Shown: positions 1 to 64,000 of the stretch, in pieces
Numbering within the stretch: position 1 is the stretch's first letter
Layout: the number at the start of each line of letters is the position of its first letter
From: Octopus bimaculoides
Lineage: Eukaryota
Direction of reading: 5' to 3'
Length of the DNA stretch: 64,000 bases
Assembly (NCBI RefSeq): GCF_001194135.2
Contig: NC_068982.1
Location: forward strand, 105,542,843 to 105,606,842
Notes under the pieces: model-generated
The model's input: only the letters and a program-made list of their open reading frames with translations
What the model was told of the DNA's origin: nothing
Databases searched by the model: none
Position numbers and translations under genes: made by a program

Positions 1-12
1 ACAAAAATAAAT

Positions 13-135
13 TCAGTTTTTAGAAGCTTTGCCCAACTGGAGTGATGATGATGATGAGGCAGAACCACTCATCTGGGATTCAGCTTTTGTAGTTGATATC
101 TTCAGTTCTTCAGCCTTCATTGACATTTGATAGAC
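13..135. other. Possible terminal exon fragment of an unidentified gene, truncated by the N-gap
   Basis: The minus strand is open from 135 to a TGA at 15-13 (VYQMSMKAEELKISTTKAESQMSGSASSSSSLQLGKASKN*). The plus strand is also open after a tttttag acceptor-like site (EALPNWSDDDDEAEPLIWDSAFVVDIFSSSAFIDI*). I recognise no homology and cannot resolve the strand. Confidence 0.2.
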
Positions 136-516
136 NNNNNNNNNNNNNNNNNNNNNNNNNNNNNNNNNNNNNNNNNNNNNNNNNNNNNNNNNNNNNNNNN
201 NNNNNNNNNNNNNNNNNNNNNNNNNNNNNNNNNNNNNNNNNNNNNNNNNNNNNNNNNNNNNNNNNNNNNNNNNNNNNNNNNNNNNNNNNNNNNNNNNNNN
301 NNNNNNNNNNNNNNNNNNNNNNNNNNNNNNNNNNNNNNNNNNNNNNNNNNNNNNNNNNNNNNNNNNNNNNNNNNNNNNNNNNNNNNNNNNNNNNNNNNNN
401 NNNNNNNNNNNNNNNNNNNNNNNNNNNNNNNNNNNNNNNNNNNNNNNNNNNNNNNNNNNNNNNNNNNNNNNNNNNNNNNNNNNNNNNNNNNNNNNATAGG
501 TATTTCATTTCATATC

Positions 517-608
517 GGCGACCTCTGATGAGCGTAGGGTTATATAACCGGATTGTTACCTAGCACTCCATTGTACCCCTAGTGTGAAACCGATTGGTAA
601 GATCAGCC
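517..608 (+). ncRNA. Type I minimal hammerhead ribozyme (Penelope/retrozyme type)
   Basis: Stem I GGCGACCT (517-524) pairs imperfectly with AGATCAGCC (600-608). Core CTGATGA is at 525-531. Stem II GCGTAGGGT (532-540) pairs imperfectly with the ACCC...AGTGT segment (575-585). GAAA is at 586-589. Stem III is ACC-gatt-GGT, with a GUA cleavage triplet at 597-599. An AT-rich tail and (TA)n follow. Confidence 0.75.
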
Positions 609-631
609 ATGATGAATATATAATACTGTAC

Positions 632-638
632 ACTTTGG

Positions 639-672
<34 letters not shown>
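632..672. repeat. (TA)n microsatellite
   Basis: Uninterrupted TA run seen directly. Confidence 0.95.
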
Positions 673-674
<2 letters not shown>

Positions 675-2122
675 GGAACTGGAGGGTTGGTTTGTATGGT
701 CAATTTTCATTTGAAAAATAAATGACACTACTTGCTATATTTTCATTAAAATTTTGCCAAAACTTTTTTCTAATACCACAACTACATGTTTGTTTCACTG
801 TAAGAAGTAACCATGACGATCGTAATTCAATATGCTGATGAAAACAAATATTATGGATTCGCTTTTTTGCTATCATTTGAGGCAGAATATTTATGAAAGT
901 TGTTATGGGAAACACCATTGTAATTGCTTCTATCAAATATATTCCAAGGAAAATGATTCCTTTTTGGAAATGATTTTATACTTCATAGAAAGAAAATTCC
1001 ATTTGTAAATTTGTATGTAACTTATTAAAATTAATTAATGTGCAAACGAGAAAAATCAATTCTTATATAGATTTCCTTAGCAAGAAATATGGCGCTTAAC
1101 TCACTGAAACCAAAATAATTAATTGAAAAAGAATTTTAAAATATTTGCTACAAATATTTCAACATTTAAGCATTAAAATTACTAAAACTTCTTCCAACTT
1201 TTGGTGATGGAATTTACAATAATAAGTGAAATTGGATATTTTTTTTTTAAGACTATGAGAATTTAAATTCACATGTACTTTCATTCCCTGAACAAATTAT
1301 GCATTAAAATATTTGCATACAGGAAAAAAATAAATAAAAGCATAAAAAGAAACCTAAATTGAGACTTTTTCACAATTACGGAATCTAGGATAACAAAAGA
1401 ATGAACAAAATTTCAACTAAAAATTATACCAATTTATCTTGTCATTGGAAATTAAACTACATTTTTGCAGGCTTCATAAAGTGAATAGTAAGTACCATAA
1501 AAATGGATACTTGAGCAGGAATGAATATTAAGTATATATCAAAAGAAGAGTACTGAAACCAAAAAACAAAAAGAAAGTAAAGAAAAAGAAAAATGAAAAG
1601 AAAAAGATAAACAAAAAGAAATAGAAAAAAAGTAAACAAAAACACTAGGCCTGTATGGAACTTGGTGTTGATTTTCATTGCAGTTAATTGCATATCTTCT
1701 TTTTCTCTTGAATTGCTGAGAGACACTTGCATTTAACTCTTTCCATTCAAATAAAATTTGTACCCTATGATTATATGACTTCTGAGATTATTTTTTTGGT
1801 GAGGTTTACAAATACCTACACACATATATTTAAATGTGCGTGTGTATGTGGGTGTGTGTATGTGTGTGTGTGTGTGTATACCCATATGCACATGCGTGTT
1901 TGTATGTTTGTGCATATTTGATTCCATATTTTGTACATTTGAGGTTATGACATTTTCTATGGTCAACAATATGGATTGGAGTATATTTATTGTATCAGCA
2001 TGAAAATGACTGTCTGACTGTATGAACATCATCTCTACACTGCAGCAGCTCTTTTACAGAGAGGCTTCTCAGTTGATCTGGTTGCTTTCTTTGATTAATA
2101 CAAGCATAGACTGTGAGACTTG

Positions 2123-2519
2123 TGGAGGCGCAATGGCCCAGTGGTTAGGGCAGTGGACTCGCGGTCATAGGATCGTAGTTTCGATTCCCATACCAGGCAT
2201 TGTGAGTGTTTATTGAGCGAAAACACCTAAAGCTCCACAAGGCTCCGGCAGGAGATGATGGCGAACCCTGCTGTACTCTTTCACCACAACTTTCTCTCAC
2301 TCTTACTTCCTGTTTCTGTTGTGCCTGTAATTCAAAGGGTCAGCCTTGTCACCCTGTGTCACGCTGAATATCCCCAAGAACTACGTTAAGGGTACACGTG
2401 TCTGTGGAGTGCTCAGCCACTTGCACGTTAATTTCACGAGCAGGCTGTTCCGTTGATCGGATCAACTGGAACCCTCGACGTCGTAAGCGACGGAGTGCCA
2501 ACAACAAGAACAACAACAG
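2123..2519 (+). mobile_element. tRNA-derived SINE (octopus OR-like family), copy 1
   Basis: tRNA-like head (TGGCCCAGTGG...GTTTCGATTCCC), ~390-bp body shared with the copies at 4538, 14731 and 39176, (CAA)n tail, and tgtgagac flanking both ends. Confidence 0.9.
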
Positions 2520-3167
2520 ATTGTGAGACAACCAAAACAATAAAAAGGCTGTAAATCTATCAGGAATATTTTCTGGATTATGAAAAGTATTAAGTTATAT
2601 CCCTACAATACTAATTATTGATTGAGCATACTTATGATCAAAGGCATTCTAAATATCTTTTTAGGGGGTTCTGGGACATTATTCTGTCAAAAGTAATATT
2701 TATTTATTCACACTGTTTTGAATTAATCATGCATAAACTTGTAGCTTTCAGATATTGATGGGCTAACCATTAATTTTTAGAATGATATTGTAGGATTTTG
2801 TGTGAGAGGTCAGACCTGGCCAGTTTGAGCATAAAACAGGTAGAATATTTTGGCTGGATATGGTCAGTTTAAATGCTAAAGGGTTAAAGGAGATTTAGCA
2901 GTCATTTCTAGCACATTAAACAGTCACATACAGGCTTTTTCATCAGCTTATAATTAATCAATATGTTGTTACTGGCTAATCCTGACATTCCAGCCATGAC
3001 CATCCCATAATTTTAGAGGTATCTAATGCTACCTTGTCTAATACTTTTGCCACTTTTTTAAGATTGTGTAGTGTGATTTTCAGGGGTTTGGGCTGCTGTT
3101 TCCAACAATTGACTCATAGTTAATCATTATTGACTTTTACAGTCAATAATGCACTGAAAAATAGTCA

Positions 3168-3442
3168 TCATCATCATCATCATCATTATCGTTTAACGTC
3201 CGGCTTCCATGCTAGCATGGGTTGGACGATTTGACTGAGGACTGGCAAGCCAGAAGGTTGCACCAGGCTCCAATCTGATCTGGCAGAGTTTCTACAGCTA
3301 GATGCCCTTCCTAACGCTAACCACTCCAAGAGTGTAGTGGGTGCTTTTACGTGCCATCGGCATGAGGGCCAGTCACACGGTACTAGCAACGGCCATGCTC
3401 AAAAAGGTGTTTTTTACGTGCCACCTGCATGGGAGCCAGTCT
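3168..3442 (-). mobile_element. 5'-truncated RTE LINE 3' UTR fragment with (GAT)n tail
   Basis: Matches the 3' end of the RT-bearing RTE copy at 52330-53875. (CAT)n at the left end. Confidence 0.85.
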
Positions 3443-3509
3443 GCAAGTGTTAAGAGAAAGTCAGAGAAAAGTTAATGCAAGATAGGGTTAGTTTGGATTG
3501 TAGTTTAGG

Positions 3510-3985
3510 CACAGGCATGGCTTTGTGGTTAAGAAGCTCACTTTGCAACTATGTAGTTTCAGGTTCAATCCCTACTGCATGGCACCTTGGACAAGTGTCT
3601 TTTACTATAGTCCTTAACTGGCAAATGCCTTGTGAGTAAATTTGGTAGATGGAAACTGTGGAAGCCCATCATCTATATGTGTGTGTGTGTGTGTGCATGT
3701 GTGTATGGACACAAAGATACACACACACACACATATATATGTATACACACACACAATTATATGTGTATGTGTGTATCTTTGTGTTCGTCTCTCCTACCCA
3801 CAGCTTGACAGCCAGTGTTAGTTTGTTTACATCCTATAATGTAGCAGTTCAGCAAAAGAGACTGACAGAATAAGTACCAGACTTAAAAATGAGTACTGCG
3901 GTTGATTTGTTTGACTAAACCCATCAAAGTGGCACCCCAGCATGGTCACAGTCCAATGACTGAAACAAGTAAAAGATAAAAGATA
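3510..3985 (+). mobile_element. Second tRNA-derived SINE family with internal (TG/CA)n
   Basis: Head GGCATGGCTTTGTGGTTAAG...GGTTCAATCCC...CCTTGGACAAGTGTC. Partial relatives occur near 10335, 13280, 22620, 23710, 29780 and 61290. Confidence 0.7.
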
Positions 3986-4537
3986 CAGATGGAACCATAT
4001 ATGCCACACTCTAAGAGGATAATCAGAAAGTATTTCTTAGCTAAGCATAAACAATTCTATTTTGCATTTTTCAAGCTAAAGAAAACCTTTGACAATACAA
4101 CACTCTGTGGTTTGGTGTTAATAATACAATACACTATTGTTAAAGGTTAGGTCAGTGACTTGTAAAAACTTCCTTGATGGTCTGTGTTACATCAACGAAT
4201 AATCAAAAGGAAATATGACATCATCATCAACAACAACAACAACAACAACAACAGCAGCAGCAGCAGCAGCAACATTTTCCAAGCTGGTGTGGGCTGGACA
4301 GCTTGACAGGAATTGACAAGGCCAGGGGCTGCACCAAGTTCCATAGTTTGTTTTGGCTTGGTTTCTATGGCAAGATGCCCTTCCTAATGTCAACCATGGG
4401 TGTGTTTTATGTGGCACCATCATGTGGTTGTTAAATATGTCACGAGGAAAGGATAAATTCATACTTATGCTGATTAACAACATGCATGTGCACACACATA
4501 CACACATCTGTTTTCTACTGTTTTATTTTGTGTGCTG

Positions 4538-4923
4538 TGGAGGCGCAATGGTCCAGTGGTTAGGGCAGCAGACTCACGGTCATAGGATCGCGGTTTCGGT
4601 TCCCAGACCGGGTGTTGTGAGTGTTTATTGAGCAAAAACACCTAAAGCTCTATGAGTCTCCGGCAGGGGATGGTGGCGAACCCTGCTGTACTCTTCCACC
4701 ACAACTTTCTCTCACTCTTACTTCCTGTTTCTGTTGTGCCTGTAATTCAAAGGGTCAACCTTGTCACACTGTGTCATGCTGAATATCCCCGAGAACTACG
4801 TTAAGGGTACACGTGTCTGTGGATTGCTCAGCCACTTGCACGTTAATTTCACGAGCAGGCTGTTCTGTTGATCGGATCAACTGGAACCCTCGACGTCATA
4901 AGCGACGGAGTGCCAACAACAAC
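4538..4923 (+). mobile_element. tRNA-derived SINE (OR-like), copy 2
   Basis: Same body as copy 1. 12-bp TSD attttgtgtgct at 4525-4536 and 4924-4935. Confidence 0.92.
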
Positions 4924-5611
4924 ATTTTGTGTGCTATAAATGTATACTTTTAGCTTTCATTGCAGTTTTTCTACATCTGACTTATGACTGCTTTATTTCC
5001 TCACTTGAACCCTTTTGACACACATACTAATTAGCTTCTACTTACCATTGCTTCTTGTGAATGTCAGCATTTCCACCAACCATACATCTCCAACCTTCTC
5101 AGAAACCACATACTAAGCAACCAACTTGTGACTTCACCACTGTGACTTCAGTTTAACTGGAGATAAAAGCCTGAACCCAAAACATAGCAATTTGAATACT
5201 GAAAACGAAGTTGCTCACCTTAATTTTCAATCTTCCTCCTTTCTCAATGCAAATTACAGATCTAGGATTAGCTGTGTTGGATACCAATCCAGGATTTTGA
5301 AGCTGAGGGATGGGGTTCATAACCTAGGATAGGAACCTACTCCAAGTACAGTCAGCCACAGTCAGATGAGCATGGGACTGGTATAAGGCGGGACGATCAC
5401 ACTCTGTTGTCATGACTGAGGTCCCTACCCGCTACCTACTTCATAAGGAGTTGGAGAAACTAAGAGGCTAAGAGTAACAGAAAGCACAAAATCCCATTAG
5501 TGTCAGCCAGCTTGAGAATTTCTAGCTGCTGAATCAATCTCAAATTACATTCTACCATCTTAAAAAAATAGAAAGGAAAGATAGATTGGTTAATGTAAAG
5601 CTAAAGGCATT

Positions 5612-5762
5612 ACATCATCATCAACATCGTTTAATGTCCACCTTCCATGCTGGCATGGGTTGGATGGTTTGACAGGAGCTGGGCAGGCAGAAGACTACAC
5701 CAGACTTCTGTGTTTGTTTTGGCATTGTTTTACGGCTGGATGCCCTTCCTGACACCAACCAC
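5612..5762 (-). mobile_element. Older RTE-type 3' end fragment
   Basis: (CAT)n followed by cgtttaatgtcc...tggatgcccttcct, the same tail motif as the other RTE ends. Confidence 0.7.
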
Positions 5763-6277
5763 CCAGCAGATTGGACTGAATGGACTGAATTAAAATAATA
5801 CAATCTGATATTGCAAGCCTTTGATCATACATCTGCTTGAGCAGAGATGACCTGCAGCCAAGCAACAGCAACAACAAGCAAAACATACTAGCAGCAAAGA
5901 CAACAACAACAAAAGCAATTCAATGTCATCTAAAAATAATGACTAATTGTATACAATACTGAGGTGCACTAGGGTTAAGGGTAGAGACCCTCTTCAGTCA
6001 TGAATAACCATAGAATTGCACAAAGAAAGTTCACCACCAAGGCACAAGTCCATGCAAAATTGTTTGTGGAAGACCAGCAGTTGCCCATACATACCAGTCT
6101 CCCCTCTCCTTGGCAGCACTGATGTTGCTATTCATTTCTACAGCTGAGTGAACTGGAGCAACATGAAATAAAGTGTCCTACTCAAGAAAACAACAGACAG
6201 CTCAGTCCAGGAATCAAACTCACAGTGTGTAAGGCCAGTACTTTAACCATTGAGTCTTCATTTGTGGTGTACTAGAC

Positions 6278-6575
6278 CAGGGGTTTTCAAACTGTGGTCC
6301 GCGGACCACAGGGGGTCCGCAAGGACAAGACAGGGGGTCCATAGACAGCAAATACTTTTTATGGGCAATTTGATTTTATATATGTTTTTTTAATCAAAGT
6401 CTTTTAATTGACAATAAACCTATTTGTTAAATACTGTTAAATAAATAAATGTAAAAATATATGTTATTTTAAGCAAATATTTGTGTATAAATTTCATAAG
6501 CGTTTATAAGGGGGTCCCTAAGGTAAAGCCTGAAATATAAAGGGGTCCGCAAGTCAAAAAGTTTGAAAACCCCTG
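6278..6575. mobile_element. hAT (Charlie-like) MITE
   Basis: 16-bp TIR CAGGGGTTTTCAAACT / AGTTTGAAAACCCCTG. 8-bp TSD tactagac / cactagac. Internal GGGGTCCGC subterminal motifs. Confidence 0.9.
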
Positions 6576-6729
6576 CACTAGACTACAACTCATCATAAAA
6601 AGGGGTTAAAAATTAGGAAATAAAGCAGTCATAAGTCAGATGAAGAAAGACTGTAATGAAAGCTAAAAGAATACATTTATAGTACACAAAATAAAACAGT
6701 AGAAGACAGAAAAAGGAACATTAAAAGAC

Positions 6730-7650
6730 TCATAGAGAAGAAAGGGTGCAGAGGCATGTCAGGAGGCATGGAATTTTTGAAGGATGCAGAGTCCTGACAG
6801 CAAACAATTGACATGGGTAGTTTATTCCACACTGCAACAATTCTGAACATGAAAAATGTTTCCAGAAGTCATGGTTGCTGCACTGTTTCTTTTTTAATTT
6901 TATATGCATATCCACAATTGGTAGAGGTATTGAATTCACAAAGGTGGTCAAAGCTGTTGTTGGAAAGATGGTGAATAATCTTGTTGGCTTCTACCAAGTC
7001 AGCTGCTAGATGTTGAACTTTAGTGTGCCAATGCCCAGAGAAGCAATACATTGAAGATAAAGTGACTTACAGAGGGCATTCATCTGGTTGTAAATCTTTG
7101 GACAACTTCTGGTAGTTCAATATTCTGGCCAAGATGGAGTTTCCAGATTTGAGATGCAAACTGTATAGATGGGTTAGAGCCATATATAGCTTTATATAGA
7201 TAACTGGTAAGTGCATGATAAATGTCTAACTGAGTGATGTTAAGATACCTTCAGTCTTTTTACAATTTTAGAAATGTGGTTTGTCCAGTGTAGATCATTG
7301 TTGACAATAATGTCAAGGTCTTGCTCACCAGCAGATATCATAAAGCTGGTATTTACCAATTGAATTTTTTCTCCCAAAAATGTATAGAGGTGTACTTATC
7401 TAGAGTTAGCTCGAGTTGTCAGTTAGAAATTTATTGCTGCATTGTGCCCATGTCAGATTGCAGGTAAGATCTTTAGTACATAGGATCTGTTCTTTTTATT
7501 TCAAGGCACAGCCTATTGTCATCAACATATTCTAACACAGTAACATGCTTCAAGTTGCCATCTATTTTGTTAATGTATGCAACAAATAACAGGGAACCAA
7601 AAACAGATCCATGCAGGATACCAGATGTTATTCCAGTATGAATGTTATTG
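6730..7650 (-). mobile_element. Degenerate CR1/L2-clade LINE reverse transcriptase relic
   Basis: Minus-strand translation gives SGILHGSVFGSLLFVAYINKI...LEYVDD (RT GVPQGS/YADD region), followed by EVVQRFTTR and DLVEANKII. Multiple stops and frameshifts. Confidence 0.75.
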
Positions 7651-7689
7651 TAATTAATCTAGTGCTTATCTCTAACTGTGGAAGGAACC

Positions 7690-8375
7690 TGTAGAAGAGG
7701 TAGACCCAGGAAAACATGGGATGAGGTGGTGAAGCATGATCTTTAAACATGGGCCTCACAGAAGCAATGATTAGTGACTGAGACCTTTGGTAATGTGCCA
7801 TGCTTGAGAAGACCTGTCAAGCCAAGTGAAATTGTAGTAGTGGCTGATGCTGGTCTCATGTAACTGGCACCCATGCTGGTGGCATGTAAAAAGTACCCTT
7901 TGAGTGTTGGGTCTCATGGAGGCAACTGACACATGTGCCAGTGCACATAAAAAACACCTTTCGGGTGTTGGGCCTCATGGAGGCAATGTGGCCAATGCTG
8001 CTGTCACGTAACTGGTATCCGTGCTAGTGGGACATAAAGAGCACCTTTTGAGCATTGGGTCTTATGGAGGCAATGACAAATGATCAAAACCTTCGGGCAA
8101 TATGCTGTTCTTGAGAAGAAGCCCCATCAAGCCAAGTGAAATCATAGTCATGGCAGATACTTGTGTCATGCAACTGGCACCCGTGCTGGTGACATATAAA
8201 AGCACCCATTACACTCTTGGGGTAATTGGTGTTAGGAAAAGCATCCAGCTGTAGAAACCATGCCAAATCAGACTGGAGTCTGGTGCAGCCCCTTAGCTTA
8301 CCAGCCCTGGTCAAACCGACCAATCCATGCCAGTATGAACAACAGACATTAAATGATGGTGATGATAATGATGAG
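7690..8375 (+). mobile_element. RTE-type 3' end (ORF end plus repetitive 3' UTR and (GAT)n tail), variant subfamily
   Basis: GGAACCTGT...AGGTAGACCCAGGAAAACATGGGATGAGGTGGTGAAGCATGATC encodes the RTE C-terminal GRPRKTWDEVVKHDL motif. Tandem ~60-bp units and a GAT tail follow. Confidence 0.8.
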
Positions 8376-8571
8376 TGACTATTTCTTTTCAATGAAGAAT
8401 GCACAACTAACCAGTCATAAAGATTGATCATCATGCCCACTGCAGAGCTTTACTATAAGTCATTTGTGTGGTGCAAGATTAAAGGCTTTGGTCATGTGGA
8501 GATAAATAACATCCACCCATGACCTGCCGTTTGTGATTAATCTATTCATTAATTTTGTGTCTCATTGACAC

Positions 8572-9210
8572 TGTTATGTCCTTCTTTGAACTCACTGTAT
8601 ATGCCACTTTATAACATGGACTTATAACAAGGTTATAACAATACAAATATAAATCAGAAACAACACGTAACAAATAATATCTCTTCTCAACAACTTCTAC
8701 AACTGTCTTCAGAAAGCACCGGCATACACCAAAGTGTTTTTTGACTGCAACAATAATTGCAACAACTGTTGATTTTGTTGTTGTTGTAGTTGCCGTTGCA
8801 ACTGTTGCTGCTGCTGTTGTTGTTGTTGTAGTTGCCGCTGCAATTGAACCATGGAAACCAACAGAGTTATCTACCTTATCTAGCAGTATTTAATGATAAT
8901 AGCAAGGTCTTCCATGCTAAGAACGTCCACTGAGAGCTTCAAATGTTTTATCGCCACTGTTATGTCCTTCTTTGAACTCACTGTATATGCCACTTTATAA
9001 CGTGGGCTTATAACAAGGTTATAACAATACAAATATAAATCAGAAACAACATGTAACAAACAATATCTCTTCTCAACGACCTCTATGACTGTCTTCACAA
9101 AGCACCTGCACACAACAAACTGTGCTTCACCGACAGTGCACATGCACCTTTATATGGTTCAGGACAGTTGACTTGCTATCCCACAAGGGTGTCAGGATTT
9201 CACCACAACA
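8572..9210 (-). mobile_element. LTR retrotransposon relic (Gypsy-like): LTR, PBS-like site, short Gln-rich ORF, second partial LTR
   Basis: The minus strand begins TGTTGTGG at 9210, contains TATAAA, and ends GGACATAACA at 8958, followed by GTGGCGA. The ~140-bp LTR 3' part recurs at ~8715-8572. A 47-aa poly-Q ORF lies at 8852-8709. No TSD found. Confidence 0.55.
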
Positions 9211-9699
9211 AATAATAACCATTCTGCTACTTTTGTGAGTTTGTGAGTTCAATATAATCCAGGTAAGCTATCATTGCTTTAGCCCTAACCACAATATTCT
9301 GCCTCCACTAATGAGTAAACTTCCATTTTATTGTTTCATGTGATTCATTAAAACTTCATTTGTGAACTCTACAATACTTTCTTGTGATGTGGTCAATTTG
9401 ATAGCCATAATTTATTTTGGTGAACTGGATCATGCATGGAATTATAGATAGGAATTTTGATTGTAGCAGTTATTCTCAAAGACATCAGCCAACATATTAT
9501 GGCATAGCAGACTATTCAAGCTATATTTAGAACACATTTAAGAAGACTGTTAATCCTTTGAAACTGAAAGTACACTTTAGCAGGCATGATTTTGTTTGAC
9601 GATAACCTTACAAGATGCAAAAGTGAATAGCATCATCATCATTAACAACCATCTTCCCTGCTGGCATGAGTTGGACAGTTTGACATGAGCTAGGCAAGC

Positions 9700-10030
9700 T
9701 GAAGACCTTATTACTGTTGTTGGTAAAAAAAAAAAGGGCCTTCTCCTCAGAATGAAAGGTTTATTGTATGATGCCTGTGTATAAGCAGCTCTGCTACATG
9801 GCAGTGAAGCATGGGCTGCAACTGCAGAGGATATGTGAAGGCTTGAAAGAAATGAAGCCAGCATACTCCACTGGATGTGCAATATCAGAGTGCATGTTTA
9901 ACAGAATGTAATGTTTTAGGAAAATTGCATATAAGAGGTGTCAGATGCATGCAAGAGAGAAGACTGTGCTGGTATGGTCATGCAAACAGATGGAGGGAAC
10001 CTGTGGTAGAGGACCCAGGAAGGTGTGGTG
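9700..10030 (+). mobile_element. Degenerate RTE LINE fragment (post-RT region)
   Basis: Similar to 49280-49620 (LYDACV.TA.LHGSE.W...RRL.WYGH). Confidence 0.8.
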
Positions 10031-12104
10031 AGAGCCAACTGAAACAAACTTGTACAGTTCTTCATTCTGACACTTTTCTGCAACACTAGACTCTACTCTT
10101 CTGATCAGTTAGACTGTATTGGATTTCAATTTGATGCATTTATTCCATGAGTGCTTTTCAACTGTATCATTTAAAAAAAAATTTGCTTTATTAAACGACA
10201 CATGTAATACTTCATTCTAACAACTTCACTTGAATTCTCACATTAGTTAATGCTTTCAGAGAATGTAAGTTTCAAGAAACTGGTTTCTTAAATTTTAAGC
10301 AGAAGAGTAACAGTTCTTTTGGGTAGGACAATGGGCAGAGGCATGTCAGTGGATTAAGAAGTTTGCTTTGCAGCAACATGCTTTAGGTTCAATCCAACTG
10401 TGTGGCCTTTTGGGTAGATGACTTCAACCAAGGTTTGTGAATGAAATTTGGTATATAGAAATTGTGTGAATGTCAACAGGAAGGATTCTTCTTGTTCTTG
10501 GGGAAACTTGCTCTGCCACCCTAATTAACATCTCTATTTCACCCTTAGGTACCTTTAGCAGAATCCACTTTAGACTGGAAATCTGACTTGAATGCAAACA
10601 TTCAAGTCAGATTTCCAGTCTAAAGATAACTTCCTCCTTTTTTTTTCTTTCTCATTAGTCTCTGAGGTTCTGGAAAAAATTATAAGCACTGCCCTTCCTC
10701 TTCTAATTCAGACATTAAAAAAAAAGAACTTTCATGGAAAGACTAATTTGTTTCAGACAGCCATGTAAACTGAAGAAAGTAAAATTAATGAAACTCATAA
10801 TACTTGGGCTGATCTCCCAAACCTATCAACTCAGGCAGTTCTCTGGTATCCACTCGCATAAACCCCTATCAAATACTAATCTCTGAAATTTAAGCCAACA
10901 AATGAGCCTGAACAATTTGCAAGAAATAGTATAAAAATTTATCTCAACACACTGTATTTTTTTTTTTTAAGGATGGACATATTGCATAATGTACTTGATA
11001 TGCGATACTTAAGAGGATAATAAAAACTGAAACATCTTTTATCATAGGTTTACTTGGTTAGAGATGACCTGGAGCTAAACAACAACTAACGATTTTAATT
11101 GCATTGTCACAGAATTCTTACATACCTGTAAACATCAACTACACTATCTTAAAATTCTTAACACTTCAACTATATTAACTGCACTGTCTTCTAATTTTTA
11201 ACACCACTCCAAACAGTATAAAAAACATCTAAGAAATTTCAATTCTCTTTAAATATCAAATGATACCCAGCATAGTCCACATTCTGTTATCAAAAGAAAA
11301 CCATTTTAAAAATGATTTTTTTATCATTATTATTGTGAAGAACCCAAGTGATCGGTTTGTCTTGAATATGAAAATGTATACAGAATATTAAATTTATAGT
11401 GGTTATCATGTCATCACTAGGTTTAGATTATGTTAAATTCATTGCACGTTTTCTTTTTCTCTTAAACAATAAATGTTTGAAAAAAAATCACGTTTTACTT
11501 GTTAGAATCTTTCACAAAAATATCCAACCACATAACAAAAGTAATTTAGCAACAGTAGGGATAATATATAAGCACAACACGAAAACGATGATCGTGATTG
11601 ACGTGTTACAGCGCGTCATATAAACTGAAGCCAACAGAGTTATCTACCTTATCTAGCCGTATTTAATGACAATAGCAAGGGCCTTAAATTCTTGACTACA
11701 TGCTCAGTAGTTAAACCTACCATTTCCCATTTGACTTTTGCGAAAACCTTAAAATACACTCCATGTCTTTGGGGGTCCCTAAATACAAAATAATTATATG
11801 TCTTTTTCCATCTTTCACAAAGTCAAGTTCCTTAAGATATTTAATCAAATCACATATTGAAATGTTTGCCACAAAGAAGGTTTGAGAAATCTGTTTAGTC
11901 TGATAACAGCAAGCACATTAGAGAAAAATAAGCTTCCAAAGGAGGAAGTTCAAAACTGTTTTGATTCCTAGTAGTGGTTATTTCACGTCCATAACATTAT
12001 TGTCTTTACAAAAGTCATGAACACTACAGATTGCCATTCCATTCAATAACAGCTCTACAGAGATCATTAAGATACATTATTTCTAGTTTGATATATTCTG
12101 TCAC

Positions 12105-12320
12105 CAAAGGTGGCAAGCTGTCAGAAACGTTAGGATGCCGGGCGAAATGCTTAGTGTTATTTCGTCTGTTTTTATGTTCTGAGTTCAAATTCCGCTGAGG
12201 TTGACTTTGCCTTTCATCTTTTTGGGGTTGATAAATTAAGTACCAGCTGTTTCCTGGGGTAGATCTAATCGATAAGCCCCCAAAATTTTGGGCCTTGTGC
12301 CAAGAGTAGAAAAGGATATA
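12105..12320 (+). mobile_element. tRNA-derived SINE with MetaSINE-like central domain
   Basis: GAGTTCAAATTCC B-box followed by GTTGACTTTGCCTTTCATC...GATAAATTAAGTACCAG. Relatives at ~24955-25150 and ~59130-59240. Confidence 0.65.
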
Positions 12321-13962
12321 TTCTGTCACTAAGCTGTTCAGTATTTTCATGTCTTGATCAGGATGCATTATTGTTACTTGTAGTTATTTAGCCTTATATC
12401 AATTGTGATTGAGCAGATGACCAATGGTGCTCCAGCCAAAACCATCCCATCTGCTCATCTCAGACTACAGTATCAAGTGTGTTTCCCTCCCCATCTTTTT
12501 TAAAGCTTTTGAGATACAAGTTGAGATTTGGCTGCTATTTTTAGCAAGTCAAGTGGTCATGTAAAGCAGCGGTTCTTAATTTGGTCCTTGATTCCTATTG
12601 TACTCTGCTGGCCCCTAAAAAGTATTTGATATTTTAAAAAGTCCCATCATATTTTTGATTAGATATTAGGAATTCTATAAAAAAAAAGATTTTTTTAATA
12701 TTTTGTGTATAGCAGAAGTATTACTAATTTGTTGCACATAAATTTTAATAGTTCATGTGGACTCCAGTTGTGAACTGAAATCTTGATTCTTCAGCTGAAA
12801 AGCCAGCATTAAACTATTCACCTTCATAAATTAGCAAGGTAGGGGAGGGAATTCTAATTTTGACACTAGCAATCATAGTAACATATATGCAATATATGAA
12901 GATAGGAAACTGTCAGTCATATTATGTGGAAGAACAATGCCTTTTAGGAAGTGGATTAGTGATTTATTATGTGGTTTCAGTTATTAGACTGCAGTCATGC
13001 TGGAGCATTACCTATGAGGCTTTAGTGGATCATATCAACCATAATGCCAATTTCAGTTTGTTAGTTATTTTATCAACTCTGTTAAGTTACAAGAAATAGA
13101 AGGACAATATAAACTACACCAGTATAACTATATACACGTTTTTTTCAGAGAGCATCTAGTGACTGTCCTGTTTCTTCAAGCATATAAATTTTGTGCATAA
13201 ATATTTATTTAATATATTAAGTGTAGGCATGCAGATTTTTCGGCACGTAAAAAAAATTAGGATACAAAAATAAGTGAATGTGTGATTAAGAAGCTTGCTT
13301 TCCAGCCCTGTGGTCTTGAATTCACTCTTACTTCATGGCACCTTAGGCATGTGTCTTGAGTGGATTTGGTAGACAGAAACTGAAAGAACTCTACTGAATA
13401 TTGAAAAGAAGTCTATATAATCATCATTGTTTAATCTCTACCTTCCATCCAGGCATGAGTTGGACAGTTTGACAGGAGCCAGCCATGTAGAAACTACCCC
13501 AGGCTACTGTGTGTTTTGGCAGAGTTCTTAGGGCTGGATACCCTTCCTAATACCAGGCACTCTGCAGAGAAGACCGAGTGCTTTTTACATGGCACCAGGC
13601 AAGGACAGTTTTGGCATGATTTTTATAGCTGGGTGCCTTTCCAAATGCAAGCCACTTTAGTGTGAATTGGATGCTTTTTATGTGGTACCAGCACAATCAC
13701 CACGTAACTTGCAAAACAAGTTATACACATGTATATATGTGTGCACACTTATCCTGACATTACATGATGGCTGTAAACAAGCATCACTGTCATACAAGTG
13801 ATGTTGATTCCAGACTTCCGTGGAAAAATTTCTGGTCATGGTAAATATTACTTGCCTAGAAACAGGTGAGGGTTGGCAACAGAAAGGGCAATCTGGCTGT
13901 AGAAAATCTGCCTGCATGGAAAAGTGGATGCAAAAATGATGATAAAATTGAGGACTGATATA

Positions 13963-15139
13963 CGTGGTCTGATCAATAAGTATCCAGACTGTTGTCACAG
14001 TAACGAAGTTAAAGCTGCTTTGCACAGATTGACCTTGAACTCTGCTGTGCATGTGCACAATGTTTAAATGTTCTAGTTCACTTCTGCTGTTTACAGCAGT
14101 GCTTGGAAGTAACATGTGTTCATTGCATTGACTATGACAGAGAAAGTTGAGCAGAGAATCTGCATCAAATTTTGCCAAAAGCTAGGCTATATCTGCTCAG
14201 AGGCCTATGCAAAGTTTGCATTGTTCTTGACACAATCAAGATTTTGTGCAACTGAAACTAAAGTGTCATTTTGGTTAGCTGAAAGCAATTTTGGCAGACA
14301 TGTCTCTCACACCCAATCTTCAGTGATAATGGACTGAACTGAACTGTAACTAATCTGCACATCCTCTGATAACTCACAGTTGCAATGCTTTTCTCAGTTC
14401 TGTTAGTTGCAGGTCTCCCAGAATGTTCGTCACTATTGACATTTTTTCAGCTATCTTGGAAACGTCTGAACTACTTGTACACTTCTGTGCAGCTCATACA
14501 CTCCTCTCCATACACTTTCTGCAACTTTGCATAGGCCTCTGAGCAGATATCGCCATGACAACTTTCACTCTCATGTTCAATGCGACAATCACACATTACT
14601 TCCAAGCACTGCTGTAAACAGCAGAAGTGAGCTAGAACATTAAAACTGTACATGCACAGCAGAGTTGAAGGTCAATCTGTGCCAAGAGGTTTCACTATAC
14701 GTGCTTTAGCTTCATTATTATGGCAACAGCAGAGGTGCAATGGCCCAGTGGTTAGGGCAGCGGACTCGCGGTTTCGATTCCCAGATCGGGCGCTGTGAGT
14801 GTTTATTGAGCGAAAACACCTAAAGCTCCACGAGGCTCCGGCAGGGGATGGTGGCGAACCCTGCTGTACTCTTTGACCACAACTTTCTCTCACTCTTACT
14901 TCCTGTTTCTGTTGTGCCTGTAATTCAAAGGGTCAACCTTGTCACACTGTGTCATGCTGAATATCTCCGAGAACTACGTTAAGGGTACACGTGTCTGTGG
15001 AGTGCTCAGCCACTTGCACGTTAATTTCACAAGCAGGCTGTTCCGTTGATTGGATCAACTAGAACCCTCGACGTCGTAAGCGACGGAGTGCCAACAACAA
15101 CATATGGCAACAGCTCAGATACTTATTGATCAGACCTCA
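13963..15139. mobile_element. Mariner-derived foldback element made of two inverted 5' ends, with a SINE inserted in the right TIR
   Basis: TA-flanked TIRs cgtggtctgatcaataagtatc / gatacttattgatcagacctca. The plus arm encodes MTEKVEQRICIKFCQKLG. The minus arm encodes SEAYAKLQKVYGEECMS...DEHSGRP (mariner N-terminal HTH). Confidence 0.85.
14731..15102 (+). mobile_element. tRNA-derived SINE (OR-like), copy 3, nested in the mariner element
   Basis: 12-bp TSD tatggcaacagc at 14719-14730 and 15103-15114. Confidence 0.92.
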
Positions 15140-15799
15140 TAAGTATAAAACATTTTATGAAATATTGGGAAAACATCCATAGATCGTACTTGATGTTTTG
15201 TCCTAACTCAAACTTGACCAAGGACATTTATGACCAAAGACATTCCAGTCATTGCCATTCCATCTTTTGAGGAGTATGTAGCCTTCAAAAGACAATAGTG
15301 TGTGATTTGAGAAAGAGAGATTTGGCTGTGATTTCCAGCAGGCTGAGCTATGATATAGACTTCAGCCGTTATAAGTTGAGGTAAATTGTAAAACGCACTG
15401 CATAACTATAGAATTTGTTCATGGAAACTTTACAGTTGTTTCTATACAACAATTAGAGAGTGTCGAGAGAGGGCTGACTGGTTTAATGCAAACACATATG
15501 TTTACTGAAGGACAAATGGGCAGTGATGAAGATGATGTGATCAGCAAAGGTGATGGAGAGATGGAAGATGGAGAGCTATGAGTGATAAGGAGACAAGCAT
15601 TTCAAATACACTTCTGTCCAACAAGACTGAACACCTGATCTGCATGCCATAGAACATGTGCAAATCTTTTCTTTTCTGTTTCTCCCCTAGCTAAGTATAC
15701 CTAACACCTAGCTTCCCTTCTATATAAAGACAAATATATATACACAAGAGTTCTAGCTCTCATCAGTTTAGTATCCATTTTTCTAGGTTTGCAAGGTTC

Positions 15800-16930
15800 A
15801 AGTGGAATTGCTATAACCACTGCTCTTGCACAATGTTCTCCAGAAATAGTTTCTATCCTTCGCAGACACTTCAATCTTTCTCCTTCTAAGCATCAACTCA
15901 ATTTATGAAAATAATAAGTTCTTCATATACCTTAAAATGCGAACCCCATTTCCAACATTCAAAAGTAATGGAAACAACCAAGCACCTCTTTATCACTCCA
16001 AGAGCCTCTCCTTTCTCAATAAAGACCAACCTATTATAGACTTGTTCTTCAATGTTACATATTTGTAGGTCCCAGCAAAAGCAATGTGGTTGTCCAAGAC
16101 ATCAGCAAACTGTTCACTGATGGCCTTAATCTATATCTTGGACTCAAAGTTTATCAGACATCTCTATCACAAAATCTAGTTATGTCTCTTGCAACTCCTT
16201 CTGTATTTTAACAATTCCATATTTCTTTCGATTACATACTCACTTCTATGCACATTAACTCCCTTACTCTGCATTAGCCTTCTGCATATAACCTAAACTT
16301 GCACCACTCCCATGAACTGAGTTGTCGAAAACCTTTTGACAAGGGAAGCAACCGCAATGAGCAATTACTACATACACAGTTATACCCCAAACAAAAGTTA
16401 GAATTCACAATCAATGATGATATCCCACAGTAGGTGATTTCACATGTTAAAACTACTTTGCAGAAATGGCCTAAATTTCCTTTACTAGAACATATTTGAG
16501 CACTGATAGTACTATCACTCATCCTGTTAGACAAATGCCCTTAAATCACATCATCCCATCTCAAAGATGCATTAGGCAATGTAGCTCTTGATACAGAATG
16601 ATGGCTGGAATAATTTTCATTGTACATCTCAATCAGTGCCAACTTTAGGTTAAACAACAAAAACAGTAATTCTACACATTGACAAAAATTTACTGATTCA
16701 CATACCATTAACCAACCATTGGCCCAGTTTCTTCCCTGCTACAACTTAAAAAGATTCTCCTGTGAATACCATCATCACCCAAGCAAACTCTCTCCTCTCC
16801 CCCTCTATTCAAATCTGTACTGTTTTCCCAATTCTTCTTATCTATGTCCGTCCTGCCACTTAGGAACATCAATCAGCATAGGTCATGCTGAAAACATCCA
16901 CAATATTAAATCTCACTACCTCTGAAAGCC
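15800..16930 (+). mobile_element. Possible highly degenerate LINE (endonuclease-region) relic
   Basis: Stop-ridden, C/A-rich sequence. A VGDFTC peptide near 16430 resembles the APE GDFN motif. Boundaries are approximate. Confidence 0.3.
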
Positions 16931-19542
16931 TGCTAAAATTTTAAGAGCATCCTCTCCTTTTTCAGCTAAAACAAAACATTAAAAATTGCAAAAATTAATT
17001 AAGAAAGTTTTATGTTCCTTTAGCAGTGAAAAGTAGGAGGAGCATCAAGTGGGAAGAGCAGACAAGTGATGTGTTATGACCGAGATATGATTGTATCTAT
17101 TTCCCTTATTTTGCTAATGTCATGTGGAAAGCACAAATATGACAATTCTCAAACAGAAAATAATATAATTCATGTCTGACTACCTTCTATATTTATGAAA
17201 CAAACATATAAGCACCCAACATATTCTTAAAACAAGAATTGATATATGAAGATATTACAATAAATATTTTAGGATTTAATTTAATATTGCATAGATTTTT
17301 TGTGTAAAAGTATCATTTCTTGTAATACAGATTGAAGAACATATTTTGAAATGCCAAACTAACTTCACAAAAGATAAAATAATGCAACAAACATAACAGA
17401 TTCAAAAACATTTCATTCAACTCCAATCACACAATACATTTTTAAAATACAATTTGACATAAAAACTGTCTTCTTTTTGAAACAAGAATCCAGAAGGTAA
17501 AAAAAAATGTCTCAATTTCCAACTCAGCACCTTTCATATAAAGTATATCCCACCTGCCCTTGTCACTATCATAGCATTATTATCAATATAACTATATTTA
17601 GGTTAACCTGAAAGTGAATAATTTTTATTAGTGATTTGAGAAGTGACAGAATTTTATTTTTTCATGAGTAAAAGAAAACAGAAAAACCATCCAGTTTAAT
17701 TCTAGCGCAGATGGAATGATGTTACAAACTGATATTTACATAATTTGGAGCAAGTTGACCTTCCTATCAGTAAACCATGCAACTGTGAAGAGTTATATCT
17801 GTTCTCAGAGACACATATGTGCTTAGGGACACAATAAATATCTCTAACAAGGTTTCAACTCACAACCATGTAGTATGTAGTCTCAGCACCTTAACCTCAC
17901 AGCCACAATGTAATTATAATACTAGACTGTATAAAATTTGTGAAAGTCATTCCATTTGTGCGAGTATGAAAAAAACGGTTATGAAAGTCAAAGTTAAAAA
18001 TTATGATTTGAATGTCAGAATGAGAGTTGAATGAAATCAAACAAACAATAGAATATGGTTAAACATTAAATAAAACATGCAATTTTGAAAGTTTTTACAG
18101 ACTGCAATAAGTAAATTCCATTAGACTGAGACAAAAATGTAAAATTTTTTCACTGTCCTGTTAAGATGTTTGATTTCATTTTTTCTTCTTCATAAAATGT
18201 TTTGAGACAAGTTACTTTAAACATCTGAACAATTGAGGGGTAATTATCAACATAATTTAACGTCAATAACAATCCAACTGAATAATAAAAAACATATGTA
18301 CATATACAAATATAGAAAACCATTACTTAATGCATCAATTTCATTCTGAAATAACACAGGAGTTCAAGAGATCTGTAGGTGAGGTCTGCAGCAGATATCA
18401 CTACAACCCATTCATTGGTACATGAATTTTTATGTATGTATAAAGAGAATTTTTTTTTTTCATGTATGGCTTTACATGTTTGTCTTTTTTTTTTTACCAA
18501 TACGTGGGATGATTAATCAAATGTGTATATTTGCAGATGATGGAGAAGTGGTTTCCTTTTAAACACAACTAGATGATGTTCCTAATATTAATTAATGATT
18601 CAGCTGGGGAATGAATGGTTCCTTTCTGTCGGACATGAATTTCTTTTTAAAGATACAAAACTTATGAAATGTAATAAAATGCAATGTGAAAGCAAGTTCT
18701 ATTGAAAACCAGTTGTTTACTCACTTCTAGTAGTCTATAAGAAAACTCAAATTAGTAAGATTATCTCAACAATTATAGAAAAAAGGTGTTATATTTATAG
18801 TTGAATACTCAGAAAACTGAATAGCAGCCTTATTTTTATAAATACTATTGGACTTAATACTAGTTTGAAATACAAAATAAATTACAGAAAGATATGGAAT
18901 GATAGAAAATTTTACTTCAGACTTTTAAATAATGATCAAAAGGAAAATTAGATGAAGTATTTTAAATAAAAGCCTGCCATATGATACAATAAACTTAAAT
19001 GCTTTTCACAGTTTCATATTCATTTTTCCATGCTTAGTTTGAAGCTTTTTGTTGACACAACTACTTCGTATTGCCTGGTACTCTTGTTACCTTGAACACG
19101 TCAACTGTGAAATAGGACTGAAGCCTGTTTTTGTTAGTCAGGCCAACCAGATCAAGCAAAGTTATGTACCTTAATTAGGAAGGACGTAACACAATAGTTG
19201 TAGTAGAGTTTGAACTTTTGACCATATTGATCAGTCATCAACAGCTCAATCATCAATCCATTCTTTGAAAATATTTATCAAATGTTGTAGCTGGGAAAAA
19301 AAAATAGAAGAGTTTTAACGTACATACTAATAAAAATGTTAAGATGTTTGGATATTGATGATAGTATATTATGCTTGAACTTACATATTCCCATGCACAT
19401 GGTTGTTACATAATTGCATATACATCAAATATCCAGAAGAGGAATCAACAGAGTTGATTAATAAAACTGATGAAAAGAAAGAGATTTTATGACCATGAGC
19501 AACCGGGTTTGTTAAATAAATGACAATCACATATAATTTATT

Positions 19543-19797
19543 TCAATCTTTCTCCTTGTCTAACTCCTCTACATCATCAATGATACTGTCCATGTTACCC
19601 TGTGAATTTTGATGTGTCCAAGTCACAGCATATGTAACTTTATCCCCAGCAACTAAAGTTACGCTGTCAATTTTATCTTGCATTTCAGCTCGTGCTTGAG
19701 CAAGTGCACTTTGAATAGCAATGTCTTTTTGTGCTTGACATTCCAAAACAGCACGGGAAAGATTAATTTGGTTTTCAATTCTTGCTGCTTGTAATGC
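19543..19797 (-). CDS. DEAF1: DEAF1 homologue, coding exon 7 (last; coiled coil, stop)
   Basis: tttgtttcag acceptor, phase 0. Encodes ALQAARIENQINLSRAVLECQAQKDIAIQSALAQARAEMQDK...EELDKEKD*. Confidence 0.8.
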   Translation of the reverse strand, partial: ALQAARIENQINLSRAVLECQAQKDIAIQSALAQARAEMQDKIDSVTLVAGDKVTYAVTWTHQNSQGNMDSIIDDVEELDKEKD

Positions 19798-20762
19798 CTG
19801 AAACAAAATAAAACATAGTCAGCATTCATGTTTTGATATGGTACTGGATTTTAATTGGATAAATATAATGTATCTTTAGTTTCTTTACAAATTACTATTA
19901 TTTACAAGTACAAACAACGTAAAAAAAAGCTGTGTTTACAGGAAATAACTGTAAAAAATTATTATTTAACAATGTATTTGTTTCAATAGTTCCTAACTCA
20001 TAAAAGTGCACATATAAGGCTAATATACGGTGGAAATAAGTATATACATATATGTGCGTGTGCACATAGATAAATAGATGCACACAGAAATATCATTTTG
20101 AATAAGCAGCAGATAACATTTTTTAAGGTAGAGGTATACGAAAACTAAAGCTAAGAAGAGAATATCAGCATACTACTGGTACATATTGCTATATGAAGGA
20201 CTAGCAGAGTTGACTAACCAAATTTGAATTCAAAATCAAATATTTGTGCAGTGAGCCGTAATGTGGGTCATCTTCACAATTACAATATAATTGAGGGTAT
20301 AAAATTGATGTTATTTCACAATTTAATTCATTGTGTTGTTTATTGTCACAAACATCAAACTCAGGTAGGACCCTTCACTATGTTGGAGATTAGTAGATAA
20401 GTCTATCTTGCTAAATAACTTACAAATTATATTCAATTTGGAGAGGATGGAATAACAGGCACTTCCCCATGTAATTGGTAATGTAGTTGCATGGCAAACA
20501 ATGAATATGTAGGTTTGCTATTATAACAGCAAGTAGATTACATATCTGTTTAACCCTTTTAATACCATCTTGCTCAATATTGCCCCTGGTTTTATGATAC
20601 AAATTTCCCATTTTAAAGGGATCTAGGTTAAAACCTTGTGTCAGAATTTCGTGTTAATTTATGTTCCAAACAGCAGCTCAATAATGACAATGTTATTTTA
20701 TACTAAATTTTTCTATATTTTCAGAATTAACTGTAACAAAGGCAGTGTATTTCAACAGATAT

Positions 20763-21002
20763 CGTCGTCGCCGTCGTTTAACGTCCGCTTTGACTGATTT
20801 GACTGAAGACTGGTGAAACCAGATGGCTACACCAGGCTCCAATCTGATTTGGCAGAGTTTCTACGGTTGGATGCCCTTCCTAACGCCAACCACTCAGAGA
20901 GTGTAGTGGGTGCTTTTACGTGTCACCCGCACGAAAGCCAGTCAGGCGGTACTGGCAATGGCCACGCTCAAGATGGTGTATTTTATGTGCCACCTGCACA
21001 AA
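20763..21002 (-). mobile_element. RTE 3' UTR fragment
   Basis: Same tail as 3168-3442. It accounts for the recurring MKPDGYTRLQSDLAEFL pseudo-ORF. Confidence 0.85.
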
Positions 21003-22831
21003 TGGTAATAAAAGTGTTAAGTGACATCACTTGCTATTTTAGTATCTGGAACTTTCCAGTTAGGCAAAGCCTGAAGTTCTGCGAACTTGTAAAAGAAGTA
21101 GATTTATCAACAATGCTATGTGTTATTAAAGAGCATTTTGTTCCTTGGTTTCAGTGGGCTTGTTACTCTCTTACACCTCAGAGTTTGTGTTTACAGTGTC
21201 TAATACCAATTACATTAGCATCTTAGGAGTGAATCCATAGAATAAAATTGCACAAAATACTTTCAGTCACATTAACCATTGAAAGATATATGGCTAGATC
21301 TACCTAAATTCTTGCAGTTTTTTCAACTCAATAAATGATATGTTTAGAACATTATTATTTTCAGAAGTTCTCCACTTCTATTGTTCAAACAAATGATATT
21401 GAAATCTTTCCTTCTTTTTGTTTATTTGTTAGTCTTCCTTCTTAGACAGAGATAATCTGACTGACTGTTTGTGCTGCTAATGAATTTCAGGCTAATAATT
21501 TGGCAGTGAAGGAGTTCTAAGGAGATGTCAAAATATGAAAACTCTCTTCATTTTTTCCACCACAAAATAATTTTATTCTGATTCCAAAGCCAGCATTAAT
21601 TAGCTTCCCTATTTGCTATTTCTATGGTCTTTGTAAACGGAATTTTAGTCTAATTTTTTATACCACTACATAAAAATCTACATATATAATTAAACTGTCC
21701 AACTGTTAGTACATTAATGTACTGTATAAATGAAATTTGTGTCTGTTTGTGTGCATGCACACATGAATATCAATACACAAAAATTACCATTCAACACTCA
21801 TTATGGTCAGCTATTCCTAACTTGAAATACTGCTTTCCAGATTACACACCACAACCAAAACCATTAGCCACATATACTTCATCTCAATAGGCAACTTTTA
21901 ACTTCTGAAAACCTACTACCAGCCAACTCAAGAGACTCTGTTCAAAGCTTATGCATATATATTTAACATTTGTAAAAGCCATAGATAGTATTCCATGAGA
22001 CTTACATCAAGCACTTTCAAAAACCACTATTACCAACATCTACACTCTTTTAGATTAAAGGACAAAGGAAACACCACATCCTTGTATCAAAATATGTGGG
22101 CAGTCAGGAGCCAAGGAACAGATTGCTCTCCAACACAGAGCATTGTCAATAAAGTTACTTCCCGTCAAATGGATCACAAAACTGCAGGTCTTGTCTAACC
22201 GAAAAGTTCCAGATATTAAAACAGCAAATGATATCACTTAACCAGATATATAATCTAATTACAGCCATTTGAAAAATTTTTTTTGGAAAGATTCTACATG
22301 CTTAAAAATCCAAAACTTTCCAAAGCTCCACAGATATTAGGTTTAACAAGCATTGCAGAGTAGTTGTCCCTTGAAAATTAGAGGTCTGTACTAGGCTGTT
22401 TCCTTAACCACACAAGTCTAGCTAGCAATATCAGTTAGACATTTGTTCACCAAGACCCACCTATGATCAATGAGAATCAGATTAGCTGATACATTGTGAA
22501 CTCAGCTTCAATCATTTACCATTGATTAACTGCAGATGAATCTTAAGTGTATGAAGCTCCAAGTAATAACTGAATGAATCATCAAATTAATCCATACATA
22601 CATATATATTCCCAATAGTTGAATAGCAAGCATCTTGACCACACAATCATGTGTGTGTGTGTGTGTGTGCATTGCCTTGAAGAATCTTTAGTTGAATGCA
22701 TCAACCCCACTACTTACTTTTTATAAGCTTGGTACTTATTTTCTATCAGCCTTTTGCTGAACTACTAAGTTACAGGAATGTAAACACACCAGCACCAGCA
22801 TTGGTGGGGGAAACAAACACAGACAAACAGA

Positions 22832-22871
<40 letters not shown>

Positions 22872-22881
<10 letters not shown>

Positions 22882-23692
22882 AGGGCATTACTATACAATA
22901 ACGCCTCACGCCATGAGGGACTCTAAGGTCAGACTACTATAAAAAGCACATTTTTACTGGATGTGAGGAAATGCAACTCTCAAAGCCAACCCCTTAAAAA
23001 CGGACTAAATTATAGATCATGATTTCGTAGTTATTGTAGTATTATACAACTTCTACTCGTCAGTATAATATGGTCAAGAAAAATAGAAATAAACAGTGAA
23101 TCAACATACCAAACGAACACCGTGTATCCAGCATAGCATATAGACGACTGTTCATCGCTATTTCCCTATGTAAGTGGCGGGAATTTTGAATTGCATCTCG
23201 GTAAATATGCCTCTTACTCAGAATAAATTCAGCACTGAATATATTCTGGTAATATATTTAAATTCAATAATAGGACGAATTCTTTTACAAGAATTTATCA
23301 AGTAGCTAGCNNNNNNNNNNNNNNNNNNNNNNNNNNNNNNNNNNNNNNNNNNNNNNNNNNNNNNNNNNNNNNNNNNNNNNNNNNNNNNNTTTATATTTAT
23401 ATAAGGGCATTACTATACAATAACACCTCACGCCATGAGGGACTCTAAGGTCAGACTACTATAAAAAGCACATTTTTACTGGATGTGAGGAAATGCAACT
23501 CTCAAAGCCAACCCCTTAGTAGTCTGACCTTAGAGTCCCTCATGGCGTGAGGCGTTATTGTATAGTAATGCCCTTATATAAATATAAATATATATTTCGG
23601 GAATAAATGATGGATTTTTTCCCTTATGAGGTTTTTTCACGCTAGCTACTTGATAAATTCTTGTAAAAGAATTCGTCCTATTATTGAATTTA
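22872..23692 (-). mobile_element. Retrozyme-like element A: ~494-bp head-to-tail unit (1.25 copies) plus inverted segment, next to (TA)n
   Basis: The unit start ataagggcattact occurs at 22879 and 23401. The segment 23517-23692 is an inverted copy spanning the unit junction. The unit contains a hammerhead at 23009-23069 and no credible ORF. Confidence 0.8.
23009..23069 (-). ncRNA. Type I hammerhead ribozyme in element A
   Basis: Minus strand reads ATTATA CTGACGA GTAG-aag-TTGTA-taatac-TACAA-taa-CTAC GAAA TCATGA TC^TATAAT. All core nucleotides are present, stem I is a perfect 6 bp, and stem III is the palindrome ATCATGAT. AUC cleavage falls between 23015 and 23014. Confidence 0.9.
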
Positions 23693-24151
23693 TATATATA
23701 TATATAGGACAAGCTTCTTTCAGCTTCTGCCTACCAGATCCACTCACAAGGCTTTGGTTGACCCAAGACACTTGCCCTAGATGCCACACAGTAGGACTGA
23801 ACCCAGAACCATGTGCAAGCTACTCACCACACACACAAATATTACTAAATAATGATTGTTACTGAGCAGAGCTATCATAACTGCATGTAAGAGTTAATGC
23901 TAATAACTAAGACTTTAATCCTGAAGTTCAAATTTCCAACAGTAATATTTCTTTTATAACTATTATAATATAAACAGGATTACAAAAATGAGTTAGTACA
24001 TTAAGAGCTGTAAAAGGTAGTAATCTATACATATAAATTTGACATGGGCAATTCTTTCTTGTCTTGGGATTCAGTCAAATGGCTGGGTGGAATTGCATGA
24101 AAAATTACACAGATGTGTAGAATGATCCAGTGGTGATGCTGGGCTTTGAAT

Positions 24152-24331
24152 TTTTCATAGCTCCCATGGTAACCAAGATAATCTACAATAATACTCTTGT
24201 GTTTATGAGAAAGGAAGGGGTGATAGATGAATAAGGAAGGAAGGGGTGATGTCATATTTTTTCATATCTCCCATGGTTACCGAGATAATCTACTATAATA
24301 AGACTCGAGAAAGGAAGGGGTGAAGTCATAC
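24152..24331. repeat. Imperfect direct duplication, ~105-bp period
   Basis: tttttcata.ctcccatggt.acc.agataatctac...gagaaaggaaggggtga occurs at ~24152 and ~24258. Confidence 0.8.
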
Positions 24332-25575
24332 TTAGTAGTGAGATGATGAAAATTGAATGCTGAAAAAAATAAATCAAACAGCGTTTCAACTCTGTGTGAA
24401 TATATATGTGTGTATGTAAAAGGGAGGGGGGATGTGAATATGTGTGTGTTTGTATGTGTGCATATGCGCGCGCAATGGAAGTGGGATGGTTCATTTTTGT
24501 TCGCTTAGTATTTGGATTTATTTTTTGATTTGGTTGAATCTTGGTTGTTTTTTTTTTTTTGTTGGTCAGTTAGTTTTAGCATTCTGACTGAAAAAAAGTC
24601 ATTCTAAAATTGTTTTTTAACGTAAGCGTGCTCAAACAAGTCGAATGCTTACACAGAGCAGGTTTTACAGCCACATCATCCAAACCGACTGGGTGAAACC
24701 AGGCTTAGCTGCTAGTATTCATTTAAAGATAAGTAATTTAATGAACACGAATATATAAGCTGAGTGGTCAAAGAGCTAAATTATAGTCTCAAGGATTACT
24801 GGTTCAACAAATAACATTTTCTTTGACAGTGCTTTTAGACACATCCTTATTGCTTTGGAGTAGTTAGCTAACAAATATATACTACTTTAATGGTTCTGTA
24901 GTTGGTATGAGGTTGGATAACCTCGCCATAAAACACTTGCGTAATTATTGAGGAACTGAAGGTGGTGAGCTGGCAGAATCATTATTGCACCAGGCAAAAT
25001 GCTGAGCAGCACTTCTGGTTCTTTATGTCCTGAGTTCAAATGCTGCCAAAGTTGACTTTGCCTTTCATCCTTTTTGGAGTTGATAAATTATGTGAATTCA
25101 ACAAGCCCACTGCCCTAAATTTCTGGTCTGGTGCTTATAGTAGAAAGGATAATGATTGAATAACTGATTCTTCAAATAACTCTCAAATTAATTGTTAGAG
25201 AATAGTACTGTTTACTGACATCTCTCATCTATTTTGAGTAGAGTGAAGGTAATACACTCTACTGAAAATAAAAGTTAATAAAAAATATTATGTGTAGAGC
25301 TCTCACTGCTTACAAGGATACTTTTCTCCCCATTAGGTGGATTAAGTCACTTGTTTATTATCATTTTTTTTTTGTAGAGACAAGCAAATGTCAATCCTTC
25401 AGTCAATAAGTTAGCAACTTAACAACTCAGCCATCAGCAACTCTTTTAAGAAAGAGAAAAAAAGTGGCCAGAATTCAAAACCATTTATTAAAAACATATA
25501 AGAACAATTCCAAATATAAAATAAACAAATAACAAACCATAACCTACACTAATAATAAGAACAGAAGCTGCTTAC

Positions 25576-25707
25576 ATCCTGCTTTTCTTTCTCCATCTGC
25601 AACTTTAGTTGTTGGAGAGCATTTTCTTTGGCAATTAAGCTCTGCTGTTTTGCTTGCTCTATCATACTTTTCAGCTGTTGTGTTTGCTGCACTAGAGAAT
25701 TGGCCAT
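25576..25707 (-). CDS. DEAF1: DEAF1 coding exon 6
   Basis: ctccttttag acceptor and gtaagc donor, 132 nt, phase 0/0. Encodes MANSLVQQTQQLKSMIEQAKQQ..., which resembles vertebrate DEAF1 [20 protein letters not shown]. Confidence 0.92.
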
Positions 25708-26633
25708 CTAAAAGGAGAGAAAGTGAATAGCAACATAAATAAGAAGGGTTTATAAAAGAAGAGACAGATGTAACATATGCAATAATTATTCCTTTCAAGA
25801 GAGTTTTTTTTTTTTCAATTCAAGTTGTTTGGACTCAGTTCGGTCCTGATAAAGTAGACCTAAGAACCAAAGTGTTCTACCACCACCACCAAAAAGCATT
25901 CTACGGTCATTTTTTTCTGCTAAAGCAAAGGCTAGCTCTGAAAACCTATGACAATCTTCTCCAGTTTATACTATCCTCTGCACTCCCTCCCATACCTTCT
26001 TTGCTCTCATTTCCTCCATTTTTGCACTGGCATCATAGTTAGACCATGTCTTTCTCAGTCTTCCCCTCCTTAACTTCCAAAATCTTATGTACAAGTCTTT
26101 ACAACAGACATTCAAGCACTTAGCCGTCATAAATAGACAGAATTCCTTCCTTACCTCAGCTGGGATCCCAACCTTAGGTTTCGGACCCCTATAGGTTAGT
26201 CTGTACTGTAATTCACTGATATATAATCACATGCATGAAGGACCTTATTCAGGTAGTGTTTTATAGCTGGATGCAACCCTTTTAAGTCACTTCTTACGAC
26301 ACCCAGGAATATGGTGTATCTATTCTAAACCAGAATAAAAGTGCTCCATTCCATCTTCAAGTAGTTTTCTCTGTTGCTGTGCATGCCTAATAATGAAGGA
26401 CAGTGATGAGTGGTAAGATGCTTTGAGAACTGTTTAACATATACCAGTATGAAAAACCTGATGTAAAATACAAATGTATCTAGAATTACATTATCCAAAA
26501 TGTTATTTTTACTTTTTAAGATGGTGGGGTTTGATTTAAACAAATATGTGGTTGCTATTGCTATCAGGTCAAACAACATGTTGAGGTATTTGTCAGCTTT
26601 AATTTCATGCTATACACAGAGTGAAATGAAAAC

Positions 26634-27143
26634 TACCCAATATTGGTTGTTGTCTTACCACCAGAGACTTCATCTTCAATGTATCAAGTGCAAATCAACC
26701 TAACAGTTATCTCTCTATACAATATTGAAAATGTAGGTACAAAAAGAAGGCGAAGTGAAATGGCTTAATCAGGAGTTGAACCTGTATTCTGGATTTGGCT
26801 CACCAAAAGTTTGCCACTAATTCATGGCAAACTTTTCATATTTTAATTCATGGCAAACTTTTCATATTTTAATTCATGGCAAACTTTTCATATTTTAATG
26901 ATTGTACCAATCAGATCGGTACAATCATTAAAATATGTTTATGTAAACACCATGAATTAGTGGCAAACTTTTGGTGAGCCAAATCCAGAATACAGGTTCA
27001 ACTCCTGATTAAGCCATTTCACTTCGCCTTCTTTTTGTACCTACATTTTCAATATTGTATAGAGAGATGACTGTGAGGTTGACTTGCACTTGATACATTG
27101 AAGATGAAGTCTCTGGTGGTAAGACAACAACCAATATTGGGTA
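26634..27143. repeat. 510-bp foldback element with 194-bp inverted arms, internal 26-bp x3 tandem and inner hairpin
   Basis: Arms 26634-26827 and 26950-27143 differ at three positions by eye. Ends are TA-CCCAATATTGG...CCAATATTGGG-TA. Inner hairpin at 26889-26937. Confidence 0.95.
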
Positions 27144-27245
27144 TTATTAGTGAAGTGTCAAAGATGAACAACTGAGATTTATTTATGAAAATATATATAA
27201 TGAGAATGAATAAAAAAAAAAATTAAAATGAATTTAATTTTTCAC

Positions 27246-27349
27246 CTCTTCTAGTTGCCACCAATATTTTTGTTCTGATACATCCATTGATAATACATTA
27301 GGAATTGGTGCTTTTAAAGCATTTGTCAAAGATGTCATTACAACAGCAT
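27246..27349 (-). CDS. DEAF1: DEAF1 coding exon 5
   Basis: atctttcag acceptor and gtgaaa donor, 104 nt, phase 1/0. Ends EQKYWWQLEE (compare DEAF1 WLYLEE). Confidence 0.9.
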
Positions 27350-28903
27350 CTGAAAGATCAGAAAATATATATTATGTATTTAAAGGAGTTGAACCTGTTT
27401 GGCAAGGGAACTGATCTGAGATCACGTGTTGTTAATTAAAAATATTACATTGTGATAAAACACATAACCACACTGTTATATTCACTTTTCATTTTGTAAT
27501 AGTAATATATTATTTGTAAGCAAAAATTTTCAATATACTTTTATATCCAAGTTACACACACACGTTCATACATATTTGTGTGTGTGCTGTATTAAAAGCA
27601 TGATTGCATTCTAGTTTTATCTTTCTTATTAAGGTTTCTTCCAAATTTTCTAGGAGTTCCTTTATTTGGATCAGTAACATTTCCAAATCATGTCCTTTCT
27701 TGACCCTTAAAGTCTTGTCTTCTGGCTTAAATTTTTTTTACTGGTTTCAATCATTGGACTGTGGTCATGCTAGGGCACCAGCTTTTTAAAGGCTGTAGTC
27801 AATCATACTGACCCAGTATGTATTTCAATCTGGCATTTACTTTAACAATCTATTAAACAACTCTTTTTGATGAGATTTAATGTTTGTCTCATGGCTCTTC
27901 CAAAAATCCAACCTTTGACCAAAGGTTGCTATTTTAGTTGTTAAACAGTCAAGTCATGTACAGATGGTACTGGTTTACATGATTGCAAGATGAGCAAGGC
28001 CAATTCAGCATACAGAGGGTTGAGAGTGTAAGTGTGGAAGAACAAACACATGAAGCTCAAGTACATAAGTATACTGAGCATTACGATTATCACTTTATTA
28101 TAAAGGTCAGAGATATGAATGGTAAAAATGCAAGTCAGACACTTTCAGGCAGGTTAGCATACACTTACAAGGCTAAAAACAACGAACACCAACACCCACC
28201 ACTTCATCCAGAAGATGAGACTGTGAAAGTCTAGAAATAGTGATTGATTTTTACAAACTGCATGGAACTCATACACAAATATGTAAAAAAGCCCTTAAAA
28301 AAATGAAACTAGAATGCAATTGCTTTAACACACACAGACGTTAGAGTTGTGAAGTTCATAGCTTTCGTGTCTGCAATCAAATTATAAATCATACTGGTCA
28401 TTGGTAGTTTGTGTGCAGGTTCACAGGTTTGGGGTTTGTTACTGAGCAGGAGATTTTTAATTTCAGTGTCAGTTTATGGTTTGTTGCAAGGCATTTTATA
28501 AAAGTTTTCATGAATGTTTTTAAATAACTCATTTAACTACTCTGGCTTGTATTAATTTGATTCCTATAAAAAACTGTGTTCCACTATACATGTAGGTTAA
28601 TATCACACAACCAATGCATCCTGCTTACCTTATTTTTTCATAGCCTTAACAGATCTACATTCAGTGCCTATGTGACACTAACAAGTAGAATTAGTATCAT
28701 GCTTCAAACAATGTTTTTCTAAGCCCTTTGTCACCAATAAAAGTAACAGACCTGAATTTCTGAATTTCCTCAAAGGACTTCTTAATCAGATTAAGCCTCT
28801 GGAATTAATCTGCCCAGCCCTACAATATAAACCATCTCCATAAAGTTTATTTTATGAAATTAACAACACTTAATTATATATAAAATTGAAATGTACCACT
28901 TAC

Positions 28904-29023
28904 CTCCAGTTACAAAGTTGCCTTGAGGATCTGTTGTAACTATGTGAACAGTTTCTCCATTTTCTGTATTATTCACACTAATGGGACGGCTAAGAGCAGG
29001 ACCACTTGGTAATGTTACAACTA
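28904..29023 (-). CDS. DEAF1: DEAF1 coding exon 4
   Basis: ttttctag acceptor and gtaagt donor, 120 nt, phase 1/1. Encodes VVVTLPSGPALSRPISVNNTENGETVHIVTTDPQGNFVTG. Confidence 0.85.
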
Positions 29024-30163
29024 CTAGAAAATTATACATACAAAATTGAAGGAAATAATAAAATCTTAGCTTAACAATTAAATAAAATAACAATAATTTT
29101 GGGAATTATTATGGAATATACATCACTAATACCCAACATCAATTTTCTCTCTTTATAAGTGTGAAAGCAAGCTAGTTAATTAAAATCTTCATTGGTACAG
29201 TATAGAATTGGTCTGGAAGTTGAGCACTGATGACAACAATGACAGAGACAATATTTAAATATGAGAGCCAAGACAAAACATCTATATTAATAGTGACTGA
29301 AGAGAGGAAGGGTAGATAAGATTCTTTAACTCTGGTATAAACAAAATATCTACAGCTGGTGACATGTTAAAATGCATCTAGTGTTTGGATAATGAAAGCT
29401 GGGATAGTAGCAGTAGAATTATAGAAGCCTAACTTTCAGTTACTTGAATACTATTGAAGGTTGTTAGGTTGTATTTCAAGTTATTGATGCAATGGTTGAT
29501 AATAGAAAGGGCATCCAACCATGTGGAAAATAACATAACATACACAATAGCAATTTGCCAGTTTTCTCTGTTGTGTATGCATGTACTACAAGAAGAAAAA
29601 CATGAAGTATGGTGAGATGCTGTGAGATCTGTCTAACTCCTGCTAGTCTGAAACAAACAAATGAAAAAGATGATGGTCGATGACTGGTGAAACTTATACA
29701 CGCACCCTCCAAAAATCAAGGTATCAAATGTTTCAACTGCTTGTTTTACATTTTTGACAATTTATTTAATGTGAAGTCATGTGGGCTAATGGTTAGGGAG
29801 CTGCACTCATGATTCTAAGATTGTGAGTTTGATCCCCAGACCAGGTGGTGTGTTGTGTTCTTGAGCAAAACATTTCATTTCACATCACTCCAGTCCACTC
29901 AGCTGTAAATGAGCTCCAGCAAGAGCTGGAAAGTTAACCTTGCAACAGACCAATGTCCCACACAGGGGAAAGTGTTGAAACCCCAGTCACTTATATGCTA
30001 TGAAAATTGGATTAAGCTCTGGCCTTATGAGTCCTACAGCTCATGACAAACCGAAATACCAAGTATTTAAATATATTATTGATACTAATCTTATCTCATG
30101 GTAATCTATGTCTTGTAGCATAAAACGCATAAGTTAATTGAACATTCTGGCATTTTGTACAAT

Positions 30164-30805
30164 TCATCATCATCGTTTAACGTCCGCTTTCCATGCTAGC
30201 ATGGGTTGGACGATTTGACTGAGGACTGGTGAACCGGAAGGCTGCACCAGGCTCCAATCTGATCTGGCAGAGTTTCTACAGCTGGATGCCTTTCCTAACG
30301 CCAACCACTCCGAGAGTGTAGTGGGTGGTTCTATGTGCCACCGACACGAGGGCCAGTCACACGGTACTGGCAATGGCCACACTCAAAATGGTGTTTTTTA
30401 CATGCCACCTGCACGGGAGCCAGTCCAGCGGCACTGGCAACAATGTTGCTCGAATGATTTTCTAACGTGCCAGAAAGGCAACGCTGGTAACGATCATGCT
30501 CAAATGGTGCTATTTATGTGCCACTAGCATGGAAGCCAGACAGCTGCTCTGGCAATGATCATGCTCCACTGGCACAGGTGCCGGTCATCGAATATGGTTC
30601 AGTAACGATTTTAATTTCACTTGCCCCAACAGGTCTTTGCAAGCAGAGTTTAGTGTCCAATGAAGGAGAGGTTGGCAAGGGTGCCAGTCGTTGAATTTGG
30701 TTTGATTTCGATTTCAATAATTCACTTGCCTCAACAGGTCTTCGCAAGCAGAGTTTAGTGTCCAATGAAGTAAAGATACAAATAAGTGAGCTGGCTACAC
30801 TTCTG
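30164..30805 (-). mobile_element. RTE 3' UTR fragment with internal tandem units
   Basis: (CAT)n tail, the shared RTE tail sequence, and a duplicated tttcacttgcc.caacaggtc...gtgtccaatgaag unit. Confidence 0.88.
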
Positions 30806-31181
30806 GCAGAGGCCATAGATTATTTTCAGAATACATGACAAGTGTAAGTGTTCAGTCTATGTTCAGTGGGCTGCATCAGGATAACTTGGTTCTCTGAATT
30901 ATTCAAGATACTGTTTCACTTGAAAAACTGTTTACAATGTAATTAGCACTTTAGTACAATTAGGAGGGCAATATTTTTCATCAAGCTCTTGCTCTATGAT
31001 TAATCCTCAACATAGAAACCCTTCAGTATAATTTTTTCTTTTTCAGAGGGCTATGAAAATAACTAGAAAAACAAAGGCATAACAACACAGTAGAGAAAAT
31101 TAAAAAAAAACAAAACAGATAAATTCAATTATATCTTGTTTAAAGCTAAAGAAAAACAAGACAAGAAAATGTAATATTAAC

Positions 31182-31308
31182 CTTCTTTAGACATTCCAGA
31201 AGGCACTATAGATTTCGTCTCACCAGTCCTTTTCTTCATTGTTGGAGATCCATTTTCATTGTCTCTCTTTCGCCGTTTGTATGGTACAAACAAGCGAACA
31301 GGCCCCGT
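31182..31308 (-). CDS. DEAF1: DEAF1 coding exon 3 (basic, NLS-like)
   Basis: ttttacag acceptor and gttaat donor, 127 nt. TGPVRLFVPYKRRKRDNE matches the DEAF1 motif GPVRLFVPYKRRK. Confidence 0.96.
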
Positions 31309-31504
31309 CTGTAAAAATATAAAGATTATTATAAAGAAATGTATGAAATAAAAGTATTAAAAACAAATTTCACCAACAATTTTATAGTTTCAATAATTTC
31401 TTTTATGTGATGAAAAATGTATTCAAGAGAAGCACCAAATCATTAAATAAGTCACAAACTATTATGGACATACAAATTATTTAAGTAGTTATGCTTCAAC
31501 TATA

Positions 31505-31976
31505 CAAGGTGTGTTCAAAAGGCATCCAACTAGTTGTTCCCACCAAAATTAATGCTGCATAGGCAAAATCCATTGGATGGGAGGTAATGCCACCCTTCTT
31601 GTGTGTACGTGAACATTTTCATGTTGGAAGGTCACATCAGTTCCTGGCTGTTGAGTATAGACATGTTGTGTGTGCTTGTCAGATTTGCATTTTCACACAA
31701 GATAACTGAAAGCAGCAAGTAGAATAATGCATCGTCTTTCCAAAAGCTTGGTGATACTCAAGCTTAAACCATCCAGAAGATTCAGGCCTTTGGTGACGAT
31801 GCCAGAGGAAATTTTGAGAAAAGCAACACCAGAGCTCCATAGCATCCCAGATGTGCTACCAGCAATGACAGAACTGCTGAGAGAAGTGTGTGAAAGTATT
31901 TTGAAGATGATTAAATAAAATTTGTGAAATGTACAAAATTGTCTTTTTTATGCCTAAGAGTTTTGAACACATCACG
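31505..31976 (+). mobile_element. Internally deleted mariner element
   Basis: TA-flanked TIRs caaggtgtgttcaaaa / ttttgaacacatcacg. Contains degenerate transposase N- and C-terminal remnants. Confidence 0.8.
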
Positions 31977-31985
31977 TATTTTCCT

Positions 31986-32345
31986 ATCATCATTGTTTAA
32001 CGTCCGCTTTCCATGCTAGCATGAGTTGGACAATTTGACTGAGGACTGGTGAAACCAGATGGCTACACCAGGCTCCAATCTGATTTGGCAGAGTTTCTAC
32101 AGCTGGATGCCCTTCTTAACGCCAACCACTCTGAGAGTGTAGTGGGTGCTTTTACGTGCCACCGGTACGAAGGCCAGTCAGGCAGTACTGGCAACGGCCA
32201 CGCTCAAAATGGTGTATTTTACGTGCCACCTGCACAGGAGCCAGTTCGGCGGCACTGGCAACGATCTCGCTCGAATGTCTTTATACATGCCATCTGGCAC
32301 AAGTGCCAGGAAGGCGATGCTGGGCACAGGTGCCATGACGATTTC
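31986..32345 (-). mobile_element. RTE 3' UTR fragment
   Basis: Same shared RTE tail sequence. Confidence 0.85.
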
Positions 32346-33384
32346 CTATGTTCTTCAAAATTCTAGTGAATCCCAATTTATTATAATGCTGATTTTTTAT
32401 TCAGTTAAATGAGTATTGTAGCGTAGTTACTCATTGCCAATTATTGTAGTATTGCCAATATTTATGATGAACTTGTTTACACTATAACCATGCAGTAACA
32501 ATAAAATATACAACGAAGCAGGATAACAACAATGTAACAATCCAACAAATTTTCCACGAACTATACACAAACAAACTAATGATATTCTGACAAACTACCA
32601 AAACGACACCTTACAACTTCCAGCAATTAACACCTACTCTCCCTTTCTCACTCAAACCACCACTATTTATAGTCATTCGGTCAAGTCTATTCTTGTAGGG
32701 GGTGTCATGACTCTTGCCACAATAGAGACTGAGATTAAACTTGACTTAGTCTAGCATTATTATGTCATCAGTATTTTTTCAAGTAGGAAGTTACAATTTA
32801 AGATATTTTCTAAATTTAGCAAGATGAATTTGTGAGAGACTTCATTCTAGATTTAGCAGATTGGTAAACTCATTTATTAGAAAAAGGTTATATGTTTGAC
32901 TAAATTGCTTTCCATAATTGCTCAATCCCTCAATTTTCTGAATTCAAGTTTCATTAGTGAAGCTTGTATTCACCCAGCCTTATTAATGAAATTGGGTTAT
33001 TTTAACCAGTAGTAATGAATGATAACCTTTAATAGTATTTAACCCTTTTGTGACCATATTTCTAATAAAATTGTTTAACTACTTTAGAAATAATCAAGAA
33101 CTTGGAGGGGTTTAATAAAATAACTGAGTTTTCATTATTAATCTGGTATTTTCAACATTAATTACAAAATAACTCTACTTTATCTTTTCCATAACACTAC
33201 CATCCCAACGTCCATTATCCAAACAAAGCTAAGTACAATTAGATTAAACAAAAAGTCAACATCATTTCTTTCATAATTTAATTTGGTCTTACAATGGTAC
33301 TTCTAGGTATCCAACAAGAAGCACAAAATAAGATATTTATTTTACAGAAAGCCATAGTAAACAAAATTAACAAAATCAACATAC

Positions 33385-33590
33385 GACGGATTCATCATCA
33401 CAGCAGGCTGCACATGTACAAGAAGTAGCATGTGCTCGGAGAATGCCATCTTCAATTAAGCACTGTAGAGTTCGGCCACCATATCGGATACTGCGTTTCC
33501 AGTCTTTACTGCTGGCACGACCACAAAAGGTTTCAAACTCATTTGGAGTGAACCACTGTTCAGAACTTTTTATACATTTTCCACGACCAC
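33385..33590 (-). CDS. DEAF1: DEAF1 coding exon 2 (SAND domain core)
   Basis: attttcag acceptor and gtatgt donor, 206 nt. Encodes [66 protein letters not shown], which has the KDWK motif and the DEAF1-specific [12 protein letters not shown] zinc-binding motif. Confidence 0.98.
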
Positions 33591-33894
33591 CTGAAAATTA
33601 GAGATTATACATTTGATACATTGCAACATTATTTTAAACAAGGGAGAAGAAATTTGCAAGGCCTAAAGTTCTATGAAATTATATAGGTTAATATATCAGG
33701 ACATAACATGAAGGAGGAATGATAACCTATAAAAGGACCTGATAGAAAGTTTCCTTTCTATAGTTACATTAAAATAATTTTGACTGCAGAATCTCAGGAG
33801 AGTCTATGAAGATTTAAATTCACAATAATCTAATTCTTAATCATGTCTGATAACAATTCTTTATCATCAACTTAGGTTTTAATTTAAATAACCT

Positions 33895-35345
33895 TTGCAG
33901 CACAGGAGCTAGTCCAGCGGCCCTGGCAATGACCTCACTCGAATGTTGTTTTTCATGTGCTACTAGTAACGATCATGCTCGAATGGTGGTTTTTACGTGC
34001 CACTGGTACGGGGGCCAGTCAGCGGCCCTGGCAATGATCATGCTCGAATGGGGCTTTTAGTGCTCCACTAGCATGGATGTCAGTCATGCGGTGCTGTCAT
34101 CGAATTTAATTTCGATTTCACTTGCCTCAACAGGTCTTCGCAAGCAGAATTTGGTGTCCAATGAAGGAAAGGTACGTCCAAGTGGGCTGGTTACACCACT
34201 GGCATAGGCCATGGGTTATGGTCTCACTTGGCTTGCCGGGTCTTCTCAAGCACAGCATATTTCCAAAGATCTCGGTCACTAGTTATTGCCTATGTTCGAA
34301 GGTTGAGCTTCACCACCTCATCCCAGGTCTTCCTGGGTTTACCTCTTCCACAGGTTCCCTCAGCCACTAGGGTGTGACACTTTTTCACACAGCTATCCTC
34401 ATCCATTCGCACCACATGACCATACTAGTGCAATCGTTTCTCTTGCACACCACAACTGGTGCTTCTTAGGTTCAACTTTTCTCTCAAAGTACTTACACTC
34501 TGTCAAGTATGCACACTGACATTACACAAAACCATCGGAGCATACTGGCTTCATTTCTTGCAAGCTTACGCATGTCCTTAGCAGTCATGGCCCATGTTTC
34601 ACTACCATGTAGCATGGCTGTTCGTACACATGCGTCACACAGTCTACCTTTTACTCTGAGCGAGAGACCCTTTGTCACCAGCAGAGGTAGGAGCCCTCTG
34701 AACTTTGCCCAGGTTATTCTTATTCTAGCAGCTACACTTTCAGAGCACCCAACCCCTGCTACTGACTTGGGTCACCTAGGTAACAGAAACTGTCAACTAC
34801 TTCTAGTTTTTCTCCCAGGAATGTGGCAGAAGTTGCTCTCTGCACATTTTCAGTCTTTAGTGCTCCTGAGCATCTGCCACATACAAAAACTATCTTCCCA
34901 GTTAGCGTTCCTTTGATATTGCTGCACCTCTTATGTGTCCATAGTGTACACTGGGTACATCTTATACAATTTCTACCTATGCCTTTTCTACAGATCGAGC
35001 AAGGCCATCTACCTGAAAGGATTTGTGGTTTGTCTGCCTTCCTACTTATTAGGACTTTGGTTTTAGCTAGGTTGACTCTAAGGCCCTTTGATTCTAATCC
35101 TTGTTTCCACATCTGAAACTTCTTGTCTAGTTCTGATAGTGACTCAGCAATTAGAGCAAGGTCATCAGCATAGAGGAGCTCCCAGGGGCATCCTATCTTG
35201 AAGTCCTCTGTTATTGCCTGGAGGACTATGATAAATAGGAGGAGGCTGAGGACCGAACCTTAGTGGATTCCTACCTCTAGCCGGAATTCTTCACTGTACT
35301 TGTTGCCAACCCTCACCTTACTGACAGCGTCCCTGTACATGGCTT
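33895..35345 (-). mobile_element. RTE-clade LINE fragment (RT C-terminal half, post-RT region, part of 3' UTR)
   Basis: Contains GIH.GS..GPQPPPIY/LYADDL region, GLRVNLAKTKVL, a C-rich WPCSICRKG..CTQC..WTHKRC segment and LHGSETW. Frameshifted. Confidence 0.93.
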
Positions 35346-35967
35346 GCAAAGCTCTCTATAAGCATATATATATATATATATANNNNNNNNNNNNNNNNNN
35401 NNNNNNNNNNNNNNNNNNNNNNNNNNNNNNNNNNNNNNNNNNNNNNNNNNNNNNNNNNNNNNNNNNNNNNNNNNNNNNNNNNNNNNNNNNNNNNNNNNNN
35501 NNNNNNNNNNNNNNNNNNNNNNNNNNNNNNNNNNNNNNNNNNNNNNNNNNNNNNNNNNNNNNNNNNNNNNNNNNNNNNNNNNNNNNNNNNNNNNNNNNNN
35601 NNNNNNNNNNNNNNNNNNNNNNNNNNNNNNNNNNNNNNNNNNNNNNNNNNNNNNNNNNNNNNNNNNNNNNNNNNNNNNNNNNNNNNNNNNNNNNNNNNNN
35701 NNNNNNNNNNNNNNNNNNNNNNNNNNNNNNNNNNNNNNNNNNNNNNNNNNNNNNNNNNNNNNNNNNNNNNNNNNNNNNNNNNNNNNNNNNNNNNNNNNNN
35801 NNNNNNNNNNNNNNNNNNNNNNNNNNNNNNNNNNNNNNNNNNNNNNNNNNNNNNNNNNNNNNNNNNNNNNNNNNNNNNNNNNNNNNNNNNTATATATATA
35901 TATATATATATATGCTTATTGAGAGCTGTGCAAGCCATGTACAGGGACATAAAATATGGCACCGTAT

Positions 35968-36410
35968 AACAAAAGCATATATATATGCTTTCAGTGCGAA
36001 TGGCTTTGTTATACGGTGCCATATTTTACAATGCTGTAAATAATAATAATGGTATTTTTATATAAGCTTATGCTGTTCACCGTGCAATGACTAAGGAAAA
36101 TAGTCAAATGATGGGACATATAAGCCCTCGAGAGAAAAAAGAAGGCTTATCCATCCACGTGGGACATGAGCCCACATCCCCTTGTTAACATGACTAAGTG
36201 TGTTACCTTTACACACGGATGGGAAAGCCTTCTTTTGTCTGTTGAGGGCTTATATGCCTTGTTATTAGACTATTTTCCTTAGTCATTGCACGGTGTACAC
36301 CATAAACTTTAAGCTTATATAAAAATACCATTATTATTATTTACAGGAATGTAAAATACAGCACCATACAACAAAGCCATTTGCACCAAAAGCATATATA
36401 TATATATATA
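35968..36410. mobile_element. Imperfect ~440-bp foldback/MITE-like element bounded by (TA)n
   Basis: Left arm (gctttcagtgcgaatggctttgtt...aatggtatttttatataagctt...gactaaggaaaatagtc) is the reverse complement of the right arm, with scattered mismatches and indels. Confidence 0.8.
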
Positions 36411-36662
36411 GCAATAAGAAAATGGAAGGGAATATGTGGTACTCATCATCTTGCAGACATTGTATTATATTAATTTACCTGTTTATTTTTCAACTAAGAG
36501 GACAATAAAAAACAATATACAAACACATATGACATATGTCACATGTGTTTGTATATTGTTTTTATTGTCCTCTTAGTTGAAAAATAATCAGGTAAATTGA
36601 CAGAATACAATCTGTGCAAGTTGATGAGTACCACATATTCCCCTCCATTTTCTTATTGCTAT
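36409..36662. mobile_element. ~250-bp hairpin MITE flanked by TA
   Basis: TAGCAATAAGAAAATGGA...TCCATTTTCTTATTGCTA. The arms are complementary almost to the centre near 36535. Confidence 0.85.
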
Positions 36663-36840
36663 ATAAATTAAGGGTAAAATTTCATCTTACCCGCACCCAT
36701 TTATTGCACTTGGTAAAAACACTAGTGTAATAGTAATTGGGTATCCTTCCGGCAGTATATTGGATAAATATTATCCCTTAGTGGGTTGGATTCACAACCC
36801 CTAACTTTCTTGGATTATATATATATATATATATATATAT

Positions 36841-37136
36841 ATGATCGTTGCCAGTGCCCCTGGACTGGCTCTTGTGCGGGTGGCACATAAAAGACACCAT
36901 TTCGAGCGTGGCCGTTGCCAGTACCGCCTGACTGGCCTTCGTGCGGGTGACACGTAAAAGCACCCACTACACTCTCTGAGTGGTTGGCGTTAGGAAAGGC
37001 ATCCAGCTGTAGAAACTCTGCCAAATTAGATTGGAGCCTGGTGTTGCCATCCAGTTTCACCAGTCCTCAGTCAAATCGTTCAACCCTTGCTAGCATGGAA
37101 AGCGGACGTTAAACGACGATGATGATGATGATGATA
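36841..37136 (+). mobile_element. RTE 3' UTR fragment, opposite orientation, (GAT)n tail
   Basis: Reverse complement of the 31986 and 30164 copies. Confidence 0.87.
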
Positions 37137-37353
37137 TATACACACACACATCTCTCTCTATATATATATCCATATACTATTCATATAAATACAGTGTACA
37201 TTTAAATACACTGTATTTATATGAATAATATATAGTCTATTGACTAATTTTTCTACACACGAGACCACTGGTAGTAAAAAATTTCTAAAATTTTTCCTTA
37301 CCCTGATATTATTAATTATATATCCATATATATAGGTGGATATATATATATAT

Positions 37354-38226
37354 ACCAGGTGACCTGCCCAGTAATTCCTGGGAAGGTGGGCTTATCCCTT
37401 GGTTCCATTCTCAAAATTGTTTCGCTAATCCAGTAACAATACAAAGTATGTAGCCCTTAAAACGGTTTTTGTGTATCTATTGAGAATACTGAACTGTCTT
37501 ACAAATGATCTTGTTTTAGGAATTCCCAATAAGTTATGAATACCCAAATTGTGGAGTCAGTTATGTAATAACATGAAATTAATTACCCTATAGTAACAAT
37601 TCAAATAAAGTAGCCCCAAAAAGGGCTTTAATATGTTCCTAGAGTATATAGATCTTAGGAGGAAATACTAAAATCGTGAAACATTACGTAATAACAGGCT
37701 AATCAGATATGAGATAATAACAATTCAAAGTAAATAACTGTGGAAAAAGCTTTTGTGTGTTCCCAGAGAATATTACCCTCAGCAGCGCTAGTGTTGGTAT
37801 ATTTGTGAATAAGTCACTAACTGAAATAAGTGGATCTATTGTTTAGGAGAATACTATTTACTTGTTCAAGCCTTGTACTGGATAAATTGAGAAAATAACT
37901 AAAATAGTTCAAATACTATGAAATAAGCATACTCAATTTCATTTTTACAAATAATTTACAAAGGAGGGAATGGGTTATTTCCCTTGGACGCTTAAAAATA
38001 ATTATGCCAGCCATTCAATCACGCCCAAATGTTATTCCTCCTACCGTTTACCCAAACATTTTTTCGAAATCAATTAATACTTAAAACCTCCCTAAACACA
38101 TAAGCAATGTGGATGTGAAGTTTAAGAAAAATCGGTTGAGCTGTTTTGGTGCAAAATGAGGACATATAGATACATACACACACACACACACACAGACAGA
38201 CATTTTCAGTTTTAATATGTAAGATT
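37354..38226 (+). mobile_element. Non-autonomous Helitron-like (DINE-1/Lep1/HINE-type) element
   Basis: 5' ACCAGGTGACCTGCCCAG..CTGGG hairpin and degenerate internal repeats (agtaacaat.caaa...). The 3' end AAAATCGGTTGAGCTGTTTT, (CA)n-CAGACAGAC, ttttaatatgtaagat is typical of this class. Confidence 0.65.
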
Positions 38227-39175
38227 ATATGCGATCTAGTACTTCAATATAATAATAGTCAATAGAATTGTTGGTTGGCTGATTGATTTCTAGTCATGCT
38301 TTACAATGTATAGAGAGAGGGAAAGTGAGAGAGTAAATGAGATACAGAGAGAATCAGCATAAGAGGTGCAGTATGAGAGCATATACTACACTTGACAATA
38401 AGAATGAAAGAATCATATAGACAGAAGAGAAGGAGAGGGAGTAAATGATATCAAGTTAAAAATATAAATTTCTTCAATTTATATTTTAAGATAATAAATA
38501 TTTTCATTTTGGAAATTAATATTAACTTCATTATTTTGTACAAGCACCCTGAAATTTGATTTCAAAAATAATTGTTGTATGTATGTATGTATGTATGTAT
38601 TATTTTGTGATGTTACCCATGGTAGCAAAAGTTACAAATCATATGACAAGTAATGAATGCTCTTGTATTAATATAATTAACACATGTGAGACATGTACCT
38701 TCAGTTACAGACCCCATTCGAGTAATGTGATTGTCTGAAGATAACCTTTGCCAGCTAAGTAACTATTGTGTTGCTGCACCAATCCCAGTTCTCTGAAATA
38801 CAATAACATTTTTGGCAAGAGTCTCCAATTATATGCAAAGAACTTCAAACTTTTAAAGGGAAATCGAATTACATAATTTAATATCCTTCTTAGTGAAGGC
38901 ACATGGTTTAGTGGTTAAAGTATTCAGCTCATGATCTTAAAGTCTTAAGATCAATTCCTGGCAGCATCTGTAATTCAAAGGACCAGCCTTGTCACATTCT
39001 GTGCCATGCTGAATCTCCCTGAAAGCTAAGTTAAGGGTATGTGTGTCTGTAGAGTGCTCAGTCACTTGCATGTTAATTTCACGAGCAAGCTGTTCTGCTG
39101 AGCAGATCAACTGTAACCTTCATCATCACAACTGACAGAGTGCCGGTTCAATGTCCTTGTATTAATATAGTAGGG

Positions 39176-39548
39176 GAGGCGCAATGGCCCAGTGGTTAGG
39201 GCAGTGGACTCGTGGTTTCGATTCCCAGACCGGGTGTTGTGAGTGTTTATTGAGCGAAAACACCTAAAGCTCCATGAGGCTACGGCAGGGGATGGTGGCG
39301 AACCCTGCTGTACTCTTCCGCCACAACTTTCTCTCACTCTTACTTCCTGTTTCTGTTGTGCCTGTAATTCAAAAGGTCAGCCTTGTCACACTGTGTCACG
39401 CTGAATATCCTCGAGAACTATGTTAAGAGTACATGTATCTGTGGAGTGCTCAGCCACTTGCACGTTAATTTCACAAGCAGGCTGTTCCGTTGATCGGATC
39501 AACTGGAACCCTCGACGTCGTAAGCGACAGAGTGCCAACAACAACAAC
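39176..39548 (+). mobile_element. tRNA-derived SINE (OR-like), copy 4
   Basis: 12-bp TSD aatatagtaggg at 39164-39175 and 39549-39560. An older partial copy lies immediately upstream at ~38960-39150. Confidence 0.92.
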
Positions 39549-40324
39549 AATATAGTAGGGTTTGATTTAAAGGAGATTTTGCTGCTATTTATAGGCTTCC
39601 ACATAGACTGACTAAACATATGGAAATGATTCATATGGTACCTCATTCAGCCACAATCCTTAGTCTAGTATATTAACTAGACACTCTTTAATTGTTTAAA
39701 ATAACTAATGCTGCATATAGTGGCTATAAACACAACAAAATATATGTAATAAAATAGAAACAAATATATGCTCTATTATATTGACTAATTAATAAATATG
39801 AATGGGAGTTGACAATAACAATGGAAGGATACTGGTAAGAATTTCAGAAGGACGATCAATATTCATGAAAGACTTGGTATTATTTGTAGAAAGTGCCAGA
39901 TTTTTCCTTATTTTGGTTGTGCTCATTAAGTATTTAGTTAGTTTGTTGTTCTGGTATTGTTTTCCATGAGCTGTATGAATGATATTCCAACAATGAATAT
40001 TATACGAAGATGTGTTGAATAGTCCAAATCAGTGCTGATTGTACAGATACAAGATGTACTGGTTGGCAGTTGGTTTAACAATTAAGTGAAATCTAGATGT
40101 GGCTTGCCTCTGCCTGGTTCAAAAACAAACTGTACACTTCTCAAGCAAAAAGTGATTAATCATATTAGGTGCAGTATGGGCACTCAAATCTGTCAGAATT
40201 AGCAGTCAAATCTCCTTCAAACTACTCCCTACTAAGTTTAAAATCATTGAAAATGAAGGATATATAATATATTCTGTTTTTTACTGTTGTTAGAGAAGAG
40301 CTAAGTAATGCAGCTATTAAAGTT

Positions 40325-40396
40325 TTGGATGTAGCTCAGTGGTAGAGCGTTCGCTTTGCATGCGAACGGCCCCGGGTTCGATCCCTAGCATCTCCA
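40325..40396 (+). tRNA. trnA-TGC: tRNA-Ala(TGC), variant or recent pseudogene
   Basis: D arm GCTC/GAGC, anticodon arm TTCGC-TTTGCAT-GCGAA, GTTCGATC T loop, G3:U70 Ala identity pair, and a T5 terminator at 40404-40408. Positions 1-2 are TT and do not pair with CC. The T stem has a C-A mismatch. Confidence 0.85.
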
Positions 40397-40408
40397 GAAT
40401 ATCTTTTT

Positions 40409-40558
40409 GGCATTAAGAAGGGCATCCAGCTGTAGAAACTCTGCCAAATCAGATTGGAGCCTGGTGTAGCCGTCTGGTTCACCAGTCCTCAGTCAAATTG
40501 TCCAACCCATGCTAGCATGGAAAGTGGACGTTAAACGATGATGATAATGATGATGATG
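40409..40558 (+). mobile_element. RTE 3' terminal fragment directly downstream of the tRNA
   Basis: ggcattaagaagggcatccagc...ggacgttaaacgatgatgat. Confidence 0.85.
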
Positions 40559-43124
40559 AACAAGTATTTCCATATATTTATATATGGCTGGTGTTGTTTT
40601 GTGTATGATATATAGCTGTGGCTAAGTTGGAAGCTGTGGGTTATTGCGATATAGCAATGCACGAATGTCTCATCATTTAGAAATTGCAGTTGTACAATTC
40701 AGACCTTTTCCAGGAAGCAGAAGTGTAACTGAGAATGACAGAGCTTAGATATCCAATCACACATTTCTAGTGAAACTAGACGAAACATGTAAATGTATGG
40801 GAATAAAGCATAGGTGAACATGGAATAAGCTCTGCATTTTGTTGGGCATATGAGAAACTCATCATCATCATTTAACATCCATGTTCGATGCTGGCATGGG
40901 CTGGATGGTTTTGACAAGATCTAATGGCCTAAGGACTGCACTGTGCTCTCATGTCTGTTTTGGCACAGTTTTTATGGTTGGATGCTCTTCCTAATACCAA
41001 CCACTATACAATGCGTACCAGGTGCTTTTTTTCATGCAATCAGCACTAATGAGGTTGCCATGCAGTTTGCAAGACTATGAACCCTGATGGGGTAGCTTTA
41101 TATTAGAAAATGGGGGGGGGGGGGGTGAAAATAAGGGAGAAGGGGCCAGAGCAGAACAGGTTTCTAGCTGTATTTCACATACTCTAGTGAACCATTCAGA
41201 AGAGGTTGTTGATTTTAAATATTTAGTGATTTCGTATATAAAACGCCTCCGTTACTTAGTAGACAGTTTTCGACAAGTGAGTATGTAAAGCGTATTATTT
41301 CTGCATAGCGTCTGAGGTAACATGTAAATTTTATTATGCAAGTCTAAAAGTGTTTAGAGGAATTTTGTAGCGAGATGTAGTGAGGAGACAATGAAGTAGA
41401 TACTATAATACGACAAACTGATGGTTTAAAACTGATCAACAGCAATAACTTGGCCAACCTCAGAGGTCCTTAGGTTATGGTGCAGTCCATTCCTCCGAAG
41501 AGCTATCTATCTATCTTCCATAATCTACCAAAGACATCATTGCAGTCATGGTCGCGCCGTATTTACTTTTCAAGGGTAGTATATCTAGATGGTTGGGTGT
41601 GATTTGAGGGAGATTTTGGCAGCTGTTTCTAGTAGGTCGAGAGATAGAATGTCATCTCCACAAGTAGAAAAATTAACGAGAAAAACACGCCTGATGAGGA
41701 AGACATGCAAAGATATGACATCATTGAAGAACATCAGAATTGACGGCGTGATATATGAAAAATGCGACACAAACACATCGTTGTACTGCTACTGAAGAAG
41801 CTTCAGTTGCTCGACCAGCAAGAAATAGATCCAAATATACCCCTAAGTCACATCTCAATATTTTAAAGAAAAAGGGAAAGGCATATAGAAAAACGTAGTC
41901 CTAGATATACAAGGTAGGATGGTCATAGTTGGAGAGTTTTTGATCACAAATTTACTGAATCAAGGTCGACTTGGAACGAAACAACAATAACCAAATGACT
42001 CATAAGAAGTTTCAGGTAATTTATAATAGCTAATTCATTATTTAGAAACTGCCAGTCTGAGAGAACAGCGCCATTTTTATGTTTACGTAATGATACACAA
42101 ATATATTTATTTTGATGTACGTCCTTTAATGTTTAAATACGTTTGCTACAATTGTCAGATCGGAGTATATTTAATGCAATGAACAGAAAAGGGTTGTTTA
42201 GAAATCTTTTCTTTCAGCTATGAAAGTATGGATGGAAATATAGTTTTAAAAATGCTCCAGCAGCTACGTGTTTGGTAAAGTTTACAAACAATCAAGTATC
42301 GTTTACCACGAGTCTCCTTTCGCAAATCACAATGCTAAATAGTTGTGATCTTACAAAGCTGTGCAACGAGATTACGAAAGTATACAGAAACTGACATCTC
42401 CCATTCCATCAACAATCAACTAGATACTAAATGTAAAAACCACAAAGAATTTTTAGCATTAAACAATCTACTACAAGCAATTCGGTTAATATATTTATCT
42501 TCATCTTTTACTATTTGTAACCGAAATAACTGAGATAAATTATTTGTTTTCGAAAGAAAAACAACTTGTAGCAGTTATATTTCTCACTCAGATGTTCTAC
42601 CACAGAACAACAATGACTTAATAAACCTCAGATAGTATTTTTCTTTTTTTTTACTTTTCAATATTCGAATAAATTATCTCGTTTCTTTTCATTCTTATAG
42701 CATATAACAAACAATATTGCTGAATAGTGTGATAATTCATTTGAGTGGATTTATAAAACAATTAAAAGTACAGTCTGTTACCAAGAAGGGTGAGCGATTT
42801 TAGTGTTTTTATAACTTTCATTCATTCCTGTACAATTTAGGAGGAAACTAGGAAATTTTTTGATTGGAATTAAATACGATCAATTATAATAAAGGAATTG
42901 ATCAACTGATCAATAATAATAAAGGAAAAGAAACAATCAATATAATGGGAAGAGTTACTAAGCAAAACAAATGAAGATCATCTGATTAGCAATTATTGTT
43001 TAACAGAAAACAAAACAAAATGCGCTGAGTTTTGAATGGATATAAAACAATTATAAACATTTAAATGAAGGACAAAACTATAAACCGTAACAGGTTAAGA
43101 GAAAATGACTGGAGCAGTTCCTAC

Positions 43125-43560
43125 CTGATCCAAATTTGTTCTTGTAGAGTTCTCCATTAGTGTGTTTACATCTGACAGGCAAAATCATGCAATGAACTGA
43201 TTCGTCCCATTGATACTTGAACCCTTTAATATCTTTATCAAGAGGAGTTGGTTGGGTACTTAATGGAGGTTTCAATTCAGTCTCGTCAGCAACACTTAAG
43301 GTTTGATCATGAATCACGATATGTGTGGTCTTGATACCTGCTTCCTGAAGCTGCTCTGCAGAGAGTATACCTTGAGATGTTGCAACAAACACTTGATCTG
43401 CTGGAATGGTACCGTTGTTAGTGACCACGGATGGGGTGACAGTACCAGCACCACTGTCCGTACCTGGATGGTCGGAGGCAGTCTGCTGTGGGTCCTCCTC
43501 CTCCGTGAAGGCGGGATCGTCACCATTCGGTAACGAGTCGGAAATATCGACTTCAGACAT
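43125..43560 (-). CDS. DEAF1: DEAF1 coding exon 1 (acidic N-terminus and start of SAND)
   Basis: ATG at 43560. Ends LPVRCKHTNGELYKNKFGSG with donor G|gtagga in phase 1, matching exon 2. The seven exons total 1380 nt, i.e. 459 aa plus stop. Confidence 0.95.
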
Positions 43561-44034
43561 AACAGTAAAGAAACTCTCCAGTCGACAAATTTTTCAGTCG
43601 GATTCTCTAATTTTGATTTGGGTTCAGGCATAAATAACAATGAAGGTAACTGAAAAAATGAAAAGCACATTAATTTCTGAGTCTTTCGGAAACAGTGAAA
43701 CCTGAATTATTTTGCCATAAGCTTTGCTCGGAAATTTCCGTTGTTCGCCGCATTGAAGGACGAACGATGGCGGAAAAATGAAGTCCTCGTAGCTAGTAAG
43801 ATAGATACTCTCGAACCTATGCTATTATTTTAAAACAGAAAATATTTGAAATTTATTTCTAAACATAAAATGAATTTCTAATTAAAACAAATAAAAATAC
43901 GATTAAAATATATACTTATATTTCTTTTTAAATTCAAAAGCATATATCTGTACGTTGTCTAATAAACATCTCTGCGTCAAGAGTATATTTTTAGAGTTAG
44001 TCACGGAAGGAAAAGAAACTAAAAATGACTTGAC
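43561..44034. promoter_or_regulatory. Bidirectional promoter and 5' UTRs of DEAF1 (-) and PAT1 homologue (+)
   Basis: Divergent ATGs lie 475 bp apart with local CpG enrichment. YY1-like GATGGCGG at 43766-43773. Putative plus-strand UTR intron from gtaaga (43796) to tttttag (43994). Confidence 0.7.
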
Positions 44035-44073
44035 ATGGAAGGTTCAATTTTGGACTACGAATCCGAGTTTTCT
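44035..44073 (+). CDS. PATL1: PAT1 homologue, putative first coding exon
   Basis: MEGSILDYESEFS followed by a strong gtgagt donor in phase 0, compatible with the exon at 54907. Confidence 0.65.
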
Positions 44074-47000
44074 GTGAGTATAGTGGATAATTTTAAAAAA
44101 TATACTTATAATATAATGCTATTTGATGAAGAACAAATGTATTACGGATAAAAGATATTGACATTGTATGTGTTTCAAAATTTAATTATCTTAGATTTCA
44201 ATGAGCAGCAAGTGCGCGCTTCCTTTAGAAATGCGTGTTAAACATAAATAGCAACATAACTCTATTGATATTATTTTTGTTTTGCTGCGTGAGCGATTAT
44301 TCTAGTTCACAAGATAGCTTAATCATTTTCCTTAGTCTGAATATACAAATGCATGTTTCAGTTGAGAAACTGGGTTTTAACTATATGTTTCTTATTTTTC
44401 TTTTCTTCACGGACCTACGTAGGATTTATTGTTCATTTCTTTAGCTATAAAACATACAACTTATTAATATGTTATGCTTTAAACACTTAGAGACGTGTAA
44501 TAGTATATATTAATTCGAAATATTAATATTTTATATCATTTTAACAATACTCTGTATGTCGGTTCACCGTCAATAATCTGTATTCAAAGATGACAATCCA
44601 TTACGTTTTAACTTAACACCAACTATATTTGTTAGATTTTTACATTAAATATGATAAATATATTTCAAAGTCTTTAATTTCGACTATTTATTTCTAAAAT
44701 TCCTGAAACTATTCCGTATTTTGAGCTTTCAGAACGAATTATTTCTAAACTCTATCTAAATGAGCCTCATTTAAGTTTCTATAATGGCTAAAGATATTCT
44801 TGTTTCATTTTATTTTTGGAGAGGATTACTATTAGTTATCACTATTCAATCAGTTTCCTATTCAAAATTGATAAACTGTATGAATATTTTTTTTTTCGTC
44901 TGATATGTATATTTGTTTTTCGCTGTGTACCACCAAATTATCAGTGTACTAACATTTAAGAAAATTTTATTTTGTTGATTCTAATGTTTTAGCTATCACT
45001 TTGAGCTAGGAATACTTCAATATTTCCAAGTTTGGAGTTATTGGAAAAAAATAAAAAGGAAGAAAAACCTTTTAGCATTTTATGATACTATATGAATTTA
45101 GTTTTGAATTCTATTTACGTACTTATATTTGTACGTGTCTACATTTTCTCAAATGAAATATATTAAGCACTTAAACTTAACGCGCACATGCCTTTTCAAA
45201 TATATGCACAAGCGCGCGACTTTGAAGAGGAAGAGTAATTTGAAAGACTAGGTTCCTTGGAATGGGCTCGGGTGTTTCCACATGGCTATAAATCTCTTCG
45301 ATAAACATACTTGCATTTAGGCTTTCTAGAGGTTCAGTAAGAGACTAGGTTATACTACACATTTATTTCTACCTGCAAAAAGCCCTTGTGAATGCAAGAA
45401 AGAATAAAGCATAGAATTTTGTTTCATAAGAAACAATTTAGTATTAATTTTTCTTTAATTAGTGTATGTGTATCAGTGACAAATACCTATCCGTGTTTAT
45501 CTTTCCAACATTAAATGAACTTATATTATTATTCAAAAGCACTACATGTTACAAAAACAAGCCAACATAATTCCAGCAGATAAACCTTCGTATTACACCC
45601 TGTCTTAAGAAAAAAGTTGCAATTTGTCTGAAATATTTTGTTTGGGGAAAGAAAAAAAAAGATATGCTTAAAGCTGGAATATCTTTTTGATCTGCGGGCT
45701 GATCCGAGTTTAAATAACTAACACCTTCATTGTCATAAAATAGACATGTTTCAACACTAAATTTTAGGCCATAATACTTGACGCAAAAGATGCTCTGTTA
45801 TAGGAGGAATTTCAATGGACAATATTATGTTTACATATCGTTGTTTGGCCTCGGGTCTTATCTTTCCTCGGACAGGACCCCCCCCCCGCATTAAAAAAAA
45901 AACGGTAGTACATTGTAATTTGTAGATTTAGCTGTTATTTCTTGTAGGTTGAATACCCACATAGTTATTGGTTTGTTTGCATTGTTATGGATCCTGGACA
46001 TTGACTTGCTCTCGAGAGTTCAATAGTTCAGTGTGTGAGTGAAATGACCTGCTCAAGTACTGAAGTTATTGAACAGCATAAAATATGACTGCGATTTGGA
46101 GGAATTAAATATATTTGGAAGCTTTCAGTTTTACGTACACTTAATCTCATTATGAAAATTTTTTTTCGTTAAAGCACAAAGTGTGAACATAAGCAATTTC
46201 GATTCTTTTTGAGATCTCATTGGATCCAAATCCCATGAAACAGTTGTTATGTTCTCAGCACAAACTGCGCTGTTTAACTGGTTGTAAGTGCATACATATG
46301 TGTAAGCAGTTTCCTAACCTAACGTTTTATATGCCAAAATTCAAAATTGGAAAATAGCTTATTAAAAATAACACTTCCGCCTCTGCATTCAAAGTGATTC
46401 ACTCATATAACATACACAAACAAGACGTGTTCTATTTCTTTTGCTTCGTCTTAAGCTTTCTTGATAAAATCTGACTATTGTATTTATCTCCCTTTGTTGT
46501 CGCTAGGCTTTTGATACTTACGCTCGGTTCATCTTTCCTGCACCATTAGCTTTGTATCCATGTATACCCTCTCTGAATTAAGATCGAAAATTGTTAACTA
46601 CAGTTGATGGTACCATTCAGCTAGTCTTATTCTACAGTCTAGATTAACTTGTAGAAGTCATAAGCATTGTTTTTCATCTAACACTAAACTGAAACAGCAG
46701 GAATGAATTGGTCTGCTATTAAAAGACGAGTTAGGTCTAAATCGCATTATTAATGTATCTTGTACAACAGATATTTCAATAAAAGTCTGTTCGCATACAA
46801 CTGAAAATAGAAATATTGAAGATGTAGGATATGCACACAAGAGCAATCTCTGTAATCATAGGAACAGCGAAACATGAACTTGGATTATCAGAATCTCTAT
46901 TCTCTTTGAGATCCTGTCTTTGTTTAATAAAAAAAAAACTATTTCAGGAAAAGTATTTTTAAAATCTGGTTTATATCCTCAAATTTGCTTTACCATGGAG

Positions 47001-48176
47001 TTAAAGAATAATTTGGGTAAAGTATACTACACAAAATATAATTTTTAATTACTTTACCATTTTTAGTCTATTTTCCCGTGTTGGCTTGAGTTGTTTGGTT
47101 CAGCAGTTTCTGTGCCACATCTTTCCATGCATTTCAACCTTATGGCTGACATATAAATCCTTGTTGCTCAGTATTCTTTCTCAATCTTTTCTATTTATCA
47201 TTAACAACACTTTCGCTAGATGTGAACGTCTTCTACATGTTTTCCTGCCTTACAACATTACTATTCAGACATTTACCTCTTAGTCTAGCTTGAGATATCT
47301 GTCACTATAGTAACCTACCTCCTTTTTCCTTTTGAAAACTGCCACTATGGAAGCACTCACTCTACCTCCAGTGATTCACATTAGCACAGTTATTTAAGAA
47401 ACATGCTCAGCTCATACAAGTTGGAGCATTTCATAAGCAACATTTTTGCTCAGATTAACAACTTTATTGTATAATGAGCTTCCAAATAGTCTTCTTGTTC
47501 CAATTGCATTCAGAAAACTAGTCAGTTGTGACAAGCAGTGTTTAGTAGGGTGTGTTCAAAGAGCTGTTACAGTTGTCTCCAAGTCAGCTTATTGGATGTA
47601 TAATAATGATATACTAAAATTACAATAATCTCGGACACATAACTGCCTCTCCTAAAATAAAGTCTTGAAATTTTGGCATGCACTTTGCAAATCCAAGTAA
47701 GAACTGACACAATTGTGTAAAGGGGTCTCAGTCTTATCAGTAACACAAAATGCATCCAGGGAAGTGGTTTATAACAAGAAGTGTATCCAGCTATTTAAGA
47801 ACACATCAGCATGATTGTCAAGTCAGTGAAAAGTCCTAATTGCATATACAGGGCCTACATTTGTTAGAACTGTGCACAATAGTGGGTGAGTAGCCAGTTG
47901 CAAACACCTGGCCATACGGTGAGATTTAGTGCAATCATTTCATAATGGTCAGATGAAAACTTGACCATTATCAAATGATTTCACCACCTCTCTTCCCTTT
48001 CTGATGCAGAAAATCCACCACCAGAAACTCCCTGCTTCACTGGTAGGTACAAAACTTGAGGGCTGACACCATCAGCTTGGGCACAATGAAAAGTGGGTCT
48101 GGAGGGAGGAGAAGGGTCTGGAAGCTTAAAGATCTTGCGAATGGACAGAGATTTAGACATATTACTCGAAGCCTTT

Positions 48177-49620
48177 AATGCCACGATGAAAGGTTGCTCA
48201 AAGAGAATGAATGGGAGAAAGAGAGTCTGCCAAATGTCGACCCAACAGAGGGACCAGCTATCCAAGTTGACAGTGCCATGGTAGATAAAGCAATTAAGAG
48301 TATGAAGACAGGGAAAGCCCCCGGCCCATCGGGGATCACTGCAGAGATGCTCAAAATATCTGGCAGTGTCGGCTATAGCCTAGTCACTCATATAGTTAAC
48401 CAGGTGATACATGGAGTCATACACAATGACTGGTGTAGCAGCAAAGGTAACTGGTGACGCTTTAGATACAAATAATTACAGAGGTCTCCAGTTGTTGGGT
48501 CAGGTAATGAAGGTCACGGAGAGGGTCATAGCCCAACTAATTAGGGAGAGAGTCAGTTTAGATGAGATGCAGTTTGGGTTCGTGCCAGGGAAAAGCACCA
48601 CTGATGCTATATTTCTGGTAAGACAGCTGCAGGAGAAATACCTAGCCAAAGATAAACCTCTGTACCTGGCTTTCGTTGACATGGAGAAAGCCTTTGACAG
48701 GGTCCCCCGCTCCCTTATCTGGTGGTCAATGAGGAAACTAGGGATAAATGAATGGTTAGTGAGAGCTGTGCAAGCCATGTACAGGGGCGCTATCAGTAAG
48801 GTGAGGGTTGGCAACGAGTACTATGAAGAATTCCGGGTAGGAGTCCACCACGGTTCAGTCCTCAGCTCCCTCCTATTTATCATAGTTCTCCAGGCAATAA
48901 CAGAGGAATTCAANNNNNNNNNNNNNNNNNNNNNNNNNNNNNNNNNGATGCTCCTGGGAGCTCCTCTATGCTGATGACCTTGCGCTAATTGCTGAGTCAC
49001 TATCAGAACTAGAGAAGTTTCAGGTGTGGAAGCAAGGACTAGAATCGAAGGGCCTTAGAGTCAACCTAGCTAAAACCAAAGTCCTAATAAGTAGGGAGGT
49101 AGACAAAACACAAACCCTTTCAGGTAGATGACTTTTACCACATTCCAGGGAGAAAAACTAGAAGTAGTTGATAGCTTCCGTTACCTAGGTGACCAAGTCT
49201 GTAGCAGAGGAGGGTGCGCTGAAAGTGTAGCTGCTAGAATAAGAATGGCCCGGACAAAGTTCAGAGAGCTCTTACCTCTGCTGGTGACAAAGGGCCTCTC
49301 ACTCAGAGTAAAAGGCAGACTGTATGACGCATGTGTACGAACAGCCATGCTACATGGTAGTGAAACATGGGCCATGACTGCTGAGGACATGCGTAAGCTT
49401 GCAAAAAATGAAGCCAGTATGCTCTGCTGGATGTGTAATGTCAGTGTGTATACACAACAGAGTGTAAGCACCTTGAGAGAAAAGTTGGACCTAAGAAACA
49501 TCAATTGTGGTGTGCAAAAGAGACGATTGCGCTGGTATGGTCATGTGGCAAGAATGGATCAGGATAGCTGTGTGAAAAAGTGCCACACCCTAGTGGTTGA
49601 GGGAACCTGTGGAAGAGGTT
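48177..49620 (+). mobile_element. RTE-clade LINE reverse transcriptase fragment with internal deletion
   Basis: GKAPGPSGI, QFGFVPGKSTTDAI, YLAFVDMEKAFDRV, GVHHGSVLS, LYADDL and LHGSETW motifs. Frameshifts are present and the C-rich segment is deleted near 49130. Confidence 0.95.
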
Positions 49621-50039
49621 GTGGACTGGTATTGTAGATAAAGCCTTAAAATCTAAAAAACAAGCCTGAAAAGATTAAAGGCAGAGCAAAGAGCAGTATC
49701 AGTTGGAAAATAGATGGGTGCAATGTGTAGCCAAGAGGGAAGCTGTAAGAGGTTTGTCAATATTTGTGATAAGAGGTTTAGAGGATAAAGTGTTCCACTG
49801 CAAAGTAGTGTGTTGGTGTGAAATGAGATGTAGTGAGGGGAAAATGTGCATGCAATCATAGCAGTGCACTGACATAAGTGGCATAGAAATGTTATTGTAA
49901 GGAAGTTGCTGAATGAAGAGAAAGTGAGAGACTGGGTCTTTTCTAAGTATACCCAGTTGCTATTGAAATTAACTGCTTTATGGTTGAAATTACCATTAAA
50001 GATGTATGAGATACTGAAAATATTCTGCTGGTATTTGTG

Positions 50040-50350
50040 CCAGTAGCACGTGAAAAAACATTTGAGCGAAGTCGTTGCCAGTGCCGCTGGACTGTCTCCC
50101 GTGCAGGTGGCACGTAAAATGTACCATTTGAGCCTGGCCGTTGCCAGTACTACCTGACTGGCTCTCATGCCGGTGGCACGTAAAAGCACCCACTACACTC
50201 TCAGAGTGGTTGATGTTAGGAAGGGCATCCAGGTGTAGAAACTCTGCCAGATCAGATTGGAGCCTGGTGCAGCCATCTAGTTCGCCAGTCCTCAGTTAAA
50301 TTGTCCAACCCATGCTAGCATGGAAAGTGGACCTTAAACGATGGTGATAA
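50040..50350 (+). mobile_element. RTE 3' UTR fragment
   Basis: Shared RTE tail, plus orientation. Confidence 0.85.
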
Positions 50351-50439
50351 TCAGGTAGTATAGGAACATACCATATGCAGTGATTTTATGTCAATGTCAC
50401 CAACTGCTACAAGAGTGAAGTCTCTCTAGAAAGATGGAC

Positions 50440-51535
50440 AGAAACTACAGAGCCATCACATTAACAGACCAAAAGGCAAAAAATTAGCTTAGATGTTATG
50501 TAGTTTGGCTTTGTATTAGGATGGAGGACTACTGATATCCTCTTCTTAGTGAGACAAGTTCTTTGCAAAAAGAAAACAAACCACTATGCATAGCAATTTT
50601 GACCTGGAGAAGGTAATTTGACAGTGCTGTACTCTGTAGGATGGTGGCTACCAAGAAACCTAGGTATAGATGAATAGCATGTTCAATGATAAATTTACAT
50701 GCAAGCAGGTGTCCAACAGGGCTCCATTTTTGTTACAGTTCTGCAGGCCATAAGTTTCAAACTGACTGACTGTGGGAACTTTTGTATACCAATGATCGAA
50801 TTTTCACTGTTGAATCTTGAAAAATTAAAGAAGCAATTTGAAATATGGAAGCAAACCTAGAATTGTAAGTTCTAAAAGTAAATCTAGCAAAGATAAAAAT
50901 TTTAGTTATCAAGAAAGAAAACAAAAACTTCACTGCCTTCTGAGAACTGGATGTGATCAGTATGTAGAAAAGGAGTAGGTGAATAAATACTGTACCTGGT
51001 GTAATGTATGGATGTCCAAGTGAGGTAGTGGAATTGCAGCCTGACAGAAGGCCTTCGTGTGTAGCAGAAATACAAGAATAATTAGTTGTAATTAGTTTTC
51101 AGTAGCTCACTGGGTAGCTGATAGTATGTTACCTTTTCAAGTGGATAAGAGCATTTCAAAAACGTTGCACTAGAGTAAGAAGTGAAAAATGTTTAGGAAG
51201 TGATTACTCTGCCTGACAACAAAGGGATTCTCTTTCTGATTGAAGAGTTGATTGTATGATACTTGTGAATGAAGTGTGATATTGCATGGTTGTGAAATGT
51301 AAGCATTGGATGCATAAGAAGGAAGAATTGGATCTAGAAACTGAACTGGAATGAGATAAGTGATGCATATAAGTGATGCACTGAACTTACAGAAGAGGAA
51401 GACATGGGACAAAATGGTGAAAGCTAATCTTGGGAGGCTGAATCTCACAAGAGACTGCAGTAAGTGGCGAGATGTTCTGCTAGACCTATTCAAGCCATGC
51501 AACCATGGAAAAGCAGACATAAAATGTAGAAATTA
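50440..51535 (+). mobile_element. Old, highly degenerate RTE relic
   Basis: Scattered similarity to the young RTE (actactgatatcc.cttcttagtgagacaagt; gtaaatctagcaaagataaaa; aggaagacatgggacaaaatggtgaaagc). Confidence 0.6.
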
Positions 51536-52329
51536 CAATAGATTAACTTAAAGGTTGCATGCTGCCAGTAAGTCTCTTTTGTATAAATTCCTTAAGTTCT
51601 GTGGTTGCAACATGGTATCAAGTTAGAAAAGTCTTGATTTATTAGTGCTGTATTTTTGATAGTCTGTGCAGCATATGGACAATTAACTATTAAATAAGTA
51701 TACCACAAGAAATAGTAAATATATATTATATAAAAAGAAACAAAAATACGCCTATTCAAACTGCACATAAACACTATTAATGGATAATTTGTGATAATTG
51801 AATATGCAAATTTAGCTGACTGCTTGACAGTTTTCAATGTATGAGAATTTCGTAGGTGGTTAAGTTGAGTAGTGGACAGTATGGATATTTTTTAATTGCA
51901 CTTGATAGAAAATATTTAAAAATGTGGAATGCGAGAACTTTCCATTGAAAAACAGTAAGTTGGTAAAACAAAATTTAGCAGGCATTCTTCGTAAATCTGA
52001 TCTCATAAGTTTAAAAAAAAAAAAAAGCAAAAGAACAATATGGTAGTGATTAAAAGGATACTCAAAGCTTTGAACTAACAATAATAAATGCAAAGAAATT
52101 GTTGTGGATTTTCCTTTCTATTTCATGACTAAGTAAATGGACATGCTTGATGAGCAGGATGGGTAACAAGTTTCTGTAATTGCTGAATGTTCAAGAAACT
52201 TTGCTGTCTTTAAATTATTAACATCTATTGTCTTTATGTAAGATGTTCATAGTTAAAATGTTTATCAAACAATTGCTCCATGCTGTAACTGTGCTTAAGC
52301 TACAAGTTGGAAGAAAAGTAAAATATGTT

Positions 52330-53875
52330 TATAATCATCATCATCATCATTTAACGTCCGTTTTCCATGCTAGCATGGGTTGGACGATTTGACTGAGAAC
52401 TGGTGAACCACATGGCTACACCAGGCTCCAATCTGATTTGGCAGAGTTTCTACAGCTGGATGCCCTTCCTAACGCCAACCACTCCGAGAGTGTAGTGGGT
52501 GCTTTTACGTGCCGCTGGCACGAAGGCCAGTCAGGAGGTACTGGCAAAGGCCATGCTCAAAATGGTGTTTTTTATGTGCTACCTGCACAGGAGCCAGTCC
52601 AGTGGCACTGGCAACGACCTCGCTCGAATATCTTTTCACGTGCCAGGAAGGCGACGCTGGTAACGGTCACACTCAAATGGTGCTATTTACGTGCCACTGG
52701 CACAGAAGCCAGACAGCTGCTCTGGCAATGATCACACTCGGACAGTGCTCTTAGCGCTCCACTGGTACNNNNNNNNNNGACAGCTGCTCTGGCAATGATC
52801 ACACTCGGACAGTGCTCTTAGCGCTCCACTGGTACAGGTGCCATCACGATTTCGCTTTCACTTGCCCCAACAGGTCTTCCCAAGCCGAGTTTAGTGTTCA
52901 ATGAAGGAGACGTTGGCACGGGTGCCAGTCGTTGAATTTAGTTCAATTTCGATTTCACTTGCCTCAACTGGTCTTTGCAAGCCGAGTTTAGTGTCCAATG
53001 AAGGAAAGGTACGCATAAGTGGGCTGGTAGAGGCCGCGGATTATGGTCTCACTTGGCTTGCCGGGTCTTCTCACGCACAGTATATTTCCAAAGATCTCGG
53101 TCACAAGTCACGCCTCGGTGAGGCCTAATGTTCGTAGGTCGTGCTTAACCACCTCATCCCAGGTCTTTCTGGGTCTACCTCTTCCACAGGTTCCCTCAAC
53201 TGCTAGGGTGTGGCACTTTTTCACACAGCCATCCTCATCCATTCTTGCCACACGACCATACCAGCGCAATCGTCTCTCTTGTACACCACAACTCATGCTT
53301 CTTAGGTTCAACTTCTCTCTCAAGGTACTTACACTCTGTTGAATATGCACACTGACATTACTCATCCATCGGAGAATACTGGCTTCATTCCTTGCGAGCT
53401 TACGCATGTCCTCAGCAGTCACGGCCCATGTTTCACTACCATGTAGCATGGTTGTTCGTACACATGCGTCATACAGTCTGCCTTTTACTCTGAGTGAGAG
53501 GGCTTTTGTCACCAGCAGAGGTAAGAGTTCTCTGAACTTTGCCTGAGCCATTCTTATTTTAGTAGCTACACTTTCAGCACACTTTCCTCCACTACTATCT
53601 TGGTCACCTAGACAGCGGAAACCATCAACTACGTCTAGTTTTTCTCCTTGGAATGTGGCAGAAGTTGTTTTCTGCACATTTACAGTGTTTATTCCTCCTG
53701 AACATCTGCCACATACAAAAACTAACTTCCTAGTTAACCTTCCTTTGATATTGCTGCACCTCTTATGTGTCCATAGCTTACACTGGGAACATCTTATAGA
53801 GTTTCTACCTATGCCTTTTCTCCAGATCGAGCAGGGCCATCTACCTGAAAGGGTTTGTGTTTTGTCTAAAAATAG
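52330..53875 (-). mobile_element. RTE LINE 3' portion with complete 3' UTR and (GAT)n tail
   Basis: ORF 53108-53677 ends GRGRPRKTWDEVVKHDLRTLGL. It is followed by a tandemly repetitive 3' UTR that explains all the short dispersed copies. Confidence 0.95.
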
Positions 53876-54906
53876 CTAAGTTTATGACATGTCTAATGAA
53901 ATGCTGGTTCCTTATCCCATAACTGTTGTTTTGTTGAAGGTGACACAGTACCAGTGTGTCTACTATTTGTCTGAAATTGCAGTATATATTTTAGCCTAAT
54001 CTTTTAGTCTTGCTTCTTTTTCTCATGAAGTATCTACTTATTTCACTTTTACATTGTATCTTATTGATAGTTTGAATCTTTTTCTGCAAGTGATGTTACT
54101 TTGAGAAGTTTCTGGTGTTTCTTTATCCTTTATATTCAACTCCTCTGCTCTATAGAGGGTCAATATTTCAGATTTATTGAAACCATTGCCTCATAGATGA
54201 GTAACTGTACAACATAATTCAACTTAATCTAAATATTAGTTTTGAACCTGTAGGAGGAAAATTCTTTTGTATATGAAACCATTGTTCCTTTGCTCATCAT
54301 TCTCTTGCCATCACTCAACCCTATTACTATTTGAATTTATCAGACCAGCAAACATGTAGCTGCCAGTGTTGCATCTTGTATTACTTGCTCTCAATACTTT
54401 CACTCTTACATCACTCCACTTTCACACTGTTTCCCCACAATATCTCTACTTTTACTCTAGCTCCACTGTCATTGCTCTCTTCTATTGGCCACACTTTTGG
54501 TCATGCTACCTCCAAATGAAGGTCCTTTAGTTTTGTTCAAGACATGAAAGCCTCTCTGATGTTGGTACCATAATAAAAATGCACTGACTGGTTGGTACTA
54601 GGAAAGGCATCCCGCCATAGAAATCATACCAAAATTGGGACGTATGAACAAGATATGATCCTTTGACTGACTTAGGAGGGCATAACTTTGAACAAAAACT
54701 GATTAGTACTGTGGCAATCTGTACAATTTATGCTGTAAAATAATGATTAGCCTTTCCCCTTGTTGAAGAAATGTAGAACATGTGAGCATGAAGCAGAAAA
54801 TAATATTAATTTCAGTCTTGGATATCTGAAAATAAGTTTAATAGTCTAAATGGTATTTTTTTTTTTTTTTTAATTTTTATTTAAAAATTTTTTTTTTTTG
54901 CTGCAG

Positions 54907-55018
54907 GCTCTTGGAGCAGGGAAACTTGGAGAATATGACAATGAACTAATTGAAGCCCCAGAAGATGAAGAAGACAATGATCTCCGAAATGATGAAACTT
55001 TTGGACTTTCTGATGATG
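54907..55018 (+). CDS. PATL1: PAT1 homologue coding exon 2
   Basis: Poly-T...gctgcag acceptor and gtaatt donor. EEDNDLRNDETFG resembles the PAT1 N-terminal DDX6-binding (D..NDDTFG) motif. Confidence 0.8.
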
Positions 55019-55437
55019 GTAATTTTAAAAAATTTATTTCGTTGTTGACACACTCAAACCTATGTTATCTCAATATATTTTACCTTTATGCTTTTTCCTA
55101 CAAATTTTGCCTGATTTATTATTAGATTTTAAGTTCTTATAACACTGAGTGAAGTGAGCCAAAGAGGAACCTAAAATTGTTGCTTGAATATCTTGAGACA
55201 GCAGCCAAATCATATCCTGCTGTTTTAAGATATGAAGACGGTATAATGTAGTTTTAATTAAACATTCTTGAGGAAAAGAAATAGGTGGTCACAACTTGGA
55301 CAGCTTTTAATAGGTTATTCAGTTGGGACCAACTTGGTACTGGGTTTTCTATGCATGGTACATAGCAATCTTAGAGTGAAATATTTCATTTAATAAAAAA
55401 AAAAATTTGTTTCAATATATAACCTTATAAAATATAT

Positions 55438-55469
55438 ATATACACACACACATATATATATATATATAT

Positions 55470-55539
<70 letters not shown>

Positions 55540-55615
55540 TTATATACACACACACACACATATATATATACACACACACACACATATATGTACACATATA
55601 TATAATATATACACA
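55438..55615. repeat. Compound (CA)n/(TA)n microsatellite
   Basis: Seen directly. Confidence 0.95.
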
Positions 55616-56029
55616 CATCATTTAACGGCTGTTGTCCATGCTGGCATGGGTTGGACAGTTTGACCGGGCTGGCACGCTGGGAGGCTGCACCAAACTCCAG
55701 TCTTATTTGGCATGGTTTTTTACTGCTGCATGCCCTTCCTAATGCCAACTCCGAGAGTAATAGGTGCTTTTACGTGCCACCGGCAAGGGTGACAATTTGC
55801 ATGACACGAGTATCTGCTACAACTGCGATTTTGCTTGGCTTGATGAGTCTTCTTCTCAAGCACAACGTAAGGCCAAAGGTCTTGGTCGTTGCTTCTGTGA
55901 GGCCCAATGCATGAAAAGAACTTCGCCACTTTGCCTCCATGAGACCCAACTCACGAAATGAACTCAGTCACTTTGCTTCTGTAAGGCCCAGCACTCGAAA
56001 GGAACTCTGTCACTTTTCCTCCATGAGGC

Positions 56030-56208
56030 CCTAAGCACCCACTACACTCTCAGAGTGGTTGGCGTTAGGAAGGGCATCCAGCTGTAGAAACTCTGCCAAA
56101 TCAGATTGGAGCCTGGTGTAGCCATCTGGTTTCACCAGTACTCAGTCAAATCGTTCAACCCATGCTAGCATGGAAAGCGGACGTTAAACGATGATGATGA
56201 TGATGATA
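56030..56208 (+). mobile_element. RTE 3' terminal fragment
   Basis: Shared tail plus (GAT)n. An oppositely oriented variant lies at ~55615-55960. Confidence 0.85.
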
Positions 56209-56921
56209 ATAAAATAATATATGCATATATACACACATACATATATGGGTACAAGATATCAAAAAAATGTGAACAAAAGGAGAAACGAAAACATAAAAAA
56301 CAAAAGCATGAAAAACGAACATTTTTTCGAACAACGAAAGAAACAACTACAGAAACGAGATAGGCAATATGAAGAACCTTCCCTTCATCAGTTGTCCCGT
56401 TTTATCTACTCTGCATTTTGAAGGTAGGGACAAGACGAGACTTTGTTAAAACAATGCTTCCCGCAGAGCAAATTAAATAAAATTTGAGATTTTTTGCAGA
56501 GGGTTAAAGTGTTAAAAAAAACAGGACAGTAAGAAGAAAACAGTTAAAACAAACAGTGAGGGCTGTTAAGCCATAACGAGGTGAAGTGGTGAATGCTGGA
56601 AAAATGAGCTTTGAGAAGAGACAAGCAAAAGCACGTCTTTGTGAAGGAAGTGGAAGAAAGATAGATAGCCATTGGTTTCGTGTGAGCAATGAGAGTCAAG
56701 GAGGAAGAGTGAGAGAGAGAGGGGGAACAGTGAAGGGGAGAGAAAAATAGAAAGGAAGAAGAACAAGAGAGGGAGATAGGTTGTAGAGTGCACATCAGAA
56801 TTAGGATAAAACTTACTTGGAAATGGATGCATGACGTTTGATCATATAATAATAAAATGTGCATATATATACACATACATGTACATGTCTACATATATGT
56901 GTGTGTGTGTTTGTATCTATG

Positions 56922-56974
<53 letters not shown>

Positions 56975-57011
56975 AGAAATGTTAAATAAAGGTGTTATTC
57001 AAATCTTTATA

Positions 57012-57098
57012 CTTCCAACATGTTTCGAAGAAAACATTGGTGTTATTCCAGAGGGAATAAAATGATGTAAAACAATGCTGTCTTCTCATCAGGGGAAA
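57012..57098 (-). ncRNA. Penelope-type minimal type I hammerhead, partly decayed
   Basis: Minus strand reads TTCCC CTGATGA GAAGACAGCATTG...CAATGTTTTCTTC GAAA CATG TT^GGAAG. Stem II is a 13-bp imperfect helix with an inner TTATTCC/GGAATAA hairpin. Stem III is the palindrome ACATGT. Stem I is imperfect. The tail runs into (TA)n. Confidence 0.65.
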
Positions 57099-57207
57099 AA
57101 AAAAGAGAAACAAAGTACATCAATAAGCCATTTTAACCAAATGTGATAACTGCATATGTTTTTTCCATGTTATTTGTGCATATTGAAAAAATGCACATGC
57201 ATTTATA

Positions 57208-57793
57208 TATATATATTTATATAAGGGCATTACTACAGAATAATGCCACACACTAGACTTCCATAATAAACAAATTTTTACCAAATGCGAGGAAAAGCAA
57301 CTCTTAAAAAAAACGAACCTTTTAAAAACAAACTCCACTATATATCGAACAATTTCACGATTATTAGAATATTATCTAACTTTCGATCATCAGTATAGTA
57401 TGGTACAAATATATAAAAATAAACAAAATCCTCAACTTACCAAAACAAACACCTTATGTATCCGACATAGCAAACAGAATAATGTTTATCCTTATACATC
57501 TATGTAAAAAGCAGGAATTTTTTTAATTGCTCTCGGTACACATGTTTAAAACGGAATAAAATTCAGCACTGAATATATTCTGGATATATATTTAATTAAT
57601 TCAATAAGATAAAATCTTTTACAAGAATTTTATCAAGAAGCTAGCGTGAAAAAACTCCTAAGGGAAAAATAAACTATCATTTTTTATTCCCAAGAATATA
57701 TTTATTTATTTATATTTATATAAGGGCATTACTACAGAATAATGCCAAACACTAGACTTTTTTTCATGCTAGCTTCTTGATAAAATTCTTGTA
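57208..57793 (-). mobile_element. Retrozyme-like element B: 499-bp head-to-tail unit plus short inversion
   Basis: ataagggcattact occurs at 57221 and 57720. 57759-57793 is an inverted copy of ~57619-57654. Collinear with element A, sharing blocks such as aattcagcactgaatatattctgg and ttttacaagaattt.atcaag.agctagc. Confidence 0.8.
57337..57399 (-). ncRNA. Type I hammerhead ribozyme in element B
   Basis: Minus strand reads ACTATA CTGATGA TCGA-aag-TTAGA-taatat-TCTAA-taa-TCGT GAAA TTGTTCGA TA^TATAGT. Intact core, 6-bp stem I and AUA cleavage site. There is a T-T mismatch at the first stem II pair. Confidence 0.85.
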
Positions 57794-57832
57794 TACATAC
57801 ATATATACATACTTACATATATTTACATACGT

Positions 57833-57876
<44 letters not shown>

Positions 57877-57986
57877 TGATTGGATAGAAAAAGAAATTAA
57901 GATATTGATATGAACTCTTATGTCTTGTTTTATTGCTAGGTAGATTAAAAATAAAACTTTAATAAATATTGTTTTTCATTTACCAG

Positions 57987-58150
57987 CATATGAATGGCAG
58001 GAAGACCATAATCCATTACAGGCAGGTTTTCCGCTTAATAGCAGACCAATTGAAAATCAAGGTCTTGAAAAATCATCTAAGTTGTCTCAGGAGATCACCC
58101 CCAAAGCATTCCTAGATGAGAATTTCGAGGATGTCTTCCGAATACAGGAG
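57987..58150 (+). CDS. PATL1: PAT1 homologue coding exon 3
   Basis: tttaccag acceptor and gtattt donor, 164 nt, phase 1/0. Begins (A)YEWQEDH, continuing the TFG...W..H motif of PAT1 N-termini. Confidence 0.8.
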
Positions 58151-59383
58151 GTATTTATTTTCATGTGAAGCTATTTCTCTTTATATTTGACTTTGTTTAC
58201 TTATGCATAATCTTCTTTAATCATAGCCAAACTGTACTAAGGATACTGAGTTTGTCCAACAAAGGAATATTGTCTTGATTCTGCAATGTCACACATCTAT
58301 TTTAGCAGTGACATTATTATCTCTTATATGGTGTTAAAATAAAGCATTTCATTTCATTAACAATCCAGTCTTTAGTTCAACATTTATTGTTTCTTTGCAG
58401 ACTTACTGTATATTGTGAAAATGTGTAGTTTTATGTTTTTAGATTCATGATTGTATACATAAAAATAATCTTTAATTGAAAAACATGTTAGGGTTGGTAA
58501 TATGAAGAGCCTCTGATTAAATTAAATAATTATTAAATTAATTCCTATCAAATCCATTCTTGTATGGAAATGTGGGCATTCGTTAAGGATATATAAGATT
58601 AATGATTTCCCTAATAATAATTTTGCAGTGAAAATTTCCAGAACCTGCATGTTTGACAACAGAAGAATAATGATTTTTTAAACCTAGTTAAGTATTCCAC
58701 TTTAGTGCCATTAGAATTATACATGCAGATTCTAAAGGCATCTATAGAAATCTGGAAATTATCATAAGTGGTTACATTACCTGACAATATAGTGCATATG
58801 ACTTATTTTGTATTAATCTCATATATAATTAAATTGTTATATAAACTTATATGTTGAACAAAGTTTTTCTCTTGTCAATTTTTCATTCTGATAACAATAT
58901 TTAATTTGTGCAATGGCTTATTCAGTATAAGAATCATTGTATTGGGTAGGGTGTGTCTGTGTATAGCTATTATCTCTTTAAATTGTTAATGTTCTGCTTT
59001 ACTTTTCAGTATAGAACTTAAATCAGTTGACTGATCTGTTATGGTTTCGACTGAAATGTTAGAGCTTACGTTTGATTGTTCTTTCTATGTATTGAGCAAT
59101 AGGAATGCCCTATTTTCAAAATACCATGAGATATTTAGTTATGATCCTTTATGTTCTCAGTTTAATCCCACCTGAGGTCAACATTGCTTTTCATCCTTTC
59201 AGGGTCAATAAAACGAACAGCTAAATACTTAGGTTGATTTAATCAGTTATATCTTTCTCCAAAAAATGTGTATCCCTTCTCACAATCTTAAAAATCAATA
59301 TTAAAAAATGGTGAGATTCATTACTGTCAGCATCAAAAAAGAAAACTCTGTCTAAACCAAGGCTTTTTTATTTTCTATTTCAG

Positions 59384-59521
59384 GAGTTTCTGGAAGAAAG
59401 TATTTACAATCTTGTGGTTGATGATGATGAGGAGGAGGATGAGAGGCTTGATTTGTCTGATAAGAGATTTAATGCCAATACATCAGTCTCCAATTCAAGT
59501 TATGCTAAAGATGTACCAAAA
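59384..59521 (+). CDS. PATL1: PAT1 homologue coding exon 4
   Basis: tatttcag acceptor and gtaagc donor, 138 nt. Encodes EFLEESIYNLVVDDDEEEDE.... Confidence 0.8.
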
Positions 59522-59908
59522 GTAAGCAAGACAGTGACCTTTATAATATATGTAAAAGTCCAAAGTAGTATTCTAAGTAGGGAACGTTTTTAGGGTCAGT
59601 CGCTTTGGAAAGATAATGTCTTGAAACAAAGGATCATTGGATAAAGATCCTAGGTTTCCCCAAAACTGATGGTTCTGATTATGACTCTGAATTTGAGAAG
59701 CTGAAATCTGTAAATAATAGAATCTATGATTTATAATAGTATCTATAATTGTTTCATTGAATAAGTCAAAAAAATTCCTCTTATGAACTGTTTACATGTT
59801 ATCTTACATAGTAATATTTAATTTTTTTTAATTTAGAAACCTATTAATCTTAATCATTTGTTTGGTCCATCATCTCCTCCTGGACTTTTGGATACTGAGC
59901 ACTTGGTA

Positions 59909-60000
59909 AGATTATTATTATTATTATTACTCTTATTATTACTCTTATTACTCTTATTTTACTCTTATTATTACTCTTATTTTACTCTTATTATTATTAG
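59909..60000. repeat. (TTA)n / TTACTC compound microsatellite
   Basis: Seen directly. Confidence 0.9.
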
Positions 60001-61694
60001 TAGTATCAAAGGCAGTGGACTGTGGAATTTGTAGAGGACTGAACAAAAAAACTTAAATCACATTCTTCTACAAATGAAGTTCATGAACTGCCAAATTTGT
60101 TGTTGCATTTCATCCTTATGGAGTTAATAAATTAACCACCAGTCAAATACTGGAATTGATTGCATTGGCAAACCCTGTTTCTGAAGTTTGTGGTCTGTGC
60201 CAATGTTTGCTCATTATTGGTACTATATTTATTAGTTAGGTAGTTGTAACTCTTCAGCTGAAATATCTTCATTTACTGTGATGATTCTCATAAGAGTCAT
60301 GACAACAAGTTACCATCTGCTCATCTCTTATGGCTTATATTAAGTGTTAATATTTTGGCAAAAGGTATCTGGAGTTGCTTATAAAATCTTGGTTGGGAAT
60401 AGCTTCTCACCTAATCATTATTAGAACCCTTTAACAACATCCTACTCCTGCTGCTACAGCAATGAAGGCAGGAACATTTTTGTGAAACACAAACAAGAAA
60501 ATCTCTAGAGACAAATGTATATATTTTCTTAGGGATTGCCCCTTCCTTTTTAACATGTAAATAGTGTGCCATTTGATCAACCACATTGTCTGGTGATGGT
60601 AAGTTGAGATTTTACATCTTACAGAAAACATTTCTCTGGATAAATTAAAATTTATTTTTTTTACACGCCTTGTAATAATGAAATGTTTACAGTGCTTGTG
60701 CTCAGTGGTAGGCTTGTGAAGAAGAAACTGAATTCATAAGATTTTTATTTCTAGTTGGAACTCCGCCATTTTGTTTTTCAACTCTGCTTATAGAAAAAAT
60801 ATGAATATCATACCTTCTTATTTCTCCTCCCTGAATTGTAAATCTTAACTTCTAATGTAGAAATGAACATTGTTGATGTAAAATGTGGTGGTAAGATCAA
60901 TGAACTTACGATCAATTTCAAAGTGCAAGTGATCTACTTCCTTTTATGAAAGGCACGAAAAGCATAATGTTTTGAATTCCTCTCCAATAAAACTTAAGGT
61001 TCTATGTCTAGTGTGAAAAGCTAAAGTATATTTCATATACTTTGTAAGTCGAAAACTTAACTGACTGAATTTTATTCTTGCTCTAATTTGTGTAACTCAA
61101 TCTTTTGTGTATGTAGAAATCGGTTATAAATTTAATTTTAATGAAGTAACAGGTCAGAATTGTCTTTTTTTATATTAAGTTAGATATATAAATGTAAATT
61201 GAGCATCAATGAGTAATGTATACAGAGAATATAACTGGAATAACATTTTCTCAAGTGCATCTTGTATTCTCAGCCACATCACTAGCACAAGCATGGTTGT
61301 GTGCTTGAGTTCACTTTGCAACTATGCATTTCTGGGTTCAGTCACACTGCATAGAATCCTGGGCAAGTGTCTGCTACCATAGCCACTTTATTGGATTTTA
61401 GTCAATAGAAACTGGCAAGCTATGAATGAAACTAATCTTATTCAGAGTGACTGTCCATTTATTTGCAAGCATTCAGTTCAGGCCACTGGTTTGAGGATAA
61501 CTTTCCTTACTTCACTTGGAAGTCCTGAAAAAGATCATGTGTGCTGCCCTTCATTGTCTGTTAACTATTAAAGCTAAAATTTCTTGTGATTAGTTACTGT
61601 GGAGTGACACAGTCCACTGTTATAAGTAGGTATGGTACAGTAGTTCAAGTGGTTTGTCAAGTTAAATTTAAGTTCTAAGAAGATAAGTGTCAGC

Positions 61695-61774
61695 TTTCTA
61701 ATTATCTTAATTTTCATATATTACATAATCTAGTTTTCTAATTATCTTAATTTTCATATATTACATAATCTTGT
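61695..61774. repeat. 40-bp tandem duplication
   Basis: tttctaattatcttaattttcatatattacataatct.gt occurs twice. Confidence 0.9.
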
Positions 61775-62019
61775 TTTCACTGGATGATAGAACCAAATTT
61801 TGACTATCATTAAAAGGTATTTTGAAATATATAAAGTGCTGTAGTGAGCACTTTAGAAAAAGTTTTAAATCTACTCATACCAAAAGATGCAATCTGTTAA
61901 AAATTAATGTAAAATGTGGTATTGAAAGAATTAAATTTATTTCCATAGGGAAAAATTAATACTGTATTTTTTAAGAATTTTGGTAGAGAAACTTGAATTT
62001 AAATATTTTGTATTCTAAG

Positions 62020-62163
62020 GTATCACCAAACAGCCACAGTATTTGGTGGTCTCCTCCAGCAGAGATTTTGCAGCCTGGTAACACACAGCCCAAACCAAAT
62101 CCACCTGATAGTCTTCAGTCTTTCTTTAATTTTGCCAAATCGACTGGGCAAACTAGCCTTCAG
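62020..62163 (+). CDS. PATL1: PAT1 homologue coding exon 5 (gene continues beyond the window)
   Basis: tattctaag acceptor and gtaagc donor, 144 nt, phase 0/0. Encodes VSPNSHSIWWSPPAEILQP..., with an SIW motif followed by Pro/Gln-rich sequence. Confidence 0.75.
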
Positions 62164-62489
62164 GTAAGCAGATTGTAGGTATCTTCAGTTAAGGCAGGCT
62201 AATGCTGTTACTCTTAGGCAGTCTGTTATCCAAGAATTACAACTCTTAAACAAGAAAATTTTATAAAAAGAAAAATCCTCCTAAATCTGGATATGTATCT
62301 TTTCATAGCATAATTTTAACATTCACATACTGAGGTCATTACATGTTTTCTGGAATGTTGAACATCCAGTGATTGTCATTGAATGTATTCTAATAAGACA
62401 GCTATTCAGTTCTTGGTCTAACATCACCCCTGGTTCTATGATATAAACTTCTTGTTCAAAGTGAATTAAATTAAAACCAAACAATTTCA

Positions 62490-62825
62490 TTGAAAACTGT
62501 ACAGGTCAGTAAGGTGAGAGTTAACTATGAGTACAAGGAAGAATTTAGTGTACAGGCAGGTGTTCATCAAGGCTCAGTTCTCAGTCCCCTCCTGTTCATC
62601 ATTGTCCTCCAGGCCATAACAGGAATTCAAATCTGGCAGTTTCTGGGAGCTACTATATGCTGATGATCTTGCCCTCATAGCAGATTCTATATCAGGGCTA
62701 GAAAAGAAATTTCAGGTGTGGAAGCAAAACCTGGAATCATAAGATTAACTTGGCAAAGACCAACGTCTTAGTAAGCAAGAAAACAGACAAGACCTTATCC
62801 CCTTTCAGGTAAGTGGTTCTGCTCA
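62490..62825 (+). mobile_element. Degenerate RTE RT fragment
   Basis: GVHQGSVLSPLLFIIVLQAI and LYADDL motifs. Confidence 0.85.
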
Positions 62826-63662
62826 TAGATCTAATTGAGCAGGCCTACAGGGAATACAACTGTGACCATTGCATATCTTTGTGCATCTAGGACTACATTA
62901 TTTAATGTGTCCATCTTGTAAGATAGTAAAATGTCATTTGTAGGAATCTGATTATTACTTGTAGGTCAAGTGATTGAATAGGGGGGGGGGGGTCATCTTA
63001 CCAAAAATTATCTTGCTGAATTAGACAATGGCTGATATGTCTGATATACCATTTAATGGTTACTGGCTATAGACACATTCCAGCTCTGATTGTTTTATAC
63101 TGATTCATATAAGAATGGTTAGCAATAGCCAAGAATGTTATTGTATAATTATGAAAGGATAGTGTTCAGAGTTAATTTGAAGATTTTTTTTTTGTCATCT
63201 GCTGCATTTCTTTGCTGATTAAGTTTTAAAATCTCGGTATGTTGAACATGTTATACAGGTCTGGTATTTTGTTTAACCTTTTCTTTACTTTGTTGCTAAC
63301 CAAAGTACACGTTTTATGTCTTTCAGTAAAATTCTAAAATAATCATGAATTTAGACTCGTTTCATAACTCTTATTAATCAGCATAGTGATTTTTGGAACA
63401 CAGTTTAACAAAAGGTCCTTAAGCAAATCAATTTCATAGTTTTTGTCTCAAAGTGAATCTAATTACAGGTAAATACAATGAAATATAGAATTAAGTTTTG
63501 TATAAACACCAGCATAGAAAATAAGTTATTAGCTAATATTCAATGAATATACAACAAAATTTTAATATAGAAGAATTGTGCAAATTACTGGATTATCTAT
63601 CATTTGAATTTAATGTACATAAGGACACGTGTACCATACAAGTAAAACAATGAAATAGTGGA

Positions 63663-63742
63663 ATTTCGTGTTGCAACTCGAGGTATTTCGTGTTGCAACT
63701 CGAGGTATTTCGTGTTGCAACTCGAGGTATTTCGTGTTGCAA
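63663..63742. repeat. 22-bp minisatellite, ~3.6 perfect copies
   Basis: Unit atttcgtgttgcaactcgaggt. Confidence 0.95.
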
Positions 63743-63744
63743 GA

Positions 63745-64000
63745 CAGTGTAGGAGAGAGAATAGTGATGTTGTAGGAGAGAAATGTGTTCGCATGGATGA
63801 TGGTACGCTTGCATTAAATGAGGATGCAAAGAAAGAGGTCTGGAGATGCCACTACGATAGATTGCTTAATAAAGAGAATGAATGGGAGAAAGAGAGCCTG
63901 CCTTATGTCGACCCAATAGAGGGACCAGCTATCCGAGTTGATAGTACCAGGGTAGATAAAGCAATTAAGAGTATGAAGACCGGGAAAGCCCCCGGCCCAT
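63745..64000 (+). mobile_element. RTE LINE fragment running off the window
   Basis: Nearly identical to 48197-48330 (ENEWEKESLP...GKAPGP). Confidence 0.9.

What the first reader, a model, noticed from the sequence alone, without database searches (positions are those of the whole stretch)
22872..23692. Retrozyme-like ~494-bp tandem unit carrying an intact hammerhead ribozyme (element A)
Seen: a non-coding unit repeated head-to-tail, with the junction confirmed independently of the N-gap by the inverted segment 23517-23692. It contains a textbook type I hammerhead on the minus strand (23069-23009). On that strand the second copy starts ~20 nt downstream of the predicted cleavage site and then flips orientation, and the 3' end abuts (TA)n. 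Established: non-LTR retrozymes and hammerhead satellites (newt satellite 2, schistosome Sm-alpha, Dolichopoda pDo500) are tandem non-coding units whose multimeric transcripts self-cleave to monomers that can circularise. 5' truncation with inversion is a hallmark of target-primed reverse transcription. Inference: a cephalopod retrozyme family mobilised in trans, possibly by Penelope-like elements. I cannot tell from here whether it has been described.
Basis: partly seen in the sequence, partly recalled or inferred. Interest (0 to 1): 0.92.

Follow-up and report, generated by a model that had tools for sequence, protein, structure and literature searches.

The report
Hammerhead-ribozyme retroelement inserted Penelope-style
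A 495-base non-coding mobile element carrying a hammerhead self-cleaving RNA motif has jumped into a (TA)n microsatellite, leaving the partial-tandem-plus-inverted-copy scar typical of Penelope-like retrotransposons; it is a new family of an already known kind.

Summary
There is a 495-nt non-coding unit, followed by a 123-nt start of a second copy and then an inverted piece that crosses the unit junction and supplies the 52 nt hidden by the N-gap. On the minus strand, 23069-23009 fits a type I hammerhead. No shuffle in 300 gave a match as good. Rfam Hammerhead_1 aligns end to end, but at 24.8 bits it is below the 34-bit threshold.

A second copy, 73% identical, lies at 57216-57793. It has the same layout with different breakpoints. 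Its hammerhead keeps the catalytic core, and 6 of 16 helix pairs carry compensatory changes.

Each locus shows only one ribozyme and about 1.1-1.25 units, so neither is a demonstrated retrozyme array. The layout on the ribozyme strand is: inverted 5'-truncated copy, partial copy, full copy, a fixed 3' end, TA-rich microsatellite. This is the published signature of Penelope-like element (PLE) integration.

The best reading is a non-autonomous, PLE-mobilised hammerhead element of the non-LTR retrozyme class. This is a new member of a known kind. Three things are untested: self-cleavage, circular RNA, and the cephalopod attribution. No relatives could be retrieved from any collection I could search.

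The parts
22834..22874 (.). (TA)20 microsatellite abutting the element's fixed 3' terminus (as read on the minus, ribozyme strand). Presumed target or priming site.
   Evidence: Only 1.15% of window positions lie within 15 nt of a (TA)>=5 run.
22874..23395 (-). Full unit of element A1. True length is 495 nt. It includes the assembly gap 23311-23389, whose real content is 52 nt (or 52 + n x 495).
   Evidence: GC is 33% and the longest ORF is 43 aa.
23009..23069 (-). Type I hammerhead ribozyme motif of A1. Helix I is 6 bp. The core is CUGACGA...GAAA. Helix II is 4 bp + AA/AA internal loop + 6 bp + hexaloop. Helix III is 2 bp + palindromic CAUG (AUCAUGAU). Predicted cleavage is after C17, between 23015 and 23014.
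   Evidence: the cofold MFE of two copies is the double hammerhead with an 8-bp intermolecular helix III. (covariation). (Rfam RF00163, 24.8 bits, sub-threshold).
23396..23518 (-). Upstream partial copy on the ribozyme strand, pseudo-LTR-like. It is the 3'-terminal 123 nt of the unit and has no hammerhead.
   Evidence: D2; 1 mismatch in 123, at a CpG.
23517..23692 (+). Inverted 5'-truncated copy. It spans the unit junction (unit positions 381-495 + 1-68). Its inner end joins the partial copy through a 2-nt TA overlap.
   Evidence: (I1-I3), (0 mismatches to the full copy).
23691..23706 (.). (TA)8 on the other side of the insertion.
22690..22833 (.). Left half of the older dispersed SINE-like repeat whose internal microsatellite received A1. 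The right half is at 23707-23830.
   Evidence: A paralogue at 3520-3960 (-) has an uninterrupted microsatellite and no A element.
57216..57714 (-). Full unit of the diverged second copy A2 (499 nt, about 73% identical to A1).
57336..57400 (-). Hammerhead of A2: ACUAUA-CUGAUGA-[UCGA AA GUUAGA UAAUAU UCUAAU AA UCGU]-GAAA-UUGUUCGA-UA|UAUAGU. The 10.1-11.1 position is U.U. Helix III is 3 bp + GUUC. Predicted cleavage is between 57343 and 57342.
   Evidence: There is no Rfam hit.
57715..57759 (-). A2 upstream partial copy (about 45 nt of the unit 3' end).
   Evidence: (D4).
57759..57793 (+). A2 inverted 5'-truncated copy (unit positions about 407-441), followed by a (TACA)n/(CA)n microsatellite.
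   Evidence: (I15).

Best explanation
Element A is a roughly 495-nt non-coding, non-autonomous retroelement. It belongs to the hammerhead-bearing class called non-LTR retrozymes, or PLE-derived repeats. Its integration here was carried out by a Penelope-like-element reverse transcriptase/GIY-YIG endonuclease supplied in trans.

Shown:
- The functional strand is the window's minus strand. It carries a type I hammerhead whose helices covary between two copies that are 27% diverged. In both copies the whole RNA folds far better than shuffles and far better than its antisense.
- Both copies end at exactly the same 3' nucleotide (...GUAGUAAUGCCCUUAUAUAAAUAUA) against a (TA)n run.
- Both continue upstream past one full unit into a second, 5'-truncated copy, and are then capped by an inverted 5'-truncated copy.
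- The breakpoints differ between loci, and the internal duplicates are near-identical. The structure was therefore made at each integration.
- A1 sits inside the internal microsatellite of an older repeat that has an empty paralogue.

Inferred mechanism:
1. Master copies with two or more units are transcribed.
2. Two hammerheads pair through the palindromic helix III (AUCAUGAU) and cleave after GAUC.
3. Monomers may be ligated into circles.
4. A PLE endonuclease nicks (TA)n, and the TA 3'-OH anneals to the TA-rich tract at the unit junction.
5. Reverse transcription runs more than one turn or unit on a circular or multimeric template, producing the partial tandem.
6. The second nick primes internally at another TA-rich patch, producing the inverted copy.

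The two loci seen here each carry one ribozyme. They are probably inert daughters, not circle-producing masters.
For: - Motif statistics. Only two descriptor hits occur in 128 kb of strand, and they are the two homologous sites. No shuffle in 300 was as good.
- Rfam: Hammerhead_1 aligns full-length, but below threshold.
- Covariation: 6 of 16 hammerhead helix pairs are compensatory and 1 is broken. Slid controls give 0-1. RNAalifold on whole monomers gives 118 pairs, 15 of them compensatory.
- Strand-specific structure: A1 sense MFE is -135.7 (z = -5.0) against antisense -103.2. A2 sense is -116.6 (z = -5.9) against antisense -74.3.
- Dimer: the cofold MFE of two A1 motifs is the double hammerhead.
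- Architecture and breakpoints.
- The 3' terminus is identical in both copies.
- Microsatellite association: 3 of 4 ends abut a (TA)>=5 run, against a 1.15% background.
- Nested insertion with an empty paralogue.
- Literature:
  - PLE insertions consist of a partial tandem plus an inverted 5'-truncated copy. They prefer (TA)n and other microsatellites, carry hammerheads in their pLTRs, and break assemblies (PMC8557442).
  - Metazoan type I hammerheads have helix I of 6 bp, helix II of 4 bp, and a short palindromic helix III that works as a dimer (PMC4209133).
  - Axolotl HHR_Amex2 has the same U.U at the base of helix II together with a firmer helix III, as A2 does, and it still cleaves (PMC7229834).
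  - Retrozymes have been proposed as PLE derivatives (preprint).
Against: - No autonomous PLE, and no RT/GIY-YIG ORF, is present in the window. The only reverse-transcriptase fragments are RTE-like LINEs.
- No sequence link between the unit and any PLE terminus could be tested.
- There are only two copies, so covariation rests on a single sequence pair.
- The hammerhead scores below Rfam's gathering threshold, and A2 gets no Rfam hit.
- Helix I is all A-U, and helix III is too weak to work as a monomer.
- There are no expression or cleavage data.
- (TA)n could be an element tail, as on some LINE/SINE 3' ends, and not a target.
- The gap at 23311-23389 might hide further units.
Confidence: 0.65

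Rival explanations
1. This is a genuine tandem retrozyme array collapsed by the assembler. The gap hides one or more further 495-nt units, each with a hammerhead, so this locus itself yields monomeric or circular RNA.
For: The gap sits exactly inside the repeat, and its stated length (79) disagrees with the 52 nt required. PLE-type structures are known to break short-read assemblies. The A1 duplicates are 99-100% identical, which is the situation in which assemblers collapse repeats.
Against: The ungapped second locus has exactly one full unit plus 45 nt. The sequence right of the gap continues for only 123 nt before inverting, as expected for a terminal partial copy.
Confidence: 0.2
2. These are heavily 5'-truncated remnants (pLTR region) of an autonomous Penelope-like element, not an independent non-autonomous family.
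For: Hammerheads lie in PLE pLTRs, and most PLE insertions are 5'-truncated.
Against: The same head-to-tail junction (3' terminus joined to the same first base) is present in A1 direct, A1 inverted and the 27%-diverged A2. The junction is therefore inherited in the template. Random truncation would not hit the same base repeatedly. A full circle of only 495 nt has no room for an ORF.
Confidence: 0.12
3. This is a SINE-like element mobilised by a LINE (for example the RTE-like elements in this window) through ordinary TPRT with twin priming. In that case (TA)n is a 3' microsatellite tail and the hammerhead is incidental.
For: RTE-like RT fragments lie at 48411-49637 and 53108-53677. Twin priming gives 5' inversions. 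The 3' end is fixed and followed by a simple repeat of variable length.
Against: There is no similarity between the unit and the LINE copies or their 3' regions. There is no Pol III B box within 2 mismatches, and the sense strand has several T5-8 runs. Read-through of more than one unit into a partial tandem is not a LINE/SINE feature, according to PMC8557442. (TA) runs lie on both sides of A1.
Confidence: 0.1
4. This is an ordinary dispersed repeat, and its hammerhead-like sequence is non-functional, either decayed or fortuitous.
For: The Rfam score is sub-threshold. Helix I is AU-only. A2 has a U.U at 10.1-11.1. There are no functional data.
Against: No shuffle in 300 was as good. All 11 core nucleotides are conserved in two copies that differ at 27% of sites. 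Of the helix pairs that vary, 6 of 7 are compensatory. The U.U variant is active in axolotl.
Confidence: 0.1
5. The direct/inverted duplication is an assembly or foldback-read artefact around the gap.
For: A gap lies inside the structure, and a palindromic layout can arise from chimeric reads.
Against: A second, ungapped locus with diverged sequence has the same layout. The arms are separated by a 57-nt asymmetric loop. The partial copy differs from the full copy by a CpG transition.
Confidence: 0.03

Closest known systems
Metazoan non-LTR retrozymes (Cervera & de la Pena 2020, PMC7229834), including newt satellite 2 and axolotl Rtz_331/353
   Same: It is non-coding, low in GC (33%) and has a head-to-tail junction. 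It carries a type I hammerhead with a 6-bp helix I, a 4-bp proximal helix II and a short palindromic helix III implying dimeric action. The two subfamilies here mirror axolotl HHR_Amex1 (G-C base, weak helix III) and HHR_Amex2 (U.U base, firmer helix III).
   Different: The unit is 495-499 nt, above the reported 170-400 nt (150-450 bp). Helix II carries a covarying 6-bp extension beyond an AA/AA internal loop where loop 2 would be. The loci here are about 1.1-1.25 units with one ribozyme, not arrays. No RNA data exist.
Penelope-like elements and their pLTR hammerheads (PMC4209133; PMC8557442)
   Same: The insertion anatomy matches: a partial upstream copy, an inverted 5'-truncated copy at the 5' side, a microsatellite (TA)n target, a hammerhead, and assembly breakage.
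   Different: There is no RT/GIY-YIG ORF and the whole unit is 495 nt. [quoted passage not shown] The (TA)n-preferring Naiad clade is reported to lack hammerheads.
Non-autonomous PLE derivatives such as Chlamydomonas MRC1/Chlamys non-autonomous families (PMC8557442) and Xenopus retrozyme families matching PLE pLTRs (bioRxiv 10.64898/2026.07.22.740005)
   Same: These are short ORF-less elements that still produce pLTRs and head-to-tail insertions. They are presumed to borrow PLE machinery.
   Different: For those families, similarity to an autonomous partner's terminus was shown. Here no partner could be examined.
Schistosoma Sm-alpha and cave-cricket pDo500 hammerhead repeats
   Same: They are dispersed or tandem non-coding animal repeats carrying type I hammerheads.
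   Different: Sm-alpha is a Pol III SINE-like element. Element A has no B box and has internal T-runs. There is no sequence similarity that I could test.

Membership tests
Hammerhead ribozyme, type I (Rfam RF00163) | Conserved catalytic core: C3U4G5A6N7G8A9, G12A13A14, the A15.1-U16.1 pair, and H17 (not G) before the cleavage site | tested here: met
   A1 has CUGACGA...GAAA...U-C|. A2 has CUGAUGA...GAAA...U-A|.
Hammerhead ribozyme, type I (Rfam RF00163) | Three helices around the core, with helix I open and helices II and III capped. Pairing is maintained by covariation. | tested here: met
   Helix I is 6 bp, helix II is 4+6 bp, and helix III is 2-3 bp. Of 16 pairs, 6 are compensatory and 1 is broken, across only two sequences.
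Hammerhead ribozyme, type I (Rfam RF00163) | Score at or above the curated Rfam gathering threshold (34 bits) | tested here: not met
   A1 scores 24.8 bits and is seen only in a 91-nt targeted search. It is absent at the gathering threshold and on 1.1 kb. A2 has no hit. The cause appears to be the 26-nt insertion in loop 2 and the weak helix III.
Hammerhead ribozyme, type I (Rfam RF00163) | Site-specific self-cleavage giving 5'-OH and 2',3'-cyclic phosphate ends | not testable with these tools
   This needs in vitro transcription of monomer and dimer constructs.
Non-LTR retrozyme | Tandem head-to-tail repeats (dimer or longer) with a type I hammerhead in every unit | tested here: not met
   The head-to-tail junction is present, but only 1.25 units (A1) and 1.09 units (A2) are seen, each with one hammerhead. 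TRF calls no array. The A1 gap could hide more units. These loci correspond to the 'monomer/solo' category of the 2026 preprint.
Non-LTR retrozyme | Non-coding, low GC (<45-50%), unit of a few hundred bp (150-450) | tested here: inconclusive
   The unit is non-coding with GC of 33% and 26%. Its length of 495-499 nt is slightly above the published range.
Non-LTR retrozyme | Expression as linear and circular monomer RNA | not testable with these tools
   No transcriptome is available. There is only indirect support: the sense RNA is strongly structured, with z = -5 to -6.
Penelope-like element insertion (autonomous or in trans) | Full copy preceded by a 5'-truncated partial tandem copy (pseudo-LTR) | tested here: met
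   The partial copy is 123 nt in A1 and about 45 nt in A2. The definition is from PMC8557442.
Penelope-like element insertion (autonomous or in trans) | Inverted 5'-truncated copy adjacent at the 5' side | tested here: met
   A1 has it at 23517-23692 and A2 at 57759-57793. The breakpoints differ, and the junctions show 1-2-nt microhomology.
Penelope-like element insertion (autonomous or in trans) | Insertion bias for microsatellites, (TA)n in particular | tested here: met
   Of the 4 ends, 3 abut a (TA)>=5 run and the fourth abuts (TACA)n/(CA)n. The background is 1.15%. With n = 2 loci this is suggestive only.
Penelope-like element insertion (autonomous or in trans) | RT + GIY-YIG ORF (autonomous), or sequence similarity of the unit to an autonomous PLE terminus (non-autonomous) | not testable with these tools
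   There is no such ORF in the window. The source genome and Repbase are not available. Scans of other collections found nothing.
Pol III SINE | Internal A and B boxes, with no internal oligo-T terminators | tested here: not met
   There is no B box within 2 mismatches. The sense strand has five to six T>=5 runs per unit. There is no tRNA or other Rfam match.
DNA transposon / MITE | Terminal inverted repeats at the two outer ends | tested here: not met
   The inverted repeats pair the left end with an internal segment, not with the right terminus. The outer ends (TTTATATAAGGGC... and ...CCTATTATTGAATTT) are unrelated.

The most novel reading that the evidence does not exclude
These two insertions would be the first insertion-site evidence, and in an invertebrate, that hammerhead retrozymes are integrated by a (TA)n-targeting Penelope-like RT/endonuclease. 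On this reading, priming occurs on the TA-rich tract of a circular or multimeric retrozyme RNA. Rolling read-through would give the partial tandem, and second-nick priming would give the inverted copy. That would turn the retrozyme-PLE link, so far argued from co-occurrence and pLTR similarity in vertebrates, into a mechanistically testable model. It would also imply a hammerhead element parasitising a PLE clade (Naiad or Neptune) that itself may lack hammerheads.
Probability: 0.3. Interest if true: 0.6.

Novelty: new member of a known kind. Interest (0 to 1): 0.4.

Why it matters
How animal hammerhead retrozymes get back into DNA is still open. The 2026 preprint that ties them to Penelope-like elements says explicitly that the mobilisation mechanism and invertebrate families remain to be studied.

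This family offers clean, young insertion scars. The internal duplicates are 99-100% identical, the 3' end is fixed, and there is an empty paralogous site. Together these point to PLE-type integration at (TA)n. The family also has a ribozyme variant with a covarying helix II extension that standard Rfam screening misses. Genome annotations based on Rfam thresholds, such as the 235 Hammerhead_1 hits reported for giant squid, probably undercount such elements.

Apart from that, this is one more family of a described class.

Tried and rejected
- Rfam at the gathering threshold on the whole window, and at E<=10 on 1.1 kb, gave no hammerhead. Only the 91-nt search showed it.
- Tandem Repeats Finder does not call the unit, because there are only 1.25 copies and an N gap.
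- The search for relatives gave nothing in every collection tried:
  - A 19-mer in metagenome contigs gave 12 loci, all chance matches of 19-24 nt.
  - A 20-mer in GTDB genomes gave 3 chance bacterial hits.
  - The viral contig scan gave none.
  - A chimeric query made of all spurious ORF translations of both copies, run against 5.8 billion proteins, gave none at E<=1.
- Organism identification failed:
  - The SAND-domain exon's best hit is 66% identical and unnamed.
  - The exact look-up failed.
  - The related ENA contig L013 has no copy of the element.
- Pol III promoter boxes are absent.
- There is no LINE 3'-end sharing.
- The outer ends have no TIRs.
- I rejected the idea that the composite (full + partial + inverted) is itself the ancestral transposing unit. 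The breakpoints differ between loci. The duplicates within a locus are 97-100% identical, whereas the two loci are 73% identical to each other.
- I rejected a link between the ribozyme cleavage site and the 5' end of the partial copy. The distance is 18 nt at A1 but about 100 nt at A2.
Full report
**1. What is in the sequence**

- A unit begins at 22874, just after a (TA)20 run, and runs to 23310.
- An N-gap occupies 23311-23389.
- The start of the unit recurs at 23396-23518, with 1 mismatch in 123, a CpG transition.
- From 23517 to 23692 the sequence is the reverse complement of the end of the unit, the junction, and the first 68 nt of the unit. It has 0 mismatches to the full copy over 66 + 52 nt.
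- A (TA)8 run follows.

**2. The gap**

The scan program asked that the gap be tested first. The inverted segment reads continuously from the left gap flank, through 52 nt, into the right gap flank. An independent diverged copy elsewhere in the window has the same order of blocks. The two sides are therefore in register. The unit is 495 nt, and the gap stands for 52 nt, not 79. It could also stand for 52 nt plus whole extra units, which cannot be excluded. The region is non-coding, with a longest ORF of 43 aa.

**3. The hammerhead**

On the minus strand, 23069-23009 reads AUUAUA CUGACGA GUAG-AA-GUUGUA-UAAUAC-UACAAU-AA-CUAC GAAA UCAUGA UC|UAUAAU. All core positions are present, including G10.1-C11.1 and A15.1-U16.1. 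The predicted cut falls between 23015 and 23014.
- A descriptor scan of both strands of the 64 kb finds this site alone. Dinucleotide shuffles give 0.077 loose hits per window, and none as good in 300 trials.
- Rfam does not report it at the gathering threshold or in a 1.1-kb search. On 91 nt, the best family is Hammerhead_1. It aligns over the full model at exactly these coordinates, at 24.8 bits against a threshold of 34. The cause appears to be a 26-nt insertion where loop 2 should be, together with a weak helix III.
- 'Textbook' is therefore too strong. 'Canonical core with an extended helix II' is accurate.
- Helix III is 2 bp capped by the palindrome CAUG. Cervera & de la Pena describe this form for metazoan type I hammerheads that act as dimers (PMC4209133).
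- When two copies are cofolded, the minimum-energy structure is the double hammerhead with an 8-bp intermolecular helix III.

**4. A second copy gives the decisive evidence**

BLAST of the unit against the window finds a full-length copy, 73% identical, at 57216-57714. A relaxed descriptor finds only two hammerheads in the whole window, and they are these two homologous sites.
- The second ribozyme keeps CUGAUGA, GAAA and a UA| cleavage site.
- Of the 16 pairs in helices I and II, 7 vary. Six of those are compensatory double changes. One, at 10.1-11.1, becomes U.U. Sliding the partners by 1-3 columns gives 0-1 compensatory pairs.
- The U.U-at-the-base variant, combined with a firmer helix III (3 bp + GUUC), matches what was reported for the self-cleaving axolotl HHR_Amex2 (PMC7229834).
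- The AA/AA internal loop is unchanged while both stems beside it covary. It lies after 4 bp of helix II, and the internal loop of helix I lies after 6 bp. That is the usual spacing for the loop-loop contact. A tertiary contact here is an inference.
- Whole-monomer RNAs of both copies fold much better than shuffles on the ribozyme strand (z = -5.0 and -5.9). They also fold much better than their antisense (-135.7 vs -103.2 and -116.6 vs -74.3 kcal/mol).
- RNAalifold finds 118 shared pairs, 15 of them compensatory.
- The RNA of the minus strand is therefore what has been conserved.

**5. Anatomy of the insertions**

Read on the ribozyme strand, both loci have the same order: inverted 5'-truncated copy, then 5'-truncated direct copy, then full unit, then a TA-rich microsatellite.
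- The direct partial copy is 123 nt at the first locus and about 45 nt at the second.
- The inverted piece covers unit positions 381-495 + 1-68 at the first locus and about 407-441 at the second.
- Duplicates within a locus are 97-100% identical, whereas the two loci are 73% identical to each other. The structure therefore arose separately at each integration and was not inherited as a composite.
- Both copies end at the same nucleotide...GTAGTAATGCCCTTATATAAATATA, directly against a TA run.
- The inversion junctions show 1-2 nt of overlap.
- The outer end of each inverted copy also coincides with a TA- or TACA-like patch next to a matching microsatellite.
- Only 1.15% of window positions lie within 15 nt of a (TA)>=5 run, yet three of the four ends do.
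- The first copy interrupts the internal microsatellite of an older dispersed SINE-like repeat. A paralogue at 3520-3960 has that microsatellite intact. This shows that the element arrived by insertion.

**6. What this matches**

Craig et al. describe PLE insertions as highly 5'-truncated and organised as partial tandems in which a truncated copy precedes the full one (the pseudo-LTR). They often have an inverted 5'-truncated copy adjacent at the 5' end. They show a strong bias for microsatellites ((TA)n for Naiads, with a zinc-finger linker proposed to mediate the bias in Neptune), and they are prone to breaking assemblies. Hammerheads lie in the pLTRs of canonical PLEs, and non-autonomous derivatives still make pLTRs and head-to-tail insertions (PMC8557442). 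The same paper states that these complex tandem/inverted structures are not seen in LINE TPRT. [quoted passage not shown] It leaves invertebrates and the mechanism open.

Element A fits this picture. It has no ORF. It has no Pol III boxes and several internal T-runs. It has no terminal inverted repeats. It has no similarity to the RTE-like LINE fragments in the window.

**7. Mechanism proposed**

Shown:
- a conserved, strand-specific structured RNA with a covarying hammerhead;
- a fixed 3' end at (TA)n;
- read-through beyond one unit;
- an inverted 5' copy;
- independent formation of this structure at two loci.

Inferred:
- The TA 3'-OH of a nicked (TA)n target anneals to the TA-rich tract at the unit junction.
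- A PLE reverse transcriptase copies more than one unit from a multimeric or circular template, so the 'unit boundary' is simply the priming site.
- The opposite nick primes internally to give the inverted copy.
- In master copies with two or more units, the hammerheads pair as dimers and release a 495-nt monomer that may be ligated.

Each locus here has only one ribozyme, because the partial copies stop short of it. As assembled, these loci are solo daughters and not circle-producing arrays. The family-defining 'tandem array with a ribozyme in each unit' is not met at these loci.

**8. What could not be done**

No relative of the element was found in metagenome, prokaryotic-genome or viral collections. 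None was found through translated spurious ORFs either.

The source organism was not identified. A SAND-domain (GMEB-like) host exon has only 66%-identical unnamed matches. 'Cephalopod' is therefore untested. For context, the giant squid genome paper reports 235 Rfam Hammerhead_1 hits and Penelope elements (PMC6962438), so hammerheads in cephalopods would not be new in themselves.

**9. Verdict**

This is a new family of a known class, with a somewhat unusual ribozyme and informative insertion scars.

Noticed in passing
window 43078-43560 (-) and about 33400-33600 (-); conserved block 54890-55025: These are exons of a SAND-domain (GMEB-like) gene on the minus strand. The second exon reads GGRGKCIK...WFTPNEFE...[19 protein letters not shown]. 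An 86%-conserved non-coding or UTR block matches the related contig L013. Element A1's ribozyme strand is the same as the gene strand. A1 may therefore lie in a downstream intron in sense orientation, where a monomer-inactive hammerhead would be tolerated.
   Followed up: partly
window 3520-3960 (-), 22690-22833 + 23707-23830, 10376-10453, 13357-13388, 61330-61372: A dispersed SINE-like repeat family with an internal (CA/TA/TG)n microsatellite. One copy is the host of the A1 insertion. From memory it resembles an abundant octopus SINE, but this was not tested.
   Followed up: partly
window 48411-49637 (+) and 53108-53677 (-): Two RTE-like LINE reverse-transcriptase fragments, 87-90% identical to each other. 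One is interrupted by the gap at 48914-48946.
   Followed up: partly
window 40324-40397 (+): A tRNA-Ala(UGC) gene. Rfam gives 47.6 bits, and ARAGORN agrees.
   Followed up: yes
window 35364-37354: A cluster of seven (TA)n runs around the 508-nt gap at 35383-35890. This could mark another microsatellite-targeted insertion that broke the assembly. BLAST found no copy of element A there.
   Followed up: no
window 26818-26899, 63663-63742, 61695-61778, 55898-56031: Short perfect or near-perfect minisatellites (periods 26, 22, 40 and 42; 2-3.6 copies) of unknown origin.
   Followed up: no
window 23222-23247 (A1) and 57561-57585 (A2), minus strand: A 25-nt block, CCAGAATATATTCAGTGCTGAATTT, is identical in the two otherwise 73%-identical copies. 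It forms a conserved hairpin (AUUCAG-UG-CUGAAU) and is the best-conserved part of the element outside its 3' terminus. Its function is unknown; it could be an RT or protein recognition site.
   Followed up: partly

Follow-up and report, generated by a model that had tools for sequence, protein, structure and literature searches.

The window analysed here, a stretch of 64 kb of Octopus bimaculoides DNA, contains just two loci of one repeat family, element A at positions 22874-23699 and element B at positions 57216-57793, which are separated by 34 kb and which both have the minus strand as their sense strand. At both loci the insertion lies inside (TA)n and shows the same order in the sense direction, i.e. 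an inverted fragment, a 5'-truncated unit and a full unit. The parts of the two insertions are as follows:

57216..57714, minus strand: full unit of element B, 499 nt (499 between two TTTATATAAGGGC starts; nhmmer profile model 2-519 at 57713-57216)
57715..57759, minus strand: partial second copy of B, 5'-truncated so that the last 45-60 nt at the 3' end of the unit remain, preceding the full unit in the sense direction; nhmmer model 480-519
57755..57793, plus strand: inverted piece of B that covers unit positions 57-95 (about 39 nt) and is located at the insertion's 5' edge; nhmmer plus-strand match
57204..57215, no strand: (TA)6, directly adjoining element B at its 3' end
22874..23310, minus strand: full unit of element A up to the assembly gap at 23311-23389, 495 nt once completed from the inverted copy; nhmmer
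23392..23518, minus strand: partial second copy of A, 5'-truncated, with its start 19 nt to the 3' side of the hammerhead site
23517..23699, plus strand: inverted copy of A, spanning the end-to-start junction of the unit; model 454-519 plus 2-130
22834..22873, no strand: (TA)20, flanking the 3' end of A, with (TA)8 at 23691-23706 on the opposite side

Element B is located antisense within an intron of a host gene, between two exons:

54906..55024, plus strand: upstream exon of the host gene, with an open frame and AG/GT boundaries
57975..58150, plus strand: downstream exon of the same gene, with a splice phase compatible with 54906-55024, about 180 bp from element B

As a consequence of this antisense position the strand that carries the ribozyme is absent from the host pre-mRNA. 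Of the earlier description of B as antisense to a PAT1 homologue, the antisense position in an intron is retained, but the name PAT1 is not confirmed: searches with the concatenated candidate exons gave no homologue, no Pfam family and no PDB relative. The N-terminal motif 'EDEED..NDETFG..W' may resemble the N-termini of PATL1/Pat1.

The full unit measures 499 nt in B and 495 nt in A, for which the N gap was filled from the element's own inverted copy, and the two units are 75% identical over 475 ungapped columns (25% divergence). Both are AT-rich, with a GC content of 33% in A and 26% in B, and contain only short stop-free frames. No ORF of more than 87 codons is present in the unit, and hence no reverse transcriptase/GIY-YIG ORF of the type found in Penelope-like elements (PLEs); the concatenated stop-free frames of the element gave 0 matches against the protein collection. 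Outside the ribozyme, A and B share identical runs of 25, 20, 17 and 16 nt, longer than expected from permutation (P 0.012 to <0.0002). The two longest are:

57559..57583, minus strand: longest block identical in A and B, CCAGAAUAUAUUCAGUGCUGAAUUU, a run of 25 (permutation P=0.012), with a 5-bp hairpin inside it in the consensus fold
57216..57235, minus strand: conserved 3'-terminal block, UAGUAAUGCCCUUAUAUAAA, a run of 20 (P=0.002), adjoining the (TA)n target

The UAGUAAUGCCCUUAUAUAAA block comprises the 3' arm of a conserved hairpin and a TA-rich tail, and it is found at all unit ends at both loci. The earlier note had taken B for a second, diverged retrozyme copy, with unit lengths of ~494 (A) and 499 (B) and conserved blocks outside the ribozyme. 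This is borne out, A and B being divergent copies from a single family of non-coding repeats that carry a hammerhead; the roles that the note proposes for the conserved blocks, as tertiary contacts or as recognition sites for a reverse transcriptase or ligase, are guesses.

Within each locus the duplicated parts are far more alike than A is to B. The partial copy of A differs from 22870-22996 at 1 position in 127, the B duplicate at 57700-57759 differs from 57201-57260 at 3 positions in 60, and the inverted fragment of B differs from the reverse complement of 57620-57654 at 1 position in 35. Overall, intra-locus divergence amounts to 1.1% in A and 4.2% in B, as compared to 25% between A and B. 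B is the older insertion, and most of the divergence between A and B predates both insertions. As judged from these sequences, it may fairly be inferred that the elements derive from two source lineages, in each of which the fold was kept.

Both units contain a complete hammerhead motif of type I:

57336..57400, minus strand: type-I hammerhead motif of B (descriptor match; pattern match at 57353-57393; pair table)
57342..57343, minus strand: site at which B is predicted to cleave itself, between A17 (57343) and U1.1 (57342) in hammerhead numbering
23009..23069, minus strand: type-I hammerhead motif of A (descriptor and pattern match; 15/15 stem pairs canonical)
between 23015 and 23014, minus strand: predicted cleavage site of A, after C17 (23015)

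With a slash at the predicted cleavage site, the motif reads UACUAUA-CUGAUGA-UCGA-AAG-UUAGA-UAAUAU-UCUAA-UAA-UCGU-GAAA-UUGUUCGA-UA/UAUAGUG in B (57400 to 57336) and AUUAUA-CUGACGA-GUAG-AAG-UUGUA-UAAUAC-UACAA-UAA-CUAC-GAAA-UCAUGA-UC/UAUAAU in A (23069 to 23009). In both copies the catalytic core is complete (C3-U4-G5-A6-N7-G8-A9 ... G12-A13-A14, the A15.1-U16.1 pair, and H17 not G); its fixed positions are identical, and the differences are confined to the free positions N7 and H17. Three helices surround the core, with helix I open. Helix I consists of 6-7 bp, nearly all A-U, and is followed in both copies by an internal loop, beyond which the distal pairing differs between A and B. Helix II is built of 4 bp, an AA/AA internal loop, 6 bp and a hexaloop; the internal loop is conserved, lies 4 bp from the core and occupies the usual position of loop 2. 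In B the first pair of helix II, at its base adjoining the core, is a U.U mismatch (10.1/11.1), for which HHR_Amex2 of the axolotl provides a precedent (PMC7229834). Helix III is reduced to 1 pair in A and 1-2 pairs in B plus a loop, which in A is the palindrome UCAUGA. The minus-strand sequences agree with the core and site given in the earlier note (CTGACGA vs CTGATGA; AUC vs AUA), while two of its stem II details need correction: the lower stem GTAG/CTAC pairs in A, but TCGA/TCGT of B is not fully complementary owing to the U.U, and the 'aag/taa' loop, which A and B do share, folds better as AA/AA closed by a conserved G.U.

A generic type-I descriptor gives 2 matches, exactly A and B, in the 128 kb of both strands, with a chance expectation of 0.01 matches per dinucleotide-shuffled window. 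A chance motif is rejected on the strength of this shuffle control. Scans of the whole window and of 141-nt local segments gave no match to the Rfam hammerhead families at the gathering score or at E<=10, probably because helix II carries an extension of 22 nt and helix III is minimal. Nor did the Rfam scans, window-wide and local, reveal a second ribozyme of opposite polarity. The apparent matches to miRNA families correspond to TA/CA microsatellites and palindromes and lie far under the thresholds of those families.

The differences between the stems of A and B are compensatory well beyond background. Among the 15 pairs of helices I and II compared between the copies, 8 are the same in both, 6 have changed on both sides in a compensatory way, 1 is broken (the U.U of B) and 0 are one-sided, whereas in 421 other helices compensatory changes account for 2.7% and single-sided changes for 36%. 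The excess (6/15 vs 2.7%) has a binomial P of 1.6e-6, and slid controls yield 0-1 compensatory pairs. The compensatory changes lie next to one another (UAG to CGA and GU to AG, each mirrored in the opposite arm) and only two sequences are compared, so that the number of independent covariation events is smaller than 6. In addition, helix I and the two parts of helix II are found by RNAalifold, to which no hammerhead model was given. Folding of the monomers as circles, as proposed in the earlier note, predicts highly self-paired sense-strand units with 67-70% of the bases paired and minimum free energies of -131.4 kcal/mol for A (z -6.2 vs shuffles) and -113.1 kcal/mol for B (z -3.95). Outside the hammerhead the whole-unit consensus structure comprises 103 pairs, 9 of which are compensatory, as compared to 0-3 in slid controls; since these two sequences also served to derive the structure, the pairs are no more than suggestive. 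Within the ribozyme, for the entire fold of which covariation had been claimed, it is confined to helices I and II. Selection on the fold in at least two replicating subfamilies, also proposed earlier, is in line with the compensatory excess and the two lineages.

Mirrored changes of this kind might also arise at the DNA level, by template switching in inverted repeats whereby one arm is copied from the other, so that the likeness to a hammerhead would exist without catalytic selection. The contiguous nature of the changes would fit a few such arm-to-arm conversions, the stems differ at 47% of their positions vs an element average of 25%, and the missing Rfam match and the unexceptional folding energy of the hammerhead segments alone (z -1.1 and -0.8) point the same way. 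However, arm-to-arm copying leaves unexplained the 11-nt unpaired catalytic core, which is intact and differs at N7 and H17 only, and the compensated pair in helix I, the arms of which are separated by 62 nt. It accounts neither for the NUH site, which is correct, nor for a helix III with the palindrome typical of metazoan hammerheads. The complete motif would turn up by chance 0.01 times per window, yet both copies have it at homologous positions, and we consider this explanation very unlikely.

Helix III offers an indication of how the hammerheads might act. In the monomer its computed stability is 0.0 kcal/mol, whereas the homodimer of A forms 8 bp with -8.6 kcal/mol and that of B reaches -6.4 kcal/mol. 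These energies match the dimeric type-I design of metazoan hammerheads (PMC4209133, PMC7229834), in which little activity is expected of a motif on its own. With one hammerhead per locus and a nearly absent, palindromic helix III, action as a dimer is implied. Each locus contains 1.1-1.3 units and one hammerhead rather than a tandem with at least 2, and neither locus is able to release unit-length RNA alone. Most likely both are dead-end 'monomer' insertions and not sources of circular RNA.

The anatomy of the insertions is equally instructive. The combination of tandem and inverted pieces beside TA repeats, already pointed out in the earlier note, is present at both loci, both of which abut (TA)n; the right flank of B, from 57794, is rich in TACA, TA and CA. 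Published PLE insertions are recognised by a partial tandem (pseudo-LTR), an inverted 5'-truncated copy, a preference for (TA)n and a tail of 30-40 bp (PMC8557442). The partial tandem and the inverted 5'-truncated copy of the PLE type are found at both loci, as is insertion into (TA)n with no clear target-site duplication, a bias that here concerns n=2 insertions only. By analogy, tandem, inversion and (TA)n together correspond to the documented insertion signature of PLEs, a point that the earlier reading lacked, and such scars would make a Penelope-like element the likely mobilising machinery.

Animal hammerhead repeats were first described as satellites. With that precedent the two loci could be seen as pieces of hammerhead-bearing satellite DNA, as in newts, sized by unequal crossing-over instead of retrotransposition, and the assembly gap in locus A might in principle conceal additional units. 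The gap, however, comprises 79 N, close to the 58 nt needed for one junction, and the loci are 34 kb apart, 25% diverged and only 1.1-1.3 units long. Moreover, unequal crossing-over would account neither for the inversions nor for the (TA)n target that the two loci have in common. This anatomy leads us to reject a satellite array or local duplication, and derivation of the loci from satellite DNA is very improbable.

A closer alternative is that A and B are terminal pseudo-LTR remnants of heavily 5'-truncated autonomous PLEs, the coding body of which resides elsewhere in the genome. PLE insertions are mostly 5'-truncated and carry the hammerhead in the pLTR (PMC8557442; 10.64898/2026.07.22.740005), and the insertion anatomy of A and B is PLE-like. 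Nevertheless, a truncated autonomous PLE would show its coding body upstream of the terminal part, not its own 3' end. In A and B the end of the unit joins directly to its start, with no ORF between, at three junctions across two loci that are 25% diverged, with a period of 495-499 nt. We therefore regard a truncated PLE as unlikely, if less so than the DNA-level explanation of the stem changes.

Taken together, elements A and B are probably dispersed insertions of an AT-rich, non-coding, non-autonomous retroelement of about 495-499 nt with a type-I hammerhead, i.e. an animal non-LTR 'retrozyme' that travels as a passenger of PLEs. Tandem source copies would be transcribed as multimers, in which the hammerheads of neighbouring units may pair via the palindromic helix III into active double hammerheads and release unit-length RNA, and the monomer might then be closed into a circle by a host RNA ligase. 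A PLE reverse transcriptase/GIY-YIG endonuclease would nick a (TA)n microsatellite, and the nicked DNA could prime on the TA-rich RNA tract beside the conserved 3' hairpin. Copying would exceed one unit length, on a template that is either circular or an uncleaved multimer, and a second priming or template switch involving the other strand may leave behind the inverted 5'-truncated piece.

At the junctions themselves, the start of the cDNA reads at both loci as a TA-rich tract of the element abutting the (TA)n target, followed by one passage across the hammerhead site in its intact form, whether ligated or uncleaved. The second approach to this site ends 19 nt short in A and 83 nt short in B, and at both loci the capping inverted piece has its own end in a TA-rich or target-like tract. 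Tentatively, and with more doubt than for the retrozyme assignment, this may be read as a junction-level record of a PLE enzyme copying hammerhead RNA by 'twin priming' from microhomologies, the template being a retrozyme RNA that is circular or multimeric. The AA/AA loop and the conserved G.U would then replace loop 2 in the tertiary contact, and the 3' hairpin would serve as recognition element for the reverse transcriptase. If true, it would be direct genomic evidence of twin priming in a cephalopod.

Metazoan non-LTR retrozymes have been described by Cervera and de la Pena 2020 (PMC7229834) and in a preprint by Li, Clavereau and Pollet 2026 (10.64898/2026.07.22.740005), in which animal retrozymes are argued to be non-autonomous PLE derivatives; PLEs are present in octopus genomes (PMC13282606). 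Elements A and B belong with this already known kind of animal retrozyme and are no new kind of system. They share with it the form of an AT-rich non-coding repeat, a few hundred nt long, whose units contain one type-I hammerhead each and whose predicted RNA is highly self-paired. The coexistence of diverged families in one genome, the dispersed 'monomer' copies, including those in introns, and PLEs as proposed mobilisers are likewise shared, and A and B are the counterpart of the 'monomer' derivatives in 10.64898/2026.07.22.740005. Covarying hammerhead families inside one animal genome have also been described before (PMC4209133). Unlike metazoan retrozymes, A and B do not form multi-unit arrays, and their 495-499 nt exceed the 170-400 nt first described (PMC7229834), while units of 51-972 bp occur in the 2026 survey (10.64898/2026.07.22.740005). 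Compared with the canonical motifs, helix II is extended, with the AA/AA loop and a second 6-bp stem in place of loop 2. No cephalopod retrozyme was found in the literature searched.

The insertions resemble PLEs (PMC8557442: Craig et al. 2021) in the partial tandem before the full copy, the inverted 5'-truncated copy at the 5' end, the (TA)n insertion and, in B, a short extra piece of 30-40 nt, but they have no RT/GIY-YIG ORF, and what repeats is the entire 0.5-kb element. With the pseudo-LTR hammerheads of PLEs (Cervera and de la Pena 2014, PMC4209133) they share the minimal palindromic helix III, a longer helix II and extensive interfamily covariation, whereas helix I is canonical (6 bp) in contrast to the 4-5 bp of PLE min-HHRs. 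Satellite-2 of newt and axolotl (HHR_Amex1, HHR_Amex2) also has a helix III of one pair with a palindromic loop and is expected to be active only as a double hammerhead, and HHR_Amex2 and element B both have U.U at the base of helix II. The amphibian satellite differs in its units of 330-350 nt in very long arrays and in a short helix II with loop 2, the contacts between loops 1 and 2 being conserved. Plant LTR retrozymes (Cervera et al. 2016, PMC4918200) are likewise non-autonomous, with hammerheads that cleave their RNA into unit-length pieces which become circular, as would be the case for A and B; their type-III hammerheads in LTRs of about 350 bp, PBS/PPT, 4-bp target duplications, GC above 55% and mobilisation by Gypsy have no equivalent in A and B.

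Hammerhead retroelements are among the few settings in animal genomes in which catalytic RNA is visibly under selection, and the arguments on how retrozymes are mobilised still rely on their co-occurrence with Penelope-like elements and on sequence similarity to them, for the most part in vertebrates. A and B add an invertebrate (octopod) family in which the compensatory upkeep of the fold and the scars of PLE insertion can be read together. They thereby support the retrozyme-PLE partnership through an independent type of evidence and supply concrete sequences for tests of cleavage and circular RNA. A search for further copies with the 25-nt block and a degenerate hammerhead pattern gave 0 matches in metagenome, prokaryotic and viral contigs, a collection with essentially no cephalopod DNA. 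None of the ORFs of the window that were tested is a PLE ORF, and the reverse transcriptase fragments present match RVT_1 only and look LINE-like. One reverse transcriptase ORF of the window is itself absent from the records searched; its homologues are located on contigs of about 1 kb, and among the named relatives an Octopus bimaculoides protein comes closest, with 65% identity.

A complete type-I hammerhead is present on the minus strand, the sense strand, of both elements A and B, two diverged copies of one repeat. The two sites are as follows, with the predicted cleavage position marked by a slash.

23069 to 23009, minus strand, hammerhead of element A: AUUAUA-CUGACGA-GUAG-AA-GUUGUA-UAAUAC-UACAAU-AA-CUAC-GAAA-UCAUGA-UC/UAUAAU
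57400 to 57336, minus strand, hammerhead of element B: (U)ACUAUA-CUGAUGA-UCGA-AA-GUUAGA-UAAUAU-UCUAAU-AA-UCGU-GAAA-UUGUUCGA-UA/UAUAGU(G)

In both, helix II consists of 4 bp, an AA/AA internal loop and its closing G.U (both conserved), 5 further pairs and a hexaloop. The unpaired cores differ solely at N7 (C/U) and H17 (C/A), the two core positions that are free to vary. All hammerhead strings quoted in an earlier note, made from the sequence alone, are found in the sequence, and the shared architecture it described holds in that the motif is complete in both elements, except that the base of lower helix II in B is a U.U. A generic descriptor (helix I of at least 5 bp adjoining CUGANGA, at least 3 of the first 4 helix II positions paired, GAAA, 4–20 nt, U plus non-G, and the opposite helix I arm) matches only these two sites on both strands of the whole window, compared with 0.01 sites per window in 200 dinucleotide-preserving shuffles. 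The hammerhead observation is thus real and non-random. The loose pattern CTGANGA(8-38)GAAA, with 7 matches versus 5.3 expected, is uninformative by itself. No Rfam hammerhead family is detected, whether at the gathering score, across the window with E≤10 or locally in 141-nt segments, presumably owing to the 22-nt helix II extension and the near-absent helix III.

Comparison of the 15 stem pairs of A and B (6 in helix I, 4 in lower and 5 in upper helix II) reveals 8 identical pairs and 6 that are changed on both sides with pairing kept, while none shows a single-sided change. From A to B, the compensatory changes are U-A to C-G in helix I; U-A to C-G, A-U to G-C and G-C to A-U in lower helix II; and G-C to A-U and U-A to G-C in upper helix II. 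The remaining pair, G10.1-C11.1 in A, is doubly changed and broken. The background comes from all 421 other helices, each of 4 bp or more, that are possible in unit A, traced via the alignment into B: compensatory double changes make up 2.7% of their pairs and single-sided changes 36%. Against this background at least 6 compensatory pairs out of 15 have a binomial P of 1.6e-6, in a sample of two sequences in which the contiguous and mirrored changes may stem from a few events instead of six separate ones. The compensatory substitutions claimed in the earlier note are thereby upheld. When the 3′ partners are slid by 1–3 columns, the 6 pairs with two-sided change drop to 0–1, and helix I and the two parts of helix II emerge when RNAalifold is run on the two monomers with no knowledge of the hammerhead. 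Divergence is higher in the stems (14/30 positions) than across the entire element (25%). Mirrored stem changes could in principle also be produced by DNA-level template switching in hairpins, but this leaves unexplained the intact catalytic core, the NUH site and the compensated helix I pair, whose arms are 62 nt apart. Scans of metagenome, prokaryotic and viral contigs and protein-space searches give no further copies of the family.

The repeat family has exactly two loci in the window, as judged from blastn of each element against the window and an nhmmer profile. Reading of the regions 21900-24300 (A) and 56400-58800 (B) gives the following anatomy.

22834-22873, locus A: (TA)20
22874 into assembly gap 23311-23389, locus A: unit
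23392-23518, locus A: partial repeat matching 22870-22996, 1/127 differences
23517-23699, locus A: inverted copy crossing the unit end-to-start junction
23691-23706, locus A: (TA)8
57204-57215, locus B: (TA)6
57216-57714, locus B: full unit, 499 nt
57715-57759, locus B: partial repeat, equal to the unit's first 45–60 nt in plus-strand coordinates, 3/60 differences
57755-57793, locus B: inverted piece of ~39 nt, reverse complement of 57620-57654, 1/35 differences
Past the inverted piece, locus B: outer flank rich in TACA/TA/CA

Unit A measures 495 nt once 58 gap-hidden nt are filled from its own inverted copy, and the units are 75% identical over 475 ungapped columns. The 79-N gap is little longer than the 58 nt that a single junction requires and so probably contains no more units. 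The coordinates and unit lengths reported earlier, and the tandem plus inversion beside TA repeats at both loci, agree with blastn, nhmmer and direct reading.

Identity between A and B is unevenly spread along the unit. Identical runs of 25, 20, 17 and 16 nt (permutation P = 0.012, 0.002, 0.0004 and <0.0002) exceed expectation, in line with the conserved non-ribozyme blocks proposed before. A fourth block beyond those, UAGUAAUGCCCUUAUAUAAA, lies at the 3′ end. It supplies the 3′ arm of a conserved hairpin, behind which a TA-rich tail touches the target (TA)n. Folding of the sense RNAs as circles, a check suggested with that proposal, gives −131.4 kcal/mol for A (z −6.2) and −113.1 kcal/mol for B (z −3.95), with 67–70% of the bases paired. 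These energies lie far below those of shuffles, and also below those of the antisense strands. Outside the hammerhead, the consensus structure comprises 103 pairs, of which 9 are compensatory (0–3 in slid controls); this is only suggestive, as A and B are themselves the sequences from which the structure was built. No ORF of the unit exceeds 87 codons.

Metazoan type-I hammerheads have a helix I of 6 bp, a helix II of 4 bp and a helix III of 1–2 bp with a small palindromic loop, and are active as double hammerheads when two copies are near each other (PMC4209133, PMC7229834). Elements A and B share the helix I length, the minimal helix III and the palindromic loop, but differ from this canonical design in a helix II extended past the AA/AA internal loop. 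Placed where loop 2 normally sits, this internal loop is a plausible candidate for a tertiary contact between helices I and II. Helix III is reduced to one pair, A15.1-U16.1, which closes the palindrome UCAUGA in A and the near-palindrome UUGUUCGA in B. As monomers these segments have a predicted 0.0 kcal/mol; as homodimers, −8.6 kcal/mol in A (an 8-bp helix) and −6.4 kcal/mol in B. In its U.U at the base of helix II, element B resembles axolotl HHR_Amex2, which cleaves weakly as a monomer (PMC7229834). Because descriptor and nhmmer find one hammerhead only per locus, RNA transcribed from A or B could undergo no more than one cut, and that inefficiently, and would yield no unit-length RNA. The loci resemble the 'monomer' derivatives of vertebrate retrozymes, not source arrays (10.64898/2026.07.22.740005).

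In sense order, both loci consist of an inverted 5′-truncated piece, a 5′-truncated partial unit, a full unit and (TA)n. This anatomy is exactly as described for Penelope-like elements (PLEs), in which partial tandems form pseudo-LTRs (pLTRs), an inverted 5′-truncated copy adjoins the 5′ end, an extra 'tail' of 30–40 bp occurs and insertion is strongly biased to microsatellites, including (TA)n; hammerheads sit in the pLTRs of canonical PLE clades (Craig et al., PMC8557442). PLEs are the proposed mobilisers of metazoan retrozymes (Cervera and de la Pena), a link argued from pLTR similarity in a 2026 preprint that is explicitly confined to vertebrates (10.64898/2026.07.22.740005). The insertion anatomy of A and B is an independent line of evidence for it, in a mollusc. 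Elements A and B are best read as two dead-end insertions of an animal retrozyme family, that is, a hammerhead-bearing, PLE-mobilised, non-autonomous retroelement. Animal hammerhead retrozymes are already known, and this is an added family, distinctive in its extended helix II, 0.5-kb unit and readable PLE-type junctions in an invertebrate; the literature searched contains no description of hammerhead retrozymes in cephalopods.

The 3′ boundary of the direct copies lies in the same TA-rich tract in both loci. The copied stretch crosses an intact hammerhead site a single time and breaks off 19 nt (A) or 83 nt (B) before it would reach that site again; the inverted pieces, too, have their outer ends in TA-rich or target-like sequence. 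Priming may have occurred by microhomology of the nicked (TA)n target with TA-rich tracts of circular or uncleaved multimeric RNA, and another priming event, on the opposite strand, would account for the inversion, much as in the 'twin priming' described for L1. Segments duplicated at insertion differ at 3/265 positions in A and 4/95 in B. Because these differences are low relative to the 25% between A and B, most of the divergence arose in source lineages before insertion, supporting the earlier proposal of two lineages that both maintain the fold; B, with more differences between its duplicated segments, is the older insertion.

Element B lies inside a ~2.95-kb interval between plus-strand open segments 54906-55024 and 57975-58150, which have proper AG/GT boundaries and compatible splice phase and, when joined, read ...ETFGLSDD-A-YEWQEDH... 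To judge from these exon-like segments, B is intronic and antisense to a host gene, so that the host pre-mRNA would contain the inactive complement of the ribozyme. The antisense placement proposed in the earlier note therefore stands, with an intronic position, while the PAT1 identity it gave the gene has no match behind it: the candidate exons have no homologue in the protein collection, no Pfam family and no PDB relative. The acidic 'NDETFG' motif, which we take to resemble PATL1 N-termini, is a lead only. A (TA)21 tract (56926-56967) lies ~250 bp upstream of B, with unique AT-rich sequence (56970-57200) between; another insertion may have divided the original microsatellite target.

Other features of the window are as follows.

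3247-3441, 8150-8299, 20813-21013, 30231-30446, 32049-32267 (first five), 36842-37060, 40403-40480, 50128-50277, 52405-52617, 56034-56135 (others): copies of the KPDGYTRLQSDLAEFLQLDALPNANHSESVVGAFTCH repeat
40324-40397, plus strand: tRNA-Ala(UGC) call, Rfam 47.6 bits, ARAGORN agrees
48194-49637 (plus), 53108-53677 (minus), 34759-35112 (minus): LINE-type fragments of one family, Pfam RVT_1
62475-62660, 63646-63999, plus strand: further fragments of that family
36474-36596: near-perfect AT-rich hairpin, 120 nt; plant miRNA models 67 bits, threshold 99
43078-43560, minus strand: open segment of 160 codons ending in a SAND domain start, PF01342, E 9e-6
136-495, 23311-23389, 35383-35890, 48914-48946, 52769-52778: five assembly gaps of variable size, 990 N in total

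The interspersed KPDGYTRLQSDLAEFLQLDALPNANHSESVVGAFTCH repeat, named after its conserved open frame, is abundant (~12 copies per 64 kb, both strands), often lies beside TA/CA microsatellites and is probably the dominant SINE-like family of the genome. The tRNA-Ala(UGC) call directly adjoins the copy at 40403-40480 and may be a real tRNA gene or a tRNA-derived SINE head. The LINE-type fragments carry RVT_1 and, in the C-terminal part, a PHD-like finger; the best named relative of the RT fragment is an Octopus bimaculoides protein (65% identity), which fits a cephalopod source, and none of the fragments in the window resembles a Penelope-like RT/GIY-YIG ORF. Octopus genomes contain PLEs (PMC13282606). 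The hairpin probably represents no miRNA but a MITE-like palindrome or inverted repeat, and the SAND segment is likely to be an exon of another host gene, on the minus strand. Two of the five assembly gaps, including that in element A, lie in or beside TA-rich repeats, a placement that fits the published remark that PLE-type tandem and inverted insertions break short-read assemblies.
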